A DNA stretch of 45,876 nucleotides, taken from positions 1 through 45,876 of the forward strand of contig PBZE01000047.1 of assembly GCA_002730095.1 (NCBI GenBank), written 5' to 3'. Source of the stretch: Methanobacteriota archaeon (lineage in GTDB: Archaea > Thermoplasmatota > Poseidoniia > Poseidoniales > Thalassarchaeaceae). The notes beneath the pieces were generated by a model. The model was not told the origin of the DNA, searched no databases, and saw only the letters and a list, made by a program, of their open reading frames with translations. Below are positions 1 through 45,876 of the stretch, piece after piece; position 1 is the first letter of the stretch, and every line of letters begins with the position of its first letter. The position numbers and the translations under genes are program-made.

Positions 1-651
1 TATGTCGGTACAGGAATCGCTACCTTGATTGGAAACTCCCAGGTTATTATAGTGACACTGGTAAGCTGGAAGCTCCTAGGGGAGCGACCAAATAGATCCA
101 TTCTACTATCGTTGCCTGTTGTAATATTGGGACTTGCCTTGATTTCAGGAATATGGGATGGGGAGCCTTATGGTGAAGATCCAACAAGAGGGGTGATAGC
201 AGCAGTTTTGGCAGCTTTCTTCTACTCATCATTCCTGATTCTCTACAGGTATTCTAACAGGCAGATGGCTCCTGCTGCCAATGCCCAGCTCGATGCAACA
301 ATAGGCGCAACCATAGGACTTCTTTTACTCAATCTGATGCCACTGGAACCTCTGGGAGTCCAACAGATAGACTTCGAGATAACATGGCCAAGTCACGCTT
401 GGCTCCTAATCCTAGCCTTCACCTGTCAGGTAGCGGGTTGGATAGCAATCACATACGCGCTTCCGCGACTCCCCGGAGCCCATACCTCTTTTGCAGTTCT
501 TATTCAGCCCGTATTGACTATAATTTGGGGTATTTTCCTTCTTGATGAGTCTCCTTCTGCACAGCAGTCAGCTGGTATGATTCTAATTTTTGTAGCAATA
601 ATCGCAGTTACAATGTTTGGTGATGCTAAGGCGAAGCCTGAACCAGTTTAG
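1..651 (+). CDS. DMT/EamA-family transporter (5'-truncated)
   Basis: Frame is open from base 1 (YVGTGIATLIGNSQV...). Multiple TM helices and EamA-like motifs (LLGERP; LIQPVLTIIWGIFLLDE). Confidence 0.85.
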   Translation, partial: YVGTGIATLIGNSQVIIVTLVSWKLLGERPNRSILLSLPVVILGLALISGIWDGEPYGEDPTRGVIAAVLAAFFYSSFLILYRYSNRQMAPAANAQLDATIGATIGLLLLNLMPLEPLGVQQIDFEITWPSHAWLLILAFTCQVAGWIAITYALPRLPGAHTSFAVLIQPVLTIIWGIFLLDESPSAQQSAGMILIFVAIIAVTMFGDAKAKPEPV

Positions 652-767
652 GTGTACAGGGCGAGAGATAATTGCGAAGGGATGGGATGCACTCAGCGAG
701 AACCTATCGGCCCCGTACATAGAGTACTGGAGGTAGGGGATAGATAATCGTTGTCAGGAATAGAGGC

Positions 768-792
768 AAAAAGCGAGTTTTCTCGGCTTTTT
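768..792. terminator. Putative bidirectional intrinsic terminator hairpin
   Basis: AAAAA-GC-GAG-TTTT-CTC-G-GC-TTTTT: short stem flanked by A and T tracts, between convergent genes, 4 nt after the map stop. Confidence 0.5.
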
Positions 793-796
793 CCAA

Positions 797-1810
797 TTAA
801 GATACAGATAGGATTTCTGCTCCGCCTTCCGCGACATATACAGTGTGCTCAAATTGCCCCACATTGCCCCCGTCTTGATCTTTCAACGCAGAATATACCT
901 CTAGGAACCTTATGGATGTCAACTTCTTCACAAGTTGCCCCCATTTCCTTCTTAGCGACTCTTCGTCTTCTTCAGGGAAAGGCTTCTCCAATAGGGGGAA
1001 AGCCCATCTCTCTGCGAAAGGTAGTGTGCTATAACGCTCCTCGATGTAATGAGCCAATCTCGCTCCTAATGGCTTCAGCTTTTTCTTTTCCAATGCGCGT
1101 CTAATCTTCACGTTACCAGTCACCCTAAGGATGTTAGAGGAATTGTGAGGGCTTACATTTTCTACCATTCCACTGCTACCTGTAGTATTGAATGGCTCTA
1201 CAGCGTATATGCCCCCCTCTTCTACTGAGCCCTTGAAACTGGGGTTATTCGCACCACAGGCATACATGGGAATGGACACTCCATCGTGAAGACTCCACCT
1301 CTCCATTTTGTGACCACATAGATTTGAAATTGGCATGAATCCGTAGTCCTTCGATACTTGTTCTGCGGCAGCCCCAACTACATGCCATGGAGTTCCAGGG
1401 TGCATCTTCTCAATCGCGGCATCTCTCGCTTCTCTGGCAGCCTTAATCTGATCAGTATGATTTCCCCCATTCCCCACTTCCAGAGTCATTGCGTTATCTC
1501 CCAATGCGCCTTTGATATGTACTCCAACATCCAGCTTAACCAAATCTCCCTTCTCGAAGACCATTTCTCTTTCCCATCCTTCCGGGGGGCTCAGTTGGGA
1601 ATTGGTTGTGTAATGTGCGGCGAAATCGTTTACTGATATGGTAACGGGAAATGCGGCTTGGCCTCCGTGCCTCCGTATGAACCTCTCAGCTGAATCAATT
1701 ACATCATTCCAGCTCTTTCCAGCCACAATCTCTCCCTTGATCCCCTCAAGGGTTCTTCTGGCCACATGCCCTGCATCCCTCCATTGCTTCAAATCCGATT
1801 CTTCGACCAA
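797..1810 (-). CDS. map: Methionine aminopeptidase, type II
   Basis: AFP..ISVN..AAHYT, KLDVGVHI.G..GD, GH, EPF and QFEHT metal-ligand motifs, plus the type II helical insert (TLPFAERW). Confidence 0.95.
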   Translation of the reverse strand: MVEESDLKQWRDAGHVARRTLEGIKGEIVAGKSWNDVIDSAERFIRRHGGQAAFPVTISVNDFAAHYTTNSQLSPPEGWEREMVFEKGDLVKLDVGVHIKGALGDNAMTLEVGNGGNHTDQIKAAREARDAAIEKMHPGTPWHVVGAAAEQVSKDYGFMPISNLCGHKMERWSLHDGVSIPMYACGANNPSFKGSVEEGGIYAVEPFNTTGSSGMVENVSPHNSSNILRVTGNVKIRRALEKKKLKPLGARLAHYIEERYSTLPFAERWAFPLLEKPFPEEDEESLRRKWGQLVKKLTSIRFLEVYSALKDQDGGNVGQFEHTVYVAEGGAEILSVS

Positions 1811-2391
1811 TCAAAAACCTCCCTTTCTTTGACTAAACCTTCTCTGAGCACCTTCATTCCTGTGGCATCGGGTGTGCCAGTGGAGGATTGCCAAGATATC
1901 AAGGTACTGGGTATGCCGCCCCCACAAATACCGCTAACATAAGGGACACTAATATTCGAAGTAGAAAGAGAACGAGCAGCTTTGGATGTATCTAGGTAGG
2001 GGGCGCTACCAGATAAATTGGCACTGGTTGCTGTCAGAGGTCCAACCCTTTCGATAAGACTCACCGCCACTTCGTGAGACACCACTCTCAATGCCACTCT
2101 ATCTCCGCCAAGCCGACTATCAAGACTGCTCTTGGAGTCCAAGACTACGGTGATGGATCCCTTTGGAAAGAAATCCAATAAATCCTCCACTCCTTTGGGA
2201 ACGTAAGCAATTTCACGTGCCTGCTCTACACTAGAAACTCCCAGACTCACCGGTTGGTCCCTTCCTCTGCCCTTCAATGAATAAAGCAGATCAAGTGCAG
2301 AGCTCTCTGGTATACAACCAAGTGCGGGCTGGGTTGAGGTTGGATAGACTGCACAACCTCCTTGACTCAGGACAGATATTGCTTCTTCCAT
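1789..2391 (-). CDS. tsaC: L-threonylcarbamoyladenylate synthase (TsaC/YrdC/Sua5 family, short form)
   Basis: YPT, KGR, G.ITVV, RV and TSANLSG motifs; no Sua5 C-terminal domain; 22-nt overlap with map. Confidence 0.85.
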   Translation of the reverse strand: MEEAISVLSQGGCAVYPTSTQPALGCIPESSALDLLYSLKGRGRDQPVSLGVSSVEQAREIAYVPKGVEDLLDFFPKGSITVVLDSKSSLDSRLGGDRVALRVVSHEVAVSLIERVGPLTATSANLSGSAPYLDTSKAARSLSTSNISVPYVSGICGGGIPSTLISWQSSTGTPDATGMKVLREGLVKEREVFDWSKNRI

Positions 2392-2396
2392 GGAAT

Positions 2397-2972
2397 CTAC
2401 CTGATATGACGTCTGTTGGCAGGCGGCAGCGAATAGGCGTGTGCCACGATCGAACCCACACTTAGATCTGTATTAGTCTGGTGGGTATGTCTCTGAAAAA
2501 TTCTAGCAACTTCATAGGCTCCGACGTAGATATTGACAACCGGGACTAGAAAAATAAGCTTTCTAAAAGCCCTTTTGTCCCACATCTCACTGGTCATCTC
2601 ACTCCCATCTTCAGCAACCACGGCCAGACCCATAGCCCTCTGTCCAAGAGATCTAGAGAACTTAATCCCCGTCAGCCTCCAATAGAGCCAATGTGATGCT
2701 AGTAAAACGAAACTGTACGCTAGCGAATGATGCGTCGATGATGTCCAAGTCTCCAGAATCCATACGTTCATCAGCTGAAAATTTGTAACTAGCATCAAAA
2801 TAGTAGATACTATCACTACATCTATTGCGTAAGAGGTCCCCCTCCTAGTAGCAGAAGCAAGTATTGTCCCCTCAGGAAGATTCCAGTGTTCAGAATTCTT
2901 CTCAGCTACTATTGCCCTTGCAATTGAGCCCCCTGAAGGGGATAGAGAAATTGGTGAATCGTGCTCTACCAT
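2397..2972 (-). CDS. RDD-family membrane protein
   Basis: LAS..RR..SY.ID, SLGQRAMGL.VV..DG and Q...D....S.V pattern with TM segments. Confidence 0.75.
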   Translation of the reverse strand: MVEHDSPISLSPSGGSIARAIVAEKNSEHWNLPEGTILASATRRGTSYAIDVVIVSTILMLVTNFQLMNVWILETWTSSTHHSLAYSFVLLASHWLYWRLTGIKFSRSLGQRAMGLAVVAEDGSEMTSEMWDKRAFRKLIFLVPVVNIYVGAYEVARIFQRHTHQTNTDLSVGSIVAHAYSLPPANRRHIR

Positions 2973-2981
2973 TGCACTCCC

Positions 2982-4910
2982 TCATCCCATCCCGATGATG
3001 TGCCACGCCTCAAGGTTGTGTTTCCTAGCATGTTCAAGCCAAGCCGACCAATTATCATCTTCTCTCAATGTTGAAGGGTCTCCGATTACTATCAACCCTC
3101 TCTTTGCTCTGGTAAGTGCAACATTCAATCTTCTGGGATCAGAAAGGAATCCTACCCTGCCTTCCGAATTGGACCTCACACATGAGAAAATAATCACCTC
3201 CTTCTCCCTTCCTTGGTAACCGTCAACCGTCTTTACTTCCAAATTTGAGAGGGACTCTGGGAGAACGTCCCGAATCGCCCTAACCTGTGCAGCATATGGA
3301 GTAATGATGCCTATTTCATCCATACCAACCTCTCCGGCATTGATGATGTCTTCAACGATTTTAGCGACCCATGATGCCTCCGTTCTGTTTTCCTTGGAAG
3401 CACCGTCAGGCCCTGCCATCTCCCCTCCCTCTATGGGTAAGAATGCAATCGGCCTCTCCCAGTCAGGCCAAAGAATACCCGCAGGGGCGCTCCTCTCAGA
3501 TTCAGAAACTCCATCCTCCAACTTTCCCGAGTAGAATTGCTGGTTTGGAAATTCAGATATTCCCGGGTGCATACGGTACTGCTTAGACAACAAATGGGGA
3601 ATTACTCCCATGTCCATTACTCGTTCGAAAAGAGATCTCGACAACCCTCCCTCTGAAGACCTTCTTGAGATTACTGTGGGAGAGAGCTGCCTATGATCTC
3701 CGACTAGGACCACCTGTCTCGCTCCCCGTACTATTGGAACTAAGGTGGATGGCTCTGTAGCCTGAGTGGCCTCATCAATCAAAACCTGACTAAATCTTCT
3801 TCCATCCAAGATTTCGTGTCCAGAACCTATGCACGTGCAACAAAGAACCTGGGCCCTATCGAGGATATCATCTCTCATCTGCCCCTCGATTTTCCTCACT
3901 TCCTTCCACCCCCTACTCAGGTCTCTATGGGCGAGCCCCTTCTCCTTGCCACCTCTCATTCCCTTTATTTTCCGACCTAGTTTCTCATTAAGTTCTAGGT
4001 GATCAATCAGATCTTTCCTCAGAGGGTGTTTCTCCATAAGTGCGTCCATAGTCGCTTCCCTCAATCCCTCCCTCACCTTTACTGGCTGACCAAGCCTGAC
4101 TGCCCTCACCCCAAGTTGCAGTAAACCCTCGAGCAAATTATCAACTGCAACATTGGAGTCAGCAACCGCTAAAACTGTTCCAAAATCCTGCTGAGACCAC
4201 GCTTCGATTATTCTAACCGCTGTGTGTGTCTTCCCCGTTCCCGGAGGCCCCTGTATCAGTGTAAGCCTTTGCTGGACTGCTGCCATGGCCGCTTCTTTCT
4301 GCGAATTATTCATCGATGAGTCTAGAGTGAATCTTCTGCCCCTGGAGTTGCCGAGTTGGGGAGGAAGTGATGCAGTTCCCGGAGGATCATGAATAGAGCC
4401 AAGAATCAGGTCCCTAAGGGGAACTCCGCCCTCCTCTTGGAAAATCGAATTTAGAGCGTCTCTCATTCTGTCATATGCAACTCTATTTGCTCCTCTATCC
4501 ATTCTCCAAGAGTCCTTCCTCAGATCAGATGGGGTTTCATTAATTACAATCCTAATCGAATCCCTCCTCCTGTCACTGACTATTGCCTCAATCGGCTTTT
4601 CGGATAGTGGATCGCCCCTGCTAAGCATAACAATATCTCCCTGTCTGAACCTATGTTGTCCTAGATCAGACCTACTCCTCTTCCTTAGTTTCACTATCCT
4701 CTGATCAAAGAGCCATCCGTCTGGTTTCGCGACCAAGTCAAAAAGAGCTAATCCGTTGGAAACAAGCCTCTCCTTAGGCCAATCTCGAAGCCTTTTTTCA
4801 GTAGCAGAGAGCTCGTCGTCAAGCTCCCATCGAATTAATTTCTGATACAGCTCGTGATGATCCTGACTCCTCTTGAAGCGGGCCCTGCGCTCGTCGTCAT
4901 CCGTCTCCAC
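2982..4910 (-). CDS. SF1B helicase, Upf1/IGHMBP2 (DNA2/NAM7)-like
   Basis: QGPPGTGKT, SN.AVD, DEATQ, GDHRQL, QYRMHP, VDGYQGRE, RLNVALTRAK. Confidence 0.93.
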   Translation of the reverse strand: METDDDERRARFKRSQDHHELYQKLIRWELDDELSATEKRLRDWPKERLVSNGLALFDLVAKPDGWLFDQRIVKLRKRSRSDLGQHRFRQGDIVMLSRGDPLSEKPIEAIVSDRRRDSIRIVINETPSDLRKDSWRMDRGANRVAYDRMRDALNSIFQEEGGVPLRDLILGSIHDPPGTASLPPQLGNSRGRRFTLDSSMNNSQKEAAMAAVQQRLTLIQGPPGTGKTHTAVRIIEAWSQQDFGTVLAVADSNVAVDNLLEGLLQLGVRAVRLGQPVKVREGLREATMDALMEKHPLRKDLIDHLELNEKLGRKIKGMRGGKEKGLAHRDLSRGWKEVRKIEGQMRDDILDRAQVLCCTCIGSGHEILDGRRFSQVLIDEATQATEPSTLVPIVRGARQVVLVGDHRQLSPTVISRRSSEGGLSRSLFERVMDMGVIPHLLSKQYRMHPGISEFPNQQFYSGKLEDGVSESERSAPAGILWPDWERPIAFLPIEGGEMAGPDGASKENRTEASWVAKIVEDIINAGEVGMDEIGIITPYAAQVRAIRDVLPESLSNLEVKTVDGYQGREKEVIIFSCVRSNSEGRVGFLSDPRRLNVALTRAKRGLIVIGDPSTLREDDNWSAWLEHARKHNLEAWHIIGMG

Positions 4911-5047
4911 GCCATGTCGTATGAGAGCCCCCTCATCACCATTCCCTGAGATTTATCTCAATACTAGTGACAGACGGACTACTCATATCCCCGTGAGGAT
5001 TATACGATGTGTTTAGTGGAGGTGGATACTAGGGGGGGGATGCGTAG

Positions 5048-6121
5048 GTGTTTGATAGATTCAAATTTAATCGTAAGCCAGTGGAAAATACCATTGAATG
5101 CCCTCTTTGCCAAGAGAAGAATCCGGAAGGATCTGAAATTTGTTCTAGATGTTCTTACCAACTCAACCTAGCCTCTCATCAACAGGCCAGTAATGTCAAC
5201 AAAGAAGAGGCCACAGAACTATTCGACGAACTCCTCTCAGATTTTGAAGAGGATGAAGATGAGGAAGTAGTCGACTGGTCAAGAACAACATTCACCATGG
5301 ACGATGTAACTATCGATGTCAAACAGTATGGGAAAGACGAATCCGTGGTTACCAAGCAGAAGCCAAGCTTCGCTATGACAGTTGATGCCCCCGAACCAGT
5401 AGCAGAAGGAGAAGAAGATGAGGAGTACGAACTAACTCCTGATGATGCTCCAGAGTTCGTAACTAAGTTCGAAGTTCCCGAAGCAGAGGAGGAAAGATTG
5501 GAAGAGATATCAGTACAACAGGTGAATCTGGTTCTACCGACCTCAGAGCCACTTGAGGAAGTTGATGTAGTACCAGCAGAGCAGATACCAGAACCGATTC
5601 AAACGGAGCCTGTAGGGGAGAAAGAGGAAGAAGTTCCAGAGTCCCCTCTCGAGGGAATGGGAGACCTCCCGGAGCCCCAAGATTTACCCAGTCCACCAAT
5701 GGACCTCCCTCCCTTGATGGATGTCGAGATAGCCCCCCCAGAAGTCGATGAAGATCAAGAACCCATGCCAATACCTCCTCCTCCAGATTTATCGATGTTA
5801 GATTCAATCCCTGTCAGTGAGAAGAAAATCGAGAATTTCTGGCCATGGGCCCAACAGGAAGAATGGTCCGGACGAGACGTCGCCCGAAAGGTCAAGTCTG
5901 CTATGGAAGCGGCGAAATCAAAGAATATCGCTCAGGCTACCGTGATGTTAGACGAAGTCGGACCACATCTTGGGGATAGAACGAAGCTAGTATATCCTAT
6001 TGGAGCACTATTACAGAGGATGGGCAGGCCCCAAGCCGTTGACAGATTACTGGATGCTGCCATTCGGGTTCATCCAGAAGATGAATCAATATTGGCTGCA
6101 AAATCGAAGTTGAGGCCTTAA
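5048..6121 (+). CDS. Hypothetical protein: N-terminal zinc ribbon, long acidic/Pro-rich linker, C-terminal TPR-like helices
   Basis: CPLC...CSRC; Glu/Pro-rich low-complexity middle; helical C-terminus ending A.RVHPED; G-rich SD-like tract upstream. Confidence 0.7.
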   Translation: MFDRFKFNRKPVENTIECPLCQEKNPEGSEICSRCSYQLNLASHQQASNVNKEEATELFDELLSDFEEDEDEEVVDWSRTTFTMDDVTIDVKQYGKDESVVTKQKPSFAMTVDAPEPVAEGEEDEEYELTPDDAPEFVTKFEVPEAEEERLEEISVQQVNLVLPTSEPLEEVDVVPAEQIPEPIQTEPVGEKEEEVPESPLEGMGDLPEPQDLPSPPMDLPPLMDVEIAPPEVDEDQEPMPIPPPPDLSMLDSIPVSEKKIENFWPWAQQEEWSGRDVARKVKSAMEAAKSKNIAQATVMLDEVGPHLGDRTKLVYPIGALLQRMGRPQAVDRLLDAAIRVHPEDESILAAKSKLRP

Positions 6122-6166
6122 TCATAATCCGTAGGTATCATTCGATAGACTCCCGTGCGGAGCACC

Positions 6167-6748
6167 ATGAGGCGAGCCACCAGTTCAATCAGGGTGGATG
6201 ATGACCTAGTCCTGAGACCGGCAACGAAATTACGTTCCGATGACATTGTCGAGGCCTTCGAGGAGACATGGCCCGAGGTAAATAGGGCGATGCCATGGAT
6301 TAATCCAGACAATAACCTATCCAATCAGATGTCCGAGTTTCTTTCTGAAACCGAGAGGATGGGCAGGGCCGGGCTACTACATCACTGGGTCATGATTAGG
6401 CCATGGGATAATTCCATCTTGGGACTCATTGGCTTCGATCGTGTAACCAGATCAGGCCAGGCAGATTGGAATCTGGGCTACTGGGTTAGAAGCTCAGAAC
6501 AGAATCATGGTATCGCCAGCAAGTCAATAGAGGCAGTACTAAGATGGATGGGAGAAATTGAGGAGGTTAGTATCGAGCTAAAGGTCGACCCGCTTAACAT
6601 ACCTGGAAAGAGTACTGTAGCAAAGATCGTCAATAAGTGGTCTGGAAGGAGATGCATAGAAGGCGACTCATCGATTACGGTAGCAGGGGCGCGTACCGTG
6701 CATGAATGCCACGTCGTTACTGTCGGCCCAAAAGGTCCGGTTAATTGA
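6167..6748 (+). CDS. GNAT acetyltransferase, RimJ/RimL-like
   Basis: L.LRP, MPW, LGLIGF, NLGYWV....QNHGIA and N..(G) motifs; alternative GTG start at 6155. Confidence 0.8.
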   Translation: MRRATSSIRVDDDLVLRPATKLRSDDIVEAFEETWPEVNRAMPWINPDNNLSNQMSEFLSETERMGRAGLLHHWVMIRPWDNSILGLIGFDRVTRSGQADWNLGYWVRSSEQNHGIASKSIEAVLRWMGEIEEVSIELKVDPLNIPGKSTVAKIVNKWSGRRCIEGDSSITVAGARTVHECHVVTVGPKGPVN

Positions 6749-6818
6749 GCACTATACAATCGAACATTGAATAAACAACCGCTACTCGGAAGTTTGCCCC
6801 AAAGGGGCAGGTGATAGC

Positions 6819-9479
6819 ATGACAGGCCCGAAACCGAGGCAACGGTTACCTGACATTGACCCTGAAGAGACAGATGAGTGGCTAGAGTCATTGAGGTCGG
6901 TGGTCGATTCCCACGGGGTAGAGAGGGCTAGGATGCTCCTCCATGAATTGATGATAGAGGCTAGTGATTTATCGATCCCGATAAGGCCTCCTTCCAGAAC
7001 CCCATATCTGAATACTATTTCTCTGGATCAGCAACCACCGTATCCGGGCGATTTGACTGTTGAGAGAAAGATTCAGAATACAATTCTGTGGAATGCAGCG
7101 GTTGTAGTATCAGACTCCAATCGAAGAATAGACGGATTAGGGGGGCATATTTCGACATACGCTTCAAGCTCCACTCTATACGAGGTGGGATTCAACCACA
7201 TTTTCAGAGGCAAGGAGTACAACGGGATTGGCGATGCCATATACATCCAAGGACATGGAAGCCCAGGAATATATGCGAGGGCATTTCTAGAAGGAAGAAT
7301 ATCTCGTGATCAGATGCTTAATTTCAGACAGGAGGCATTCAAAGATGGACTTTCCTCGTACCCCCATCCAAGATTAATGCCCGAATTCTGGGAATACACT
7401 ACCGTTTCTATGGGACTAGGTCCATTGGGCGCCGTTATGCAAGCAAGGTTCTGGAAGTACCTTCACCAGAGAGGACTTGCAGATACTTCAGAGAGCAGAG
7501 TCTTCGCTTTCCTCGGTGATGGAGAGATGGACGAGCCAGAAGCAATCGCTTCGATCGCAATAGCTGGTAGGGAGAATCTCGATAATCTCATAGTAGTAGT
7601 AAATTGCAATCTTCAGCGTCTCGACGGTCCTGTTCGTGGTAATTCCAAGATAATTCAGGAGTTAGAAGGACTCTACAGAGGTGCTGGTTGGACCGTAATC
7701 AAGGTACTATGGTCTTCAGGGTGGGACCGCATAATGAACGAGGACTCTCTGGGGGTTGTGCTTTCTAGAATCGAAGGAATAAATGATGGCGACTGGCAAA
7801 GGATGAGCACCCTTCCTCCTTCTGAATTTAGAAAGGAATTCTTCTCTGGTGATGAGAAGCTATTCAGTTTGGGAGAGGCATTGTCCGACGATGACATAGA
7901 GAATCTAAGAAGAGGCGGGCACGATCCTCGCAAAGTATACGCTGCATACAAGGCTGCAGAAGCTGCCGAAGGCCCTGCTGTAATACTTTCTCACACAGTC
8001 AAAGGATGGGGAATAGACTCGTTCGAGGGAAGAAACTCAACCCATCAAAAAAAGAAGATGTCAATGGAGGATCTAATTGCCTACCGTGACTCTTTGGAGC
8101 TCCCAATAGAGAATGAGGATCTAGAAGAGAGTCCCTTATTCCATCCAGGAGAAGACTCGGAAGAAATCGAGTACATAGTGAAAAGAAGAGAGCATCTAGG
8201 GGGTTATCTGCCTTCAAGAAAATCCCCAATTATAGGCATAGAGGTGCCGGACGAATCCACCTTTTCTGAATTTGATGAGGGTACCAGAGAAGGGCAACTA
8301 GTCTCAACTACGATGGTATTCGTAAGACTGCTGAGAAAACTCCTCAAGTCTGAGATCGGATCTAGAGTAGTCCCTATTATTCCCGATGAAGGAAGGACAT
8401 TTGGTATGGACCCACTTTTCAGCGAGTTCGGAATTTTCTCACAACATGGGCAGAAATATACCCCTGTCGACCACAAGATGCTAATGAATTACAAAGAATC
8501 TGAATCAGGACAAATAATTCAGGAGGGTATCGCTGAAGCAACATCCATGGCAACATGGACAGCTTCAGCCACCTCCTACTCTCACTCCTCTTCCCCCACT
8601 CTCCCATTCTATACCTTCTACTCTATGTTCGGGTTCCAGAGAACCGCGGATCAAGTATGGGCTGCAGCCGACTCAAGAGCTAGGGGGTTCTTGATGGGGG
8701 CAACAGCAGGTAGAACGACACTCAATGGAGAAGGGCTCCAGCATCAAGACGGGCACAGTCTTCTTTTCGCTTCAACAGTTCCCGGCTGTCGTGCTTGGGA
8801 CCCTGCCTATGCATACGAGCTTGCTACAATAATAAGGCATGGAATTGATGAAATGTGGGGGATGAACAAGGATGTTATCCACTACGTGATGTTGTATAAT
8901 GAGAATCAACAGCAACCCGCTAAGCCAGACGGATCTGATGAGGGGATAATCAAAGGCGCCTACAAAGTTCAAGGATCCAAAAATCCAAATTCTCGTCATG
9001 TGAGAATCTTGGGCTCTGGGCCCATATTGCAATATGCTAGAGATGCAGCATCGATGCTAGAATCCGAGTATGGCATCTCCTCCGATGTTTGGTCGGTCAC
9101 TTCATACGGAGAGCTCAGGAGGGATGGATTGGAGACGGAGCGTCATAACAGGCTAAACCCCCAATCGCAAGAATCTCCATATGTCTCAGATTGTTTTGGA
9201 GATGATACACCAACAATCGCTGTATCAGACTACATCGCAGCGGTTCCTGAGATGATACAGAGATGGGTCGGAGGCAGGTTCACTGTCCTTGGGACTGATG
9301 GCTTTGGAAGGTCAGATACTAGAGAGGAACTCAGAAGATTCTTCGAGATTGATACTAGGAGTATAGTTCTAGCAGCACTTTCAACACTCGAGAGAGAGGG
9401 AGAATTACCTCAAGGAACAGTAAAGGAAGAATCCAAGAAGATGGGAATTGATACTCACAGGGACGACAAGGCGGCCTAA
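6819..9479 (+). CDS. aceE: Pyruvate dehydrogenase E1, homodimeric AceE type
   Basis: DIDPEET.EWL N-terminus, GGHIST, QGH.SPG.YAR, TVSMGLGP, GDGEMDEPE...NCNLQRLDGPV (ThDP motif), YSMFGFQR, GEGLQHQDG, LGTDGFGRSD. Confidence 0.95.
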   Translation: MTGPKPRQRLPDIDPEETDEWLESLRSVVDSHGVERARMLLHELMIEASDLSIPIRPPSRTPYLNTISLDQQPPYPGDLTVERKIQNTILWNAAVVVSDSNRRIDGLGGHISTYASSSTLYEVGFNHIFRGKEYNGIGDAIYIQGHGSPGIYARAFLEGRISRDQMLNFRQEAFKDGLSSYPHPRLMPEFWEYTTVSMGLGPLGAVMQARFWKYLHQRGLADTSESRVFAFLGDGEMDEPEAIASIAIAGRENLDNLIVVVNCNLQRLDGPVRGNSKIIQELEGLYRGAGWTVIKVLWSSGWDRIMNEDSLGVVLSRIEGINDGDWQRMSTLPPSEFRKEFFSGDEKLFSLGEALSDDDIENLRRGGHDPRKVYAAYKAAEAAEGPAVILSHTVKGWGIDSFEGRNSTHQKKKMSMEDLIAYRDSLELPIENEDLEESPLFHPGEDSEEIEYIVKRREHLGGYLPSRKSPIIGIEVPDESTFSEFDEGTREGQLVSTTMVFVRLLRKLLKSEIGSRVVPIIPDEGRTFGMDPLFSEFGIFSQHGQKYTPVDHKMLMNYKESESGQIIQEGIAEATSMATWTASATSYSHSSSPTLPFYTFYSMFGFQRTADQVWAAADSRARGFLMGATAGRTTLNGEGLQHQDGHSLLFASTVPGCRAWDPAYAYELATIIRHGIDEMWGMNKDVIHYVMLYNENQQQPAKPDGSDEGIIKGAYKVQGSKNPNSRHVRILGSGPILQYARDAASMLESEYGISSDVWSVTSYGELRRDGLETERHNRLNPQSQESPYVSDCFGDDTPTIAVSDYIAAVPEMIQRWVGGRFTVLGTDGFGRSDTREELRRFFEIDTRSIVLAALSTLEREGELPQGTVKEESKKMGIDTHRDDKAA

Positions 9480-9481
9480 CT

Positions 9482-9586
9482 ATGAGTAAAGCCAAGAGAG
9501 CTGTAAAATTAATTTCATGGATTTGGAGAAATAAGATCTTTCTTGCTACCATTGGATCTATAATTTCCAAATTTAGACGTAAATAA
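9482..9586 (+). CDS. Putative 34-aa cationic amphipathic small protein (MSKAKRAVKLISWIWRNKIFLATIGSIISKFRRK)
   Basis: Translated by hand: ATG 2 nt after the aceE stop, TAA at 9584-9586; fills most of the intergenic gap; 10 K/R and no D/E. Confidence 0.5.
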   Translation: MSKAKRAVKLISWIWRNKIFLATIGSIISKFRRK

Positions 9587-9607
9587 TGAAATTATCTTAC
9601 TATCTGT

Positions 9608-10375
9608 TTAGCCCAGAGAAGGATCATTCAGGGCGTAATTATACGATAGAGCATCCCCGATTCTAACCCAATCAGGTGTAGTGCCATCAATCCAATCATA
9701 TCTGTGACCAGGTATAAGCCTCCAATCTTCGGGAAGGCTCTTCAGAATATTTTTTGCATGTCGAATGCTACTCCATTGATCTCTCGGGCTGCTTCCAGGC
9801 AGATCTACTCTCCCCATTCCATTAGTGAATAGCAGGTCACCTGCATGATATACCCCATGGCCATGGATAGTGACGTGACCGGGGGCATGTCCCGGAGAAT
9901 GAGTCACCATCAGGGAAATCGATCCAGCTTCCCATTCTACTGATGTATTAGGAGCATTTTTCCAAGTCCTATCGAAGTCAACATTTTCGAATACTACATG
10001 ATTTATCAGATCCGGAACTCGAGCATCTTCATGCCCCCAAACTTCCACATCAGGATTTAGTTCAATCATCGATGAGTATCCAGCTACATGATCTCTATGG
10101 GTGTGAGTGTACAAGAGATGGGTGGGATTGAGGCCCTCTTGAGCTAGTGCGTCAGTCCATCTGACCGAATCGAACGGGTCGACAATTACCACGATTTCAT
10201 TTTCTCTGTCTATGAATGCAGTATTCATATTCATGTACGCTCCCATCTGAGTGACCCAGACCTCTATCCCATCCCCTACTAGTGCTTTGTCGAACTCCCC
10301 GTCTGCTAGCATGTTCTGTCGCAACCCGCCATATCCAATAGCTATGGCGGAAGTGTCTATGGGGGCAGGGTTCAA
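9608..10375 (-). CDS. Metallo-beta-lactamase-fold hydrolase (glyoxalase II-like)
   Basis: THTHRDH, SPGHAPG, AGDLLF, GRVDLPG, PGH. Confidence 0.9.
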   Translation of the reverse strand: MNPAPIDTSAIAIGYGGLRQNMLADGEFDKALVGDGIEVWVTQMGAYMNMNTAFIDRENEIVVIVDPFDSVRWTDALAQEGLNPTHLLYTHTHRDHVAGYSSMIELNPDVEVWGHEDARVPDLINHVVFENVDFDRTWKNAPNTSVEWEAGSISLMVTHSPGHAPGHVTIHGHGVYHAGDLLFTNGMGRVDLPGSSPRDQWSSIRHAKNILKSLPEDWRLIPGHRYDWIDGTTPDWVRIGDALSYNYALNDPSLG

Positions 10376-10500
10376 AATCGCCCCACCTCTAGGAGGTGCG
10401 TGGCAAGAATATCCCTAACGAAGCTCTATCCGGAGAGATGGTCGGCGTTGCTGACTCTTCAGCAAGGCGCCTAGTTCCCCTAGGAGTCGAGGTGAGAAAG

Positions 10501-13359
10501 ATGTCGTATGATGCTCATGAAGTCGAGAATAAATGGCAGCGCATATGGGCGGAAGACAGAGTTTTTGAAGTCGAAGTCGATATTTCAAAGCCCAAGTTCT
10601 ACTGCCTTGAAATGTTTCCATACCCCTCAGGTAATATGCACATGGGGCATGTTAGAAACTACTCAATAGGGGATGCGATGGCTAGATTTCAGAGAATGAT
10701 GGGAAAGAATGTGCTCTACCCCATGGGATACGACTCCTTTGGGATGCCAGCAGAAAATGCCGCAAAGAAGGAATCTGGACATCCTCACACAGTCACAGAG
10801 AGAAACATCTCCATGATAAGAGCCGATCAAGAGAGAATGGGATATTCATATGATTGGAGGAGGATGTTCGCAACCTCTACCCCGGAGTATTATCGATGGA
10901 ATCAAGAGATATTTCTGAAATTCTATGAGGCAGGTCTTGTTGAGAGAAGATTTGCCCCTGTAAACTGGTGCAATGATTGTGACACAGTCTTGGCAAATGA
11001 GCAAGTCAAGAATAATCGATGTTGGAGATGCGGCCTTGAGGTAGTGCAGAAAGATATGGCTCAGTGGTTCCTCAAGATGACTATGTATGCCGATGAGCTC
11101 TTAGAAGAGCTTGACGAGATAGAATTCCCAGAGAACGTGAAAACCATGCAAAGAAACTGGATTGGACGTTCACAAGGTGCTCACATCAATTTCGAGATAG
11201 TCGACTCTGGGTCGGTAATCGGTGCCTTCACTACACGACCAGACACAATTTTTGGAGTAACTTTTGTAACACTTTCTCCCGAACATCCCCTATGTCAAGA
11301 GTTAGTATCCGGAACAGAGTATGAAGAAGCATGGACTGAGTTGAGGGATGAATGCTCGAGGATGACCGAATTCGAGAGAATAAACATGCTGAAGGAGAAG
11401 AAAGGAGTGCCACTAGGGAAGTTTGCCATCAATCCTCTCAGCGGGGAAGAAGTTCCAATTTATGCTGGAAATTTCGTTGTTGCAAGCTACGGTACCGGAG
11501 CAGTAATGGGAGTTCCGGGGCATGATCAGAGGGACTATGACTTCGCGAAGAAGTATGGAATCCCAATTAAGCCGGTCCTCGTAAGAAATAAGGGAGATGT
11601 GGCAGAGGAAGAAAATCCAGTATTCGACGGATTGGGTTGGATGGTCAACTCAACCAGGGAAACCTTCGACGGATTGTTTGGCAACGAGGCGAAGGAAGCC
11701 GTCATTTCATCCTTGGAGAACGAGGGATCGGGGCATGGCACTATCCAGTATAGGCTCAAGGACTGGCTCTTGAGCCGCCAGAGATTCTGGGGGACCCCAA
11801 TACCCATGATTCATTGTGATGATTGCGGTGTCGTTCCAGTCAATTCTTCTGACTTGCCAGTTGAGCTTCCTCTTGATGTCAAATTCAGCTGGGAAGACAG
11901 TGGAAACCCTCTAGCCTCAAACAACAAATTCCTAGAGGCGACATGTCCAAATTGCGGCAACCAAGCAACCCGTGAAACAGATACAATGGATACCTTTTAC
12001 GACTCATCTTGGTATTTCATGAGATTTGCAGATTCAAACAATGATTCAGAGCCATTTGCATCACAGAACGTGAATTATTGGTTGGAAGGCGGAGTCGATC
12101 TATACATAGGAGGCATAGAGCATGCGGTGATGCATCTCCTTTATGCCCGATTCTTCACTAAGGCCACACGAGATTTGGGAATGAATTTGGTAGGCGAACC
12201 CTTTGGCCGCCTTGTATGCCAAGGAATGCTAAACGCCCCCGCGCCTTTCTGTGTCAGTTGTAATTCTGAATATCATGTAGACTATTTTGGCGGGAAGTGC
12301 CCCAATTGTGGAAATACACTCAGTACTAGATCAGTAAAAATGGGCAAGTCACTAGGAAATACGATTAGTCCAGGAGATATGGTTGAGAAGTTCGGTGCAG
12401 ACACCGTACGACTATTCATCCTCTTTGGAGCAAACCCAGAGGCCGGAATGGATTGGTCCGACAGCGCGTTGGAAGCAAATAGTCGTCAAATGAATCAGAT
12501 CATTGAGGCTTTCAGAAATGCTTCAGATATCGAATCTAAGAGCTGTGAAATGGATGATTGGTTACTTGGTCGTTTACTTGACAATCGCACAAGATGGGTA
12601 GACGCGATGAATGATGTAAGCCTTCGAGAAGGTGTTATGATTAGCCACTTTGAAATGCTCTCAGACTGGCAGTGGTACCGAAGAAGAGGTGGATCCGACA
12701 AATCCACAATACAACGCTATCTTACAAATTGGGCAGAGATGCTAGCTCCAGCCACTCCCCATATAGCGGAGGAATTCTGGAATTGGCTGGGCGGAGAGGG
12801 CTTACTCGCTTCCAATACCCTTTCGAATATTTCCGATCTTTCATCGAGGAACTGGTCGAATATTCTAGCGAGGGAAGAATATTTACGAGATCTGATAGAC
12901 TCTGCCAGGAATATCAAATCTCTCGCACAGAAGCACTCTGAGACCCCATTAACAAAGATGGTTATACAAACATCACCATCATGGAAATCCGAATTAGCTT
13001 GTAATGCTGTTGAGATGTCAATATTGGATTTCGATTTCAAGGAAAAGGGACAGGACTATCTCAAGAATCTACCAATCTTTGAAAATGAAAATCTCAGAGG
13101 CGAAATTTTCCAAACTTGGATGTCCCTGACTTCAGGAACAAAGAAGAAGAGGGGCAAGATAAACACATGGTCAGAAGGACAGAAGACTCTAGTGAAGAAC
13201 CGTTTTGATGAATCATCCACAATAAACAAAAACTCAGATTTTATCGCCAATTCCCTAGGAATAGAAAGTGTGACATCATACAGGGTAGGTGATGGCATGG
13301 ATGTGGCTGGAAAGGCAAAGGTCTCTTTCCCATTGGAGCCCGGAATCGCATTTATCTGA
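10501..13359 (+). CDS. leuS: Leucyl-tRNA synthetase (bacterial-type core, archaeal-like C-terminus)
   Basis: MFPYPSG..HMGH, TTRPDT editing motif, YGTGAVM.VP.HDQRD, SRQR.WG.PIP, GG.EHA..HL.YARF, KMGKS. GAGGTGA SD at 10489-10495 supports the ATG at 10501. Confidence 0.96.
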   Translation: MSYDAHEVENKWQRIWAEDRVFEVEVDISKPKFYCLEMFPYPSGNMHMGHVRNYSIGDAMARFQRMMGKNVLYPMGYDSFGMPAENAAKKESGHPHTVTERNISMIRADQERMGYSYDWRRMFATSTPEYYRWNQEIFLKFYEAGLVERRFAPVNWCNDCDTVLANEQVKNNRCWRCGLEVVQKDMAQWFLKMTMYADELLEELDEIEFPENVKTMQRNWIGRSQGAHINFEIVDSGSVIGAFTTRPDTIFGVTFVTLSPEHPLCQELVSGTEYEEAWTELRDECSRMTEFERINMLKEKKGVPLGKFAINPLSGEEVPIYAGNFVVASYGTGAVMGVPGHDQRDYDFAKKYGIPIKPVLVRNKGDVAEEENPVFDGLGWMVNSTRETFDGLFGNEAKEAVISSLENEGSGHGTIQYRLKDWLLSRQRFWGTPIPMIHCDDCGVVPVNSSDLPVELPLDVKFSWEDSGNPLASNNKFLEATCPNCGNQATRETDTMDTFYDSSWYFMRFADSNNDSEPFASQNVNYWLEGGVDLYIGGIEHAVMHLLYARFFTKATRDLGMNLVGEPFGRLVCQGMLNAPAPFCVSCNSEYHVDYFGGKCPNCGNTLSTRSVKMGKSLGNTISPGDMVEKFGADTVRLFILFGANPEAGMDWSDSALEANSRQMNQIIEAFRNASDIESKSCEMDDWLLGRLLDNRTRWVDAMNDVSLREGVMISHFEMLSDWQWYRRRGGSDKSTIQRYLTNWAEMLAPATPHIAEEFWNWLGGEGLLASNTLSNISDLSSRNWSNILAREEYLRDLIDSARNIKSLAQKHSETPLTKMVIQTSPSWKSELACNAVEMSILDFDFKEKGQDYLKNLPIFENENLRGEIFQTWMSLTSGTKKKRGKINTWSEGQKTLVKNRFDESSTINKNSDFIANSLGIESVTSYRVGDGMDVAGKAKVSFPLEPGIAFI

Positions 13360-13406
13360 ATCTAGTAAAGGGAAATTTTCAATCAGCCCCCCCTCCTCAC
13401 ATTGAC

Positions 13407-16196
13407 ATGGTAGCGGAGGACTTCGGAGAAATCAGCTTCTCAGGAAAACTCAGGCCATCACAGCTTGCTTCTTCTGAAGTTATCAAGAAAGAGCTGGATC
13501 GGAACTCTAAGGAATTACTCATCGTAGCCCCTCCTGGATCCGGAAAGACTGTTTTGGGATTATATGTCTGGTCAGATTTAGTCAGACTCCCTACATTGGT
13601 TTTGAGCCCCAACTCCGCCATACAGGCCCAATGGGTCGAGAGAGCAAAGGAATTATTCTATCTGGATGGCAGGGAAGGTGATATAGGAACAGACCCAAAG
13701 AAGCCAGGCATCCTTACCTCACTTACATACCAGTCAGTCACACTCCCAAAGAGAGGTGGAGATAGCCTAGATGAATCGGCATTGGAATTGTGGATTAGTA
13801 GTCTGATGACACCGAACCAGGAAGATGGCTCCGTAGAGGCGGAAGATGAGGAGAGTGCTCAGGCATGGATAGGAGATTTGGAGGAGAAGAATCCGGAATA
13901 CTACTCTGATAGAATGGGACATTTCAGAAAGAAGGTTAGAGACTCTCTCTCTGAACATGGAAACGCTCTATGGGTCCTCCATGAGTCCTCACAGGACAAT
14001 CTGAAGAGACTCGCCGAGGTGGGAGTAGGGCTAATCATTCTCGATGAGTGCCATCACCTAATGGACCATTGGGGGAGGGTACTAGTTGAGATTAAGGAAT
14101 TTCTCGGAAATCCAATAATATTGGGGCTTACTGCCACACCTCCTGACAAAGCTAGCGAATCTTCTTCAAGTAGATATCTGGAACTATTTGGGGAGGTTGA
14201 CTATGAAGTCCCAGTTCCAGCACTTGTTAGAGATGCCAATCTCGCTCCATACCAGGACTTGGCTTACTTCGTTCGCCCCTCATCTGATGAGCTGAAATAC
14301 ATATCCAATGTTGACAAGGACTTCAACGAACTCCTCGAAGAATTAAGCAGGGGGCCTCAAGATAGAGAAGGAAGAACACCCAGACTTGATGTTTGGCTGG
14401 CAAAGGTCCTAGATGGACTAATCTTACCGGGAGGCAAAGCAAAGGATTGGAATGCATTCTATAGAAGGGATCCAAGACTAGCTGATGCGTCTAGAGCATA
14501 TCTCACAACCAGAAATCTGAGCTTGCCTCCTAATGTCCCCCCTCCTCCTCCTAATCTTGCATCAGCGGGAAGGAGTATGGACATTCTAATTACCGTACTA
14601 GATCGATACATCAGGAATGGCCTCATGAGGTCAAAAAGCTTGGATGATCATTCCCTAGCAGAGGAAGCGAAAAGAAAACTGAGGATGACAGGTGTGCAAA
14701 TTACAGGTAGCGGTCCTAGGCTATGCGCGTCCCCCGTTGGCAGGGTGATGGCATATGCCTCCGCAAAGTACGACGCACTCAGAAATATCCTGACCGCAGA
14801 GATGCAGGCACTTGGCCCCGATATCAGAGCTGTGATTGTTACCGACTTCGAGAAGACTTCTGCAACCGCATTAGTAGAGGGAGTTCTGGATGATGATGCT
14901 GGCGGAGCAGTGGCAGCTTTCCGAGCTATCCTCGGTACAGAGGATACCGATCGTCTAGATCCAGTTTTAATGACTGGTACTACAGTGCTCGTTGATGATG
15001 ATTTATTGGAGAGAATATTTCCTAGATTCGAAAAGTGGTCCTTTGAGAGAAATCTGGACATAAAATTCGACTATATTGAGCGAGGTGAGTACTTTGAGAT
15101 TCGTGGGCGAGGTAAGGATTGGCTACCAAGATATTACACAATGATGATTACGGAACTATTCCAAGAAGGGGTGACAAAATGCATTGTTGGCACAAGGGGC
15201 CTTCTTGGAGAAGGATGGGATGCTAGTAGAATAAATGTGCTTATCGACCTTACCACGGTAACAACAAGTATGAGTATCAATCAACTTAGAGGCAGGTCTT
15301 TCAGGCTCGACAAACATTGGCCTGATAAAGTAGCTAACAACTGGGATATCATATGTCTGGCTGATGAATTCACCAAGGGATTTGATGACTATCTAAGATT
15401 CAAGCGCAAGCACAAGCAACTGTATGGAGTATGTGATGATGGAGCTATCGAAAAGGGAGTTGGACACGTCCACGCGGCATTCACCGAGGCTGAGCCCGAA
15501 GGTGTGTCCGAAACAATGCAGATATTCAATGAAGAGATGTTGATGAGAGCAATGAACAGACCTAGGACCCGAGATCTTTGGGGTATCGGACAACCTTTCA
15601 ATGCAGTTCCTAAAGAGGCAATAGAGATCAAAGGTGCATTCGAGGGAGGTTTTCCAATTGCACGTAGAATCGGACTAGCTGGGTGGACCGACGAATCTCT
15701 TGTTCAGGCCATATCAAATGTTGTAGCGACTTCATTACAGGCCCTCGGGCACATAGGATATGATGCAAAGGTCGGAGGAGGGAATAGAGGAGGGGGTTGG
15801 TTAAGGGCGTACCTAGAAGACGCGACTGAGGAGGAATCGGAGATTTTTGCGGAAGCCATGCAGGAGGTACTCGGGCCTCTTGAAAATCCTAGATATGTAA
15901 TTCCAAGGGAAGTCAGAGTCATAAGCGAAACATGGTTGAGTGAGATGCTCCCTGAAGTCCTAGCCAAGTTCTTCCGCAAGAAGAGTAACACACTGGCGAT
16001 GTATCACGCAGTTCCTAAGATATTATGCAGAAACATCGAGGATGCCAAGGTGTTTGAGAAACAGTGGAACTTCAAGGTTAGTCCAGGGGAGGTAGTCTAT
16101 GGCCACAGCAGGAGCGGAAAGGAAACTGTTAGTACCATCAAGAGGGCAGGCCTGTCACCAAAAACCTCATTCCATCGAAAAAGCGTATTTTTGTGA
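13407..16196 (+). CDS. SF2 DEAD/DEAH-box (ResIII-like) helicase
   Basis: APPGSGKT, DECHH, LTATP, LLGEGWDA, QLRGRSFR. Confidence 0.88.
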   Translation: MVAEDFGEISFSGKLRPSQLASSEVIKKELDRNSKELLIVAPPGSGKTVLGLYVWSDLVRLPTLVLSPNSAIQAQWVERAKELFYLDGREGDIGTDPKKPGILTSLTYQSVTLPKRGGDSLDESALELWISSLMTPNQEDGSVEAEDEESAQAWIGDLEEKNPEYYSDRMGHFRKKVRDSLSEHGNALWVLHESSQDNLKRLAEVGVGLIILDECHHLMDHWGRVLVEIKEFLGNPIILGLTATPPDKASESSSSRYLELFGEVDYEVPVPALVRDANLAPYQDLAYFVRPSSDELKYISNVDKDFNELLEELSRGPQDREGRTPRLDVWLAKVLDGLILPGGKAKDWNAFYRRDPRLADASRAYLTTRNLSLPPNVPPPPPNLASAGRSMDILITVLDRYIRNGLMRSKSLDDHSLAEEAKRKLRMTGVQITGSGPRLCASPVGRVMAYASAKYDALRNILTAEMQALGPDIRAVIVTDFEKTSATALVEGVLDDDAGGAVAAFRAILGTEDTDRLDPVLMTGTTVLVDDDLLERIFPRFEKWSFERNLDIKFDYIERGEYFEIRGRGKDWLPRYYTMMITELFQEGVTKCIVGTRGLLGEGWDASRINVLIDLTTVTTSMSINQLRGRSFRLDKHWPDKVANNWDIICLADEFTKGFDDYLRFKRKHKQLYGVCDDGAIEKGVGHVHAAFTEAEPEGVSETMQIFNEEMLMRAMNRPRTRDLWGIGQPFNAVPKEAIEIKGAFEGGFPIARRIGLAGWTDESLVQAISNVVATSLQALGHIGYDAKVGGGNRGGGWLRAYLEDATEEESEIFAEAMQEVLGPLENPRYVIPREVRVISETWLSEMLPEVLAKFFRKKSNTLAMYHAVPKILCRNIEDAKVFEKQWNFKVSPGEVVYGHSRSGKETVSTIKRAGLSPKTSFHRKSVFL

Positions 16197-16952
16197 TTAT
16201 TTTGTGCAATTATTGCAATCTATCCCAGATCCCGCATGATCTGAGCAGAACCTGTTTCGGCATGTGTAGCATCTGAAGTCGAAGGCTGTGACCTCAGCAG
16301 AGCAACCGGGGTGGCCGCAATATTCCACATTAGGAGTGGATGAAGAGCCAACATGGGTCCCAGCCTTGAAGGCGTCCGCCTTGGCTCTCGACTCCTTGTC
16401 CGAGTCATATCCCTCCTCCCACCAGTCATCACCAACCTCCTCACTAGAATCTCTGGAGTTGTTTTCCTCTTGTAGTCCAAGAATCTTGATTACATAAGGG
16501 CTGGATAAAAAACGATTCTCAATACCGTATTGTTCTAATCTACGTTGACCATCCTCTCTGGATCTAATTTCCCCCCCTTTAACCTGTAGGAAATCTATCA
16601 GCCTATCATACGAGCGGATGTATCCGGGTGAGAGACTCCGATTCAGATCCAATGGTCTGCGAATCGGATATCCGCGATAATCAGTGGGAGCAGATGTCCT
16701 CCCAATCACGGGGGTCTTTCCTTGCTGGAAGCCGACGAACAGAAGCATCACGACTATTGGACCAAATGCGGAGAGACACGCATAGAATGCAACCCCTTCC
16801 CCGATTCCACTGGATATGAAAAGAGCTAGGAGAATTGCGGGGATAAAAAAGACAAGTTTGTTGTCGGTTCTTTCATCAACATATTTTATTCCCCCCCAAA
16901 CCCCGCTAAAAAATAAAATAATGAGCATTAATGCAATTTCTAGGCCTGACAA
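16197..16952 (-). CDS. Membrane protein with C-terminal AN1-like zinc finger
   Basis: About 3 N-terminal TM helices; C-x4-C-x10-C-x2-C-x4-C-x2-H plus CxxC at the C-terminus; GAGGG upstream of the TTG. Confidence 0.7.
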   Translation of the reverse strand: MSGLEIALMLIILFFSGVWGGIKYVDERTDNKLVFFIPAILLALFISSGIGEGVAFYACLSAFGPIVVMLLFVGFQQGKTPVIGRTSAPTDYRGYPIRRPLDLNRSLSPGYIRSYDRLIDFLQVKGGEIRSREDGQRRLEQYGIENRFLSSPYVIKILGLQEENNSRDSSEEVGDDWWEEGYDSDKESRAKADAFKAGTHVGSSSTPNVEYCGHPGCSAEVTAFDFRCYTCRNRFCSDHAGSGIDCNNCTK

Positions 16953-16964
16953 AGCTATCCCTCA

Positions 16965-17068
16965 AAGGAGTAGCCAAGGCGCTGTCCCGGCGCCTTGGCC
17001 GGTGAAGTACCTGAGATTGATGCGTAGCATCTGCAGTCACTGCCCTATCGGGCTCCTTCTCTGGGACA
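16965..17068 (+). ncRNA. Candidate structured non-coding RNA (multibranch with possible pseudoknot), family unrecognised
   Basis: Closing stem AAGGAG/CTCCTT; perfect 10-bp hairpin 16973-16999; three further hairpins; loop TGTCCCG complementary to TGGGACA (17062-17068). G-U pairs favour the + strand. Confidence 0.5.
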
Positions 17069-17142
17069 TTACGCTCTAGGGGCTCTGAAACATAAACTAA
17101 ATCCCTTATTCCCCTTCCCCTCGCTTAATTATGTATAAATCA

Positions 17143-18441
17143 CTAGTTTCTGACCACTATTCTCATAGACGCTTCCACACTACCTGAAACTTCCCCTTCT
17201 CCCTCCCTAATTGGGAGCCCTAGACGAGAACAGAGCTCCAGATGGGGAGCGGACCATGGGTGTGCACACCTCTCACTTGCCCCATAACCAAGTACAGTCA
17301 ACGGCTCAACTTCTCCAACCCATTCGCCCTGTGCCATACGGCCGGTGATTCTTACCCATGCATGTTCGAATTTCCGAATATCATGCTCAAATTGATTCAA
17401 ACCTGCTCCCGATAACCGACTGAGGAGGAAATCACGGGGTATCGCACGAGGCACAATAGCAAGGGCCCTGACTCCATCACTGAGAAAAGCCACAGGCCCA
17501 ATATCCATCGAATCGAAGATCCCATTTGCCTTCTCCACCGCCTTTTTCATTTCACCCCATTTTTGAGGCAGCCAAACAACAATCGCTGAGCGATCTTTAG
17601 TTCCAGAAACATGACTGCTAACCTCTATACTGGTGTATTCAGAACCCTGATCTGAGTGCTTTCCAACATCTTTAGTACTGAATTTTGGCCATTTTATTGT
17701 TGGCATCGACAGAGGAGGATTCCTCGGAATCTCAATTGCAGAGGAGTGTCTAGGAATCAAGTCAATCCATTCATCCACTGGAAGATCTAACCAATCTTCC
17801 TGCATTATGGTACATTGCCATCCAGTTGCCCCATGAAGTGTTCCTGGGACTCTGATAATCCGACGAGTATCTGCGGTTACTACGGGATCAACAGGAAATC
17901 CAGCCTCAATCACCCTCTCCAATAATTCCTTCCGACTCCTACGAACCTCCTGCTCTCTTCTTACTGGATCCGGCTCTGAAAAGAGACTACGATCAGGGTC
18001 TCTTGCGATAATGTGGAATCCCTTACTGCCCGAAAAGCAGATGTGCTTAATATCCAATTCAGTGTTCTCTAGAAGCCAATCTCTGACTCCTTGAGTCGCT
18101 GATCTGGCCTGCTCTAGCTTCGTCTTGCAAAAGGGACGGATATCAATATCGAAGACAACGAGATGATCAAGGAGTATGGGATAAGGCCTTTTTGTATCCT
18201 TCAGTCTAGGCAGATTTACTGGATTAATCCATGAAGATGTTGAGACATAAACGTCTGTTGGCATGCATCCACTGAAATCTTGTATCAGCTTCTTTCCTGT
18301 AGATATCCTACGTCGCGAAGTTATCCACGGTCCTTTCAGAGATTTCCATCTAAATTGGTGCTGAGATGGTTTTGAAAGCCAAGTGAGGTCTATCTCCCCC
18401 ATCTCTGAGTAGTGTCTTTCGAGATTTTCCTCAGTCCACAT
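17143..18441 (-). CDS. Archaeo-eukaryotic primase (PriS-like) with C-terminal extension
   Basis: DVYVS, VVFDID (motif I), FSGSKGFH (motif II), VDPVVTADTRRIIRVPGTLH (motif III). Start moved to ATG 18441 to avoid overlap with the divergent gene. Confidence 0.85.
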   Translation of the reverse strand: MWTEENLERHYSEMGEIDLTWLSKPSQHQFRWKSLKGPWITSRRRISTGKKLIQDFSGCMPTDVYVSTSSWINPVNLPRLKDTKRPYPILLDHLVVFDIDIRPFCKTKLEQARSATQGVRDWLLENTELDIKHICFSGSKGFHIIARDPDRSLFSEPDPVRREQEVRRSRKELLERVIEAGFPVDPVVTADTRRIIRVPGTLHGATGWQCTIMQEDWLDLPVDEWIDLIPRHSSAIEIPRNPPLSMPTIKWPKFSTKDVGKHSDQGSEYTSIEVSSHVSGTKDRSAIVVWLPQKWGEMKKAVEKANGIFDSMDIGPVAFLSDGVRALAIVPRAIPRDFLLSRLSGAGLNQFEHDIRKFEHAWVRITGRMAQGEWVGEVEPLTVLGYGASERCAHPWSAPHLELCSRLGLPIREGEGEVSGSVEASMRIVVRN

Positions 18442-18519
18442 GACAGTCCCCCTATGCCCAAGAAGGGACTCCAGACTTTGTTTTATTCCAAATATGTCGT
18501 CATTTGACTCGGTGGGTTC

Positions 18520-19593
18520 ATGGGGCTCACTACTCTCGGAGTATCGTTGAGCGAAGAAAAAGGAGCCAAGGGACGAAGAGGCCGTCGTAGGGATAGACGC
18601 CGTTCTGAAGGTATTGACGCCTCTAAACAAAGAGTCCAAGACATGGATTCAGAGTCGATAAAGAGGGCCTTGGGGAGATTCACCGCAGATCCACTTCCCA
18701 TGGGTTTCCCTCTCGAAATAGATCCTCCTCCAAGAAGAGTAGATGTGAAATGGGAGCTAAACGCAGTTTCAAGGGAGGTCCAAAATAGGACCGGAGAGAT
18801 AGTTAGCAAGAGAGGAGAATTCGGATTCCTGCCACAAGAAAGAGTAGATGAAATCGCCTCGCAAATCGAAGAACTGCCAATCTCTCTTGAGCAAGCACTC
18901 TCTCTAAGGAACGCTTTGAATCAGGAGAAGAGCGTTTACTCTCATCATAAGCTAATGCGTAGATCTAACGAATTGAATCGTAGGTATAATTCAGGAGAGG
19001 ATGTCATTTCCCTCTCAAAGAGATTTGACGCCCCTCCAGTGAACACATTCAGGGCAATCCTAACAGGAAGAGGATGGTCAAAGAACAGAATCAAGGAGTC
19101 GCTCAAGCAACCTTCGAAGATGAAGACGAGGGATAGAGAGCAATTCGAACTAGCAGAGTCAATGGATAGGGTGAGCTCAGTGAACCAGGATGAGACCCAC
19201 AAGGCATCGATGGTTTTTGAGGATGTCTTGTACCTCTTCTTTGACTCCATAGGAGTCAGATATAGAACTCAGGAGCAACTAATGGCCGAGCAAAAGAAAT
19301 CGGAGGGGAGGGCCGTAATTACTCCGGACTTACTTATGATCGACGATGTCAGAATAAATGGGGTCCCATGTGCTTGGATAGATGCAAAGCATTTCTTTGG
19401 GGCCGATCTGAAGTTTCCCAGGAAGAAAACTCAGAAGCAAGTTGATAGATACGTCGCGGAATACGGGCATGGCGCCATTGTTTACAGGCATGGTTTCTGT
19501 TCAGGGTTGAAGATAAACGGTGCTGAGCAACTAGATGCTAGTCCACTTGACCTTACCCTTCTAGACAAATTTCACGAGGAGTCCAACTCATAG
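18520..19593 (+). CDS. CDIN1/C15orf41 (TPD)-like PD-(D/E)XK nuclease
   Basis: FE..L...(F), TQEQL, TPDLL, WIDAKHFFG, Q..RY...YG.GAIVY..GF follow my recollection of the TPD-family pattern; N-terminal HTH-like segment (SGEDVISLSKRFDAPP). Confidence 0.75.
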   Translation: MGLTTLGVSLSEEKGAKGRRGRRRDRRRSEGIDASKQRVQDMDSESIKRALGRFTADPLPMGFPLEIDPPPRRVDVKWELNAVSREVQNRTGEIVSKRGEFGFLPQERVDEIASQIEELPISLEQALSLRNALNQEKSVYSHHKLMRRSNELNRRYNSGEDVISLSKRFDAPPVNTFRAILTGRGWSKNRIKESLKQPSKMKTRDREQFELAESMDRVSSVNQDETHKASMVFEDVLYLFFDSIGVRYRTQEQLMAEQKKSEGRAVITPDLLMIDDVRINGVPCAWIDAKHFFGADLKFPRKKTQKQVDRYVAEYGHGAIVYRHGFCSGLKINGAEQLDASPLDLTLLDKFHEESNS

Positions 19594-20565
19594 AATATTC
19601 CCTATTCTGGTTAAAATTGTGGATAATCCCTTCTGATTCAGACTTTTCATTATTGATTCGACATTTCCTAAAGTAGAATTAATACTAGTGGGGACAATCG
19701 CAACACTAGTTCCCAACATGCAAAGTAGAGGAGTACTGTTCTCGCCCATTTCAAACTCCTGAATCGAAGCCTCGCATGTCTTCAGAACATTGGCTCTGGC
19801 AGGCTCCTCGGAAAGTCCACTGTCTAGTGAAAAGCCCTTTGAGCTACTGACTAAATCGCCCCACCTAGACTCGTCCCAAGTACCCTCAAGAAGGCGTCTC
19901 AGATTTTCATTTCCAGAACTTGTTATTGTTGACTTCCAGACCGGGTCTTCAATATACATCGAAGTGTGCTTACTGTACTCGCTATCCCATGCAAGGATAA
20001 TATCCACATCAGATTTCCAACCGACCGATTTACCGGGCCCACTTTCAAGAAGATGTCCGCTATACGGAGATCCCGGTGTCTTCCGAATAACTACGCCTCC
20101 AGCAGCCAAGGCAGTCACATCACCAAGGCCACTGGACCTTTCTCGGTCTATTAGATGAGCAACCAATAGGGATCGCCTCTTACTTTCCTCGTATGGAATT
20201 CCAACTGCTCGTTGCAAGGAATCACAGAATGCAATCGAACCAGCAGCCGACATTCCGAAACCCTGTCCAACTGGTAGGCCAAGCTTTACTGTGATGTCCC
20301 AGCTATATTCAAGAATCTCTGGAACCATTTTACCGATAACCTGGAGGGCATGGACATACATCTCTGAATCCCCATCATACCCAAGGAAGGAAACCTCGAT
20401 GCCAACACCCCCTTCGCTTCCTCTGGCTATCACCTCAACTCCGTCTTCCAGACAAATACCAGCCCCTAGGCTACCTTGATATGTTGGCTCAGGAGACTCG
20501 TCCTCTACAGTGAAGATGAGGGTGACATGGCCGCCGCTATGTCCACGACCGAGTAGGTCAGGCAT
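19588..20565 (-). CDS. Pantoate kinase (GHMP family, archaeal CoA pathway)
   Basis: GHVT.IF, GSLGAG, LPVGQGFGMSAAG, SGLGDV..L..GG..IR..PG, MLG. Confidence 0.85.
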   Translation of the reverse strand: MPDLLGRGHSGGHVTLIFTVEDESPEPTYQGSLGAGICLEDGVEVIARGSEGGVGIEVSFLGYDGDSEMYVHALQVIGKMVPEILEYSWDITVKLGLPVGQGFGMSAAGSIAFCDSLQRAVGIPYEESKRRSLLVAHLIDRERSSGLGDVTALAAGGVVIRKTPGSPYSGHLLESGPGKSVGWKSDVDIILAWDSEYSKHTSMYIEDPVWKSTITSSGNENLRRLLEGTWDESRWGDLVSSSKGFSLDSGLSEEPARANVLKTCEASIQEFEMGENSTPLLCMLGTSVAIVPTSINSTLGNVESIMKSLNQKGLSTILTRIGNIL

Positions 20566-20604
20566 AGTAGGTCCCTAGCCGTGAGAGGAAATAATATATC
20601 CCGC

Positions 20605-21492
20605 TCAGAGTACTGCCTTTAGATCGCCCTCGATACCACCGAATCTACTCGAAAGCTCTGATACGGCCATCTCAAAGGCGACCTTTGGATTCATCGAGCC
20701 ATCGGTCTCGAAGGATAGAATGAACTCTTCAGGAACATCTTCCAGAACTACAGCGTCATTGAACTCTCTAGACTCTTCTGTTCCAGAGCCCACATGATTC
20801 AAGTCGTCCCTCAGTTGATCGACCTTATCGAAGTCCACCAACTTGCCATCCTTGTCGAAGTCGCTGGACTTAATTGCCAATCCTAAGTCCCATAGGATCT
20901 TGGATCTGGACTTCGTTTTGATGACACCTATTTGTCTAGGGATGAAGGACACACCACTGACAGGAGACCACTTGACGTGATCTCTTCCTCTGCCCATAAC
21001 TGCAGTGGCTGAGAATTCTATCATCTGTCCTTGAAACAGCTTAGTGATTGGGATTGATTGATACTTCTTTGAGATGAAACCATCTGCATCACCTAGGAAA
21101 TTTAAGTCTCCAGCGGTGACCCAAACTCCCTCTTTGGACCCCTTAACCTGACAGTAATAGAGCATTGTACATAGGGCGCACCCTCTGTCTTCTTCAACCA
21201 TCTCTGCACAATTTGGGCATTCATCTTGGAAGTAGAACTCATCATGCTTAGTTGGTATTGGTATCATAGCCAACCTCTGTGCGATAACCTCGTCTGGAAG
21301 AGGCCCATCGGTTTCCCATACTTCGCCATCTTCAACTTCCGTCTTCTTAACGAATCTTACAGTATCTATGGCCATCTTAGGAGTGTCTGCCATAAGCGTC
21401 CTCCTAATCGAATTCACAAAAGCCCTATCAGTTTCTTTCAATAGAATCTTTATTTTTTCTTCGTCCTCATAGAGAATCTCTGCCTTAACCAT
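20605..21492 (-). CDS. rpoD: DNA-directed RNA polymerase subunit D (Rpo3)
   Basis: NSIRRTL...P.MAI, DE.IAQRL.MIP, IPITKL..GQ, GRGRDH.KWSP, ETDGSM; follows rps11. Confidence 0.95.
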   Translation of the reverse strand: MVKAEILYEDEEKIKILLKETDRAFVNSIRRTLMADTPKMAIDTVRFVKKTEVEDGEVWETDGPLPDEVIAQRLAMIPIPTKHDEFYFQDECPNCAEMVEEDRGCALCTMLYYCQVKGSKEGVWVTAGDLNFLGDADGFISKKYQSIPITKLFQGQMIEFSATAVMGRGRDHVKWSPVSGVSFIPRQIGVIKTKSRSKILWDLGLAIKSSDFDKDGKLVDFDKVDQLRDDLNHVGSGTEESREFNDAVVLEDVPEEFILSFETDGSMNPKVAFEMAVSELSSRFGGIEGDLKAVL

Positions 21493-21502
21493 AATTCACA
21501 CC

Positions 21503-21883
21503 TCAGACTCGCCTACCCCGGCGACCTCCCTTAGACTTGGTACCATCAGTAGGTATGGGAGTTACATCTTCGATCCTCGTTATCTGCATTCCAGCCCTAG
21601 TTAGAGCTCTGATTGCAGAGGTAGCACCAGGAGCACTATGTGATTTGTTTCCACCAGCTCCTCTATACTTCACTATAACCTGATTGAAATCCTTCTCAAC
21701 GAGCATCTCAGCTATCCTTTCCGCGGCTCTCATTGAGGCAAACGAACTGGATTTCTCCGACCCTCCCTTTGTCACCATTCCTCCAGAAACCTTGCAGATA
21801 GTCTCAGATCCAGTGAGATCTGTGGCTGTCATCAACACATTGTTATGTGTTGTGAAGATATGTAGAATTGCTTTGTGAGACAT
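21503..21883 (-). CDS. rps11: 30S ribosomal protein uS11
   Basis: [30 protein letters not shown]...KGGRRGRRV; ATG overlaps the rps4 TGA by 1 nt. Confidence 0.96.
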
Positions 21884-22566
21884 CAATTACCACTCTCCGG
21901 GATGGTGTCCTCAACTGTAGGTGCTGTTGCTTCACCGGCCTTGATATCATCAACAAAGGTATCTGCGACCTTTACTGGCCCGCCTACTGTCTCTGCCTCT
22001 TCTTCGGATGTATCAACAGTTGCTCTCATCTTCTCTAAATCCTGCCTAAATGGATGATCAGGGTCCTCATACTTCGATCCAGATGTGTATCTCAGTAGCT
22101 CCTCTTCATCCCTCAGAACGTGATATCCGGGAACAGTCATCTTCTGCTCGCCGATCGAGATGTGGCCGTGAACAATAAGATTCCTAGCTGCCCTCATTGA
22201 GGGTGCTAGACCCTTGTAGTATACTTGTGACTGGAGCCTTCTTGCCAGCATCAGCTCGACATCTATCTGAAGAATGCTATCCAAGCTAGATCCGTCAGAG
22301 AGAAGCCCCTTCCTAGTCAGGGAGTTGACCAAATCTTCTTTCTCCCTAGCGTAGTGACCTTCCGAGGTATCGACCCTCCCAATTAGCTTCATTGCCTGGT
22401 TTCTATGCCTTCTGAGAGCTGATTTCTCTCTCCAGATCTCTCTCATTCCACCGACTTTCTTTAGTCCGTACTTGGCCTTCAAAGCATGCTCTTCCTCAAT
22501 TCTAGCTTGTTTCCAAGGATGTGTAGGTGTTTGTGTCTTAGGTCTTGCAAATTTTGGATCGCCCAT
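21883..22566 (-). CDS. rps4: 30S ribosomal protein uS4
   Basis: MGDPKF...TP.HPW, KYGLK, REIW, RRLQ..VY.KGLA, AR.LIVHGHI, PGY.V; acidic C-terminal tail. Confidence 0.96.
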
Positions 22567-22575
22567 CTAATCACC

Positions 22576-23043
22576 TCACTTCTTCCTCTGAACTCCGAGA
22601 GCAGAGCCCTTCCTTCCATTGCTTCGTAGTCTCTGGCCCCTGACCTTATGTCCACTTCTGTGCCTCATTCCTCGATAAGTCTTGATTCCAGCCATCCTAG
22701 CTATGTCATCATCCCTGGTCATTTTGACCTCTAGTGCAACAATATGAGCATCCTCATTTGTCTCAAGATCTCTCTGTCTATTCATGAGCCACCAAGGCAT
22801 TTCAGTCGCGTATGTCCCTATTGATTCTCTGAGCTTTTCTTGCTCTTCGTCGCTTAGGTGCCCCCCAAGCTTACTGCCATCGACACCAGAAAGACGACAA
22901 ATCATCTCTGCTGTCCTCATCCCAATCCCTTTGATAGAGCACAACCCAACGGAAATCTTCCTGAGCCCGTCTACGTCTGTGTCTGCAATTCTGATGATGT
23001 AAGAGAAGTCATCTCCCAGTTGTTTCTCATCTATTCCTGTCAT
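22576..23043 (-). CDS. rps13: 30S ribosomal protein uS13
   Basis: IIRIADTD.DG, IKGIG, WLMNRQRD, YRG.RH..G.KVRGQR. GGGAGG SD supports ATG 23043 (ORF track GTG is 23064). Confidence 0.96.
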   Translation of the reverse strand: MTGIDEKQLGDDFSYIIRIADTDVDGLRKISVGLCSIKGIGMRTAEMICRLSGVDGSKLGGHLSDEEQEKLRESIGTYATEMPWWLMNRQRDLETNEDAHIVALEVKMTRDDDIARMAGIKTYRGMRHRSGHKVRGQRLRSNGRKGSALGVQRKK

Positions 23044-23140
23044 GTACGGTCCTCCCGCGTTCACCGGTCACCCAGTGGCTGTTAAGCATCCGGGCGACCA
23101 ACCATCCCTATTTGAACCGATTGGAGGACAAAGGGCCCCC

Positions 23141-24445
23141 TCAATCCTCTCTACAGACTACAAACATGCTGTAATCACCGGTTTCTCGGGAAAGCTCGAT
23201 ATCGACCATGAACGAACGTGAGCCCTCGACCTCCCTCATCGCTTTGTGAAGCCTTCTCTGGAGTTTCGGATGCATCTCCGGATCTAGAGAACATCTCAAA
23301 GTAACACTGCCTATCTCTAGCCTAGCAAGAGATGAAGCGATCTGTGCAATTGTATGCTCTTCAGGTGGCGAAAGCCTGTGTTGTACTACCTGTCCCGTTG
23401 AGACCACGAAACCTCTGACATCGTCGTCTTCGCTAATTGGCTCAGTATGTATTAGCAGCGGCCTCCTCCCTTCTGTTCTAATCCATGAGTATCCAGAACC
23501 ATCAGGTATAGCCTTCGAAATCCAATCATCTTGCAAACCACTCTCTAGTACTACCGGGTCAACTATAGTGATCCATGACTCGAATGGAGGGGGCTCGAGT
23601 AGTCTTATCCCGATTACTTCATTTTCATCTCCTTCGATTTCGGACATGATATTCTTGGTGCCCATTCTAATACATCTTCTAGGTTGACTGGAAGATAGCG
23701 ATCCTATCCATAACGATAGCCTATCTACTCGTCCACCCCCACGACTCATCCATTCCCAGGTCCTTGAATACCCGGGAAACACCCTTTCGACTATTTCATC
23801 AACCATCGATCTTTGTCCAGAATCAAGTCTGGGGGACAAGTCAAGGAGTATACAGGGGCCTCGTGGACCGAGCTCCAAGTATTGCTTCCAAGAAGATAAG
23901 ACGGATTCTATGGAAGGCTCCATCTCATCTATGTGGTGCTTCTGAGCATCCCGGGGTCTTGCAGGATCAAGGTGCAACATAGCTACAGGGGGGTGAGCCC
24001 TAGTTCCTGATTCTCGAAGGCTCGACCAGAACTCATTCATCACTCCCTCTGAATCAGTGCTATCCCCAATAATCACTCTGTCCATGGATCTCTGGATGTC
24101 ATCAGAATCAGCAGCCGCAAACATATTTGCCGCACACAAGACAGCCACGTTACCGTCTATTTCCACTCCTAGGGAAGGTCTTTTTAGAACATTTGAATAT
24201 GCGATTAGCTGTAATCCAGAACCCACTGCTGCATCCAATATTATGCCCGGCCCCAATGATGCTGGATCTATCTGATTCGCACGAGCTAGAGCTACTCCCC
24301 AAGGTGTAGAAAGCCTGCGCATTTGCTCAGTCAGGTGGAACTCAGGCTCACCCTTTCTGGCCGACTTTGCACCTACTCTATTTTCTGCCTCATTGGCAAC
24401 CGACTTGGATGGTTTTACAGTTGCATGTGAATTCTCCTCAGACAT
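23141..24445 (-). CDS. Putative SAM-dependent methyltransferase with C-terminal THUMP-like region
   Basis: STP..VA..RA, LDAAVGSG, GVEID, LDPARP, LSP, D.DP-like motif in the C-terminal half. Confidence 0.65.
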   Translation of the reverse strand: MSEENSHATVKPSKSVANEAENRVGAKSARKGEPEFHLTEQMRRLSTPWGVALARANQIDPASLGPGIILDAAVGSGLQLIAYSNVLKRPSLGVEIDGNVAVLCAANMFAAADSDDIQRSMDRVIIGDSTDSEGVMNEFWSSLRESGTRAHPPVAMLHLDPARPRDAQKHHIDEMEPSIESVLSSWKQYLELGPRGPCILLDLSPRLDSGQRSMVDEIVERVFPGYSRTWEWMSRGGGRVDRLSLWIGSLSSSQPRRCIRMGTKNIMSEIEGDENEVIGIRLLEPPPFESWITIVDPVVLESGLQDDWISKAIPDGSGYSWIRTEGRRPLLIHTEPISEDDDVRGFVVSTGQVVQHRLSPPEEHTIAQIASSLARLEIGSVTLRCSLDPEMHPKLQRRLHKAMREVEGSRSFMVDIELSRETGDYSMFVVCRED

Positions 24446-24460
24446 TCCTCGCCCTCCAAT

Positions 24461-25450
24461 CTACCCCGAAATCGGGGCCCTATCTAGATTAACCTCGAAC
24501 CTGAGCCAAACATCTTGAAGCTCATGACCATCATTATTCCCATACGCAATTGGGGGAGGAAGGAGAGTAATGTGGGAGGTCCCCGTCTCGACGCCGGGTA
24601 TTAGTCCCCTATCATCGTCGATATCCAAGCCAATTGTAGACCATCCAAAGCCATCAATCGACCACCAAGGATCTCCAGCATTCTCTGTCCATGTACCGCT
24701 GTCTAGCTCTTCTCCAGTATCCGCATTCCAAACAGTATACTCTACTTCGACCCTGTCTCCCTCCTCAATGTGCAATGATCGGGCTTCAATTCCTTGGAAT
24801 ATGCTCACATCGAGCCTAACCTCTGCCGACATAAGTGACACATGTGAAGCGATAATTGATATTTCTCCCTCAGTAATATCCTCAGTCAACTCAATTTCCA
24901 AGATTACCGCATCACCTCCAGACATCTCATTGATTAGGTACTGTGTATCTCCCGAAGCCGAAAATAAGACATCTGGGCCCCCAATCTCCAGGAGCAGATC
25001 AAGAGTCTGATTTCCCCTATTGTAGATCACAACCGAGGCCCTGTCTCCTTGTCCTTGGTGCTCCCAGTCACATCGAAGCTCTCCGGGATACAGGAAAACC
25101 TCATCCTGGGAGGACAGATTATCAGGCCAAGTCCAATCCCCATCTCTTGAGTCACAGGTATCGAAAAGTAAGTCAACCTCCCATGCCCATCTGCCATCCA
25201 TTTCAATCATCGATTCATCTACGGACTCGAAGGACTCGTCTAACTTTTCCAAGAATCCAACTGCCGAGAAACCTATCCAAATAGACGACAACAGAATTAC
25301 TAATACTGTAGAAATAGAGAGCAATATTGCAGCTCTGGGAACAGCCATCTCATTGATGCCAAGAGGCACAGGAGGATGCTCAACTTCATCGGGTGTATCC
25401 GATATCCAAGACCGCGTCACATTCCTTTTGCCGGGCCCAACTGCCATCAA
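24461..25450 (-). CDS. Membrane-anchored acidic protein with C-terminal FKBP-type PPIase-like domain
   Basis: One N-terminal TM helix; EGDRVEVEYT....GEELDS, I.GF....GL, LPP.IAYG, LRFEV.L. Confidence 0.6.
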   Translation of the reverse strand: MMAVGPGKRNVTRSWISDTPDEVEHPPVPLGINEMAVPRAAILLSISTVLVILLSSIWIGFSAVGFLEKLDESFESVDESMIEMDGRWAWEVDLLFDTCDSRDGDWTWPDNLSSQDEVFLYPGELRCDWEHQGQGDRASVVIYNRGNQTLDLLLEIGGPDVLFSASGDTQYLINEMSGGDAVILEIELTEDITEGEISIIASHVSLMSAEVRLDVSIFQGIEARSLHIEEGDRVEVEYTVWNADTGEELDSGTWTENAGDPWWSIDGFGWSTIGLDIDDDRGLIPGVETGTSHITLLPPPIAYGNNDGHELQDVWLRFEVNLDRAPISG

Positions 25451-25492
25451 GGTTGGCCCACTTTGACCTCAATCATCAGGATTAGTCCACAA

Positions 25493-28400
25493 TCAGCTCT
25501 TGGCCAGACTATCTTCATTACTTAGTCCCAACCAAGAAATTATTCCAAGCTCGAGTGCTATAATTGACAGACCGATCAAGAATACATGCGGCTGGAAAAG
25601 TATGCCGCCGTAGAACACTGCTGAGGTTATTATTGCAACAAGTAAGTCAAACAGCCCCAGAGCCCTCAGAGACTTTCTCAGTTGTAGAATTCCGATAACC
25701 CATACTGTAGTGGACAACAAAATAAGGAAAATAGGAATCATAAACGCCAAACCAGAAGCAATAGAACCAACTATTAGGAGGAGGTGTGCGTTGGTTGAGA
25801 GCATTCCAGACCATCTATCCCCCTTAGTCAATAGAGTACTTGCCAACATTACTAGCAGGATTATTCCCATCAAGATGTATATCTCACCAGTAATTCCAGA
25901 AATGCTATCAGCCCAGCTTCCAATTGAGATCATACTCATCGCCATACCCAATATGGCTATCCCAACAGCATCTGGCAGCTTCCTCCTCCACCCATGATTT
26001 ATTGAGTATAGAATGGCCACGATTGCAGCTATTCCCGTAGATAGAAGAATCACAGTGAGACTCCTCATTCCTACAGCAATCCCATGCTCGTGCTCTCTGC
26101 CCTTATTCTCCCGCAGCTCTCCGATCCAATAGCTAACAAGCACCGCCAAAAGGAGACATAGCTCAAGCCCCAGAAGAGGAATCTCCCATTCCAGAGAATC
26201 GCCTGAGAACGGGTCGACCCTAAGCGGCCAAGGCATCGACTCGTACAATATTACTCCCAGAAATCTGTCTGCCAACAATGAGTAGATGAACCAATCTACA
26301 GCAATAGGAATCCTGTCAAGCATGTTGTCCTGTTGATATAGAGAAATCAGACACAGCTCCATTATCAGTATTGTAAGAACTCCCATACTGGAGAGGTCCA
26401 TATTACTGGCCCCTGGTCCCAAAAGAGATGAAATATGCATAGCAACTAGTCCCGAAATACCAATTGCAATGGGCATTTCCATACCGAGAAAGTGAGGCAA
26501 ATCCAACTCTAATTGCTTAGTTCTGAACCTCGCTATGGCAATCAGAACTGTGACAAAAACCCCAACTCCAAGCAGAAGTACAGGATTCGGTCCTGTTGTC
26601 AAACCCAAAACAATTCCAGAAATGAATACGAGTATCATAACTGCAATGACTATGATTGGTTTGTGAGAGATGTCAGATGTGTAAAGCTCCTCGACGTCAT
26701 CCGTCTCACTCTTTTCCCGACTCTTTCTTCTTGTGGCCATCATCTCAGCCTCTCTCGCATCATATGTTGCCAAATCAGCTCCTTCATTCCCATCATTTGC
26801 CTTCTTCAATGCCATAGCTCTTCTTTCGCTCATTTTGGTAACAGTTTTCAGCTCTCGCCGCAACTCACCCTTGGCAACAAGCCAGATCGTAGCTACCATG
26901 AACATCAGGATAGATATTGCAAGATATGTGGAATTGCCTTGAACATAAGCTACGGCTATGCAAATAGACATGAGCCAAAGCGATGAAAGTGCGGGTTTAA
27001 GCAACTCATCAGTGGAGCCAGATTTGGGAAGATATATTCCAAGTATTGCTGCAGTGGAACATATAGCAACAATAGGCGAATCTAATACTGGTAGGGATGA
27101 AAAACCCTCCAAATATGTTGAAATCTCTCTATCGGGGACCATCAGAAGCAGAGCAATCCCCATCGAGCCCATTGAAACAGTGAACATCTCCTTGTCCTGC
27201 CTGCCGATTAGGAGATTTGTGACCAATATTATGCATATTAGAATCGAGATATACTCTCCCATTCCATGCCTCCACTGTATTATCATGGCAGTGACAATGA
27301 TCGTCCCAATCATCATATCCAAACTACCCATCCTGACTCCTCTGAAATGGGCCAATGTGTGCATCCCCCAAAGGGCCCCAACCACCATCAGAAGAGTTAG
27401 GGACGTGAATGCTCCAAATTGAGCTAAAAACATGATTGAAACCATGGGAAGCCATAATCCTAAGCTCCACAGTTGCAAGGCTCCTGAGTCTCTTATAGAT
27501 GCAGAAATCTCTGAAATACCCAAAAATTTCGAAGCTAGATTCACATCTACCTTCCCCATTCTCTCATTGACCAAAATCATCATCACGGAACAGATTAGGA
27601 GATAGATTGCCAATGGACCGGGATCCATCTCGATAATGCTTCCAGGGTCTTCCAGATCGTTTGATATGAGGAGGGTTCTAACGGCCTCTTGAATAAATTG
27701 CTCCGCAATTATCCATGACCATGGAAGGAGTACAGTAACTCCTGCCAGGGAGGGGGACTTCCTCTTAATGGCCAGAGTTCCGCTACCAATATGAAGAACA
27801 GACAACATCCCCAGAAGTAAGGCCCCCCCGTCCCCTCCTGAATCAACTGAATCGGCTGGCACTAGGATTACTAGCAAAGTTAGTACTGCCACAGTACCCA
27901 TCCACAGTACTCTGTCAGTCACGCTATTTTGATCTCTGAGAATTATCGTTCCGACTGACACGGACCCCACTATCGTGAATATTGAATATTCAGAGACATT
28001 GTACAAGTCCGAAAAAGACTGCCCAAAGAGCAAGAAAAACAGAAGAATTAGCGCCACAGCCGAAAGTGGATAAAACACTCTCCCGACAGAAACCCCCCTC
28101 ACAACCAGATAAGAACCAGAAAAAGCCCCAGTCAATACAGTAACCAATCCCAATGCATATCCCAGATCTCCGCTGTTTGCTGCTACAGTCAGTAATGCGC
28201 CCATCAAACCCATTGAGACTGAGACTCCCCAGAGACCAGGACTACCAAGTCCCAGTACGTTCAATCCCTTTGAAAACCAGTTTTCTTCTTTCGCGAAGCG
28301 TGTAGCCATGGATGCATTCAGTGCCGTAATTCCTAACAGTAGAACGAATAGGAGCAATGGTCTATCTAATGCCATCACTCGCAGCTCTCCTATCTCGAAT

Positions 28401-29200
28401 CCTTTGGTTGTAGCATGCATCCCTATCCAAAGATTCGAGGATGCTATGCCAAGAGCAGCCAGATTCCCAGATTTTCTGTGAACCGCTAGTCCGTGCACTA
28501 GGATAGTGGAGATCAGAATCATCAACGCTACTCCCTCTTGGCCGTATAGGGAGCCCGCTGTGGACCCAATAGCGAGAAGCACCAATGTTGATTGAGCGGC
28601 AATAGCATCATGCTCATATCTGTAGGAGGCAGCGATATTGAGGCATACTACGACAATCAAAATAGCGCCTAATCCCTCAACTCCAACAATTCCCCACCTC
28701 TGTAATTCTAGAGATAAACCGTAAAGTACCTTCATGGAGATGATGACCCATGTTATTCCCAGAACTCTCAACCTTCGGTCACTCGACCATCTCTCTCCGA
28801 AGAAGAAACCAACTACTGCGAGAAAAACCAATGAGAAAGATGCAAGCATTGGTTCGAAAACGAAACCAATTTGAAATCCTATGGCACTGTAAACTAAAAT
28901 CATGGCTCCCATAAGAATCCAGTTAATGCCCCTCTCACCATCGACAGATATCTCAGTCACTATGTCTGATTCTGGGGCCGATTTTACAGTCCCATCCCTC
29001 TCGATAGCCCCCTTGCTCTTCTTGTCTGAGAATGGATCGAAGAGCTCTCCAATGGCCTCATCGACTTCTTCGTTGACTTCACTCCCTACATCGTCCCCGT
29101 CGAATAGGGCAGTATCGACAAGGTCCCCGATATCCAACTTGTCACTGATCCTAAATGCCCGTTCTCGGATGATTTCGTCTTCCGAGGCGTCATCCACCAT
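25493..29200 (-). CDS. Very large polytopic membrane protein of unknown function
   Basis: 1235-aa ORF that is almost wholly hydrophobic helices, with an acidic N-terminus and one charged loop. Confidence 0.75.
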   Translation of the reverse strand: MVDDASEDEIIRERAFRISDKLDIGDLVDTALFDGDDVGSEVNEEVDEAIGELFDPFSDKKSKGAIERDGTVKSAPESDIVTEISVDGERGINWILMGAMILVYSAIGFQIGFVFEPMLASFSLVFLAVVGFFFGERWSSDRRLRVLGITWVIISMKVLYGLSLELQRWGIVGVEGLGAILIVVVCLNIAASYRYEHDAIAAQSTLVLLAIGSTAGSLYGQEGVALMILISTILVHGLAVHRKSGNLAALGIASSNLWIGMHATTKGFEIGELRVMALDRPLLLFVLLLGITALNASMATRFAKEENWFSKGLNVLGLGSPGLWGVSVSMGLMGALLTVAANSGDLGYALGLVTVLTGAFSGSYLVVRGVSVGRVFYPLSAVALILLFFLLFGQSFSDLYNVSEYSIFTIVGSVSVGTIILRDQNSVTDRVLWMGTVAVLTLLVILVPADSVDSGGDGGALLLGMLSVLHIGSGTLAIKRKSPSLAGVTVLLPWSWIIAEQFIQEAVRTLLISNDLEDPGSIIEMDPGPLAIYLLICSVMMILVNERMGKVDVNLASKFLGISEISASIRDSGALQLWSLGLWLPMVSIMFLAQFGAFTSLTLLMVVGALWGMHTLAHFRGVRMGSLDMMIGTIIVTAMIIQWRHGMGEYISILICIILVTNLLIGRQDKEMFTVSMGSMGIALLLMVPDREISTYLEGFSSLPVLDSPIVAICSTAAILGIYLPKSGSTDELLKPALSSLWLMSICIAVAYVQGNSTYLAISILMFMVATIWLVAKGELRRELKTVTKMSERRAMALKKANDGNEGADLATYDAREAEMMATRRKSREKSETDDVEELYTSDISHKPIIVIAVMILVFISGIVLGLTTGPNPVLLLGVGVFVTVLIAIARFRTKQLELDLPHFLGMEMPIAIGISGLVAMHISSLLGPGASNMDLSSMGVLTILIMELCLISLYQQDNMLDRIPIAVDWFIYSLLADRFLGVILYESMPWPLRVDPFSGDSLEWEIPLLGLELCLLLAVLVSYWIGELRENKGREHEHGIAVGMRSLTVILLSTGIAAIVAILYSINHGWRRKLPDAVGIAILGMAMSMISIGSWADSISGITGEIYILMGIILLVMLASTLLTKGDRWSGMLSTNAHLLLIVGSIASGLAFMIPIFLILLSTTVWVIGILQLRKSLRALGLFDLLVAIITSAVFYGGILFQPHVFLIGLSIIALELGIISWLGLSNEDSLAKS

Positions 29201-29319
29201 CGTACTGCGTAGAGCATATGAGGGATAATGACATCCCCGATTAATTCATTCTGACATCAGTTCGATTCTGATTCCATCTCTTCCGTAACCCTTGAAGCTA
29301 GATGTACTAGTCGGGACCC

Positions 29320-30942
29320 ATGGGGGACCGAGCACTTTCGGGCTCCAGCCCCATGGCACATACTCCATTGTCGGAGCACGGCCTCAATGTGAGGGGCACA
29401 GTCCATTGGAATCTAGGGTCGGAAGAATTACACGAAATGGCAGTTTCTAGGAAGGAGGCCAAGTATACATCTCACGGAGTTCTACTAGCGACAACTGGGG
29501 AGAGAACGGGAAGATCACCCAATGACCGATTTATTGTCAAAGAACCAGGGCTTGCGGACGATGTCTGGTGGGGACAAGTAAACAGACCAATATCCGCCGA
29601 AAAATTTGAGCGACTTTTGGATAAGACTAGGGAGCATCTCAATGGGTGTAGCGACCTTTTTGTGAAAGATGCATTCTGTGGAGCCGATTCTAGACACACC
29701 ATGCCAGTAAGGCTGGTTACCGAGAAAGCGTGGCACGCAGCTTTCATGCACAACATGTTCGTGAGGGCCTCTGAAGAAGATTTGAGGGAACATGCCCCGG
29801 AGTACACAATACTCCATGCCCCAAATCTGAGGGCAGTTCCAAACCAAGATGGCACGAATTCAGGGGTCTTCGTCGTCCTTGCCCTAGATAGGGGACTTGT
29901 GATAATTGGCGGGACCCATTATGCAGGTGAGATAAAAAAGGCCATTTTCACTATTATGAATCACATATTACCAGCCAAGGGGCTTCTCCCAATGCACTGC
30001 TCGGCGAATACCGACGGAATCAACTCAGCTTTGTTTTTCGGACTTTCCGGAACTGGAAAGACGACTCTTTCCGCAGATCCAGAAAGGGCCCTTGTAGGGG
30101 ACGATGAACACGGATGGTCAGATGAAGGAGTATTCAACTTCGAAGGTGGATGCTATGCCAAACTAATCAATCTATCAAAGAAGGACGAACCAGCAATTTT
30201 CGCCACTACTAGGATGAAAGGTACGATTCTGGAAAACGTAGTGCTTAATGCGGATGGTACGCCAGATTTCACGAATGACTCACTAACTCAGAATACTAGG
30301 GGCTCATATCCGATAGAATCCATCGAGAATAGGACACCTGACTCCATGGCTGGCAACCCGAAGAACGTCGTGTTTCTCACATGTGATGCATTCGGCGTCC
30401 TTCCCCCACTTTCCAGGCTCACTCCTGAGCAGGCCGCATATCACTTCATATCTGGCTATACCGCTAAAGTCGCTGGCACAGAGATTGGAATAACTGAGCC
30501 GCAGGCTACCTTCTCAACATGCTTTGGCGCTCCATTCATGCCGAGACACCCCTCAGTATACGCGGATCTATTGTCAAAGAAAATCAGAGATAACGATGCC
30601 AAGTGCTGGCTGATTAACACCGGTTGGGTTGCCGGTGGATATGGTGATAGTAGCAGAATCAAAATCAAGTGGACAAGAGCCCTCCTAAATGCTGCACTGA
30701 AGGGAGATCTGGACGACGTTGTCTTCGTTAAAGATCGAAGATTCGGATTCTCAGTTCCAACGACTTGCGAGGGAGTTCCGGACAGCATCCTTCAGCCAAG
30801 AGAGACTTGGAATGACAAGAAGAAGTTCGACAACGTGGCAGATCTTCTCGCTCAAATGTTCATCGAGAACTTCGACCAGTACAAAGATGGGTGCAGTGAA
30901 GCCGTCATGTCATCTTCTCCAATAGTCCTGGGAAGCGAGTGA
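29320..30942 (+). CDS. pckA: Phosphoenolpyruvate carboxykinase (ATP)
   Basis: TGRSP.DRF, YAGEIKK, MHCSAN, FFGLSGTGKTTLS, GDDEHGW, NFEGGCYAK, NTGW; alternative start at 29353. Confidence 0.96.
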   Translation: MGDRALSGSSPMAHTPLSEHGLNVRGTVHWNLGSEELHEMAVSRKEAKYTSHGVLLATTGERTGRSPNDRFIVKEPGLADDVWWGQVNRPISAEKFERLLDKTREHLNGCSDLFVKDAFCGADSRHTMPVRLVTEKAWHAAFMHNMFVRASEEDLREHAPEYTILHAPNLRAVPNQDGTNSGVFVVLALDRGLVIIGGTHYAGEIKKAIFTIMNHILPAKGLLPMHCSANTDGINSALFFGLSGTGKTTLSADPERALVGDDEHGWSDEGVFNFEGGCYAKLINLSKKDEPAIFATTRMKGTILENVVLNADGTPDFTNDSLTQNTRGSYPIESIENRTPDSMAGNPKNVVFLTCDAFGVLPPLSRLTPEQAAYHFISGYTAKVAGTEIGITEPQATFSTCFGAPFMPRHPSVYADLLSKKIRDNDAKCWLINTGWVAGGYGDSSRIKIKWTRALLNAALKGDLDDVVFVKDRRFGFSVPTTCEGVPDSILQPRETWNDKKKFDNVADLLAQMFIENFDQYKDGCSEAVMSSSPIVLGSE

Positions 30943-30956
30943 GACCCATCTCTGGG

Positions 30957-31385
30957 CTAACAGCATCCCTCTTCTTTCATCGGGGCGCTGATGAAGGATA
31001 CCTTGTCCACATGGGGCGTATTCTGAAGCTGCTCATAGACCGCCCTCACATGCGATGCAGTACCCCTGACGTGAACCACGTCTACACACAAATGGCACGA
31101 ATGTCCTAGCCGACTGCTGTGATGATACGCCGCTACCTCAACAGAATCAGTGCGACTCACCATCAACTTCTGCTCACTCTTCTCCTGATAATGAACGACC
31201 AAATGCCCCTCGACAATATGGCCATCATCCATATTCATCAAATCCCCTCTCTGCTGGATCTCCGCAAAGTACATCGATGCATCCCTGAGAAAGCGACTCC
31301 GGTTCTGATAGCCCGATTTTTCGATTAGACTTTCGAATGACTCAGCGAATTCCTTGTCAGCACTGAATGAAATTATTCTACTCAT
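30957..31385 (-). CDS. NikR/CopG-type ribbon-helix-helix metalloregulator
   Basis: IISFS.D....F......GY.NRS...RDA RHH domain; ACT-like C-domain with HH....GHSCHLC...V.G; divergent from the metal ABC operon. Confidence 0.8.
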   Translation of the reverse strand: MSRIISFSADKEFAESFESLIEKSGYQNRSRFLRDASMYFAEIQQRGDLMNMDDGHIVEGHLVVHYQEKSEQKLMVSRTDSVEVAAYHHSSRLGHSCHLCVDVVHVRGTASHVRAVYEQLQNTPHVDKVSFISAPMKEEGCC

Positions 31386-31399
31386 AGAACTCCGACAAA

Positions 31400-31474
31400 G
31401 CAATTAGTAATAATAATTTTGAATTATGTAATTATTAGCTTTAATTAAATATGTAATAGCTACCCGAAAGGGTA
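31400..31474. promoter_or_regulatory. AT-rich divergent promoter with candidate operator
   Basis: Inverted repeat TAATAATT-N11-AATTATTA (31411-31437); TATGTAAT direct repeat (31425, 31450); TACCC-GAAA-GGGTA hairpin (31461-31474). Confidence 0.55.
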
Positions 31475-33717
31475 TGAAGAGTGTAGCATACAGGTCAATA
31501 TTGCTAAGCGTACTAATGATTACATCAAGCCTTGCAGGCTGTCTAGGGGACACTGAAGAAGATAGTACTGATGATACCAATCAAATCGAGGATCCTATCA
31601 CTGTCTTCGGCTCAGTGATGGTTTCCACATATCACGTTGGTGAGCTGGTAAAGGCAGTAGCCGGAGAACATGTAGAGATCGACTACATGAGCCAGGATAA
31701 TATCCCTGTGCACGATTACGACCCATCAGCTTCTGATCTAATCAGACTACAACAGGCCGATGTCTTCTTTTATCACGGGTTGAACCTAGAACCTTGGGTT
31801 GACTCAGCTTTGGAGTCACTGGGTTCCGATGCACCCCTCTCTTTCATGACGCACAAAATGGCATCCGGAGAAACAACTCTAGATTACCAGTCTCTCTTAG
31901 TTGCTGACCTTTGTGAGCTGTTGAACCAAGGACCATTCGAAGCCACCACTCTGGGATCGATGCCGGAAGACCACGACGACCACGACGACGACCACGACGA
32001 TGACCACGACGATGACCACGACGACGAAGGCGGTATGCAGACTGCAGCGGGCCATGGCGACCACTCAGATGACGATGACCACGATGACCACGATGACCAC
32101 GATGACCATGAAGGACATGGTCACGCTATGGCCGAGAAGGTAATCCAGAATCCAGAGGCATGCCCGGCTGATACGACCATCCAGGTATTCCACATGGAAG
32201 AAGGTGAGCACGTACTAGAGTTCGAGTCAGAGCATGGGGAGGAGTTCAACATGGCGGTTCTAAAGATGCTAGGAGGGCACGCTCATCACCATCATGACCA
32301 TGGCGACGACCACGATGATGATCACTCGGACGACGAGGATGACCATGGTGAGGGATTGTGTCACAACACCGACACCCATGAGAACTACGAGTCGACGGAG
32401 GAAGACTGCGAGGCCGCAGGCCATATGTGGATGGGCCATGAAGATCATGATCTGCCAGAAATCCACGCGGACCGAGTTGCCCACACCCTCTCTTTCCCAA
32501 TTCACATAGCTGGGGACTGGGTAGACGAGTGGGGAGGTGAACACTCCATCGACTCAGACTCATGGAATGACAACACCATCACACACTATGATAATCATGA
32601 GATGTGGGCCGTCGCTCAGAACAGTGAGGATGATCAGTATTACCCAGGGCTCTGGTCGAAGTACGACTGGACATGGGAATTAGAAGAGCTGTACTACTGC
32701 CAGTCCACATTCGGCGCTGATACAGAGGCAGACGCATTGGCTGCCGAGAGCGCTAACGCTAGTGATTTAGCGGCCGGATGTGGTGGATTCCCGTGGAGCC
32801 TAATGGAAGAAGTCGGCCATGACGACCATGACGATCACGGAGACGACCACTCAGACGACGAGGGCGACCACGATGACGACCATGACGATCACGGAGACGA
32901 CCACTCAGACCACGAGGATGACCATGACGAACACCATGAAATTGGAGCAGTAATCATCCATATTGAGGAAGAAGGTGACTATGGATTTGCCATGCCCAGC
33001 GACATTGAACTCTATGTCGTAATGGGAGAAGGAGGGCATGACGACCATGGAGACCATGACGATCACGGAGACGACCACTCAGACGACGAGGGCGACCACG
33101 ATGACGACCACTCTGACGAGGATGGAGATCACGATGACCATGACGATGAGATTGAGGCTGACCAGGATGAGGAGTCATACGACTACGATCCACACAGCTG
33201 GCTCGATCCAGTTTCGTTCAACGAGCAACTCAAATTGGTTCAGGAAAAACTGACCATGGCCTTCCCAGATGGGGCTGTTGCATTCGCAGAAAACGCTGAT
33301 GCATACTCGATCGAGTTAACTGAGCTTCATGATCGCTTCGAGCAGGTACTGGGGAATCAAGGAACCTGTGTCACAGCAGGCTTGCAAAGGGTGATTGTGG
33401 CCAATCACAACGCTTACTCGTACATCTCGGTGAGGTACAATCTAGACATACTCACCATACATGGCTTAGATCCAGAAGGAGAGCCTTCACCAGCCGAAGT
33501 AGCTGAGGTCATTGAGCACATCAAGGAAGAGGGAATTACAACCCTCTTCGTTGAGGAATACACTGACCAGACAGCCGTTCAGAGCATCGTTGAGGAGACT
33601 GGCGTGGAGGTCCAGGTCCTATACACGATGGAGATGCGACCCAGTGATTCCTCGGATGACTACTTGTCCATGATGAACAAGAACATCGAAAACATATCTA
33701 GCGGAATTGGCTGCTAG
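31474..33717 (+). CDS. znuA: Metal (Zn/Mn cluster A-I) ABC transporter substrate-binding lipoprotein with giant His/Asp-rich insert
   Basis: LAGC lipobox, PVHDYDPS, FYHGLNLEPW, DPHSWLDP, HNAYSY, EPSPAE, DYLSMM..N. Confidence 0.85.
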   Translation: MKSVAYRSILLSVLMITSSLAGCLGDTEEDSTDDTNQIEDPITVFGSVMVSTYHVGELVKAVAGEHVEIDYMSQDNIPVHDYDPSASDLIRLQQADVFFYHGLNLEPWVDSALESLGSDAPLSFMTHKMASGETTLDYQSLLVADLCELLNQGPFEATTLGSMPEDHDDHDDDHDDDHDDDHDDEGGMQTAAGHGDHSDDDDHDDHDDHDDHEGHGHAMAEKVIQNPEACPADTTIQVFHMEEGEHVLEFESEHGEEFNMAVLKMLGGHAHHHHDHGDDHDDDHSDDEDDHGEGLCHNTDTHENYESTEEDCEAAGHMWMGHEDHDLPEIHADRVAHTLSFPIHIAGDWVDEWGGEHSIDSDSWNDNTITHYDNHEMWAVAQNSEDDQYYPGLWSKYDWTWELEELYYCQSTFGADTEADALAAESANASDLAAGCGGFPWSLMEEVGHDDHDDHGDDHSDDEGDHDDDHDDHGDDHSDHEDDHDEHHEIGAVIIHIEEEGDYGFAMPSDIELYVVMGEGGHDDHGDHDDHGDDHSDDEGDHDDDHSDEDGDHDDHDDEIEADQDEESYDYDPHSWLDPVSFNEQLKLVQEKLTMAFPDGAVAFAENADAYSIELTELHDRFEQVLGNQGTCVTAGLQRVIVANHNAYSYISVRYNLDILTIHGLDPEGEPSPAEVAEVIEHIKEEGITTLFVEEYTDQTAVQSIVEETGVEVQVLYTMEMRPSDSSDDYLSMMNKNIENISSGIGC
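31969..33150 (+). repeat. His/Asp-encoding low-complexity tracts, including a perfect 59-nt direct repeat (32824-32882 = 33052-33110) and a partial tandem copy (32875-32910)
   Basis: Direct sequence comparison; GAC/CAC/GAT codon arrays in several blocks. Confidence 0.85.
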
Positions 33718-33754
33718 ATCTGAACCATGTTTAACAAGAAGGAGGGGGGAATAG

Positions 33755-33856
33755 ATGTATTTGTCCGATGGACTACCCATAATTTTCGTGGGCTCTATTT
33801 TCCTCCTTCTTACATGTTGGTTAGGATACGAATACGTAAGGGCTAAGTATGCTTGA
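33755..33856 (+). CDS. Putative 33-aa single-pass membrane protein (MYLSDGLPIIFVGSIFLLLTCWLGYEYVRAKYA)
   Basis: Translated by hand; strong purine SD-like tract AAGGAGGGGGGA upstream; one hydrophobic helix with a basic tail; lies between znuA and znuC. Confidence 0.55.
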   Translation: MYLSDGLPIIFVGSIFLLLTCWLGYEYVRAKYA

Positions 33857-33942
33857 ACCAACAAATCTCCTTTTGTCATCCCTCTGTCTTCAGAGTTGGA
33901 ACGATTCTACATGCATTCGACAGGAGCTTAGTTCGTAGGGTG

Positions 33943-34734
33943 ATGATGTTGGGAAAGCCCATACTTGACGTCTGCGATCTTTCCGTGGTGAGGTCTGGTA
34001 AGCAAATCTTGGAAGACGTCTGTCTAACGGTAAATGAGGGAGAGTTCGTTGGCATAGTGGGTCCTAACGGAAGTGGCAAGTCCACATTCCTGCTATCCGT
34101 TCTCGGGATTCTGAAGGCAGAAAGTGGCTTTGTTGAGATATACGGCCTTCCTCCGACGTCAAGAAAGCTCCATAGAAAGATTGGCTGGGTTTCTCAAGCC
34201 GCGGCAAATCTTCCCAAGGATGTCAGAATTACCGTACGCGAGCTGGTCAGACTCGGAACGATAAACTCGGCAAATATGTTTGATTGGGCTGATAACGGGC
34301 GTAGAGAGAGAGTCGACAAAGCAATCAAGATGACAGGCCTCAAGGAAGTAGAGAATACTGACATTGGTCGATTATCGGGTGGTCAGAGACAACGTGCCGT
34401 CATCGCAAGAGCGTTGGCATCAGAGGCAGACTTCATTCTGCTGGATGAGCCACTGGTGGGAGTCGATCGAGACTCCAGAAACTCTCTGCTAAGGCTGCTA
34501 GACAGACTCTGTCACGACGAAGGGAAGACGATTCTGATGGTTTCTCACGATTTGACGGCGATACGTCAGACTGCACACAGGATGGTGTTCCTCGAGGGAT
34601 CTGTAAGATTTGATGGCCCCACCAAAAGCTTCCCGGATTTTCAGAGGCTGGCCGATTTGAGAGGAATTCAGGCAGTTCATGGTGATAAGGAAGTTTACTG
34701 GGAAACCACATCAAACCATAAGGAGGAATTGTGA
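33943..34734 (+). CDS. znuC: Metal ABC transporter ATP-binding protein
   Basis: GPNGSGKST, LSGGQRQR, LLDEP, VSHDL; the ORF-track start at 33853 is probably over-extended. Confidence 0.88.
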   Translation: MMLGKPILDVCDLSVVRSGKQILEDVCLTVNEGEFVGIVGPNGSGKSTFLLSVLGILKAESGFVEIYGLPPTSRKLHRKIGWVSQAAANLPKDVRITVRELVRLGTINSANMFDWADNGRRERVDKAIKMTGLKEVENTDIGRLSGGQRQRAVIARALASEADFILLDEPLVGVDRDSRNSLLRLLDRLCHDEGKTILMVSHDLTAIRQTAHRMVFLEGSVRFDGPTKSFPDFQRLADLRGIQAVHGDKEVYWETTSNHKEEL

Positions 34735-35702
34735 TGGGCCTAGGCATAGAGATTTTAGAGATTCTCGCACCAATCATGGAGTCACTTGCACCTCACATGC
34801 CGGGAGAGGTTTTCCCCGAATTTTTCACTTTAGAAATGTTCCAGCGTTCAATGCTTGCAGCCTTAATGGTAGCTATTGTGGGAGGATTCCTAGGGTCTTT
34901 CCTTCTCGTTCGTAATCTTGCATTGATAGGAGACGGACTGGCTCATGTTTCGTTCGGTGGAGTCGCCATCGGAATCGTTCTCGGAGCAACTTCTCCCCTA
35001 TGGTACGCCCTCATGTTCAGCCTCGCTGCTTCTATTCTGATTTACGAAATGCAAGCAAGAGAAATTCTAACTGGAGATGCCTCTATTGCTATTTTTCTGA
35101 CTGGAATGTTGGCACTCGGACTCGTGGTTCTCAGATACTATGGTGTGGGAATTACAGTTGAGGTTGAAAGCTACCTATGGGGGAGCCTTTTACTCACGTC
35201 CTCCGAAGATCTAGATTTGATTGCAGCTATCAGTGTGATGTCTTTCGTCCTTCTTTACCTGATTAAAGATCCATTGCTAGCAACTACTGTTGATCCATTG
35301 GCAGCATCAGTTCAGGGAATCCCTGTTCGCTTAATCGGCCTGGTTTTCAGTGCCATAACTGCGGCGGTCGTGGTGAGCATGGTGCAAGTCGTAGGCACTC
35401 TTCTTGTCACAGCTTTGCTGGTAACTCCCGCAGCCACTGCACAACAAGTAGGAAGGAGCTTTCGTTCATGTTTGATGTTTACACAGGTCTTCGGCATAAG
35501 CTCCGTTATCTTGGGCCTTTATTTCTCTGCAGAGCTCGATACGGGAAGCGGCTCAATGATCGCACTAGTTTCCGCCGTTATTTTCACTGTAGTAGTATAT
35601 CTGGCAAATGCCGACTGGCTTGCGCGTTCCTTTGCAAGCTTCCGACTACGGATCACAGGTATCTCCATACCATGGTTCGAGAGAGTCGCCCGCAGGAAAT
35701 AA
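34731..35702 (+). CDS. znuB: Metal ABC transporter permease
   Basis: GDGLAHVSFGG, SYLWGS, VGTLLV.ALLV.PAATA, SG..I; AAGGAGG SD. Confidence 0.88.
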   Translation: MMGLGIEILEILAPIMESLAPHMPGEVFPEFFTLEMFQRSMLAALMVAIVGGFLGSFLLVRNLALIGDGLAHVSFGGVAIGIVLGATSPLWYALMFSLAASILIYEMQAREILTGDASIAIFLTGMLALGLVVLRYYGVGITVEVESYLWGSLLLTSSEDLDLIAAISVMSFVLLYLIKDPLLATTVDPLAASVQGIPVRLIGLVFSAITAAVVVSMVQVVGTLLVTALLVTPAATAQQVGRSFRSCLMFTQVFGISSVILGLYFSAELDTGSGSMIALVSAVIFTVVVYLANADWLARSFASFRLRITGISIPWFERVARRK

Positions 35703-35709
35703 TAGAATT

Positions 35710-36177
35710 TCACAGAACATTCTCTACTATGGCTTCCATAGACTGCCCCTTGCCACAGTAGTAGCACCTAATCTCAATCGGATCCCTACTGACTACCCTG
35801 AGCTTCTGCGGCAGAGGCTCCCTATCGTTCTGGGTAATGCAGTTTGAAAATGTGCATCTAGCCACATTGACAAGCTCATCAGCCAGCTCTACTACTCTCT
35901 TCTCAGCAACACCGTAGTTTCTGATTATTGCAACACTGGCGTGAGGAGAGATCAAAGCTAGCCTATCTAGCTCCTCTTGATTTAGCTCCAAATCTTCGAT
36001 CTTCAGTACGTCCTTCCTCCCCATCTTGTCACTGGGGACATTCATGACCAAGGAAACGGGATTTGATCTGTTCGTGTCTATTCTAAGCATCCTGATTACT
36101 TGCAGAGCGTGGCCTGCAGGAATATGGTCAATTACAGTTCCATTGCATATGGCAGTGACTCTCCTCATCTCGCTCAT
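35710..36177 (-). CDS. pyrI: Aspartate carbamoyltransferase regulatory chain
   Basis: V.AI.NGTVIDHI, NVPS.KMGRKD..KIE, C...NCIT, RCYYC. Confidence 0.96.
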   Translation of the reverse strand: MSEMRRVTAICNGTVIDHIPAGHALQVIRMLRIDTNRSNPVSLVMNVPSDKMGRKDVLKIEDLELNQEELDRLALISPHASVAIIRNYGVAEKRVVELADELVNVARCTFSNCITQNDREPLPQKLRVVSRDPIEIRCYYCGKGQSMEAIVENVL

Positions 36178-37106
36178 GTATTCACCTCCTTTGGAATCGT
36201 AACGCCCAGACCTCTACACAGTAGTGCCATTCTAGTAGGCACCCCATTGAACGCCTGTTGGAAGTACCTAGCATTGGGAGTGGAGTCTAGGCTTGGATGC
36301 AACTCTCCAACTCTTGGAAGTGGGTGCATTACTATCATCCCATCTTTTGCCCCGTGCATGTCATTAGCATCTAGCATGTAGATTCCTGCAACTTTCGCAT
36401 ATTCGTCCTCATCAGGAAACCGCTCTTTCTGAATTCTTGTCATGTATATGACGTCCGCATCTGGAACAGCGTCGCCAAGGTCCGAGGTCTCGAAAACCTC
36501 AGCTCCAGCGCTCCGCAAGTCACTGACGATTTCATCAGGCATAGATAGTGCCTCAGGGGAAACCAAAGTCAGCTTCGCCCCGAAACGGATTAGGGCGTGA
36601 GACAAGCTATGCACGGTCCTGCCGTATCTTAGGTCGCCAACCAAAACCACATTCAATCCCTCGATTGTTCCGTGTGCCTCTCTTATGGTGAAAAGATCCA
36701 ACATGGTCTGTGTAGGATGATTTCCCGCCCCATCCCCCGCATTTAGGACCGGGATGTCTACTGCATCTGCGCTGTACTGGGCTGCACCCTGTCTCGGGTG
36801 CCTAATCACAGCGATATCAGCATAGCCTTCGACCATCTGCATTGTATCATACAAAGTCTCTCCCTTCGCCACAGATGTTCCTACGGACGTGAAGTTCAGG
36901 ACCGAACCACCTAGACGCTTCATAGCTGTCTCGAAAGACATCCTAGTCCTCGTTGAGTTCTCATAGAACATGTTAGCGAGTACTTTCCCCTGAAGAAGTG
37001 GTAGGTGAACATCACCTCTAGCCACTGGCACCAATCTCTCGGAATCATCGAGTATGGACAATATCTCTTCATTGCTAAGGTCATCCATAGTCACTACGTC
37101 GGACAT
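36174..37106 (-). CDS. pyrB: Aspartate carbamoyltransferase catalytic chain
   Basis: FYENSTRTRMSFE, NAGDG...HPTQ, GDLRYGRTVHSL, RIQKER, MHPLPR. Confidence 0.97.
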   Translation of the reverse strand: MSDVVTMDDLSNEEILSILDDSERLVPVARGDVHLPLLQGKVLANMFYENSTRTRMSFETAMKRLGGSVLNFTSVGTSVAKGETLYDTMQMVEGYADIAVIRHPRQGAAQYSADAVDIPVLNAGDGAGNHPTQTMLDLFTIREAHGTIEGLNVVLVGDLRYGRTVHSLSHALIRFGAKLTLVSPEALSMPDEIVSDLRSAGAEVFETSDLGDAVPDADVIYMTRIQKERFPDEDEYAKVAGIYMLDANDMHGAKDGMIVMHPLPRVGELHPSLDSTPNARYFQQAFNGVPTRMALLCRGLGVTIPKEVNT

Positions 37107-37220
37107 CGCTCTCCTTTCGCTGCGGTGATAACTAGGTCATATGTGTTGCCATTAGGGAGATTCTAGAATATTGCCCTCAAACCGTTGTCTTGATGTGTGG
37201 TGAGCGGCCCGGGTTGGTTG

Positions 37221-38189
37221 ATGATAATCAGCCGAACACCCCTCAGGGCGTCTTTCTGTGGCGGAGGAACGGACATAGACCAGTTCTCCAAATCCCATCA
37301 AGACGGAGGCAAGGTGGTCTCACTCGCCTTGGACAAATACATCTACGTCATCGTGAACAGGAGATTCGACAATAAAGTCAGGGTTTCATACTCGGCACTT
37401 GAGATTGTTGATGATTTTGAGAACCTGAGTCATGAGCTGGTCAGGGAAGCAATGAGAGTCACGGGAGTAACCTCCGGAGTCGAGATCACGACAATAGCTG
37501 ACATCCCATCCCGAGGGACCGGGCTAGGCTCCTCTTCTACAGTCACAGTAGGTCTACTAAACGCCCTTCACAAATTCGCTGGTCACGATGCATCACCGAA
37601 GCAGTTGGCCGAAGAGGCTTGCAGGATAGAGATTGAGGTTCTAGGGCAACCAATAGGGAGGCAGGACCAGTACGCTGCAGCATTCGGAGGCATCAATTCT
37701 ATTTCTTTTGGCACTGATGGAGTAACAGTAAAGCCCCTGAGGGTATCTTGCCAATCAGAGATTTGCGAGCAGTTCACATTAGTTTTTACCGGTCTATCTA
37801 GAAGTGCCTCAGATGTGCTAAAGGAAGAACCAGAAGATCCAGAAGACAAACTCTCTAGAATGAGAAAAATCAGGATTCAAGCAGACTTAGCCGAGGAGTA
37901 TCTTGAGTCATGTAACCTGTCTGACCTAGGTCTCCTCATTGGTGAGGCCTGGGAGGAAAAAAGAGGAATATCTTCCAGTGTAACACGAGATGAGATAGAT
38001 CTACTGCATCAGGAAATAATGTCAGTAGGTGCATCAGGTGCAAAGCTATTGGGGGCAGGAGGCGGCGGATTCTTCCTTGTTCACGGAACTGTGTCACTCA
38101 GGAAAGACCTCAACCTTTTGAAACGGGGTAACAAGCTAATCCCTGTAGGCTTGGACAACAAAGGCTCCACGATTATCTATGAAGGATGA
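37221..38189 (+). CDS. GHMP sugar kinase, HddA (heptose-7-phosphate kinase)-like
   Basis: SRTPLR.SF.GGGTD, GTGLGSSS, G.QDQYAAAFGG, GAKLLGAGGGGF; substrate uncertain. Confidence 0.8.
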   Translation: MIISRTPLRASFCGGGTDIDQFSKSHQDGGKVVSLALDKYIYVIVNRRFDNKVRVSYSALEIVDDFENLSHELVREAMRVTGVTSGVEITTIADIPSRGTGLGSSSTVTVGLLNALHKFAGHDASPKQLAEEACRIEIEVLGQPIGRQDQYAAAFGGINSISFGTDGVTVKPLRVSCQSEICEQFTLVFTGLSRSASDVLKEEPEDPEDKLSRMRKIRIQADLAEEYLESCNLSDLGLLIGEAWEEKRGISSSVTRDEIDLLHQEIMSVGASGAKLLGAGGGGFFLVHGTVSLRKDLNLLKRGNKLIPVGLDNKGSTIIYEG

Positions 38190-40327
38190 TTAGAATGAAA
38201 TCGGGAAAAACAGTCATTTGCCTCGCAATTATTCTCCTACTATCCCTATCCCCTCTCGTTCTCGCTGAGTCAGACGGTCAAGAGGAGCAGCCCGCCCAAC
38301 CACTCGAAATCATCGGTTACTCCAAACTCACTTTCCTCGGACCACTATCCTCCGACTCCATCATCAATACAACATGGGATTTACAGATATCAATTGGTGA
38401 GAACTATGGTACAGATCTACTGCCGAATCAGTCCTTAGGAATTAGAACCCAGATTGACAGATATTTGGGAGATGAAGATGGCTACCTGTCAGAGAACGAG
38501 ATTTCCTCTTTCTCGCAGATGATCTTGGCAGCAAGGTCATGGAATAATTCTGAACTGGCCGGATGTTGTATCTTCGACTATCGCCTTCTGACGCTCTCGA
38601 ATCCTGTGGTGATATCAATCTCCCCTCCCTCTGCTGGCCCAGTCGTCACTGAAAGCGAATCCAGATGGGGATGGAGCGAATCAGCAGATCTAGAGGCCAC
38701 CAGCGACCAGAGAACGACACGTCTCTTGGACCTGCCACGAACGGGTTCCCTCATTGAGGAAATCCCCCTTCTGGTGTCTTTACAGAGTCCATGGGAATTC
38801 AAGTTCAGTGCCATGCAGGAAGTCATTTCCGGAGAACCATCGAATTTCTCAATCCAGAGATCCGACTCTCCCGTGTACTCGACAATCAGAATCGCAATCG
38901 GACAGAACGACGTCCCATCAACAGACGTGAGCAGAACGCGGGGGACGTCAATCTCAGTCCCTCTCGATAGTCCTCTTAGTTTCTTCACAGAATGCAATGA
39001 CAGTGCTCTGGAGACTCCTTATTTCGAATGGGTATTCAGGAACAATGGAACCGTCGCTTACAGCACTTCAGGCAACCAATCGAAGGGCGAGAAGACGATC
39101 ATAACAGTCATTCCGGAGACATATGGATACTCATCGAAGGATGTGCTTGCTGCAGAACTGATCTGTAGGGACTCCCACGGCTCCTCGTCTAGCTGGTACG
39201 AAAACGTCATCGTTGATGGTGATGATCCAGAATATGAAATAAGGTTCACCGAGATCACCAATTCTGGGATAGTAATAGTACATAACGAATCTGAGGAAAT
39301 TATTCAGATAAGGTCGGACAGTGAGCTATTTGTTGATGTAATTGCAATGGACTCCTCAAATCTTCCTGTTTCCATAATAGTCGCCTCCAATAAGTCACAA
39401 GGGTGGAGGCAGTTCTCCAATGACGAACTCCACTTCTCCACCTCCTTCATCCAAGGGGCCCAAGTAAATGGGATGCATCTGCCTGTGGAAGAAAGGCACC
39501 TAGAGAGGCAGAACAGTCTTTGGAGACTTATCCTCAATGTTACTGATGAGGCTGGAAACACCATCATGAGAACGTGGCAAGTATTCGTGGAGGACTCGTC
39601 AGCTCCCGTCGTGATACCTTCAATATTCGTAAATTCGGATCCTATGACGCCCTCAAACCCACCACGTCTGGGAGACAATCTCTCGCTTTACCTCTCAGAC
39701 TCTTTTGACGATCTGGATAGCATCGAAGACACAATGTGGAATATTTCATTAGATGGCGAAATATACCGTCAAAATTTGAACTGGAGTGAGGCGGAAAAGA
39801 TACTACTCCCCCCTCTTGAAATAGGGGGTCATACAATAAACATACAATCCACGGATTCAAGTTCTAATTCCGGCAATCTTTCATTCCAAATCTCGATAGA
39901 GCCCCCTTTGGGCTTTTCAATAAAAGTAATTGACACCTTCTTTTCGGAGAGGCCCTCAATAGGAAACCCCGTCACAATCACCGTGTTCGCCGAGAATTCA
40001 CACTCATCCGTAGGATCGGCCAGATTGTGCTATCTGGCAGAATGTTCTGACTTTGTTCTCATGCCCGGGGCCCCATATGGTGGCTTCACACTAGAATTGG
40101 AAGTTACACCAGACAAGGCTGGTGTTTTGGATATGAGTATTGAATGGATAGGGACAGAGGATGGAGAGTCCGGGACTGTTGAATTATTAGAGGTAGTTAA
40201 TGTCATAGATACTCAAGCTGATACTTCCAATCATCAAATTCAGGCGTTCTTCTTAGTGCTCTCGATTTTACTCATTCTGACGATGGTGGCAAATCGCATT
40301 TGGGGAATCGACTCAATGAAGCCTTAG
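38186..40327 (+). CDS. Secreted, C-terminally anchored acidic surface protein (Ig-like beta modules likely)
   Basis: Signal peptide, beta-rich acidic body with VTDEAGN / TDSSSN strand motifs, C-terminal TM helix. Confidence 0.7.
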   Translation: MIRMKSGKTVICLAIILLLSLSPLVLAESDGQEEQPAQPLEIIGYSKLTFLGPLSSDSIINTTWDLQISIGENYGTDLLPNQSLGIRTQIDRYLGDEDGYLSENEISSFSQMILAARSWNNSELAGCCIFDYRLLTLSNPVVISISPPSAGPVVTESESRWGWSESADLEATSDQRTTRLLDLPRTGSLIEEIPLLVSLQSPWEFKFSAMQEVISGEPSNFSIQRSDSPVYSTIRIAIGQNDVPSTDVSRTRGTSISVPLDSPLSFFTECNDSALETPYFEWVFRNNGTVAYSTSGNQSKGEKTIITVIPETYGYSSKDVLAAELICRDSHGSSSSWYENVIVDGDDPEYEIRFTEITNSGIVIVHNESEEIIQIRSDSELFVDVIAMDSSNLPVSIIVASNKSQGWRQFSNDELHFSTSFIQGAQVNGMHLPVEERHLERQNSLWRLILNVTDEAGNTIMRTWQVFVEDSSAPVVIPSIFVNSDPMTPSNPPRLGDNLSLYLSDSFDDLDSIEDTMWNISLDGEIYRQNLNWSEAEKILLPPLEIGGHTINIQSTDSSSNSGNLSFQISIEPPLGFSIKVIDTFFSERPSIGNPVTITVFAENSHSSVGSARLCYLAECSDFVLMPGAPYGGFTLELEVTPDKAGVLDMSIEWIGTEDGESGTVELLEVVNVIDTQADTSNHQIQAFFLVLSILLILTMVANRIWGIDSMKP

Positions 40328-40379
40328 CTTAGCACATTCTTCCGTGAACCTCATGAGAGAGAATACTGGCTCGCATGAC

Positions 40380-42089
40380 ATGGTTCTGCTTCCCGACTAT
40401 CCCAACAGGGTGGTCAATGAGCATAGGATGAGAGTTGAGAAAGCTGCTCTGTTGGGCCTACTTACCATAATCTTCGGTGGGGCTTGGTGGCTCTGGCCGG
40501 TGGTGGACGGACAAGTCGAAATGCTCTCACGATCAGGTCACGTTTTCTTACTTTTCACCATTGCATTATTACTCTCTGACTTGATAGATTTTGGTCCCGT
40601 GGAGAGGTCAAGAATCGGCATCGCATCAAATTTATCTTGGCCCAGCCTATTTGCACTTGCTGGAACAGATCTCACATCTGTAGACGAAAAGATATCATCT
40701 GCACTGATGGTGATTATAGTGTTCTCACTGTGGATTACGACAAAATCGATTTTCGGACACTCACTTGCAACACGCAGACTTAGGGGAATGTCCAGTATCG
40801 CTTCACTAGCAATAGCATCGGCAACAATGGTAGCAATGGATTCCAATGTCTATGTATGGGTCTTGGTTTTTGTCTCAGTTTCATACACCATGATTCCAGA
40901 TTTATTATCCAAAGATGAAATGCATCAGACCAGGAAGCAGTTCTCGACGAAACTGGAGGAGGCCGAGCTTTCCATGATGAAACTAAGGTCTGAGAATACA
41001 GGACTCGAACAACCAAATTCTCTCCTGAAGAGTGCCAGGGAAATTGGATGGAAAGATCCACAGAAGGGCCTTAGGATAATCGAAGAGGCAGAGAGCGAGG
41101 CTAGGAGAATTATTGCAATATCAAACGATCTCGAAGAAATACAGAGCGACGCCCTCAATTCGGTAATCAAATCAGAGGAAATCTCGAACAGTGCGAAATC
41201 ACCTAGAAAAGCATATGATATGGGTATAAGGGAAGCAGAGCTAGGGTCCTTGAGAGAGGCAGAGACTCTGTTTAGAACCGCCAAGATAAAGGCTGAAAAC
41301 ATCATTGAAAATTGGCAAGAGGCGTACAATACCATTCTAGAAGCCGAGGAAAAAATTTCAGATTTGTCCGGTTACTCGGCGGAAAGCATAGTCAGCATGC
41401 TAGACTCCGCCAAGGAAGCTCTAGAGTCTGAAGACCCACTAGGCGCAATTCAAATCGCGTCGAACATCCCCTCGCACATAGAGAGCCTATCTGGATTGGA
41501 AGTGGAATCGACCAAGTCCTTGGAAGATGCTGAAAAGGCAGTAAAATCACTGGAGGGTGAGGCTTCACCAAGATATCTTGAGATGATTGCAAATTCTAGA
41601 AATGCATACAATGAAGGAAATTTTTCCCTTTCTAAGGGAATATCAGACAGCATCATTAGAGACGTAAGGGAATCTCTGGAATCCTCAAATGAGGTCACAA
41701 GGGCGCTCAGACAAAGGAAGAAACTAGAGTCGAGATTCCCGAAGTCCGGCAACTGGCAAGAGAGAATGAACCTCATAGCCCAACTTCATGAGTCATCTCA
41801 GTGGTCTGATGCCCACTCAGAGCTAAAATCCCTAACATCAGATCTCAGCGCATTCGAATCCGAGTTATCTGATGCTAGGGAGCTGATGGATTTCGTGAAT
41901 TCAGAGTGGGAGGGGCTAACCAAGAGGATGGATTCTAGGGGGATCAGGGGAGATAATCCGGACAGGGCTTCCTGCCTCAGATCTATAGCAAAAGCCGAGA
42001 GAAGTCTTGCAGAGGGGAGGATTCAGGATTGCTTGAAGTCACTTGGAGTGGCAGATTCTCTGATGGAGACTCTTAGGGGAAAACTCTAG
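40380..42089 (+). CDS. Membrane protein with long coiled-coil/helical-repeat C-terminal domain
   Basis: About 6 N-terminal TM helices, then ~390 aa of A/E/K/S-rich helices; start could also be 40344 or 40353. Confidence 0.7.
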   Translation: MVLLPDYPNRVVNEHRMRVEKAALLGLLTIIFGGAWWLWPVVDGQVEMLSRSGHVFLLFTIALLLSDLIDFGPVERSRIGIASNLSWPSLFALAGTDLTSVDEKISSALMVIIVFSLWITTKSIFGHSLATRRLRGMSSIASLAIASATMVAMDSNVYVWVLVFVSVSYTMIPDLLSKDEMHQTRKQFSTKLEEAELSMMKLRSENTGLEQPNSLLKSAREIGWKDPQKGLRIIEEAESEARRIIAISNDLEEIQSDALNSVIKSEEISNSAKSPRKAYDMGIREAELGSLREAETLFRTAKIKAENIIENWQEAYNTILEAEEKISDLSGYSAESIVSMLDSAKEALESEDPLGAIQIASNIPSHIESLSGLEVESTKSLEDAEKAVKSLEGEASPRYLEMIANSRNAYNEGNFSLSKGISDSIIRDVRESLESSNEVTRALRQRKKLESRFPKSGNWQERMNLIAQLHESSQWSDAHSELKSLTSDLSAFESELSDARELMDFVNSEWEGLTKRMDSRGIRGDNPDRASCLRSIAKAERSLAEGRIQDCLKSLGVADSLMETLRGKL

Positions 42090-42177
42090 GGTAAGTACGC
42101 TCATTATTGCTGCTATTTCTTCCTATGTTGCCACATTCGTACCATTATTGATAGTCAAGAGCCTCATGCATCATGCC

Positions 42178-44289
42178 ATGGACCTAGTCCTCATCGGCTC
42201 CTTCATCCTCTTCATGACTGCATTCGCTGGAATCGGACTTGCCAGCATGTTGGTCAAAGAAGACACCACAGACGACTACCTAGTTGCTGGCAGGGGCATG
42301 CATCCAGCGCTAGCTGCACTATCAGCCGTCAGTACATGGAACTCTGGATACATGTTCATTGGTTACATAGGGTTTACTTTCACAATGGGCTACTCTATTG
42401 TGTGGATAGCTTTTGGATCTATGGCGGGACAGATATTGGCATGGATATGGTTGTACAAATTCATTCAGCAATCGGCCAATGAACGTGGACTCAGATCTCT
42501 ATCCTCCCTCGTCTCAGAGGCGACAGGGTCGCCCGAGGCGAAACTAGCTGCCGTTCTATCCATTCTTTTCCTATCCGTCTACGCTGCTGCTCAGCTGACT
42601 AGTGGGGGAAAGGCCCTCTACGTGATGCTGGGATGGTCCGAAGTAGTTGGAATCCTGATAGGATTTGTATTGGTCGTAGCCTATTGCTATGCCGGAGGGA
42701 TAAGGGCCTCGATTTGGACTGACGCAGCCCAATCCAGCGTCATGATCCTCGGATCCTCACTACTTTGCTGGGTGGCACTGGAACAGATAGGTGGGTTTTC
42801 TGGACTTCACTCAGGGTTGGACGGGCAGAATGCCAATCTAACCAGCATTGTGCCTGCAGATTTGGGATTCGGCGTGACCCTATGGGCATTCGCATTCTTC
42901 TTGGGTGGGCTCAGCGTAGCTGGGCAACCCCAGGTTGTCACTCGTGTTATGACACTTGGAACAGATAGAGACAGGAAGACTGCGATGCTGTGGTTCTTCG
43001 CTTGGCAGACTCCCTTCCTGCTCATCATGACAATAATCGGACTGTCCAGCCGAGTAGTTTTCTCAGGAGCAGATTTTGATCCAGAGCTGGGCCTTCCTAT
43101 GCTTGCTATGGAGACACTGGGGCCATTCTGGGTTGGCTTGATCCTAGCCTCAATTTTTGCAGCTACCATGTCAACTGCAGACAGTCAGGTTTTGGCTTGT
43201 ACCGCTGCATTTACTGATGATGTAATGCCCGAGATAAGCCAAGATCACAAGAAGACAAAGATGGTTACTCTAGTTGTGGCAGCTTTCGCCACTGCCATAT
43301 CCATCTTCGGACTCTATGTCCCGGGAGGGGATTCGGTCTTCTCCCTCGTAGTCCTAGCTGTGTACGGACTAGGATCCATCTTCGTTCCAATTCTAATTAT
43401 CAGATGGTCTGGTTACGAGCCTGATACAACTCACACCACGGCAATGATGATTGCAGCATTGACAGGGGTCATTGCGTGGAGGTTGATGGGACTCAACGAC
43501 GAGATATTCGAGTCCATACCAGGAATGGGGGCTGCATTCGTCACACATTTCGTGATGAATCAGATTCGTAGTTCTGATGTTTCTCCACTTGGTCGATTCG
43601 ACCTACCAGAAGGTCAGAAATTGAAAGTAATAGCAGCCTCAATAATCATACCATTCAGCGCGATAGAGGTAACATATTTCTTAGCTGGACCCGATAGCTA
43701 TGAGTATCAGAGGAATAATGAGTATCTGATTGACTTCGAAGAGGGGATGATTACTTGGGTGGATAACACCACAGTCGAACTAAGTGACGGTGAGGTTTTC
43801 TCCTTCTCGTTGACAGATCAGGAATTCCCAGAAGAGGCCAAAGAACGGAACATATTCTCCGTAGATTATACCGTAACAGTCCTAGATAGCTTTGATGATA
43901 ACGAGGAAACAAATGGCCCTGGGTGTGTCGTTGATCCCGGCCAAGATGAAGCCGATTCGGTATCTCTTTTCGTGAGTGCCCCCTCAAATACATCCTCTTT
44001 GGAAACCCAGTCCTCAGTATACGATTGGATTGACTTGATGGCTTTCCCTCAATTTGAAACATTTCCCTTCATAACTGGCTATACTGTAGCGGAAATAGAA
44101 ATGAGCTTCGATACTAGCGACTCGGTTGTTGGGGACTATTCATTTGAATTTACGGGGAATGTGGAATCAGGAGATTCGACATTTCAATGTGATAGACAAG
44201 ATTCTACTGTCACAATTGAATACCTAATTGAATTGTGGTGGGTCGAGCCGAATGTCTTGGAGTGGAACGATGATGACATCTTTTTTTGA
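42178..44289 (+). CDS. Sodium:solute symporter (PutP-like) with extra acidic C-terminal domain
   Basis: DYLVAGR, ALSA..T..SGYMFIG, GG..ASIWTD..Q, GQP, A.MSTADSQ; ~200-aa extension after a final TM helix. Confidence 0.88.
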   Translation: MDLVLIGSFILFMTAFAGIGLASMLVKEDTTDDYLVAGRGMHPALAALSAVSTWNSGYMFIGYIGFTFTMGYSIVWIAFGSMAGQILAWIWLYKFIQQSANERGLRSLSSLVSEATGSPEAKLAAVLSILFLSVYAAAQLTSGGKALYVMLGWSEVVGILIGFVLVVAYCYAGGIRASIWTDAAQSSVMILGSSLLCWVALEQIGGFSGLHSGLDGQNANLTSIVPADLGFGVTLWAFAFFLGGLSVAGQPQVVTRVMTLGTDRDRKTAMLWFFAWQTPFLLIMTIIGLSSRVVFSGADFDPELGLPMLAMETLGPFWVGLILASIFAATMSTADSQVLACTAAFTDDVMPEISQDHKKTKMVTLVVAAFATAISIFGLYVPGGDSVFSLVVLAVYGLGSIFVPILIIRWSGYEPDTTHTTAMMIAALTGVIAWRLMGLNDEIFESIPGMGAAFVTHFVMNQIRSSDVSPLGRFDLPEGQKLKVIAASIIIPFSAIEVTYFLAGPDSYEYQRNNEYLIDFEEGMITWVDNTTVELSDGEVFSFSLTDQEFPEEAKERNIFSVDYTVTVLDSFDDNEETNGPGCVVDPGQDEADSVSLFVSAPSNTSSLETQSSVYDWIDLMAFPQFETFPFITGYTVAEIEMSFDTSDSVVGDYSFEFTGNVESGDSTFQCDRQDSTVTIEYLIELWWVEPNVLEWNDDDIFF

Positions 44290-44377
44290 TCGATGATGAT
44301 GGTGGTGAGATGGAAAACTAAGCCATACTGTTCGATCTCTAAATAATATTAAATAATCCATGAATAGACAAAGTATC

Positions 44378-44443
44378 ATGAATTGTGACTGCTGTGATTG
44401 CAGCCCATGTGGCGCAAACTGTGGATGTAACGGTTGCTGCTAG
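44378..44443 (+). CDS. Putative metallothionein-like micro-protein (MNCDCCDCSPCGANCGCNGCC)
   Basis: Translated by hand: 9 Cys in 21 aa, mixed TGT/TGC codons, AT-rich TATA-like tract 44340-44357 upstream; in-frame upstream ATG at 44360. Confidence 0.7.
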   Translation: MNCDCCDCSPCGANCGCNGCC

Positions 44444-44452
44444 GCGCCAACC

Positions 44453-44758
44453 CTAATCATCCAGTCGTATCTTGCCCCGCCCCTTATTCTGTATTTTTCC
44501 GACAGACGTTGTCAAAATCCGGGGTTCTCTTCCCCTAGCTGCTAGGGAAAGAATCCACCAACCAACCGTCAGTAGGGCGGTTGAAACCATTATGACAGTT
44601 CCCACCCACATCACGATATTCCCCTCTGTGACTGGCCAAGCCCAATATGAGACACCTAGCACAACCACTACAAGCAGTATTCTAGAAGCTTCACTGGGTG
44701 TTTTCCAACCTCTGTGGTCCCTCCTCGGAGCTAGCAAGTAGTCTAGCATACACCTCAC
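44453..44758 (-). CDS. Small two-TM membrane protein
   Basis: Two hydrophobic helices and a basic tail; co-oriented with gins; start may be ATG 44749. Confidence 0.6.
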   Translation of the reverse strand: MRCMLDYLLAPRRDHRGWKTPSEASRILLVVVVLGVSYWAWPVTEGNIVMWVGTVIMVSTALLTVGWWILSLAARGREPRILTTSVGKIQNKGRGKIRLDD

Positions 44759-44794
44759 TAAGAGAATGTACTTTTCAACAACTGTTTCAATCCG

Positions 44795-45679
44795 TCAAAT
44801 ATCCGCAGCCTCTGCTATGCCTGCAGCAATGAGGGTGTCAGCTATGATGGAAGGACAGAACTCTATGTCTCCCGTTTTGAGAGTTATTTCTTCGCCATTT
44901 TCAGTAATTATTGGGTCATCGAGGTCCTGTAGTATCAGAATCCTCCTCATTTCGGGCTCCTCTCGAACTTCCTCCCTCGTCTCTGAGTGAGGATTTACAG
45001 CCCCTGATATCTCAGGGAAGTCATCTATCTCCCTTATCCTGTCCTCTTCATCGTACTCAGGGTCTTCCCAATGCGACCCCTGCTCCTGAGGTTCCGGGCC
45101 CTCGCTTTCCACGATGGGTGGCTCCTCCACGGCCTCGCCGGGAACGAATTCTGTAAGAGGGGTATGGACGGAAGAGAGAGGGGGCGGTGCAGGTGTATCC
45201 CAATTGTTGCTGAGCAGAGATCTCCACGAGACATCATGCTTGTATTTGTCAACCAGATGGCCAACGCCAGAGTAGAAAGCTCTCTCAGATGGATCGTGCT
45301 TCTCCCATTCAATCGGATCCGGACGCATTCCAGGAGCGAGAGCGCCCTCTTCAGGTGATTGAATCAGGCTCATCAGTACGGCATGCTGAGTGAAAGCATT
45401 GAGCCTGTTTCTCGTCAGGTCCTTCACCGCAGTCCTGACAACGCCAAGCTTTCTGGATTGTAACTGGGCCTTCGCAGTCATACCCTCCGACCTGATTGTC
45501 TCAGCCAATTCAGCCTCCAGATGCTGAACTAACTGACCTACTGCGCTCCAGAATCCTGGCATCGGCAGCTCGATTGGAATCGATGATCTTCGCTGCGTTC
45601 TAGCAAGCTCATCGAGGGCCCTGTCAACTGCCATAAGACGGCTTGGACTGAGCCTAGGCAAGCTTCCGTCGTCCATCAT
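44795..45679 (-). CDS. GINS subunit (Gins51-type: A domain, acidic linker, B domain)
   Basis: Helical N-domain (LP..GFW..V...V..L, R......A, E..FY); C-terminal RILILQDL..PI..ENG....L..GDI...P..IA..LI..G.A fits a GINS B domain. Confidence 0.7.
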   Translation of the reverse strand: MMDDGSLPRLSPSRLMAVDRALDELARTQRRSSIPIELPMPGFWSAVGQLVQHLEAELAETIRSEGMTAKAQLQSRKLGVVRTAVKDLTRNRLNAFTQHAVLMSLIQSPEEGALAPGMRPDPIEWEKHDPSERAFYSGVGHLVDKYKHDVSWRSLLSNNWDTPAPPPLSSVHTPLTEFVPGEAVEEPPIVESEGPEPQEQGSHWEDPEYDEEDRIREIDDFPEISGAVNPHSETREEVREEPEMRRILILQDLDDPIITENGEEITLKTGDIEFCPSIIADTLIAAGIAEAADI

Positions 45680-45791
45680 CCTCGGTACCCGGGCCTAGTG
45701 CGTGCAAGGAGACACTTGAACAATTCTCCTCTCAAACTGCAATCTCTCTAGAAGCGCGAGTATCAAGAGTGAGACTATCCTCGCAACCCCC

Positions 45792-45876
45792 GCAGGTGTA
45801 CCCGAGTGGTCAAAGGGGGAGGGCTCAAGATCCTCTGCGTAGTGCTTCGCAGGTTCGAATCCTGCCGCCTGCACCA
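45792..45876 (+). tRNA. tRNA-Leu (anticodon CAA), CCA encoded
   Basis: Acceptor GCAGGTG/CGCCTGC, D-loop AGTGGT, anticodon arm GAGGG-CTCAAGA-TCCTC, long variable arm, GTTCGAATC T-loop, ACCA end. Confidence 0.96.

Follow-up and report, generated by a model that had tools for sequence, protein, structure and literature searches.

We found that an archaeal genome of the order Poseidoniales encodes a structured RNA of ~96–100 nt on the minus strand, made up of three hairpins, a kink-turn and a pseudoknot, that is absent from RNA catalogues. It lies in a contig of a Thalassarchaeaceae genome (GCA_002730095.1, PBZE01000047.1) whose 45,876 nt are referred to here as the window; all coordinates of RNA features below are on the minus strand. 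We know of no cultured member of these archaea, and to our knowledge their RNA biology has been little described.

Covariation defines three hairpins and a pseudoknot

Folded as a single sequence, the minus strand reaches −44.3 kcal/mol (z −2.11; 4 of 200 shuffles as good) and the plus strand −47.9 kcal/mol (z −2.51; 3 of 200 as good). This advantage over shuffled sequence is modest, and it is the comparative data that decide. We aligned 51 homologues (50 distinct rows); because they were fitted to the hairpins by the search model, hairpin pair counts are biased toward the hairpins, and the genomes are relatives, so that all counts overstate independence. With these biases, 96.2% of cells were paired across the three supported hairpins and the pseudoknot, a value reached by 0 of 500 shuffles, in which 83.3% were paired; sliding the partners against each other left 27–43% paired. 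Both sides had changed in 17 of the 26 pairs of these helices.

The pseudoknot had been left out of the search model. Its 5′ strand, UGUCCC (17063–17068), pairs with 16983–16988 in the loop of the last hairpin, and the 51 homologues contain 18 duplex types, including UGUCUC/GAGACA, GACCUC/GAGGUC, UGCCCC/GGGGCG, UGUUCCUA/UGGGAACA and UGUCUCCAA/UUGGAGACG, with changes on both sides in five of the six counted pairs. Cognate partners form a mean of 6.7 bp, and three more divergent copies supply a further compensated duplex, GGCCUCA/UGAGGCC. Hairpin H1 (GCCC GAUA GGGC; 17042–17053) has 93.9% of its cells paired; its second pair is C-G in 35 homologues and U-A in 15, and it is capped by a GNRA-like or UUCG loop. 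Hairpin H2 (GAUGC UAC GCAUC; 17019–17031) is a variable stem with 98.7% of cells paired and both-side changes in all five pairs. Hairpin H3 (16972–17000) has 11 bp and a 7-nt loop, CGGGACA, that carries the 3′ strand of the pseudoknot; 98.4% of its cells are paired and both sides have changed in 6 of the 11 pairs. Three of its five loop-adjacent pairs are invariant and the other two differ in 1 of 50 rows. Between H2 and H3 runs a joining strand (17001–17018), rich in C and A and poor in G, with a conserved A at −8 (46 of 51) and at −3 (47 of 51); no partner for it was found.

Two further interactions were considered and rejected. A GAAG/CUUC helix between the linker and the joining strand occurs in some genera only and needs A·C pairs on the true strand, and a triple helix between the C-rich joining strand and the purine strand of the pseudoknot does not track across lineages.

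The original prediction had described, from the letters of this one stretch, a structured RNA with a loop-tail pseudoknot that matched no known class, and covariation together with the Rfam results given below bears this out. Its coordinates are also correct: AAGGAG lies at 16965–16970, CTCCTT at 17053–17058 and TGGGACA at 17062–17068, and the perfect 10-bp hairpin is present at 16973–16982/16990–16999 around the loop TGTCCCG (16983–16989), as are the GCCC/GGGC and ATGC/GCAT stems. Of the four hairpins it enclosed in a junction, the long one and those with ATGC and GCCC cores have comparative support, whereas the homologues do not preserve GGTG/TACC or the outer GATTG/CAGTC pairs, the latter of which clash with the kink-turn. 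The proposed closing stem AAGGAG/CTCCTT is confined to the organism's own genus; in other genera the region of its 5′ partner cannot be aligned.

Strand of the RNA

Wobble pairs, alifold energies, a minus-strand A+T peak at a fixed distance upstream of the RNA and a kink-turn for which only the minus-strand sequence qualifies together place the RNA on that strand, which is also the strand of both flanking genes. The G-U pairs that had been taken to favour the plus strand are reversed among the homologues: across the supported helices, G-U occupies 61 cells on the minus strand, which read A-C on the plus strand, against 11 the other way. On a structure-blind alignment, alifold gave −28.67 for the minus strand and −21.48 for the plus strand. 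In a 7-sequence alignment, H3 has zero broken pairs on the minus strand, whereas C·A and A·C mismatches appear on the plus strand. The same four lines of evidence contradict a free-standing plus-strand RNA antisense to both genes.

The invariant motifs form a canonical kink-turn

The invariant GGAG and RUGAC motifs are the two strands of a canonical kink-turn in 51 of 51 homologues. Its non-bulged strand (17054–17057) consists of A17057 (4n), G17056 (3n), G17055 (2n) and A17054 (1n), and its bulged strand (17035–17041) of AGU at L1–L3 (17041–17039) followed by G17038 (1b), A17037 (2b), C17036 (3b) and U17035 (4b). Both 2n1n and 1b2b are GA in 51/51, and the bulge has 3 nt with U at L3 in 51/51, reading GAU in 11. 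The 3n:3b pair is G-C in 48 of 51 and −1n:−1b is G-C in 50 of 51, while 4n:4b covaries (AU 28, UA 12, CG 5, GC 2; unpaired in 4, paired in 47/51). The bulge, the tandem G:A pairs, a Watson–Crick C helix (H1) and an NC helix beyond the G:A pairs are thus all present, matching the definition and rules of kink-turns as far as the available part of a study of archaeal examples sets them out (PMC6298567). According to the same portion of that study, a Watson–Crick 3b:3n pair prevents ion-induced folding, and all kink-turns tested there fold with L7Ae (PMC6298567). Because its 3b:3n pair is Watson–Crick, the kink-turn described here is predicted to need a protein to fold. The genome holds two L7Ae-family genes, on other contigs, and on this sequence evidence the kink-turn is most likely bound by L7Ae, the archaeal kink-turn binder.

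Promoter geometry and position before an AN1-like gene

A TATA-like box (TTTAT on the minus strand, 17092–17096) lies 23 nt upstream of UGUCCC. In 50 homologues, the A+T fraction is 0.86–1.0 at −29 to −25 from G17067 and 0.3–0.5 around it, and the spacer between box and start is variable in sequence and fixed in length. By archaeal promoter geometry, transcription is predicted to begin at about G17067, a G after a pyrimidine; this base is G in 49 of the 50 homologues, and −1 is T or C in all of them.

Past its 3′ end, the RNA is followed by a Shine-Dalgarno-like GAGGGA (16958–16963) and a TTG start codon (16950–16952) that open a gene (16197–16952, minus strand). The product of this gene is a membrane protein whose C-terminus carries an AN1-like zinc finger (Pfam zf-AN1 at E 1.2e-4, short of the cut-off). 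An AN1-like gene follows the RNA in 47 of 51 loci, and the first start codon in its reading frame falls 9–23 nt past H3 in 37 of 44 homologues. Seven Cys are invariant among 32 homologues of the protein, for which NCBIfam and the ESM Atlas supply no name. Its AlphaFold model (mean pLDDT 70.6, pTM 0.32) had no PDB match at E ≤ 0.001, with solved zf-AN1 domains appearing only at E > 2. No conserved terminator was found between RNA and gene, a T run of at least 4 following H3 in only 9 of 51 loci. In two genomes, L040 and L042, a T run and a stretch of ~140 nt lie between the RNA and the AN1-like gene, an arrangement more in keeping with an independent RNA than with a leader.

One alternative raised in the original prediction, mutually exclusive folds switching in the 5′ leader of the AN1 gene, came close to the anatomy seen as regards position, whereas the mutually exclusive folds are not conserved. 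No alternative pairing able to hide or release the ribosome site was found to be conserved: the sole candidate, AAGGAG against CUCCUU, is genus-specific. Local hairpins that mask the site are frequent and not general. Coding through the element was likewise rejected: three genomes of the genus share a frame that is open across it and in register with the gene, and elsewhere one-base insertions or deletions and stops intervene. A 19-nt repeat shared by 17020–17038 and the AN1 finger codons at 16262–16280 (17/19 identical, z 6.0 in its own genome) is attributed to chance: among 44 homologues, z has a median of 0.3, and ≤2 of 200 shuffles were as good in only 2 of the 44.

The RNA belongs to an accessory cassette

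The RNA, the AN1-like gene, a primase-like paralogue and an SF2 helicase form an accessory cassette of ~5.3 kb that occurs in this order only. The primase-like gene (AEP; 17143–18639, minus strand) matches Pfam DNA_primase_S at E 6.7e-4, below the cut-off, and NCBIfam PriS in part; it lies upstream of the RNA in 49 of 51 loci, and the canonical PriS is encoded on another contig. The helicase gene (ResIII/DEAD; 13407–16196, plus strand; Pfam ResIII 1.2e-15) is convergent with the AN1-like gene at the far end of the cassette and is present in 44 of 51 loci. PADLOC had no match for the primase-like or the AN1-like protein, and PADLOC and PHROGs gave only generic helicase and primase matches for the flanking proteins. 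No convincing direct or inverted repeats were found around the cassette.

A second search model found the RNA in 66 of the 151 Poseidoniales genomes searched, and none of 45 genomes from two other families of the same class gave a match. There is one copy per genome, with two equal matches in one case (G050), and its gene context is the same in 51 of 51 loci. Of the 151 genomes, 62 carry the RNA together with the primase-like gene, 79 carry neither, 4 only the RNA and 6 only the protein; an unfiltered search showed that three of these six hold a divergent RNA, and most exceptions are contig ends or divergent copies. In three of three RNA-negative genomes examined, the same site is empty of all four cassette parts.

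A 91-nt core in an RNA library

In one metatranscriptome run (X1), a single 121-nt contig with a word depth of 359 matched the RNA with 0 mismatches. Positions 1–24 of the record fall on 16973–16996 and positions 25–115 on 16973–17063, a layout that corresponds to a 91-nt cycle with a 30-nt overlap; this core is known from one contig in one run of one study. The junction joins C16973 to C17063 with a one-base ambiguity. In this self-closing contig the covarying 5′ strand of the pseudoknot is short of its first four bases, a form that a simple leader does not explain. When repeated, the 91-mer has stops in all six frames, and its longest open run is 62 aa. No contig matched in runs X2, X5 and X8, and none in X1 on the rest of 16400–17500, results that are uninformative on absence or relative expression.

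The PF09414 RNA ligase was found in none of 61 genomes of the order (59 at least 90% complete) and not in the present genome, and RtcB is present. Because no PF09414 ligase was found, a true circle would need 5′-OH and cyclic-phosphate ends. The contig junction may also stem from library preparation.

Known RNA families

Rfam 15 returned a single match over the whole window, a tRNA elsewhere, and no family at its gathering threshold on the element. At E ≤ 10, six chance-level matches appeared on 16800–17250, the best at 17.2 bits against a gathering score of 48, and 14 homologous loci gave none. ARAGORN reported only a distant tRNA-Leu, and a literature search on Poseidoniales and pseudoknots found no paper. 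An H/ACA-like guide had been suggested from a terminal ACA, an idea that fails here: on the true strand the ACA lies within the paired loop and is neither single-stranded nor conserved, loops in other lineages end in ACG, UCC or GCGC, and there is no pocket architecture. Box C/D sRNAs carry the boxes C (RUGAUGA) and D (CUGA) together with C′ and D′, have two kink-turn or kink-loop motifs, and show U:U at 3b:3n. The alignment here has one kink-turn, C:G at 3b:3n and no second box pair or guide regions, so this class was rejected.

What the RNA may do

We give about an even chance to a model in which the RNA is a pseudoknotted leader or ribonucleoprotein domain that depends on L7Ae, controls the stability or the translation of the AN1-like mRNA and also yields a stable 91-nt core; its regulatory effect and the meaning of the 91-nt species are what we infer from the features above. 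The TATA box would set the start at about G17067, and the first six bases, UGUCCC, would pair with the H3 loop, closing the domain around H2 and the kink-turn formed by GGA, H1 and ARU-GA-C. Binding of L7Ae to the kink-turn would bend the RNA and let the 5′ end dock into the H3 loop. Transcription, meeting no conserved terminator, would then proceed through the Shine-Dalgarno site to the AN1-like start codon, so that the bound leader could set how stable that mRNA is or how well it is translated, and part of the RNA would accumulate as the 91-nt core.

It is possible, though we hold it rather doubtful, that the RNA acts on its own as a cofactor, primer or template for the primase-like polymerase, the helicase or both. 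Its place before the AN1-like gene would then merely reflect operon layout, and the 91-nt species would be a circle or a product of repeated copying. The near one-to-one co-occurrence with the primase-like gene points this way, as do the presence or absence of the cassette as a unit, the depth of the self-closing contig, and the T run and spacer in L040 and L042. The near-invariant pairs next to the H3 loop suggest sequence-specific recognition, and there is a precedent in DRT2, as far as the accessible parts of the two reports describe it (PMC12039810, 10.1101/2024.05.08.593200). Against this stand the neighbouring enzyme, which is of AEP type and not a reverse transcriptase, the empty PADLOC result, and the stops in all six frames of the repeated 91-mer, unlike the endless gene described for DRT2 in those parts. 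The contig junction has one base of microhomology and could have been made in the library, and most genomes leave no room for a separate AN1-like promoter. A more specific version, that the RNA is the noncoding partner of a new type of cassette and that its 91-nt core is excised and circularised or copied head-to-tail, we consider unlikely.

A riboswitch, in which a metabolite or metal bound by conserved nucleotides of the junction would regulate the AN1-like gene, is improbable. In its favour, the domain is compact, highly conserved and pseudoknot-closed and sits immediately before a ribosome site, and kink-turns do occur in several bacterial riboswitch aptamers. However, the kink-turn already accounts for all invariant GGA and UGA bases, and a single gene context in every locus is unlike most riboswitch classes. 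The conserved domain is there; a conserved alternative pairing or expression platform was not found, and the downstream gene offers no clue to a ligand.

Quite improbable, too, is a self-cleaving or enzyme-processed RNA cut after about its fourth base and at the foot of H3, with the 91-nt piece joined by RtcB. The C16973–C17063 junction, the presence of RtcB and the absence of PF09414 from the 61 genomes would fit. However, no Rfam ribozyme matches, one ribozyme cut cannot make both ends, and the proposal depends on one contig of one run in one study. Archaeal introns are cut at a bulge-helix-bulge motif, two 3-nt bulges with a 4-bp helix between them, and no such motif could be drawn here: the sole helix linking 17050–17072 and 16958–16976 is 6–7 bp and genus-specific.

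Two last readings are scarcely credible. A free-standing plus-strand RNA closed by AAGGAG/CTCCTT, as first proposed, has the slightly better single-sequence fold, but the strand evidence contradicts it and its closing stem is confined to one genus. A short upstream reading frame, with GGAG as ribosome site and the invariant RUG 10–12 nt after it as start codon (ATG in 40 and GTG in 11 of 51), would span anywhere between 4 and 52 codons or read through into the gene. Neither a stop nor a peptide is conserved, one-base insertions or deletions set close relatives apart, and the kink-turn explains both motifs.

Implications

The RNA would be a new family whose comparative signature is unusually clean: a textbook kink-turn combined with a pseudoknot that uses the first transcribed bases. 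It goes one-to-one with an uncharacterised cassette of four parts, which some genomes have and their close relatives lack. Several questions become testable now: the use of L7Ae-type proteins outside ribosomes and guide RNAs, the role of a primase-like/helicase/zinc-finger module, and the making of small circular or repeat RNAs in archaea by a route without an Rnl-type ligase. If the RNA is the partner of a new cassette type, it would represent an archaeal counterpart of bacterial polymerase-plus-ncRNA systems that does not involve a reverse transcriptase. If it is merely a stabilising leader, it would be a modest addition to the structured leaders of archaea.

Comparison with known systems

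In the SAM-I and c-di-GMP-II aptamers, the bend of a kink-turn lets a distant loop-strand pseudoknot form ~100 nt upstream of a gene. The RNA described here likewise combines a kink-turn with a loop-strand pseudoknot in a domain of ~100 nt upstream of a gene, but it has no Rfam match and its helices follow another order. Its single gene context and its occurrence in an archaeon suggest folding of the turn by a protein and not by a ligand.

Defence systems that pair a polymerase with a pseudoknotted noncoding RNA exist, as the accessible parts of the DRT2 reports relate (PMC12039810, 10.1101/2024.05.08.593200). As in DRT2, a pseudoknotted RNA here adjoins a polymerase gene in a patchy cassette, and a head-to-tail repeat appears in a nucleic-acid library. 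In contrast to DRT2 as presented there, the enzyme is AEP primase-like (a weak match) and not a reverse transcriptase, PADLOC has no match, the repeat has stops in every frame and forms no endless gene, and no link to viruses was seen.

The circular, L7Ae-bound small RNAs of archaea are box C/D sRNAs, for which Rnl has been reported to act in circularisation, according to the portion of the source at hand (PMC9014305). They too are small kink-turn RNAs with head-to-tail junctions in RNA data, whereas the present RNA lacks C, D, C′ and D′ boxes, has one kink-turn and occurs in an order with PF09414 in 0 of 61 genomes. Another comparison is with Tan1, an abundant structured noncoding RNA in metatranscriptomes of marine group II archaea that is 229 nt long in the available part of its description (PMC5069720), against ~96 nt here with a start codon 9–23 nt behind. 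Identity with Tan1 is unlikely on this comparison, which is of descriptions and not of sequences.

L7Ae-binding kink-turn stem-loops have been described in the 5′ leaders of archaeal l7ae mRNAs, as reported in the accessible portions of two studies (PMC6298567, PMC5539422). The RNA shares with those leaders the tandem G:A/A:G pairs, the GAU bulge (in 11 of 51 homologues) and a 3b:3n pair that is expected to block folding unless the protein is present (PMC6298567). It differs from them in −1b:−1n, which is C:G here, as in most natural kink-turns, and in none of the six l7ae leaders compared in that portion (PMC6298567). Its kink-turn (17035–17057) lies ~75–80 nt from the Shine-Dalgarno site (16958–16963), whereas the two are adjacent in the l7ae leaders as that source depicts them (PMC6298567), and it is built into a domain of three hairpins closed by a pseudoknot. 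Finally, the gene served in those accounts is l7ae itself, whereas here it is an AN1-like gene in an accessory cassette.

Conservation and structure of the RNA

The 190-bp gap at 16953-17142 separates two minus-strand genes, an upstream primase-like gene (17143-18639, 498 aa) and a downstream AN1-like gene (16197-16952, 251 aa). The product of the latter ends in an AN1-like zinc finger, whose match to Pfam (E 1.2e-4) falls below the cut-off, and its nearest Atlas clusters belong to Thermoplasmatota. The original prediction placed an unrecognised multibranch RNA on the plus strand at 16965-17068, and all of its sequence strings were found where it put them. The absence of a known family also stood: no Rfam 15 family matched the element at gathering scores, and at E ≤ 10 the search gave only six chance-level hits, the best of which scored 17.2 bits where the gathering score is 48. 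ARAGORN found only a tRNA-Leu (CAA) across the window, at its extreme end (45792-45876). Our literature searches returned no description of the RNA ('Poseidoniales' with 'pseudoknot' gave 0 papers) and surfaced a single candidate, Tan1, which the available text of PMC5069720 describes as a 229-nt RNA and which we compared by description rather than by sequence. The single-sequence fold is only modestly unusual (z -2.51 on the plus strand, -2.11 on the minus strand).

BLASTN with the gap as query matched 7 of 61 related genomes, its own included, with a conserved core at ~16973-17073 that extends into other genera. A covariance model of three minus-strand hairpins (R1) yielded one match per genome, in 31 of the 151 family genomes and in 46 of 151 from the order. 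We collected 51 sequences: 30 loci from the 31 R1-matched genomes of the family, the weakest match (E 0.002) yielding no locus; one further genome from BLASTN; and 20 of the 28 genomes of family f3 that R1 matched in the order. A second model built from these 51 sequences (R2) detected the RNA in 66 of the 151 genomes sampled from the order (18/74, 1/2 and 46/74 in families f1, f2 and f3) and in 22 of the 24 genomes of one genus, and in 0 of 45 genomes from two other families of the same class. One genome, G050, carries two equal-scoring copies on two contigs (C11:1913-2006 and C94:3981-4074), each adjoining a primase-like gene with an identical E-value; either the assembly duplicated the locus or the genome truly carries it twice.

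Pairing was counted in alignment A6 (51 sequences, 50 distinct rows) over hairpins H1 (17042-17053), H2 (17019-17031) and H3 (16972-17000) and six pseudoknot pairs (17063-17068 with 16983-16988). In total, 96.2% of cells were paired compared with 83.3% in a shuffled control, the observed value being reached by 0 of 500 shuffles, and slid controls paired 27-43%. Both sides had changed in 17 of 26 pairs: 5/5 in H2, 6/11 in H3, 1/4 in H1 and 5/6 in the pseudoknot. Of the five loop-adjacent pairs of H3, three are invariant and two deviate in 1 of 50 rows. Because the pseudoknot was absent from the search model, its support is independent of model fit. After scripted re-registering of the loop, 18 distinct duplex types were found; cognate partners pair over a mean of 6.7 bp, reaching 9 bp in one family, and three additional, more divergent copies contain another compensated duplex. 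Thus, the original prediction was correct at its core: the loop of a hairpin pairs with a distant tail.

Other predicted pairings fared less well. The GGTG/TACC and outer GATTG/CAGTC pairs are not kept in other genomes. The proposed closing stem, AAGGAG/CTCCTT, is confined to the window's genus, which rules it out as a general mechanism, and two relatives require a G-U pair on the minus strand to form it. It also shares bases with a strand of the kink-turn (k-turn) described below and with the first H1 pair, which makes the stem and the k-turn/H1 fold mutually exclusive. It could be a genus-specific alternative fold, since CUCCUU is also able to pair with the ribosome site of the gene.

Strand and promoter

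A plus-strand RNA, antisense to the flanking genes, is contradicted by several lines of evidence. Among cells of the supported helices, 61 are G-U when read on the minus strand and A-C when read on the plus strand, compared with 11 of the reverse. H3 pairs without a break on the minus strand in the first seven sequences, whereas its plus-strand reading contains C.A/A.C mismatches. Alifold energies from a structure-blind MAFFT alignment of the 50 distinct cores were -28.67 (minus) and -21.48 (plus), and only the minus strand allows the k-turn motif to be written. On that strand, A+T content is 0.86-1.0 at positions -29 to -25 relative to G17067 (50 sequences), followed by a spacer of variable sequence and fixed length and a pyrimidine-G step at -1/+1. 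Archaeal TATA boxes and initiators show such geometry. Together, the wobble counts, H3 pairing, alifold energies and promoter geometry place the RNA on the strand of the flanking genes, with transcription most likely starting at G17067, base 2 of the pseudoknot strand. Conservation in family f1 extends upstream of the TATA box (17097-17112 and homologues): most genera have CCGGCG(T/C)TGAG ahead of TTTAT, a longer shared block that may be a BRE or a regulator site.

A kink-turn at the base of H1

GGAG before H1 was at one point taken for a ribosome site and RUGAC after it for a start codon, a reading since superseded. Judged from the alignment, the two form a standard k-turn with H1 as its C helix. 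The 2n1n GA, the 1b2b GA and the 3-nt bulge with U at L3 are each present in 51 of 51 sequences, C:G at -1b:-1n in 50 and C:G at 3b:3n in 48, and the 4b:4n pair covaries (AU 28, UA 12, CG 5, GC 2, unpaired 4). These positions fit the k-turn definition and folding rules given in PMC6298567, according to which C:G is the usual natural form at -1b:-1n, a Watson-Crick 3b:3n pair blocks folding in metal ions alone and addition of L7Ae folds every k-turn tested. Two L7Ae-family genes are present in the window's own genome. In f3, the pseudoknot strand directly adjoins the two-pair NC helix without a linker, so that the k-turn would kink H1 away from a continuous NC helix/pseudoknot stack.

An accessory cassette

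Of the 51 oriented loci, 49 have the primase-like gene upstream of the RNA, 47 have the AN1-like gene on its downstream side and 44 have an SF2 helicase in convergent orientation; missing partners reflect contig ends and one variant. At L047 (2033-2500), from one f3 genome, the RNA precedes the gene for a 121-aa protein that is Cys-rich near its N-terminus instead of bearing the C-terminal AN1-like finger, and the 4.1 kb retrieved there contains no helicase match. The primase-like gene is a paralogue: another contig encodes a canonical PriS that scores above the Pfam cut-off. Five RNA-negative genomes have canonical PriS only. Across the 151-genome sample searched with R2, the RNA and the primase-like protein were both present in 62 genomes and both absent from 79, with the RNA alone in 4 (three contig ends, one weak hit) and the protein alone in 6. 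A filter-free search found a divergent RNA in 3 of those 6, the other three giving fragmentary or contig-end matches. In three RNA-negative genomes, the same site reads S13-S4-S11-RpoD-orf-orf-LeuRS and holds none of the four parts, placing the empty site between LeuRS and a small ORF adjoining the RpoD/S11/S4/S13 cluster. Given this co-occurrence and joint absence, helicase, AN1-like gene, RNA and primase-like gene (13407-18639, ~5.3 kb) are one accessory unit. PADLOC and PHROGs returned only generic helicase or primase hits on the cassette, and no flanking repeats of the unit were evident.

The window itself is ordinary chromosome. An imperfect, C/T-rich 22-nt direct repeat (77%; 17109-17130 and 17191-17212) straddles the stop of the primase-like gene. 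Elsewhere lie three successive minus-strand ORFs (23141-29200; 434, 329 and 1235 aa) with no Pfam match at E ≤ 1e-5 and a putative metal uptake cluster (31474-35702) in which ABC ATPase and permease genes come after a ZnuA-like binding protein (747 aa) that carries a long extension at its N-terminus.

Leader or independent RNA

On comparative evidence, we consider it established that the RNA is real and lies on the minus strand, that it combines three hairpins and a k-turn with a pseudoknot between its 5′ end and a loop, that it has its own predicted promoter and a constant position ahead of the AN1-like gene, and that it belongs to a four-part accessory cassette confined to one order. The reading we favor, to which we give an even chance, is that the RNA is a leader of the AN1-like gene. 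L7Ae would bind and fold the k-turn, enabling the 5′ end to dock into the H3 loop, and the folded leader would set mRNA stability or translation. A conserved A directly 3′ of H3 (48/51) precedes a Shine-Dalgarno-like stretch, and an AN1-like reading frame is recognisable in 44 homologues, in 37 of which its first start codon beyond H3 comes after 9-23 nt. A T run of at least four follows H3 in only 9 of 51 sequences. In most genomes another TATA box would not fit, so transcription of the AN1-like gene must either run through the RNA or come from further upstream.

A more tentative reading is that the RNA stands alone as a ribonucleoprotein part of the cassette. Its near one-to-one co-occurrence with the primase-like gene would suit such an RNA; the scarcity of T runs and the closeness of the start codon suit a leader. 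Two f3 loci, L040 (2104-2260) and L042 (2099-2260), have a T5-T7 run directly after the RNA; ~45 nt past it lies a conserved GGAGG...ATG, the start of a frame of 17-18 codons, and the AN1-like gene begins only at +143/+147, with ~140 nt intervening. In these two loci the RNA may be independent, in a variant arrangement. The small remaining probability is shared among a ligand riboswitch, a processing element and minor rivals.

Part of the window was present in 1 of 10 listed RNA runs, labelled marine. A single 121-nt contig from this one run and study mapped within 16400-17500 (word depth 359, no mismatch), although assembled contigs carry neither strand nor end information and an RNA library may contain DNA. 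Record positions 1-24 map to 16973-16996 and 25-115 to 16973-17063, both in minus orientation, a layout that results from writing out a 91-nt cycle with 30 bases of overlap, the assembler presumably using 31-letter words. The junction, C16973-C17063, is ambiguous by one base. Because they covary, the four bases at the 5′ end of the transcript must be transcribed, yet the 91-nt species, if real, lacks them; it terminates at the last G-C pair of H3. It may be a circular RNA or result from copying over and over, or it may consist of chimeras in which an abundant linear RNA was joined head to tail. RtcB is present, no PF09414 ligase turned up among 61 genomes of the order, no BHB motif could be drawn, and the repeated 91-mer has stops in every frame.

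Among known systems, the closest are the L7Ae-binding k-turn leaders of l7ae mRNAs, which have in common with the present RNA the k-turn and the leader position, but differ in distance to the ribosome site, in architecture and in the gene that follows. Polymerase-associated pseudoknotted ncRNAs, such as that of DRT2, appear to be less similar.

What the first reader, a model, noticed from the sequence alone, without database searches (positions are those of the whole stretch)
44340..44443. Hidden 21-aa, 9-cysteine metallothionein-like micro-gene in an archaeon
Seen: ATG 44378 to TAG 44443 encodes MNCDCCDCSPCGANCGCNGCC (43% Cys, with CxC, CC and CxxC clusters, no aromatic residues, only small spacers). 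Cys codons mix TGT and TGC, so it is not a simple repeat. An AT-rich TATA-like tract with a TAAATAAT direct repeat (44340, 44350) lies about 20-38 nt upstream, as expected for a leaderless archaeal transcript. Known: this composition is typical of metallothioneins, and the size recalls the short fungal Cu-thioneins rather than bacterial SmtA/BmtA. Inference: a stand-alone archaeal micro-metallothionein below gene-caller thresholds. I do not know of a well-characterised archaeal one.
Basis: partly seen in the sequence, partly recalled or inferred. Interest (0 to 1): 0.9.

Follow-up and report, generated by a model that had tools for sequence, protein, structure and literature searches.

The report
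Hidden 21-residue cysteine-rich archaeal micro-gene
A real, strongly conserved but never-annotated 21-amino-acid gene with nine cysteines exists in marine planktonic archaea, looks like the smallest metallothionein-type metal binder yet seen, and in many relatives is wired into the zinc-uptake control circuit.

Summary
Window 44378-44443 (+) encodes MNCDCCDCSPCGANCGCNGCC, preceded by two TAAATAAT boxes.

It is a real gene, not chance:
- The same 21-codon frame, with all nine Cys in identical spacing, occurs in 43 of 226 genomes of the family, in at least 14 genomes of a second family of the order, and on 116 metagenome contigs.
- It was in none of 306 other genomes sampled from the phylum.
- Variation is almost all synonymous (pN/pS 0.14), and each Cys column mixes TGT and TGC.
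- The stop position is fixed although all three stop codons are used.
- An AT-rich box ends exactly 17 nt before the start in 45 of 49 loci.
- Eight variants looked up are absent from a 15-billion-protein collection.

New finding: in about half of the relatives that box is the palindromic operator TAATAATT-N11-AATTATTA. This rare operator otherwise precedes znuABC with a NikR-like regulator, ZIP, a COG0523 GTPase and a YpdA-like disulfide reductase.

Best reading (about 0.6): a new metallothionein-like thiolate peptide working in zinc homeostasis.

Caveats: metal binding is untested, no known metallothionein family matches, and the window's own copy lacks the operator.

The parts
44378..44443 (+). 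Micro-gene coding sequence: 21 codons plus TAG, giving MNCDCCDCSPCGANCGCNGCC
   Evidence: Searches give the sequence and frame. The same frame, length and nine Cys positions occur in 43 of 226 family genomes, in a second family and on 116 metagenome contigs. pN/pS is 0.14 and entropy by codon position is 0.39/0.28/1.12.
44350..44357 (+). TATA-like box TAAATAAT, 20 nt before the ATG; the likely promoter of a leaderless mRNA
   Evidence: It aligns with the conserved 10-mer box of relatives. That box ends 17 nt before the start in 45 of 49 anchored loci, and 18 nt here. Function as a TATA box and the leaderless start are inferred.
44340..44347 (+). Upstream direct-repeat copy of TAAATAAT (type-B promoter feature)
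   Evidence: Seen. The AATAAT-N2-TAAATAAT arrangement is unique in the genome at 0 mismatches. Its function is unknown.
44494..44498 (+). T5 run 50 nt after the stop codon; a possible oligo-T terminator
   Evidence: Sequence only. This is inferred and untested.
31411..31437 (.). Perfect palindromic operator TAATAATT-N11-AATTATTA of the zinc regulon. It is given as context: relatives carry this operator in the micro-gene promoter.
   Evidence: It is one of only two sites with 2 or fewer mismatches in the whole genome (control 0). The same site is present at znuA in 13 of 13 loci that include the znuA 5' end.
30957..31385 (-). NikR-like ribbon-helix-helix regulator, 142 aa, ending in GCC; transcribed divergently from znuA
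   Evidence: NCBIfam NikR models match at E=1.6e-8, below their cut-offs. Pfam RHH_1 matches at 6e-4 and NikR_C at 5.5e-3. All 16 distinct homologues end in [GD]CC.
31474..35702 (+). znuA (31474-33717, 747 aa with very large His/Asp-rich loops), znuC (33853-34734) and znuB (34731-35702)
   Evidence: Pfam ZnuA at 5e-39, ABC_tran at 3e-29 and ABC-3 at 2e-56.

Best explanation
The locus is a genuine, independently transcribed micro-gene. It is probably leaderless. It encodes a cytoplasmic, acidic 21-residue peptide whose nine invariant cysteines (M-x-C-x-C-C-x-C-x-P-C-G-x-x-C-x-C-D-G-C-C) fold around a metal-thiolate cluster. Plausible clusters are M(II)3Cys9, like a metallothionein beta-domain, or a Cu(I) cluster. 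It therefore works like a metallothionein, and defines a new order-specific family that is the shortest and most Cys-dense candidate so far.

In the lineage as a whole it belongs to the zinc-homeostasis network. In many species the TATA region of its promoter is itself the operator of a NikR-like regulator. That regulator also controls znuABC, ZIP, a COG0523 metallochaperone-type GTPase and a YpdA-like disulfide reductase. The peptide is therefore most likely made together with the zinc-acquisition machinery. Its probable job is to act as a high-affinity cytosolic buffer or hand-over point for imported Zn, and as a sink for Cd or Cu that enters by the same routes. The reductase would keep its thiols reduced.

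Shown: gene reality, boundaries, selection, distribution, operator sharing and adjacency.
Inferred: metal binding, stoichiometry, which metal, the sign of regulation and the leaderless start.
For: 1. Conservation. 43 of 226 family genomes carry the frame, with 0 hits for the reversed-pattern control. At least 14 of 199 genomes of a second family carry it. 116 metagenome contigs carry it, and 116 of 116 have ATG or GTG exactly two codons before the first Cys although the search pattern specified no start.

2. Selection. Among 48 unique ORFs, all 9 Cys are invariant and each Cys position mixes TGT and TGC. Entropy by codon position is 0.39/0.28/1.12. pN/pS is 0.14 with synonymous sites saturated. 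The stop position is fixed while the stop codon varies (TAG 11, TAA 16, TGA 21).

3. Composition. The 78 distinct peptides are 42.9% Cys, contain no F, W, Y, H or R, and mostly carry a net charge of -2 to -4.

4. Promoter. The AT-rich box ends 17 nt before the start in 45 of 49 loci, while the intervening bases are not conserved.

5. Operator sharing.
- A weight matrix built only from 13 znuA operators places 26 of 52 micro-gene promoters above the 99.999% genome background, always at the same position.
- In G160, G145 and G067 the micro-gene promoter is one of only 2-3 perfect operator sites in the genome. The others precede znuA with the NikR-like gene, or a YpdA-like Pyr_redox_3 flavoprotein.
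- On metagenome contigs, 48 operator sites lie directly upstream of the micro-gene, against 11 elsewhere in 777 kb (control 2). Those identified among the 11 precede COG0523, the YpdA-like gene, or NikR-like with ZnuA.

6. Adjacency. 7 of 52 genome loci and 13 of 116 metagenome loci have COG0523, a DUF1636-like gene, or NikR-like with ZnuA within 1.5 kb, in several different arrangements.

7. Co-distribution by genus.
- All 11 genera with the micro-gene also have ZnuA.
- 0 of the 7 genera without a ZnuA match have it.
- The operator was found in 0 of 5 genomes of three genera that lack the gene.

8. No maturase or constant operon partner was seen.

9. RNA-library contigs from 2 studies span the whole ORF (X1 44328-44735, X2 44301-44753). 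This is weak evidence.
Against: - No metal-binding data exist.
- There is no sequence match to any metallothionein model or solved structure. HMMER composition filters may hide such matches.
- The window's own copy and 7 other 'type B' copies (MNC/MDC...) lack the operator. Own score is -14.4, and the only operator sites in the own genome are at znuA and COG0523.
- Distribution is patchy, with only 2 of 26 near-complete family genomes. The gene is therefore accessory.
- An operator overlapping the TATA box implies co-repression with uptake genes. That is the opposite of a classical excess-metal metallothionein.
- The RNA contigs are unstranded, also cover a convergent 101-aa ORF, and extend upstream of the proposed start.
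- Related genomes are not independent, so the co-occurrence counts overstate the support.
Confidence: 0.6

Rival explanations
1. The peptide is a zinc-regulon component but not a storage or buffer metallothionein. It could be a gene-encoded low-molecular-weight thiol or redox buffer recycled by the co-regulated YpdA-like reductase. Alternatively it could be a metal-transfer or modulator partner of the NikR-like sensor or of COG0523.
For: A YpdA-like disulfide reductase carries the same perfect operator in 4 of 5 genomes examined. All 16 distinct NikR-like regulators end in [GD]CC-COOH, mirroring the peptide's D-G-C-C-COOH. COG0523 is adjacent in 5 of 52 genome loci.
Against: Nine clustered thiols with CxC, CC and CxxCG motifs are typical of cluster-forming metal binders. 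The redox and metal-buffer roles are not exclusive. No interaction was tested, because the peptide is below the 30-residue guidance of the complex tool.
Confidence: 0.2
2. The peptide binds another cofactor, such as an Fe-S cluster, or acts as a structural zinc-knuckle micro-protein with a non-homeostatic role.
For: A central C-x-P-C-G knuckle is nearly invariant (P10 in 75 of 78 peptides, G12 in 77 of 78). Small Cys-rich zinc-finger micro-proteins are known in haloarchaea (recalled, not checked here).
Against: Nine Cys in 21 residues exceeds what a single site needs. There is no ferredoxin-type CxxCxxCxxxCP spacing. The regulon link points to zinc handling.
Confidence: 0.07
3. The peptide is a precursor of a modified or secreted product (RiPP-like).
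For: It is short and Cys-rich.
Against: No leader region or signal peptide is present. No radical-SAM enzyme, cyclase or protease is a recurrent neighbour, and the neighbourhoods vary widely. The whole 21 residues are constrained.
Confidence: 0.03
4. The element is not translated. It would be a conserved DNA or RNA element, a 3' UTR feature of the convergent 101-aa gene, or a chance ORF.
For: RNA contigs cannot give the strand and also cover the antisense ORF. Only sub-threshold Rfam hits lie nearby.
Against: Substitutions show three-base periodicity. Cys codons are invariant with free wobble. Start and stop positions are fixed, with all three stop codons in use. The gene is conserved in unrelated neighbourhoods.
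Confidence: 0.02

Closest known systems
Fungal Cu-thioneins of Neurospora crassa and Agaricus bisporus (metallothionein family 8)
   Same: They are stand-alone, single-domain, very short Cys-rich peptides with small spacer residues. They were described as the shortest metallothioneins reported, at 26 aa with 7 Cys (PMC4755600, abstract and introduction passage read).
   Different: This peptide is 21 aa with 9 Cys. It has CC pairs and a terminal GCC, and a different Cys spacing (the fungal pattern is recalled, not aligned here). It is archaeal, and no homology could be shown.
BmtA/SmtA metallothionein of marine Synechococcus under Zur control
   Same: It is a prokaryotic metallothionein in the same low-zinc habitat, and its gene is controlled by the same sensor that controls znuABC (PMC9337993, abstract read).
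   Different: BmtA is about 56 aa with His ligands and a zinc-finger-like fold (recalled). It is activated by Zn-Zur for storage. Here the sensor is NikR-like, and the operator overlaps the TATA box, which suggests co-repression with uptake. No Pfam match was found.
Beta-domain of animal metallothioneins
   Same: It has nine Cys and binds three divalent ions. The statement that the N-terminal beta-domain usually binds 3 metal ions is in PMC3600143 (passage read). The count of nine Cys is recalled.
   Different: It has about 30 residues and is part of a two-domain protein. There is no sequence relationship, and the stoichiometry for this peptide is only inferred.
NikR regulons (for example the partly palindromic AT-rich Helicobacter pylori NikR operator with an 11-bp spacer; recalled)
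   Same: The regulator has a ribbon-helix-helix fold plus a C-terminal metal-binding domain. The AT-rich palindrome has an 11-nt spacer and lies next to a divergently transcribed uptake operon.
   Different: The regulator scores below the NikR cut-offs and carries a C-terminal [GD]CC tail. It controls a ZnuA-type transporter with His/Asp-rich loops, ZIP and COG0523, so the sensed metal is probably Zn rather than Ni (inferred).
Phytochelatins, and bacillithiol with YpdA
   Same: These are thiol-rich small molecules that buffer Zn, Cd and Cu. YpdA-family reductases recycle a low-molecular-weight thiol (roles recalled; the family name comes).
   Different: Those are enzymatically made and not gene-encoded. 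The reductase here is only YpdA-like, at E=1.4e-24 and below the cut-off.

Membership tests
Metallothionein (operational class; criteria recalled from the Kagi/Binz definitions) | Low molecular mass | tested here: met
   21 aa in every intact copy.
Metallothionein (operational class) | High Cys content arranged in CxC, CC and CxxC motifs | tested here: met
   42.9% Cys, with nine invariant positions in 78 distinct peptides.
Metallothionein (operational class) | Few or no aromatic residues | tested here: met
   0 F, W, Y or H in 78 peptides.
Metallothionein (operational class) | Binds several metal ions in thiolate clusters | not testable with these tools
   This needs ESI-MS or spectroscopy. 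The structure tools refuse sequences under 30 aa.
Metallothionein (operational class) | Expression tied to metal status | tested here: inconclusive
   A zinc-regulon operator is present in 26 of 52 genome promoters and 48 of 116 metagenome promoters. It is absent from the window's own promoter. No expression data against metal supply are available.
Any sequence-defined metallothionein family (Pfam and NCBIfam models, PDB chains) | Significant profile match | tested here: not met
   0 Pfam families at E<=10 and at E<=1 for the 27-aa form. 0 NCBIfam families. 0 PDB chains at E<=10 with the family profile.
Zinc regulon of the NikR-like regulator | Operator TAATAATT-N11-AATTATTA in the promoter | tested here: not met
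   Not met for the window's own gene: score -14.4, and no site with 2 or fewer mismatches. Met in many relatives.
RiPP precursor | Recurrent adjacent maturase, with a leader and core organisation | tested here: not met
   Neighbours vary (SSF, MscS, SelO, SIR2, TM2, M20, COG0523 and others), and none is a maturase.
Cis-acting leader peptide or attenuator | A constant downstream gene on the same strand | tested here: not met
   The downstream gene differs between loci and is often on the opposite strand. In the window it is convergent.

The most novel reading that the evidence does not exclude
Poseidoniales-type marine archaea make a gene-encoded 21-residue thiolate peptide, the first archaeal and the smallest metallothionein. 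It would be a core output of a previously undescribed NikR-like zinc sensor, which shares the peptide's C-terminal GCC tail. The peptide would be switched on together with ZnuABC, ZIP, COG0523 and a dedicated disulfide reductase when zinc is scarce. It would capture and route scarce Zn and trap co-imported Cd and Cu. If so, it is a sizeable, so far invisible pool of strong Zn/Cd/Cu ligands in surface-ocean plankton.
Probability: 0.35. Interest if true: 0.92.

Novelty: new variant of a known kind. Interest (0 to 1): 0.85.

Why it matters
- A review states that metallothioneins are absent in archaea (PMC3600143). My searches found no paper with the phrase 'archaeal metallothionein' and none combining 'metallothionein' with 'Marine Group II'.
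- A conserved but unannotated metallothionein-like gene in one of the most abundant groups of surface-ocean archaea would fill that gap.
- It would set a new lower size limit for the class, at 21 aa against the 26 aa described as the shortest in PMC4755600.
- It would make testable how heterotrophic archaea cope with picomolar zinc and with cadmium or copper taken up alongside it.
- It exposes a compact zinc regulon (a NikR-like sensor plus a palindromic operator) that gives direct handles for experiments.
- It shows that genes below the 30-codon cut-off of gene callers can be core parts of metal homeostasis.

Tried and rejected
- Whole-collection scan of genome contigs with a loose Cys-only pattern. 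Restriction to the order rests only on the sampled phylum search.
- The looser pattern also picked up many simple repeats in the second family. I counted only non-repeat, 0-mismatch hits there (14 listed; 13 further matches were not listed).
- The viral-contig scan gave 0 matches.
- The search for homologous proteins refuses queries under 40 aa. The search of protein representatives, the protein-atlas search, structure prediction and complex prediction need about 30 aa or more, so none was used. No fold or complex was modelled.
- The PDB profile search gave 0 hits.
- RNA:
  - Contigs of four RNA libraries lie on 44301-44753. None lies on the flanking symporter or the 294-aa ORF within 43694-44257 and 44775-45000. 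Absence of cover is not evidence, and contigs give no strand, start or expression level.
  - X3 and X7 cover only part of the ORF.
  - No DNA run was laid as a control.
- A genome-wide test for leaderless promoters gave only a mild A+T rise at -28 to -24 in 489 long ORFs. It is compatible but not decisive.
- The type-B direct repeat has no second exact copy in the genome; the only other hit, at one mismatch, lies upstream of an unidentified 477-aa ORF, so no regulon could be drawn from it.
- The MscS link: a channel gene starts 58-87 nt downstream on the same strand in 9 genome loci and 23 of 116 metagenome loci. MscS channels can admit copper (PMC12198049, abstract read). I treat this as lineage-specific synteny, not as evidence.
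- A genome-level two-by-two table of ZnuA against the micro-gene could not be built, because 42 negative genomes were not listed. Only genus tallies are given, and related genomes are not independent.
- Supplementary files of papers were not opened. Those of PMC6461757 may list which genera lack the zinc transporter.

Full report
**What is there.** Window 44378-44443 (+) reads ATG AAT TGT GAC TGC TGT GAT TGC AGC CCA TGT GGC GCA AAC TGT GGA TGT AAC GGT TGC TGC TAG. This translates to MNCDCCDCSPCGANCGCNGCC. TAAATAAT occurs at 44340 and at 44350. An in-frame ATG at 44360 would give 27 aa. The window is contig C47 of a 1.28-Mb, 52-contig genome that is 79.5% complete. Archaeal markers are present in the window, namely similarity to pantoate kinase and to the primase subunit PriS. 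The gene lies between a 713-aa sodium:solute symporter (PF00474) and a convergent 101-aa membrane-like ORF. A tRNA-Leu(CAA) lies at 45792-45876.

**More than chance.**
- It is the most Cys-dense 21-residue window in all six frames of the genome.
- About 0.003 such windows are expected under an independent-codon model.

**Conservation.** A 601-nt DNA search already matched just the micro-ORF in several genera. Pattern searches then found the following.
- The family: the frame is in 43 of 226 genomes, in 7 of 13 genera, with no hits for the reversed-pattern control. It is in only 2 of 26 near-complete genomes.
- A second family of the order: at least 14 of 199 genomes carry it, after I discarded simple-repeat hits.
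- The rest of the phylum: in a 401-genome sample, all 8 true hits were in the order. There were 0 in 10 same-class genomes and 0 true hits in 296 others.
- Viruses: no viral contig carries it.

**Gene boundaries and decay.**
- Among 43 family loci, 39 start with ATG and 3 with GTG, and all stop immediately after the final CC. One copy (G007) has lost its start and first Cys.
- A second decayed copy (L206), with a degenerate promoter, occurs in the other family.
- On the metagenome contigs the search pattern contained no start codon. Even so, 116 of 116 have ATG (113) or GTG (3) exactly two codons before the first Cys.

**Selection (48 unique ORFs).**
- Entropy by codon position is 0.39/0.28/1.12.
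- pN/pS is 0.14, with pS at 0.84 (saturated).
- Every Cys column is invariant yet mixes TGT and TGC.
- The stop position is fixed while TAG, TAA and TGA are all used.

**Peptide composition.** The 78 distinct peptides are 42.9% Cys and contain no F, W, Y, H or R. Their net charge is mostly -2 to -4. P10, G12, D18 and G19 are nearly invariant.

**Not annotated anywhere I could check.** None of 8 variants is in a 15-billion-protein collection, including the commonest one.

**Promoter.** An AT-rich 10-mer (TAAATAATAA or TAATTATTAA) ends exactly 17 nt before the start codon in 45 of 49 loci, and 18 nt in the window. The 17 intervening bases are not conserved. Fixed spacing to the start codon is what a leaderless mRNA predicts. 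A genome-wide profile gives only mild support for this.

**The new lead: a zinc regulon.** In most relatives the box is the right arm of a bipartite element. The same element is rare in genomes.
- In G009, G191 and G199 the only other copy precedes a ZnuA-like gene or a ZIP gene.
- In the window itself a perfect copy, TAATAATT-N11-AATTATTA at 31411-31437, lies between znuABC (Pfam ZnuA, ABC_tran, ABC-3) and a divergent 142-aa NikR-like regulator.
- ZnuA here has enormous His/Asp-rich loops.
- All 13 loci from both families that include the znuA 5' end carry this palindrome, 34-35 nt upstream of znuA in 12 of them and 20 nt in one.
- A weight matrix built only from those 13 sites scores 26 of 52 micro-gene promoters above the 99.999% quantile of the genome background, always at the same position. 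Most of the remaining type-A loci score just below it at the same place.
- In three genomes of the window's own genus, perfect sites number only 2-3 per genome:
  - the micro-gene promoter;
  - znuA with the NikR-like gene;
  - a 390-aa Pyr_redox_3 flavoprotein whose best named relative is the YpdA-family putative bacillithiol disulfide reductase, at a score below the model's cut-off.
- On the metagenome contigs, 48 sites lie directly upstream of the micro-gene, against 11 elsewhere in 777 kb and 2 control hits. Of the 7 of those 11 that I examined, 5 precede COG0523, the YpdA-like gene, or NikR-like with ZnuA; the other 2 precede nothing I could name.
- The operator is missing from 5 of 5 genomes of three genera that lack the micro-gene.
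- All 11 genera with the micro-gene have ZnuA, and 0 of 7 genera without a ZnuA match have it. Related genomes are not independent, so this overstates the support.
[quoted passage not shown] **Neighbourhood.** The gene moves around. Its neighbours include SSF, MscS, SelO, SIR2, TM2, an M20 peptidase, Pirin and others. No maturase and no constant partner appears. Zinc genes lie within 1.5 kb in 7 of 52 genome loci and 13 of 116 metagenome loci, in several orientations.

**Caveat for this window.** The window's copy belongs to a 'type B' subgroup (MNC... or MDC...), with 8 intact genome loci.
- Its promoter lacks the left arm.
- Its matrix score is -14.4, and the own genome's only operator sites are at znuA and upstream of COG0523.
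- Four of the 8 type-B loci nonetheless sit beside COG0523 or NikR-like with ZnuA.
- One metagenome type-B locus shares an intergenic region, containing a perfect operator, with a divergent COG0523.
- In the window, znuABC lies 8.7 kb upstream on the same contig.
- No genome carries both types.

**Expression.** Contigs from RNA libraries of two studies span the entire ORF at 99% identity or more (X1 44328-44735, X2 44301-44753). Two more cover part of it. They are unstranded and also cover the convergent 101-aa ORF, so this is only a weak hint.

**Mechanism proposed.**
- The peptide has nine thiolates, acidic spacers and a central CxPCG knuckle, and no hydrophobic core. It should fold only around metal, as metallothioneins do.
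- Because the operator coincides with the TATA region, the metal-loaded NikR-like protein probably occludes the promoter. The peptide would then be made together with the uptake genes when zinc is low.
- Its likely roles are to serve as a buffer or relay for Zn and as a trap for Cd and Cu. The YpdA-like reductase would keep it reduced.
- The opposite sign of control cannot be excluded. A precedent exists in Synechococcus, where Zur activates its metallothionein gene (PMC9337993, abstract read).
- An unexplained parallel is that all 16 distinct NikR-like regulators end in [GD]CC, like the peptide's DGCC.

**Comparison and novelty.**
- The peptide meets the operational criteria for a metallothionein that could be tested (size, Cys content, no aromatic residues).
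- It matches no sequence-defined metallothionein family.
- It is shorter than the 26-aa fungal Cu-thioneins once called the shortest (PMC4755600).
- A review states that metallothioneins are absent in archaea (PMC3600143).
- My searches found 0 papers for 'archaeal metallothionein' and 0 for 'metallothionein' with 'Marine Group II'. Searches on Poseidoniales with zinc, and on NikR with archaea, zinc and znuA, surfaced nothing describing this gene or regulon (listings only, apart from PMC6461757).
- I rate it a new variant (a new family) of a known kind. Gene reality has about 0.95 confidence, and a metallothionein-like role in zinc homeostasis about 0.6.

Noticed in passing
window 30957-35702: A compact zinc-uptake module. 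A NikR-like ribbon-helix-helix regulator is transcribed divergently from znuA-znuC-znuB, with a perfect palindrome TAATAATT-N11-AATTATTA between them. ZnuA is 747 aa and has very large His/Asp-rich loops. A NikR-type sensor for a Znu system seems undescribed in the papers I could search.
   Followed up: yes
L176, L185, L229, L230, L238, L250-L252, L258, L260, L263, L272, L280, L282, L322, L375 (regulator genes): All 16 distinct NikR-like regulators end in [GD]CC-COOH. This is the same terminal motif as the micro-peptide (DGCC-COOH). The meaning is unknown.
   Followed up: partly
L270:553-1722 (+); also L271, L281, L268, L320: A 390-aa Pyr_redox_3 flavoprotein, YpdA-like and below the model cut-off, carries the same perfect operator 35 nt upstream in 4 of 5 genomes examined. 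It is a candidate thiol-disulfide reductase of the zinc regulon. It was not found in the window's own assembly.
   Followed up: partly
own genome contig C15, about 8772 (outside the window): A COG0523/CobW GTPase (399 aa) has the operator with 1 mismatch, 44 nt upstream. This is the only other operator site in the genome.
   Followed up: partly
window 44453-44758 (-): A 101-aa two-helix membrane-like ORF, convergent with the micro-gene. It is conserved at about 72-76% DNA identity in the genus, has no Pfam or NCBIfam match, and is fully covered by RNA-library contigs.
   Followed up: partly
window 44266-44337 (+): Sub-threshold Rfam hits to archaeal C/D-box sRNA families (best 19 bits against a gathering score of 38), at the end of the symporter gene where ATGATGA occurs twice. 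Probably not significant.
   Followed up: no
L161 (G007) and L206 (G346): Two decayed copies of the micro-gene. The start codon is lost, the first Cys is changed to Tyr in one, and the promoter box is degenerate.
   Followed up: partly
L025, L027, L177, L178, L183, L186, L187, L189, L190: In one genus an MscS-type channel gene starts 58-87 nt downstream of the micro-gene on the same strand. The same arrangement is seen on 23 of 116 metagenome contigs. A 2025 paper reports copper influx through MscS channels.
   Followed up: partly
window 42148-44289 (+) and 38186-40327 (+): The SSF symporter carries a C-terminal extension of about 290 aa outside the Pfam domain. A separate 713-aa ORF upstream has no Pfam or NCBIfam match.
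   Followed up: no
G054 contigs C10 (end) and C22: Two identical copies of the micro-gene and its promoter lie on two contigs. This is probably an assembly duplicate rather than a paralogue.
   Followed up: no
type-A micro-gene promoters (for example L164, L166, L025): The 11-nt spacer of the operator is itself conserved at the micro-gene (TAGATACCTTT or TGGATACCTCT), although it varies at znuA. It may be a second recognition element.
   Followed up: no
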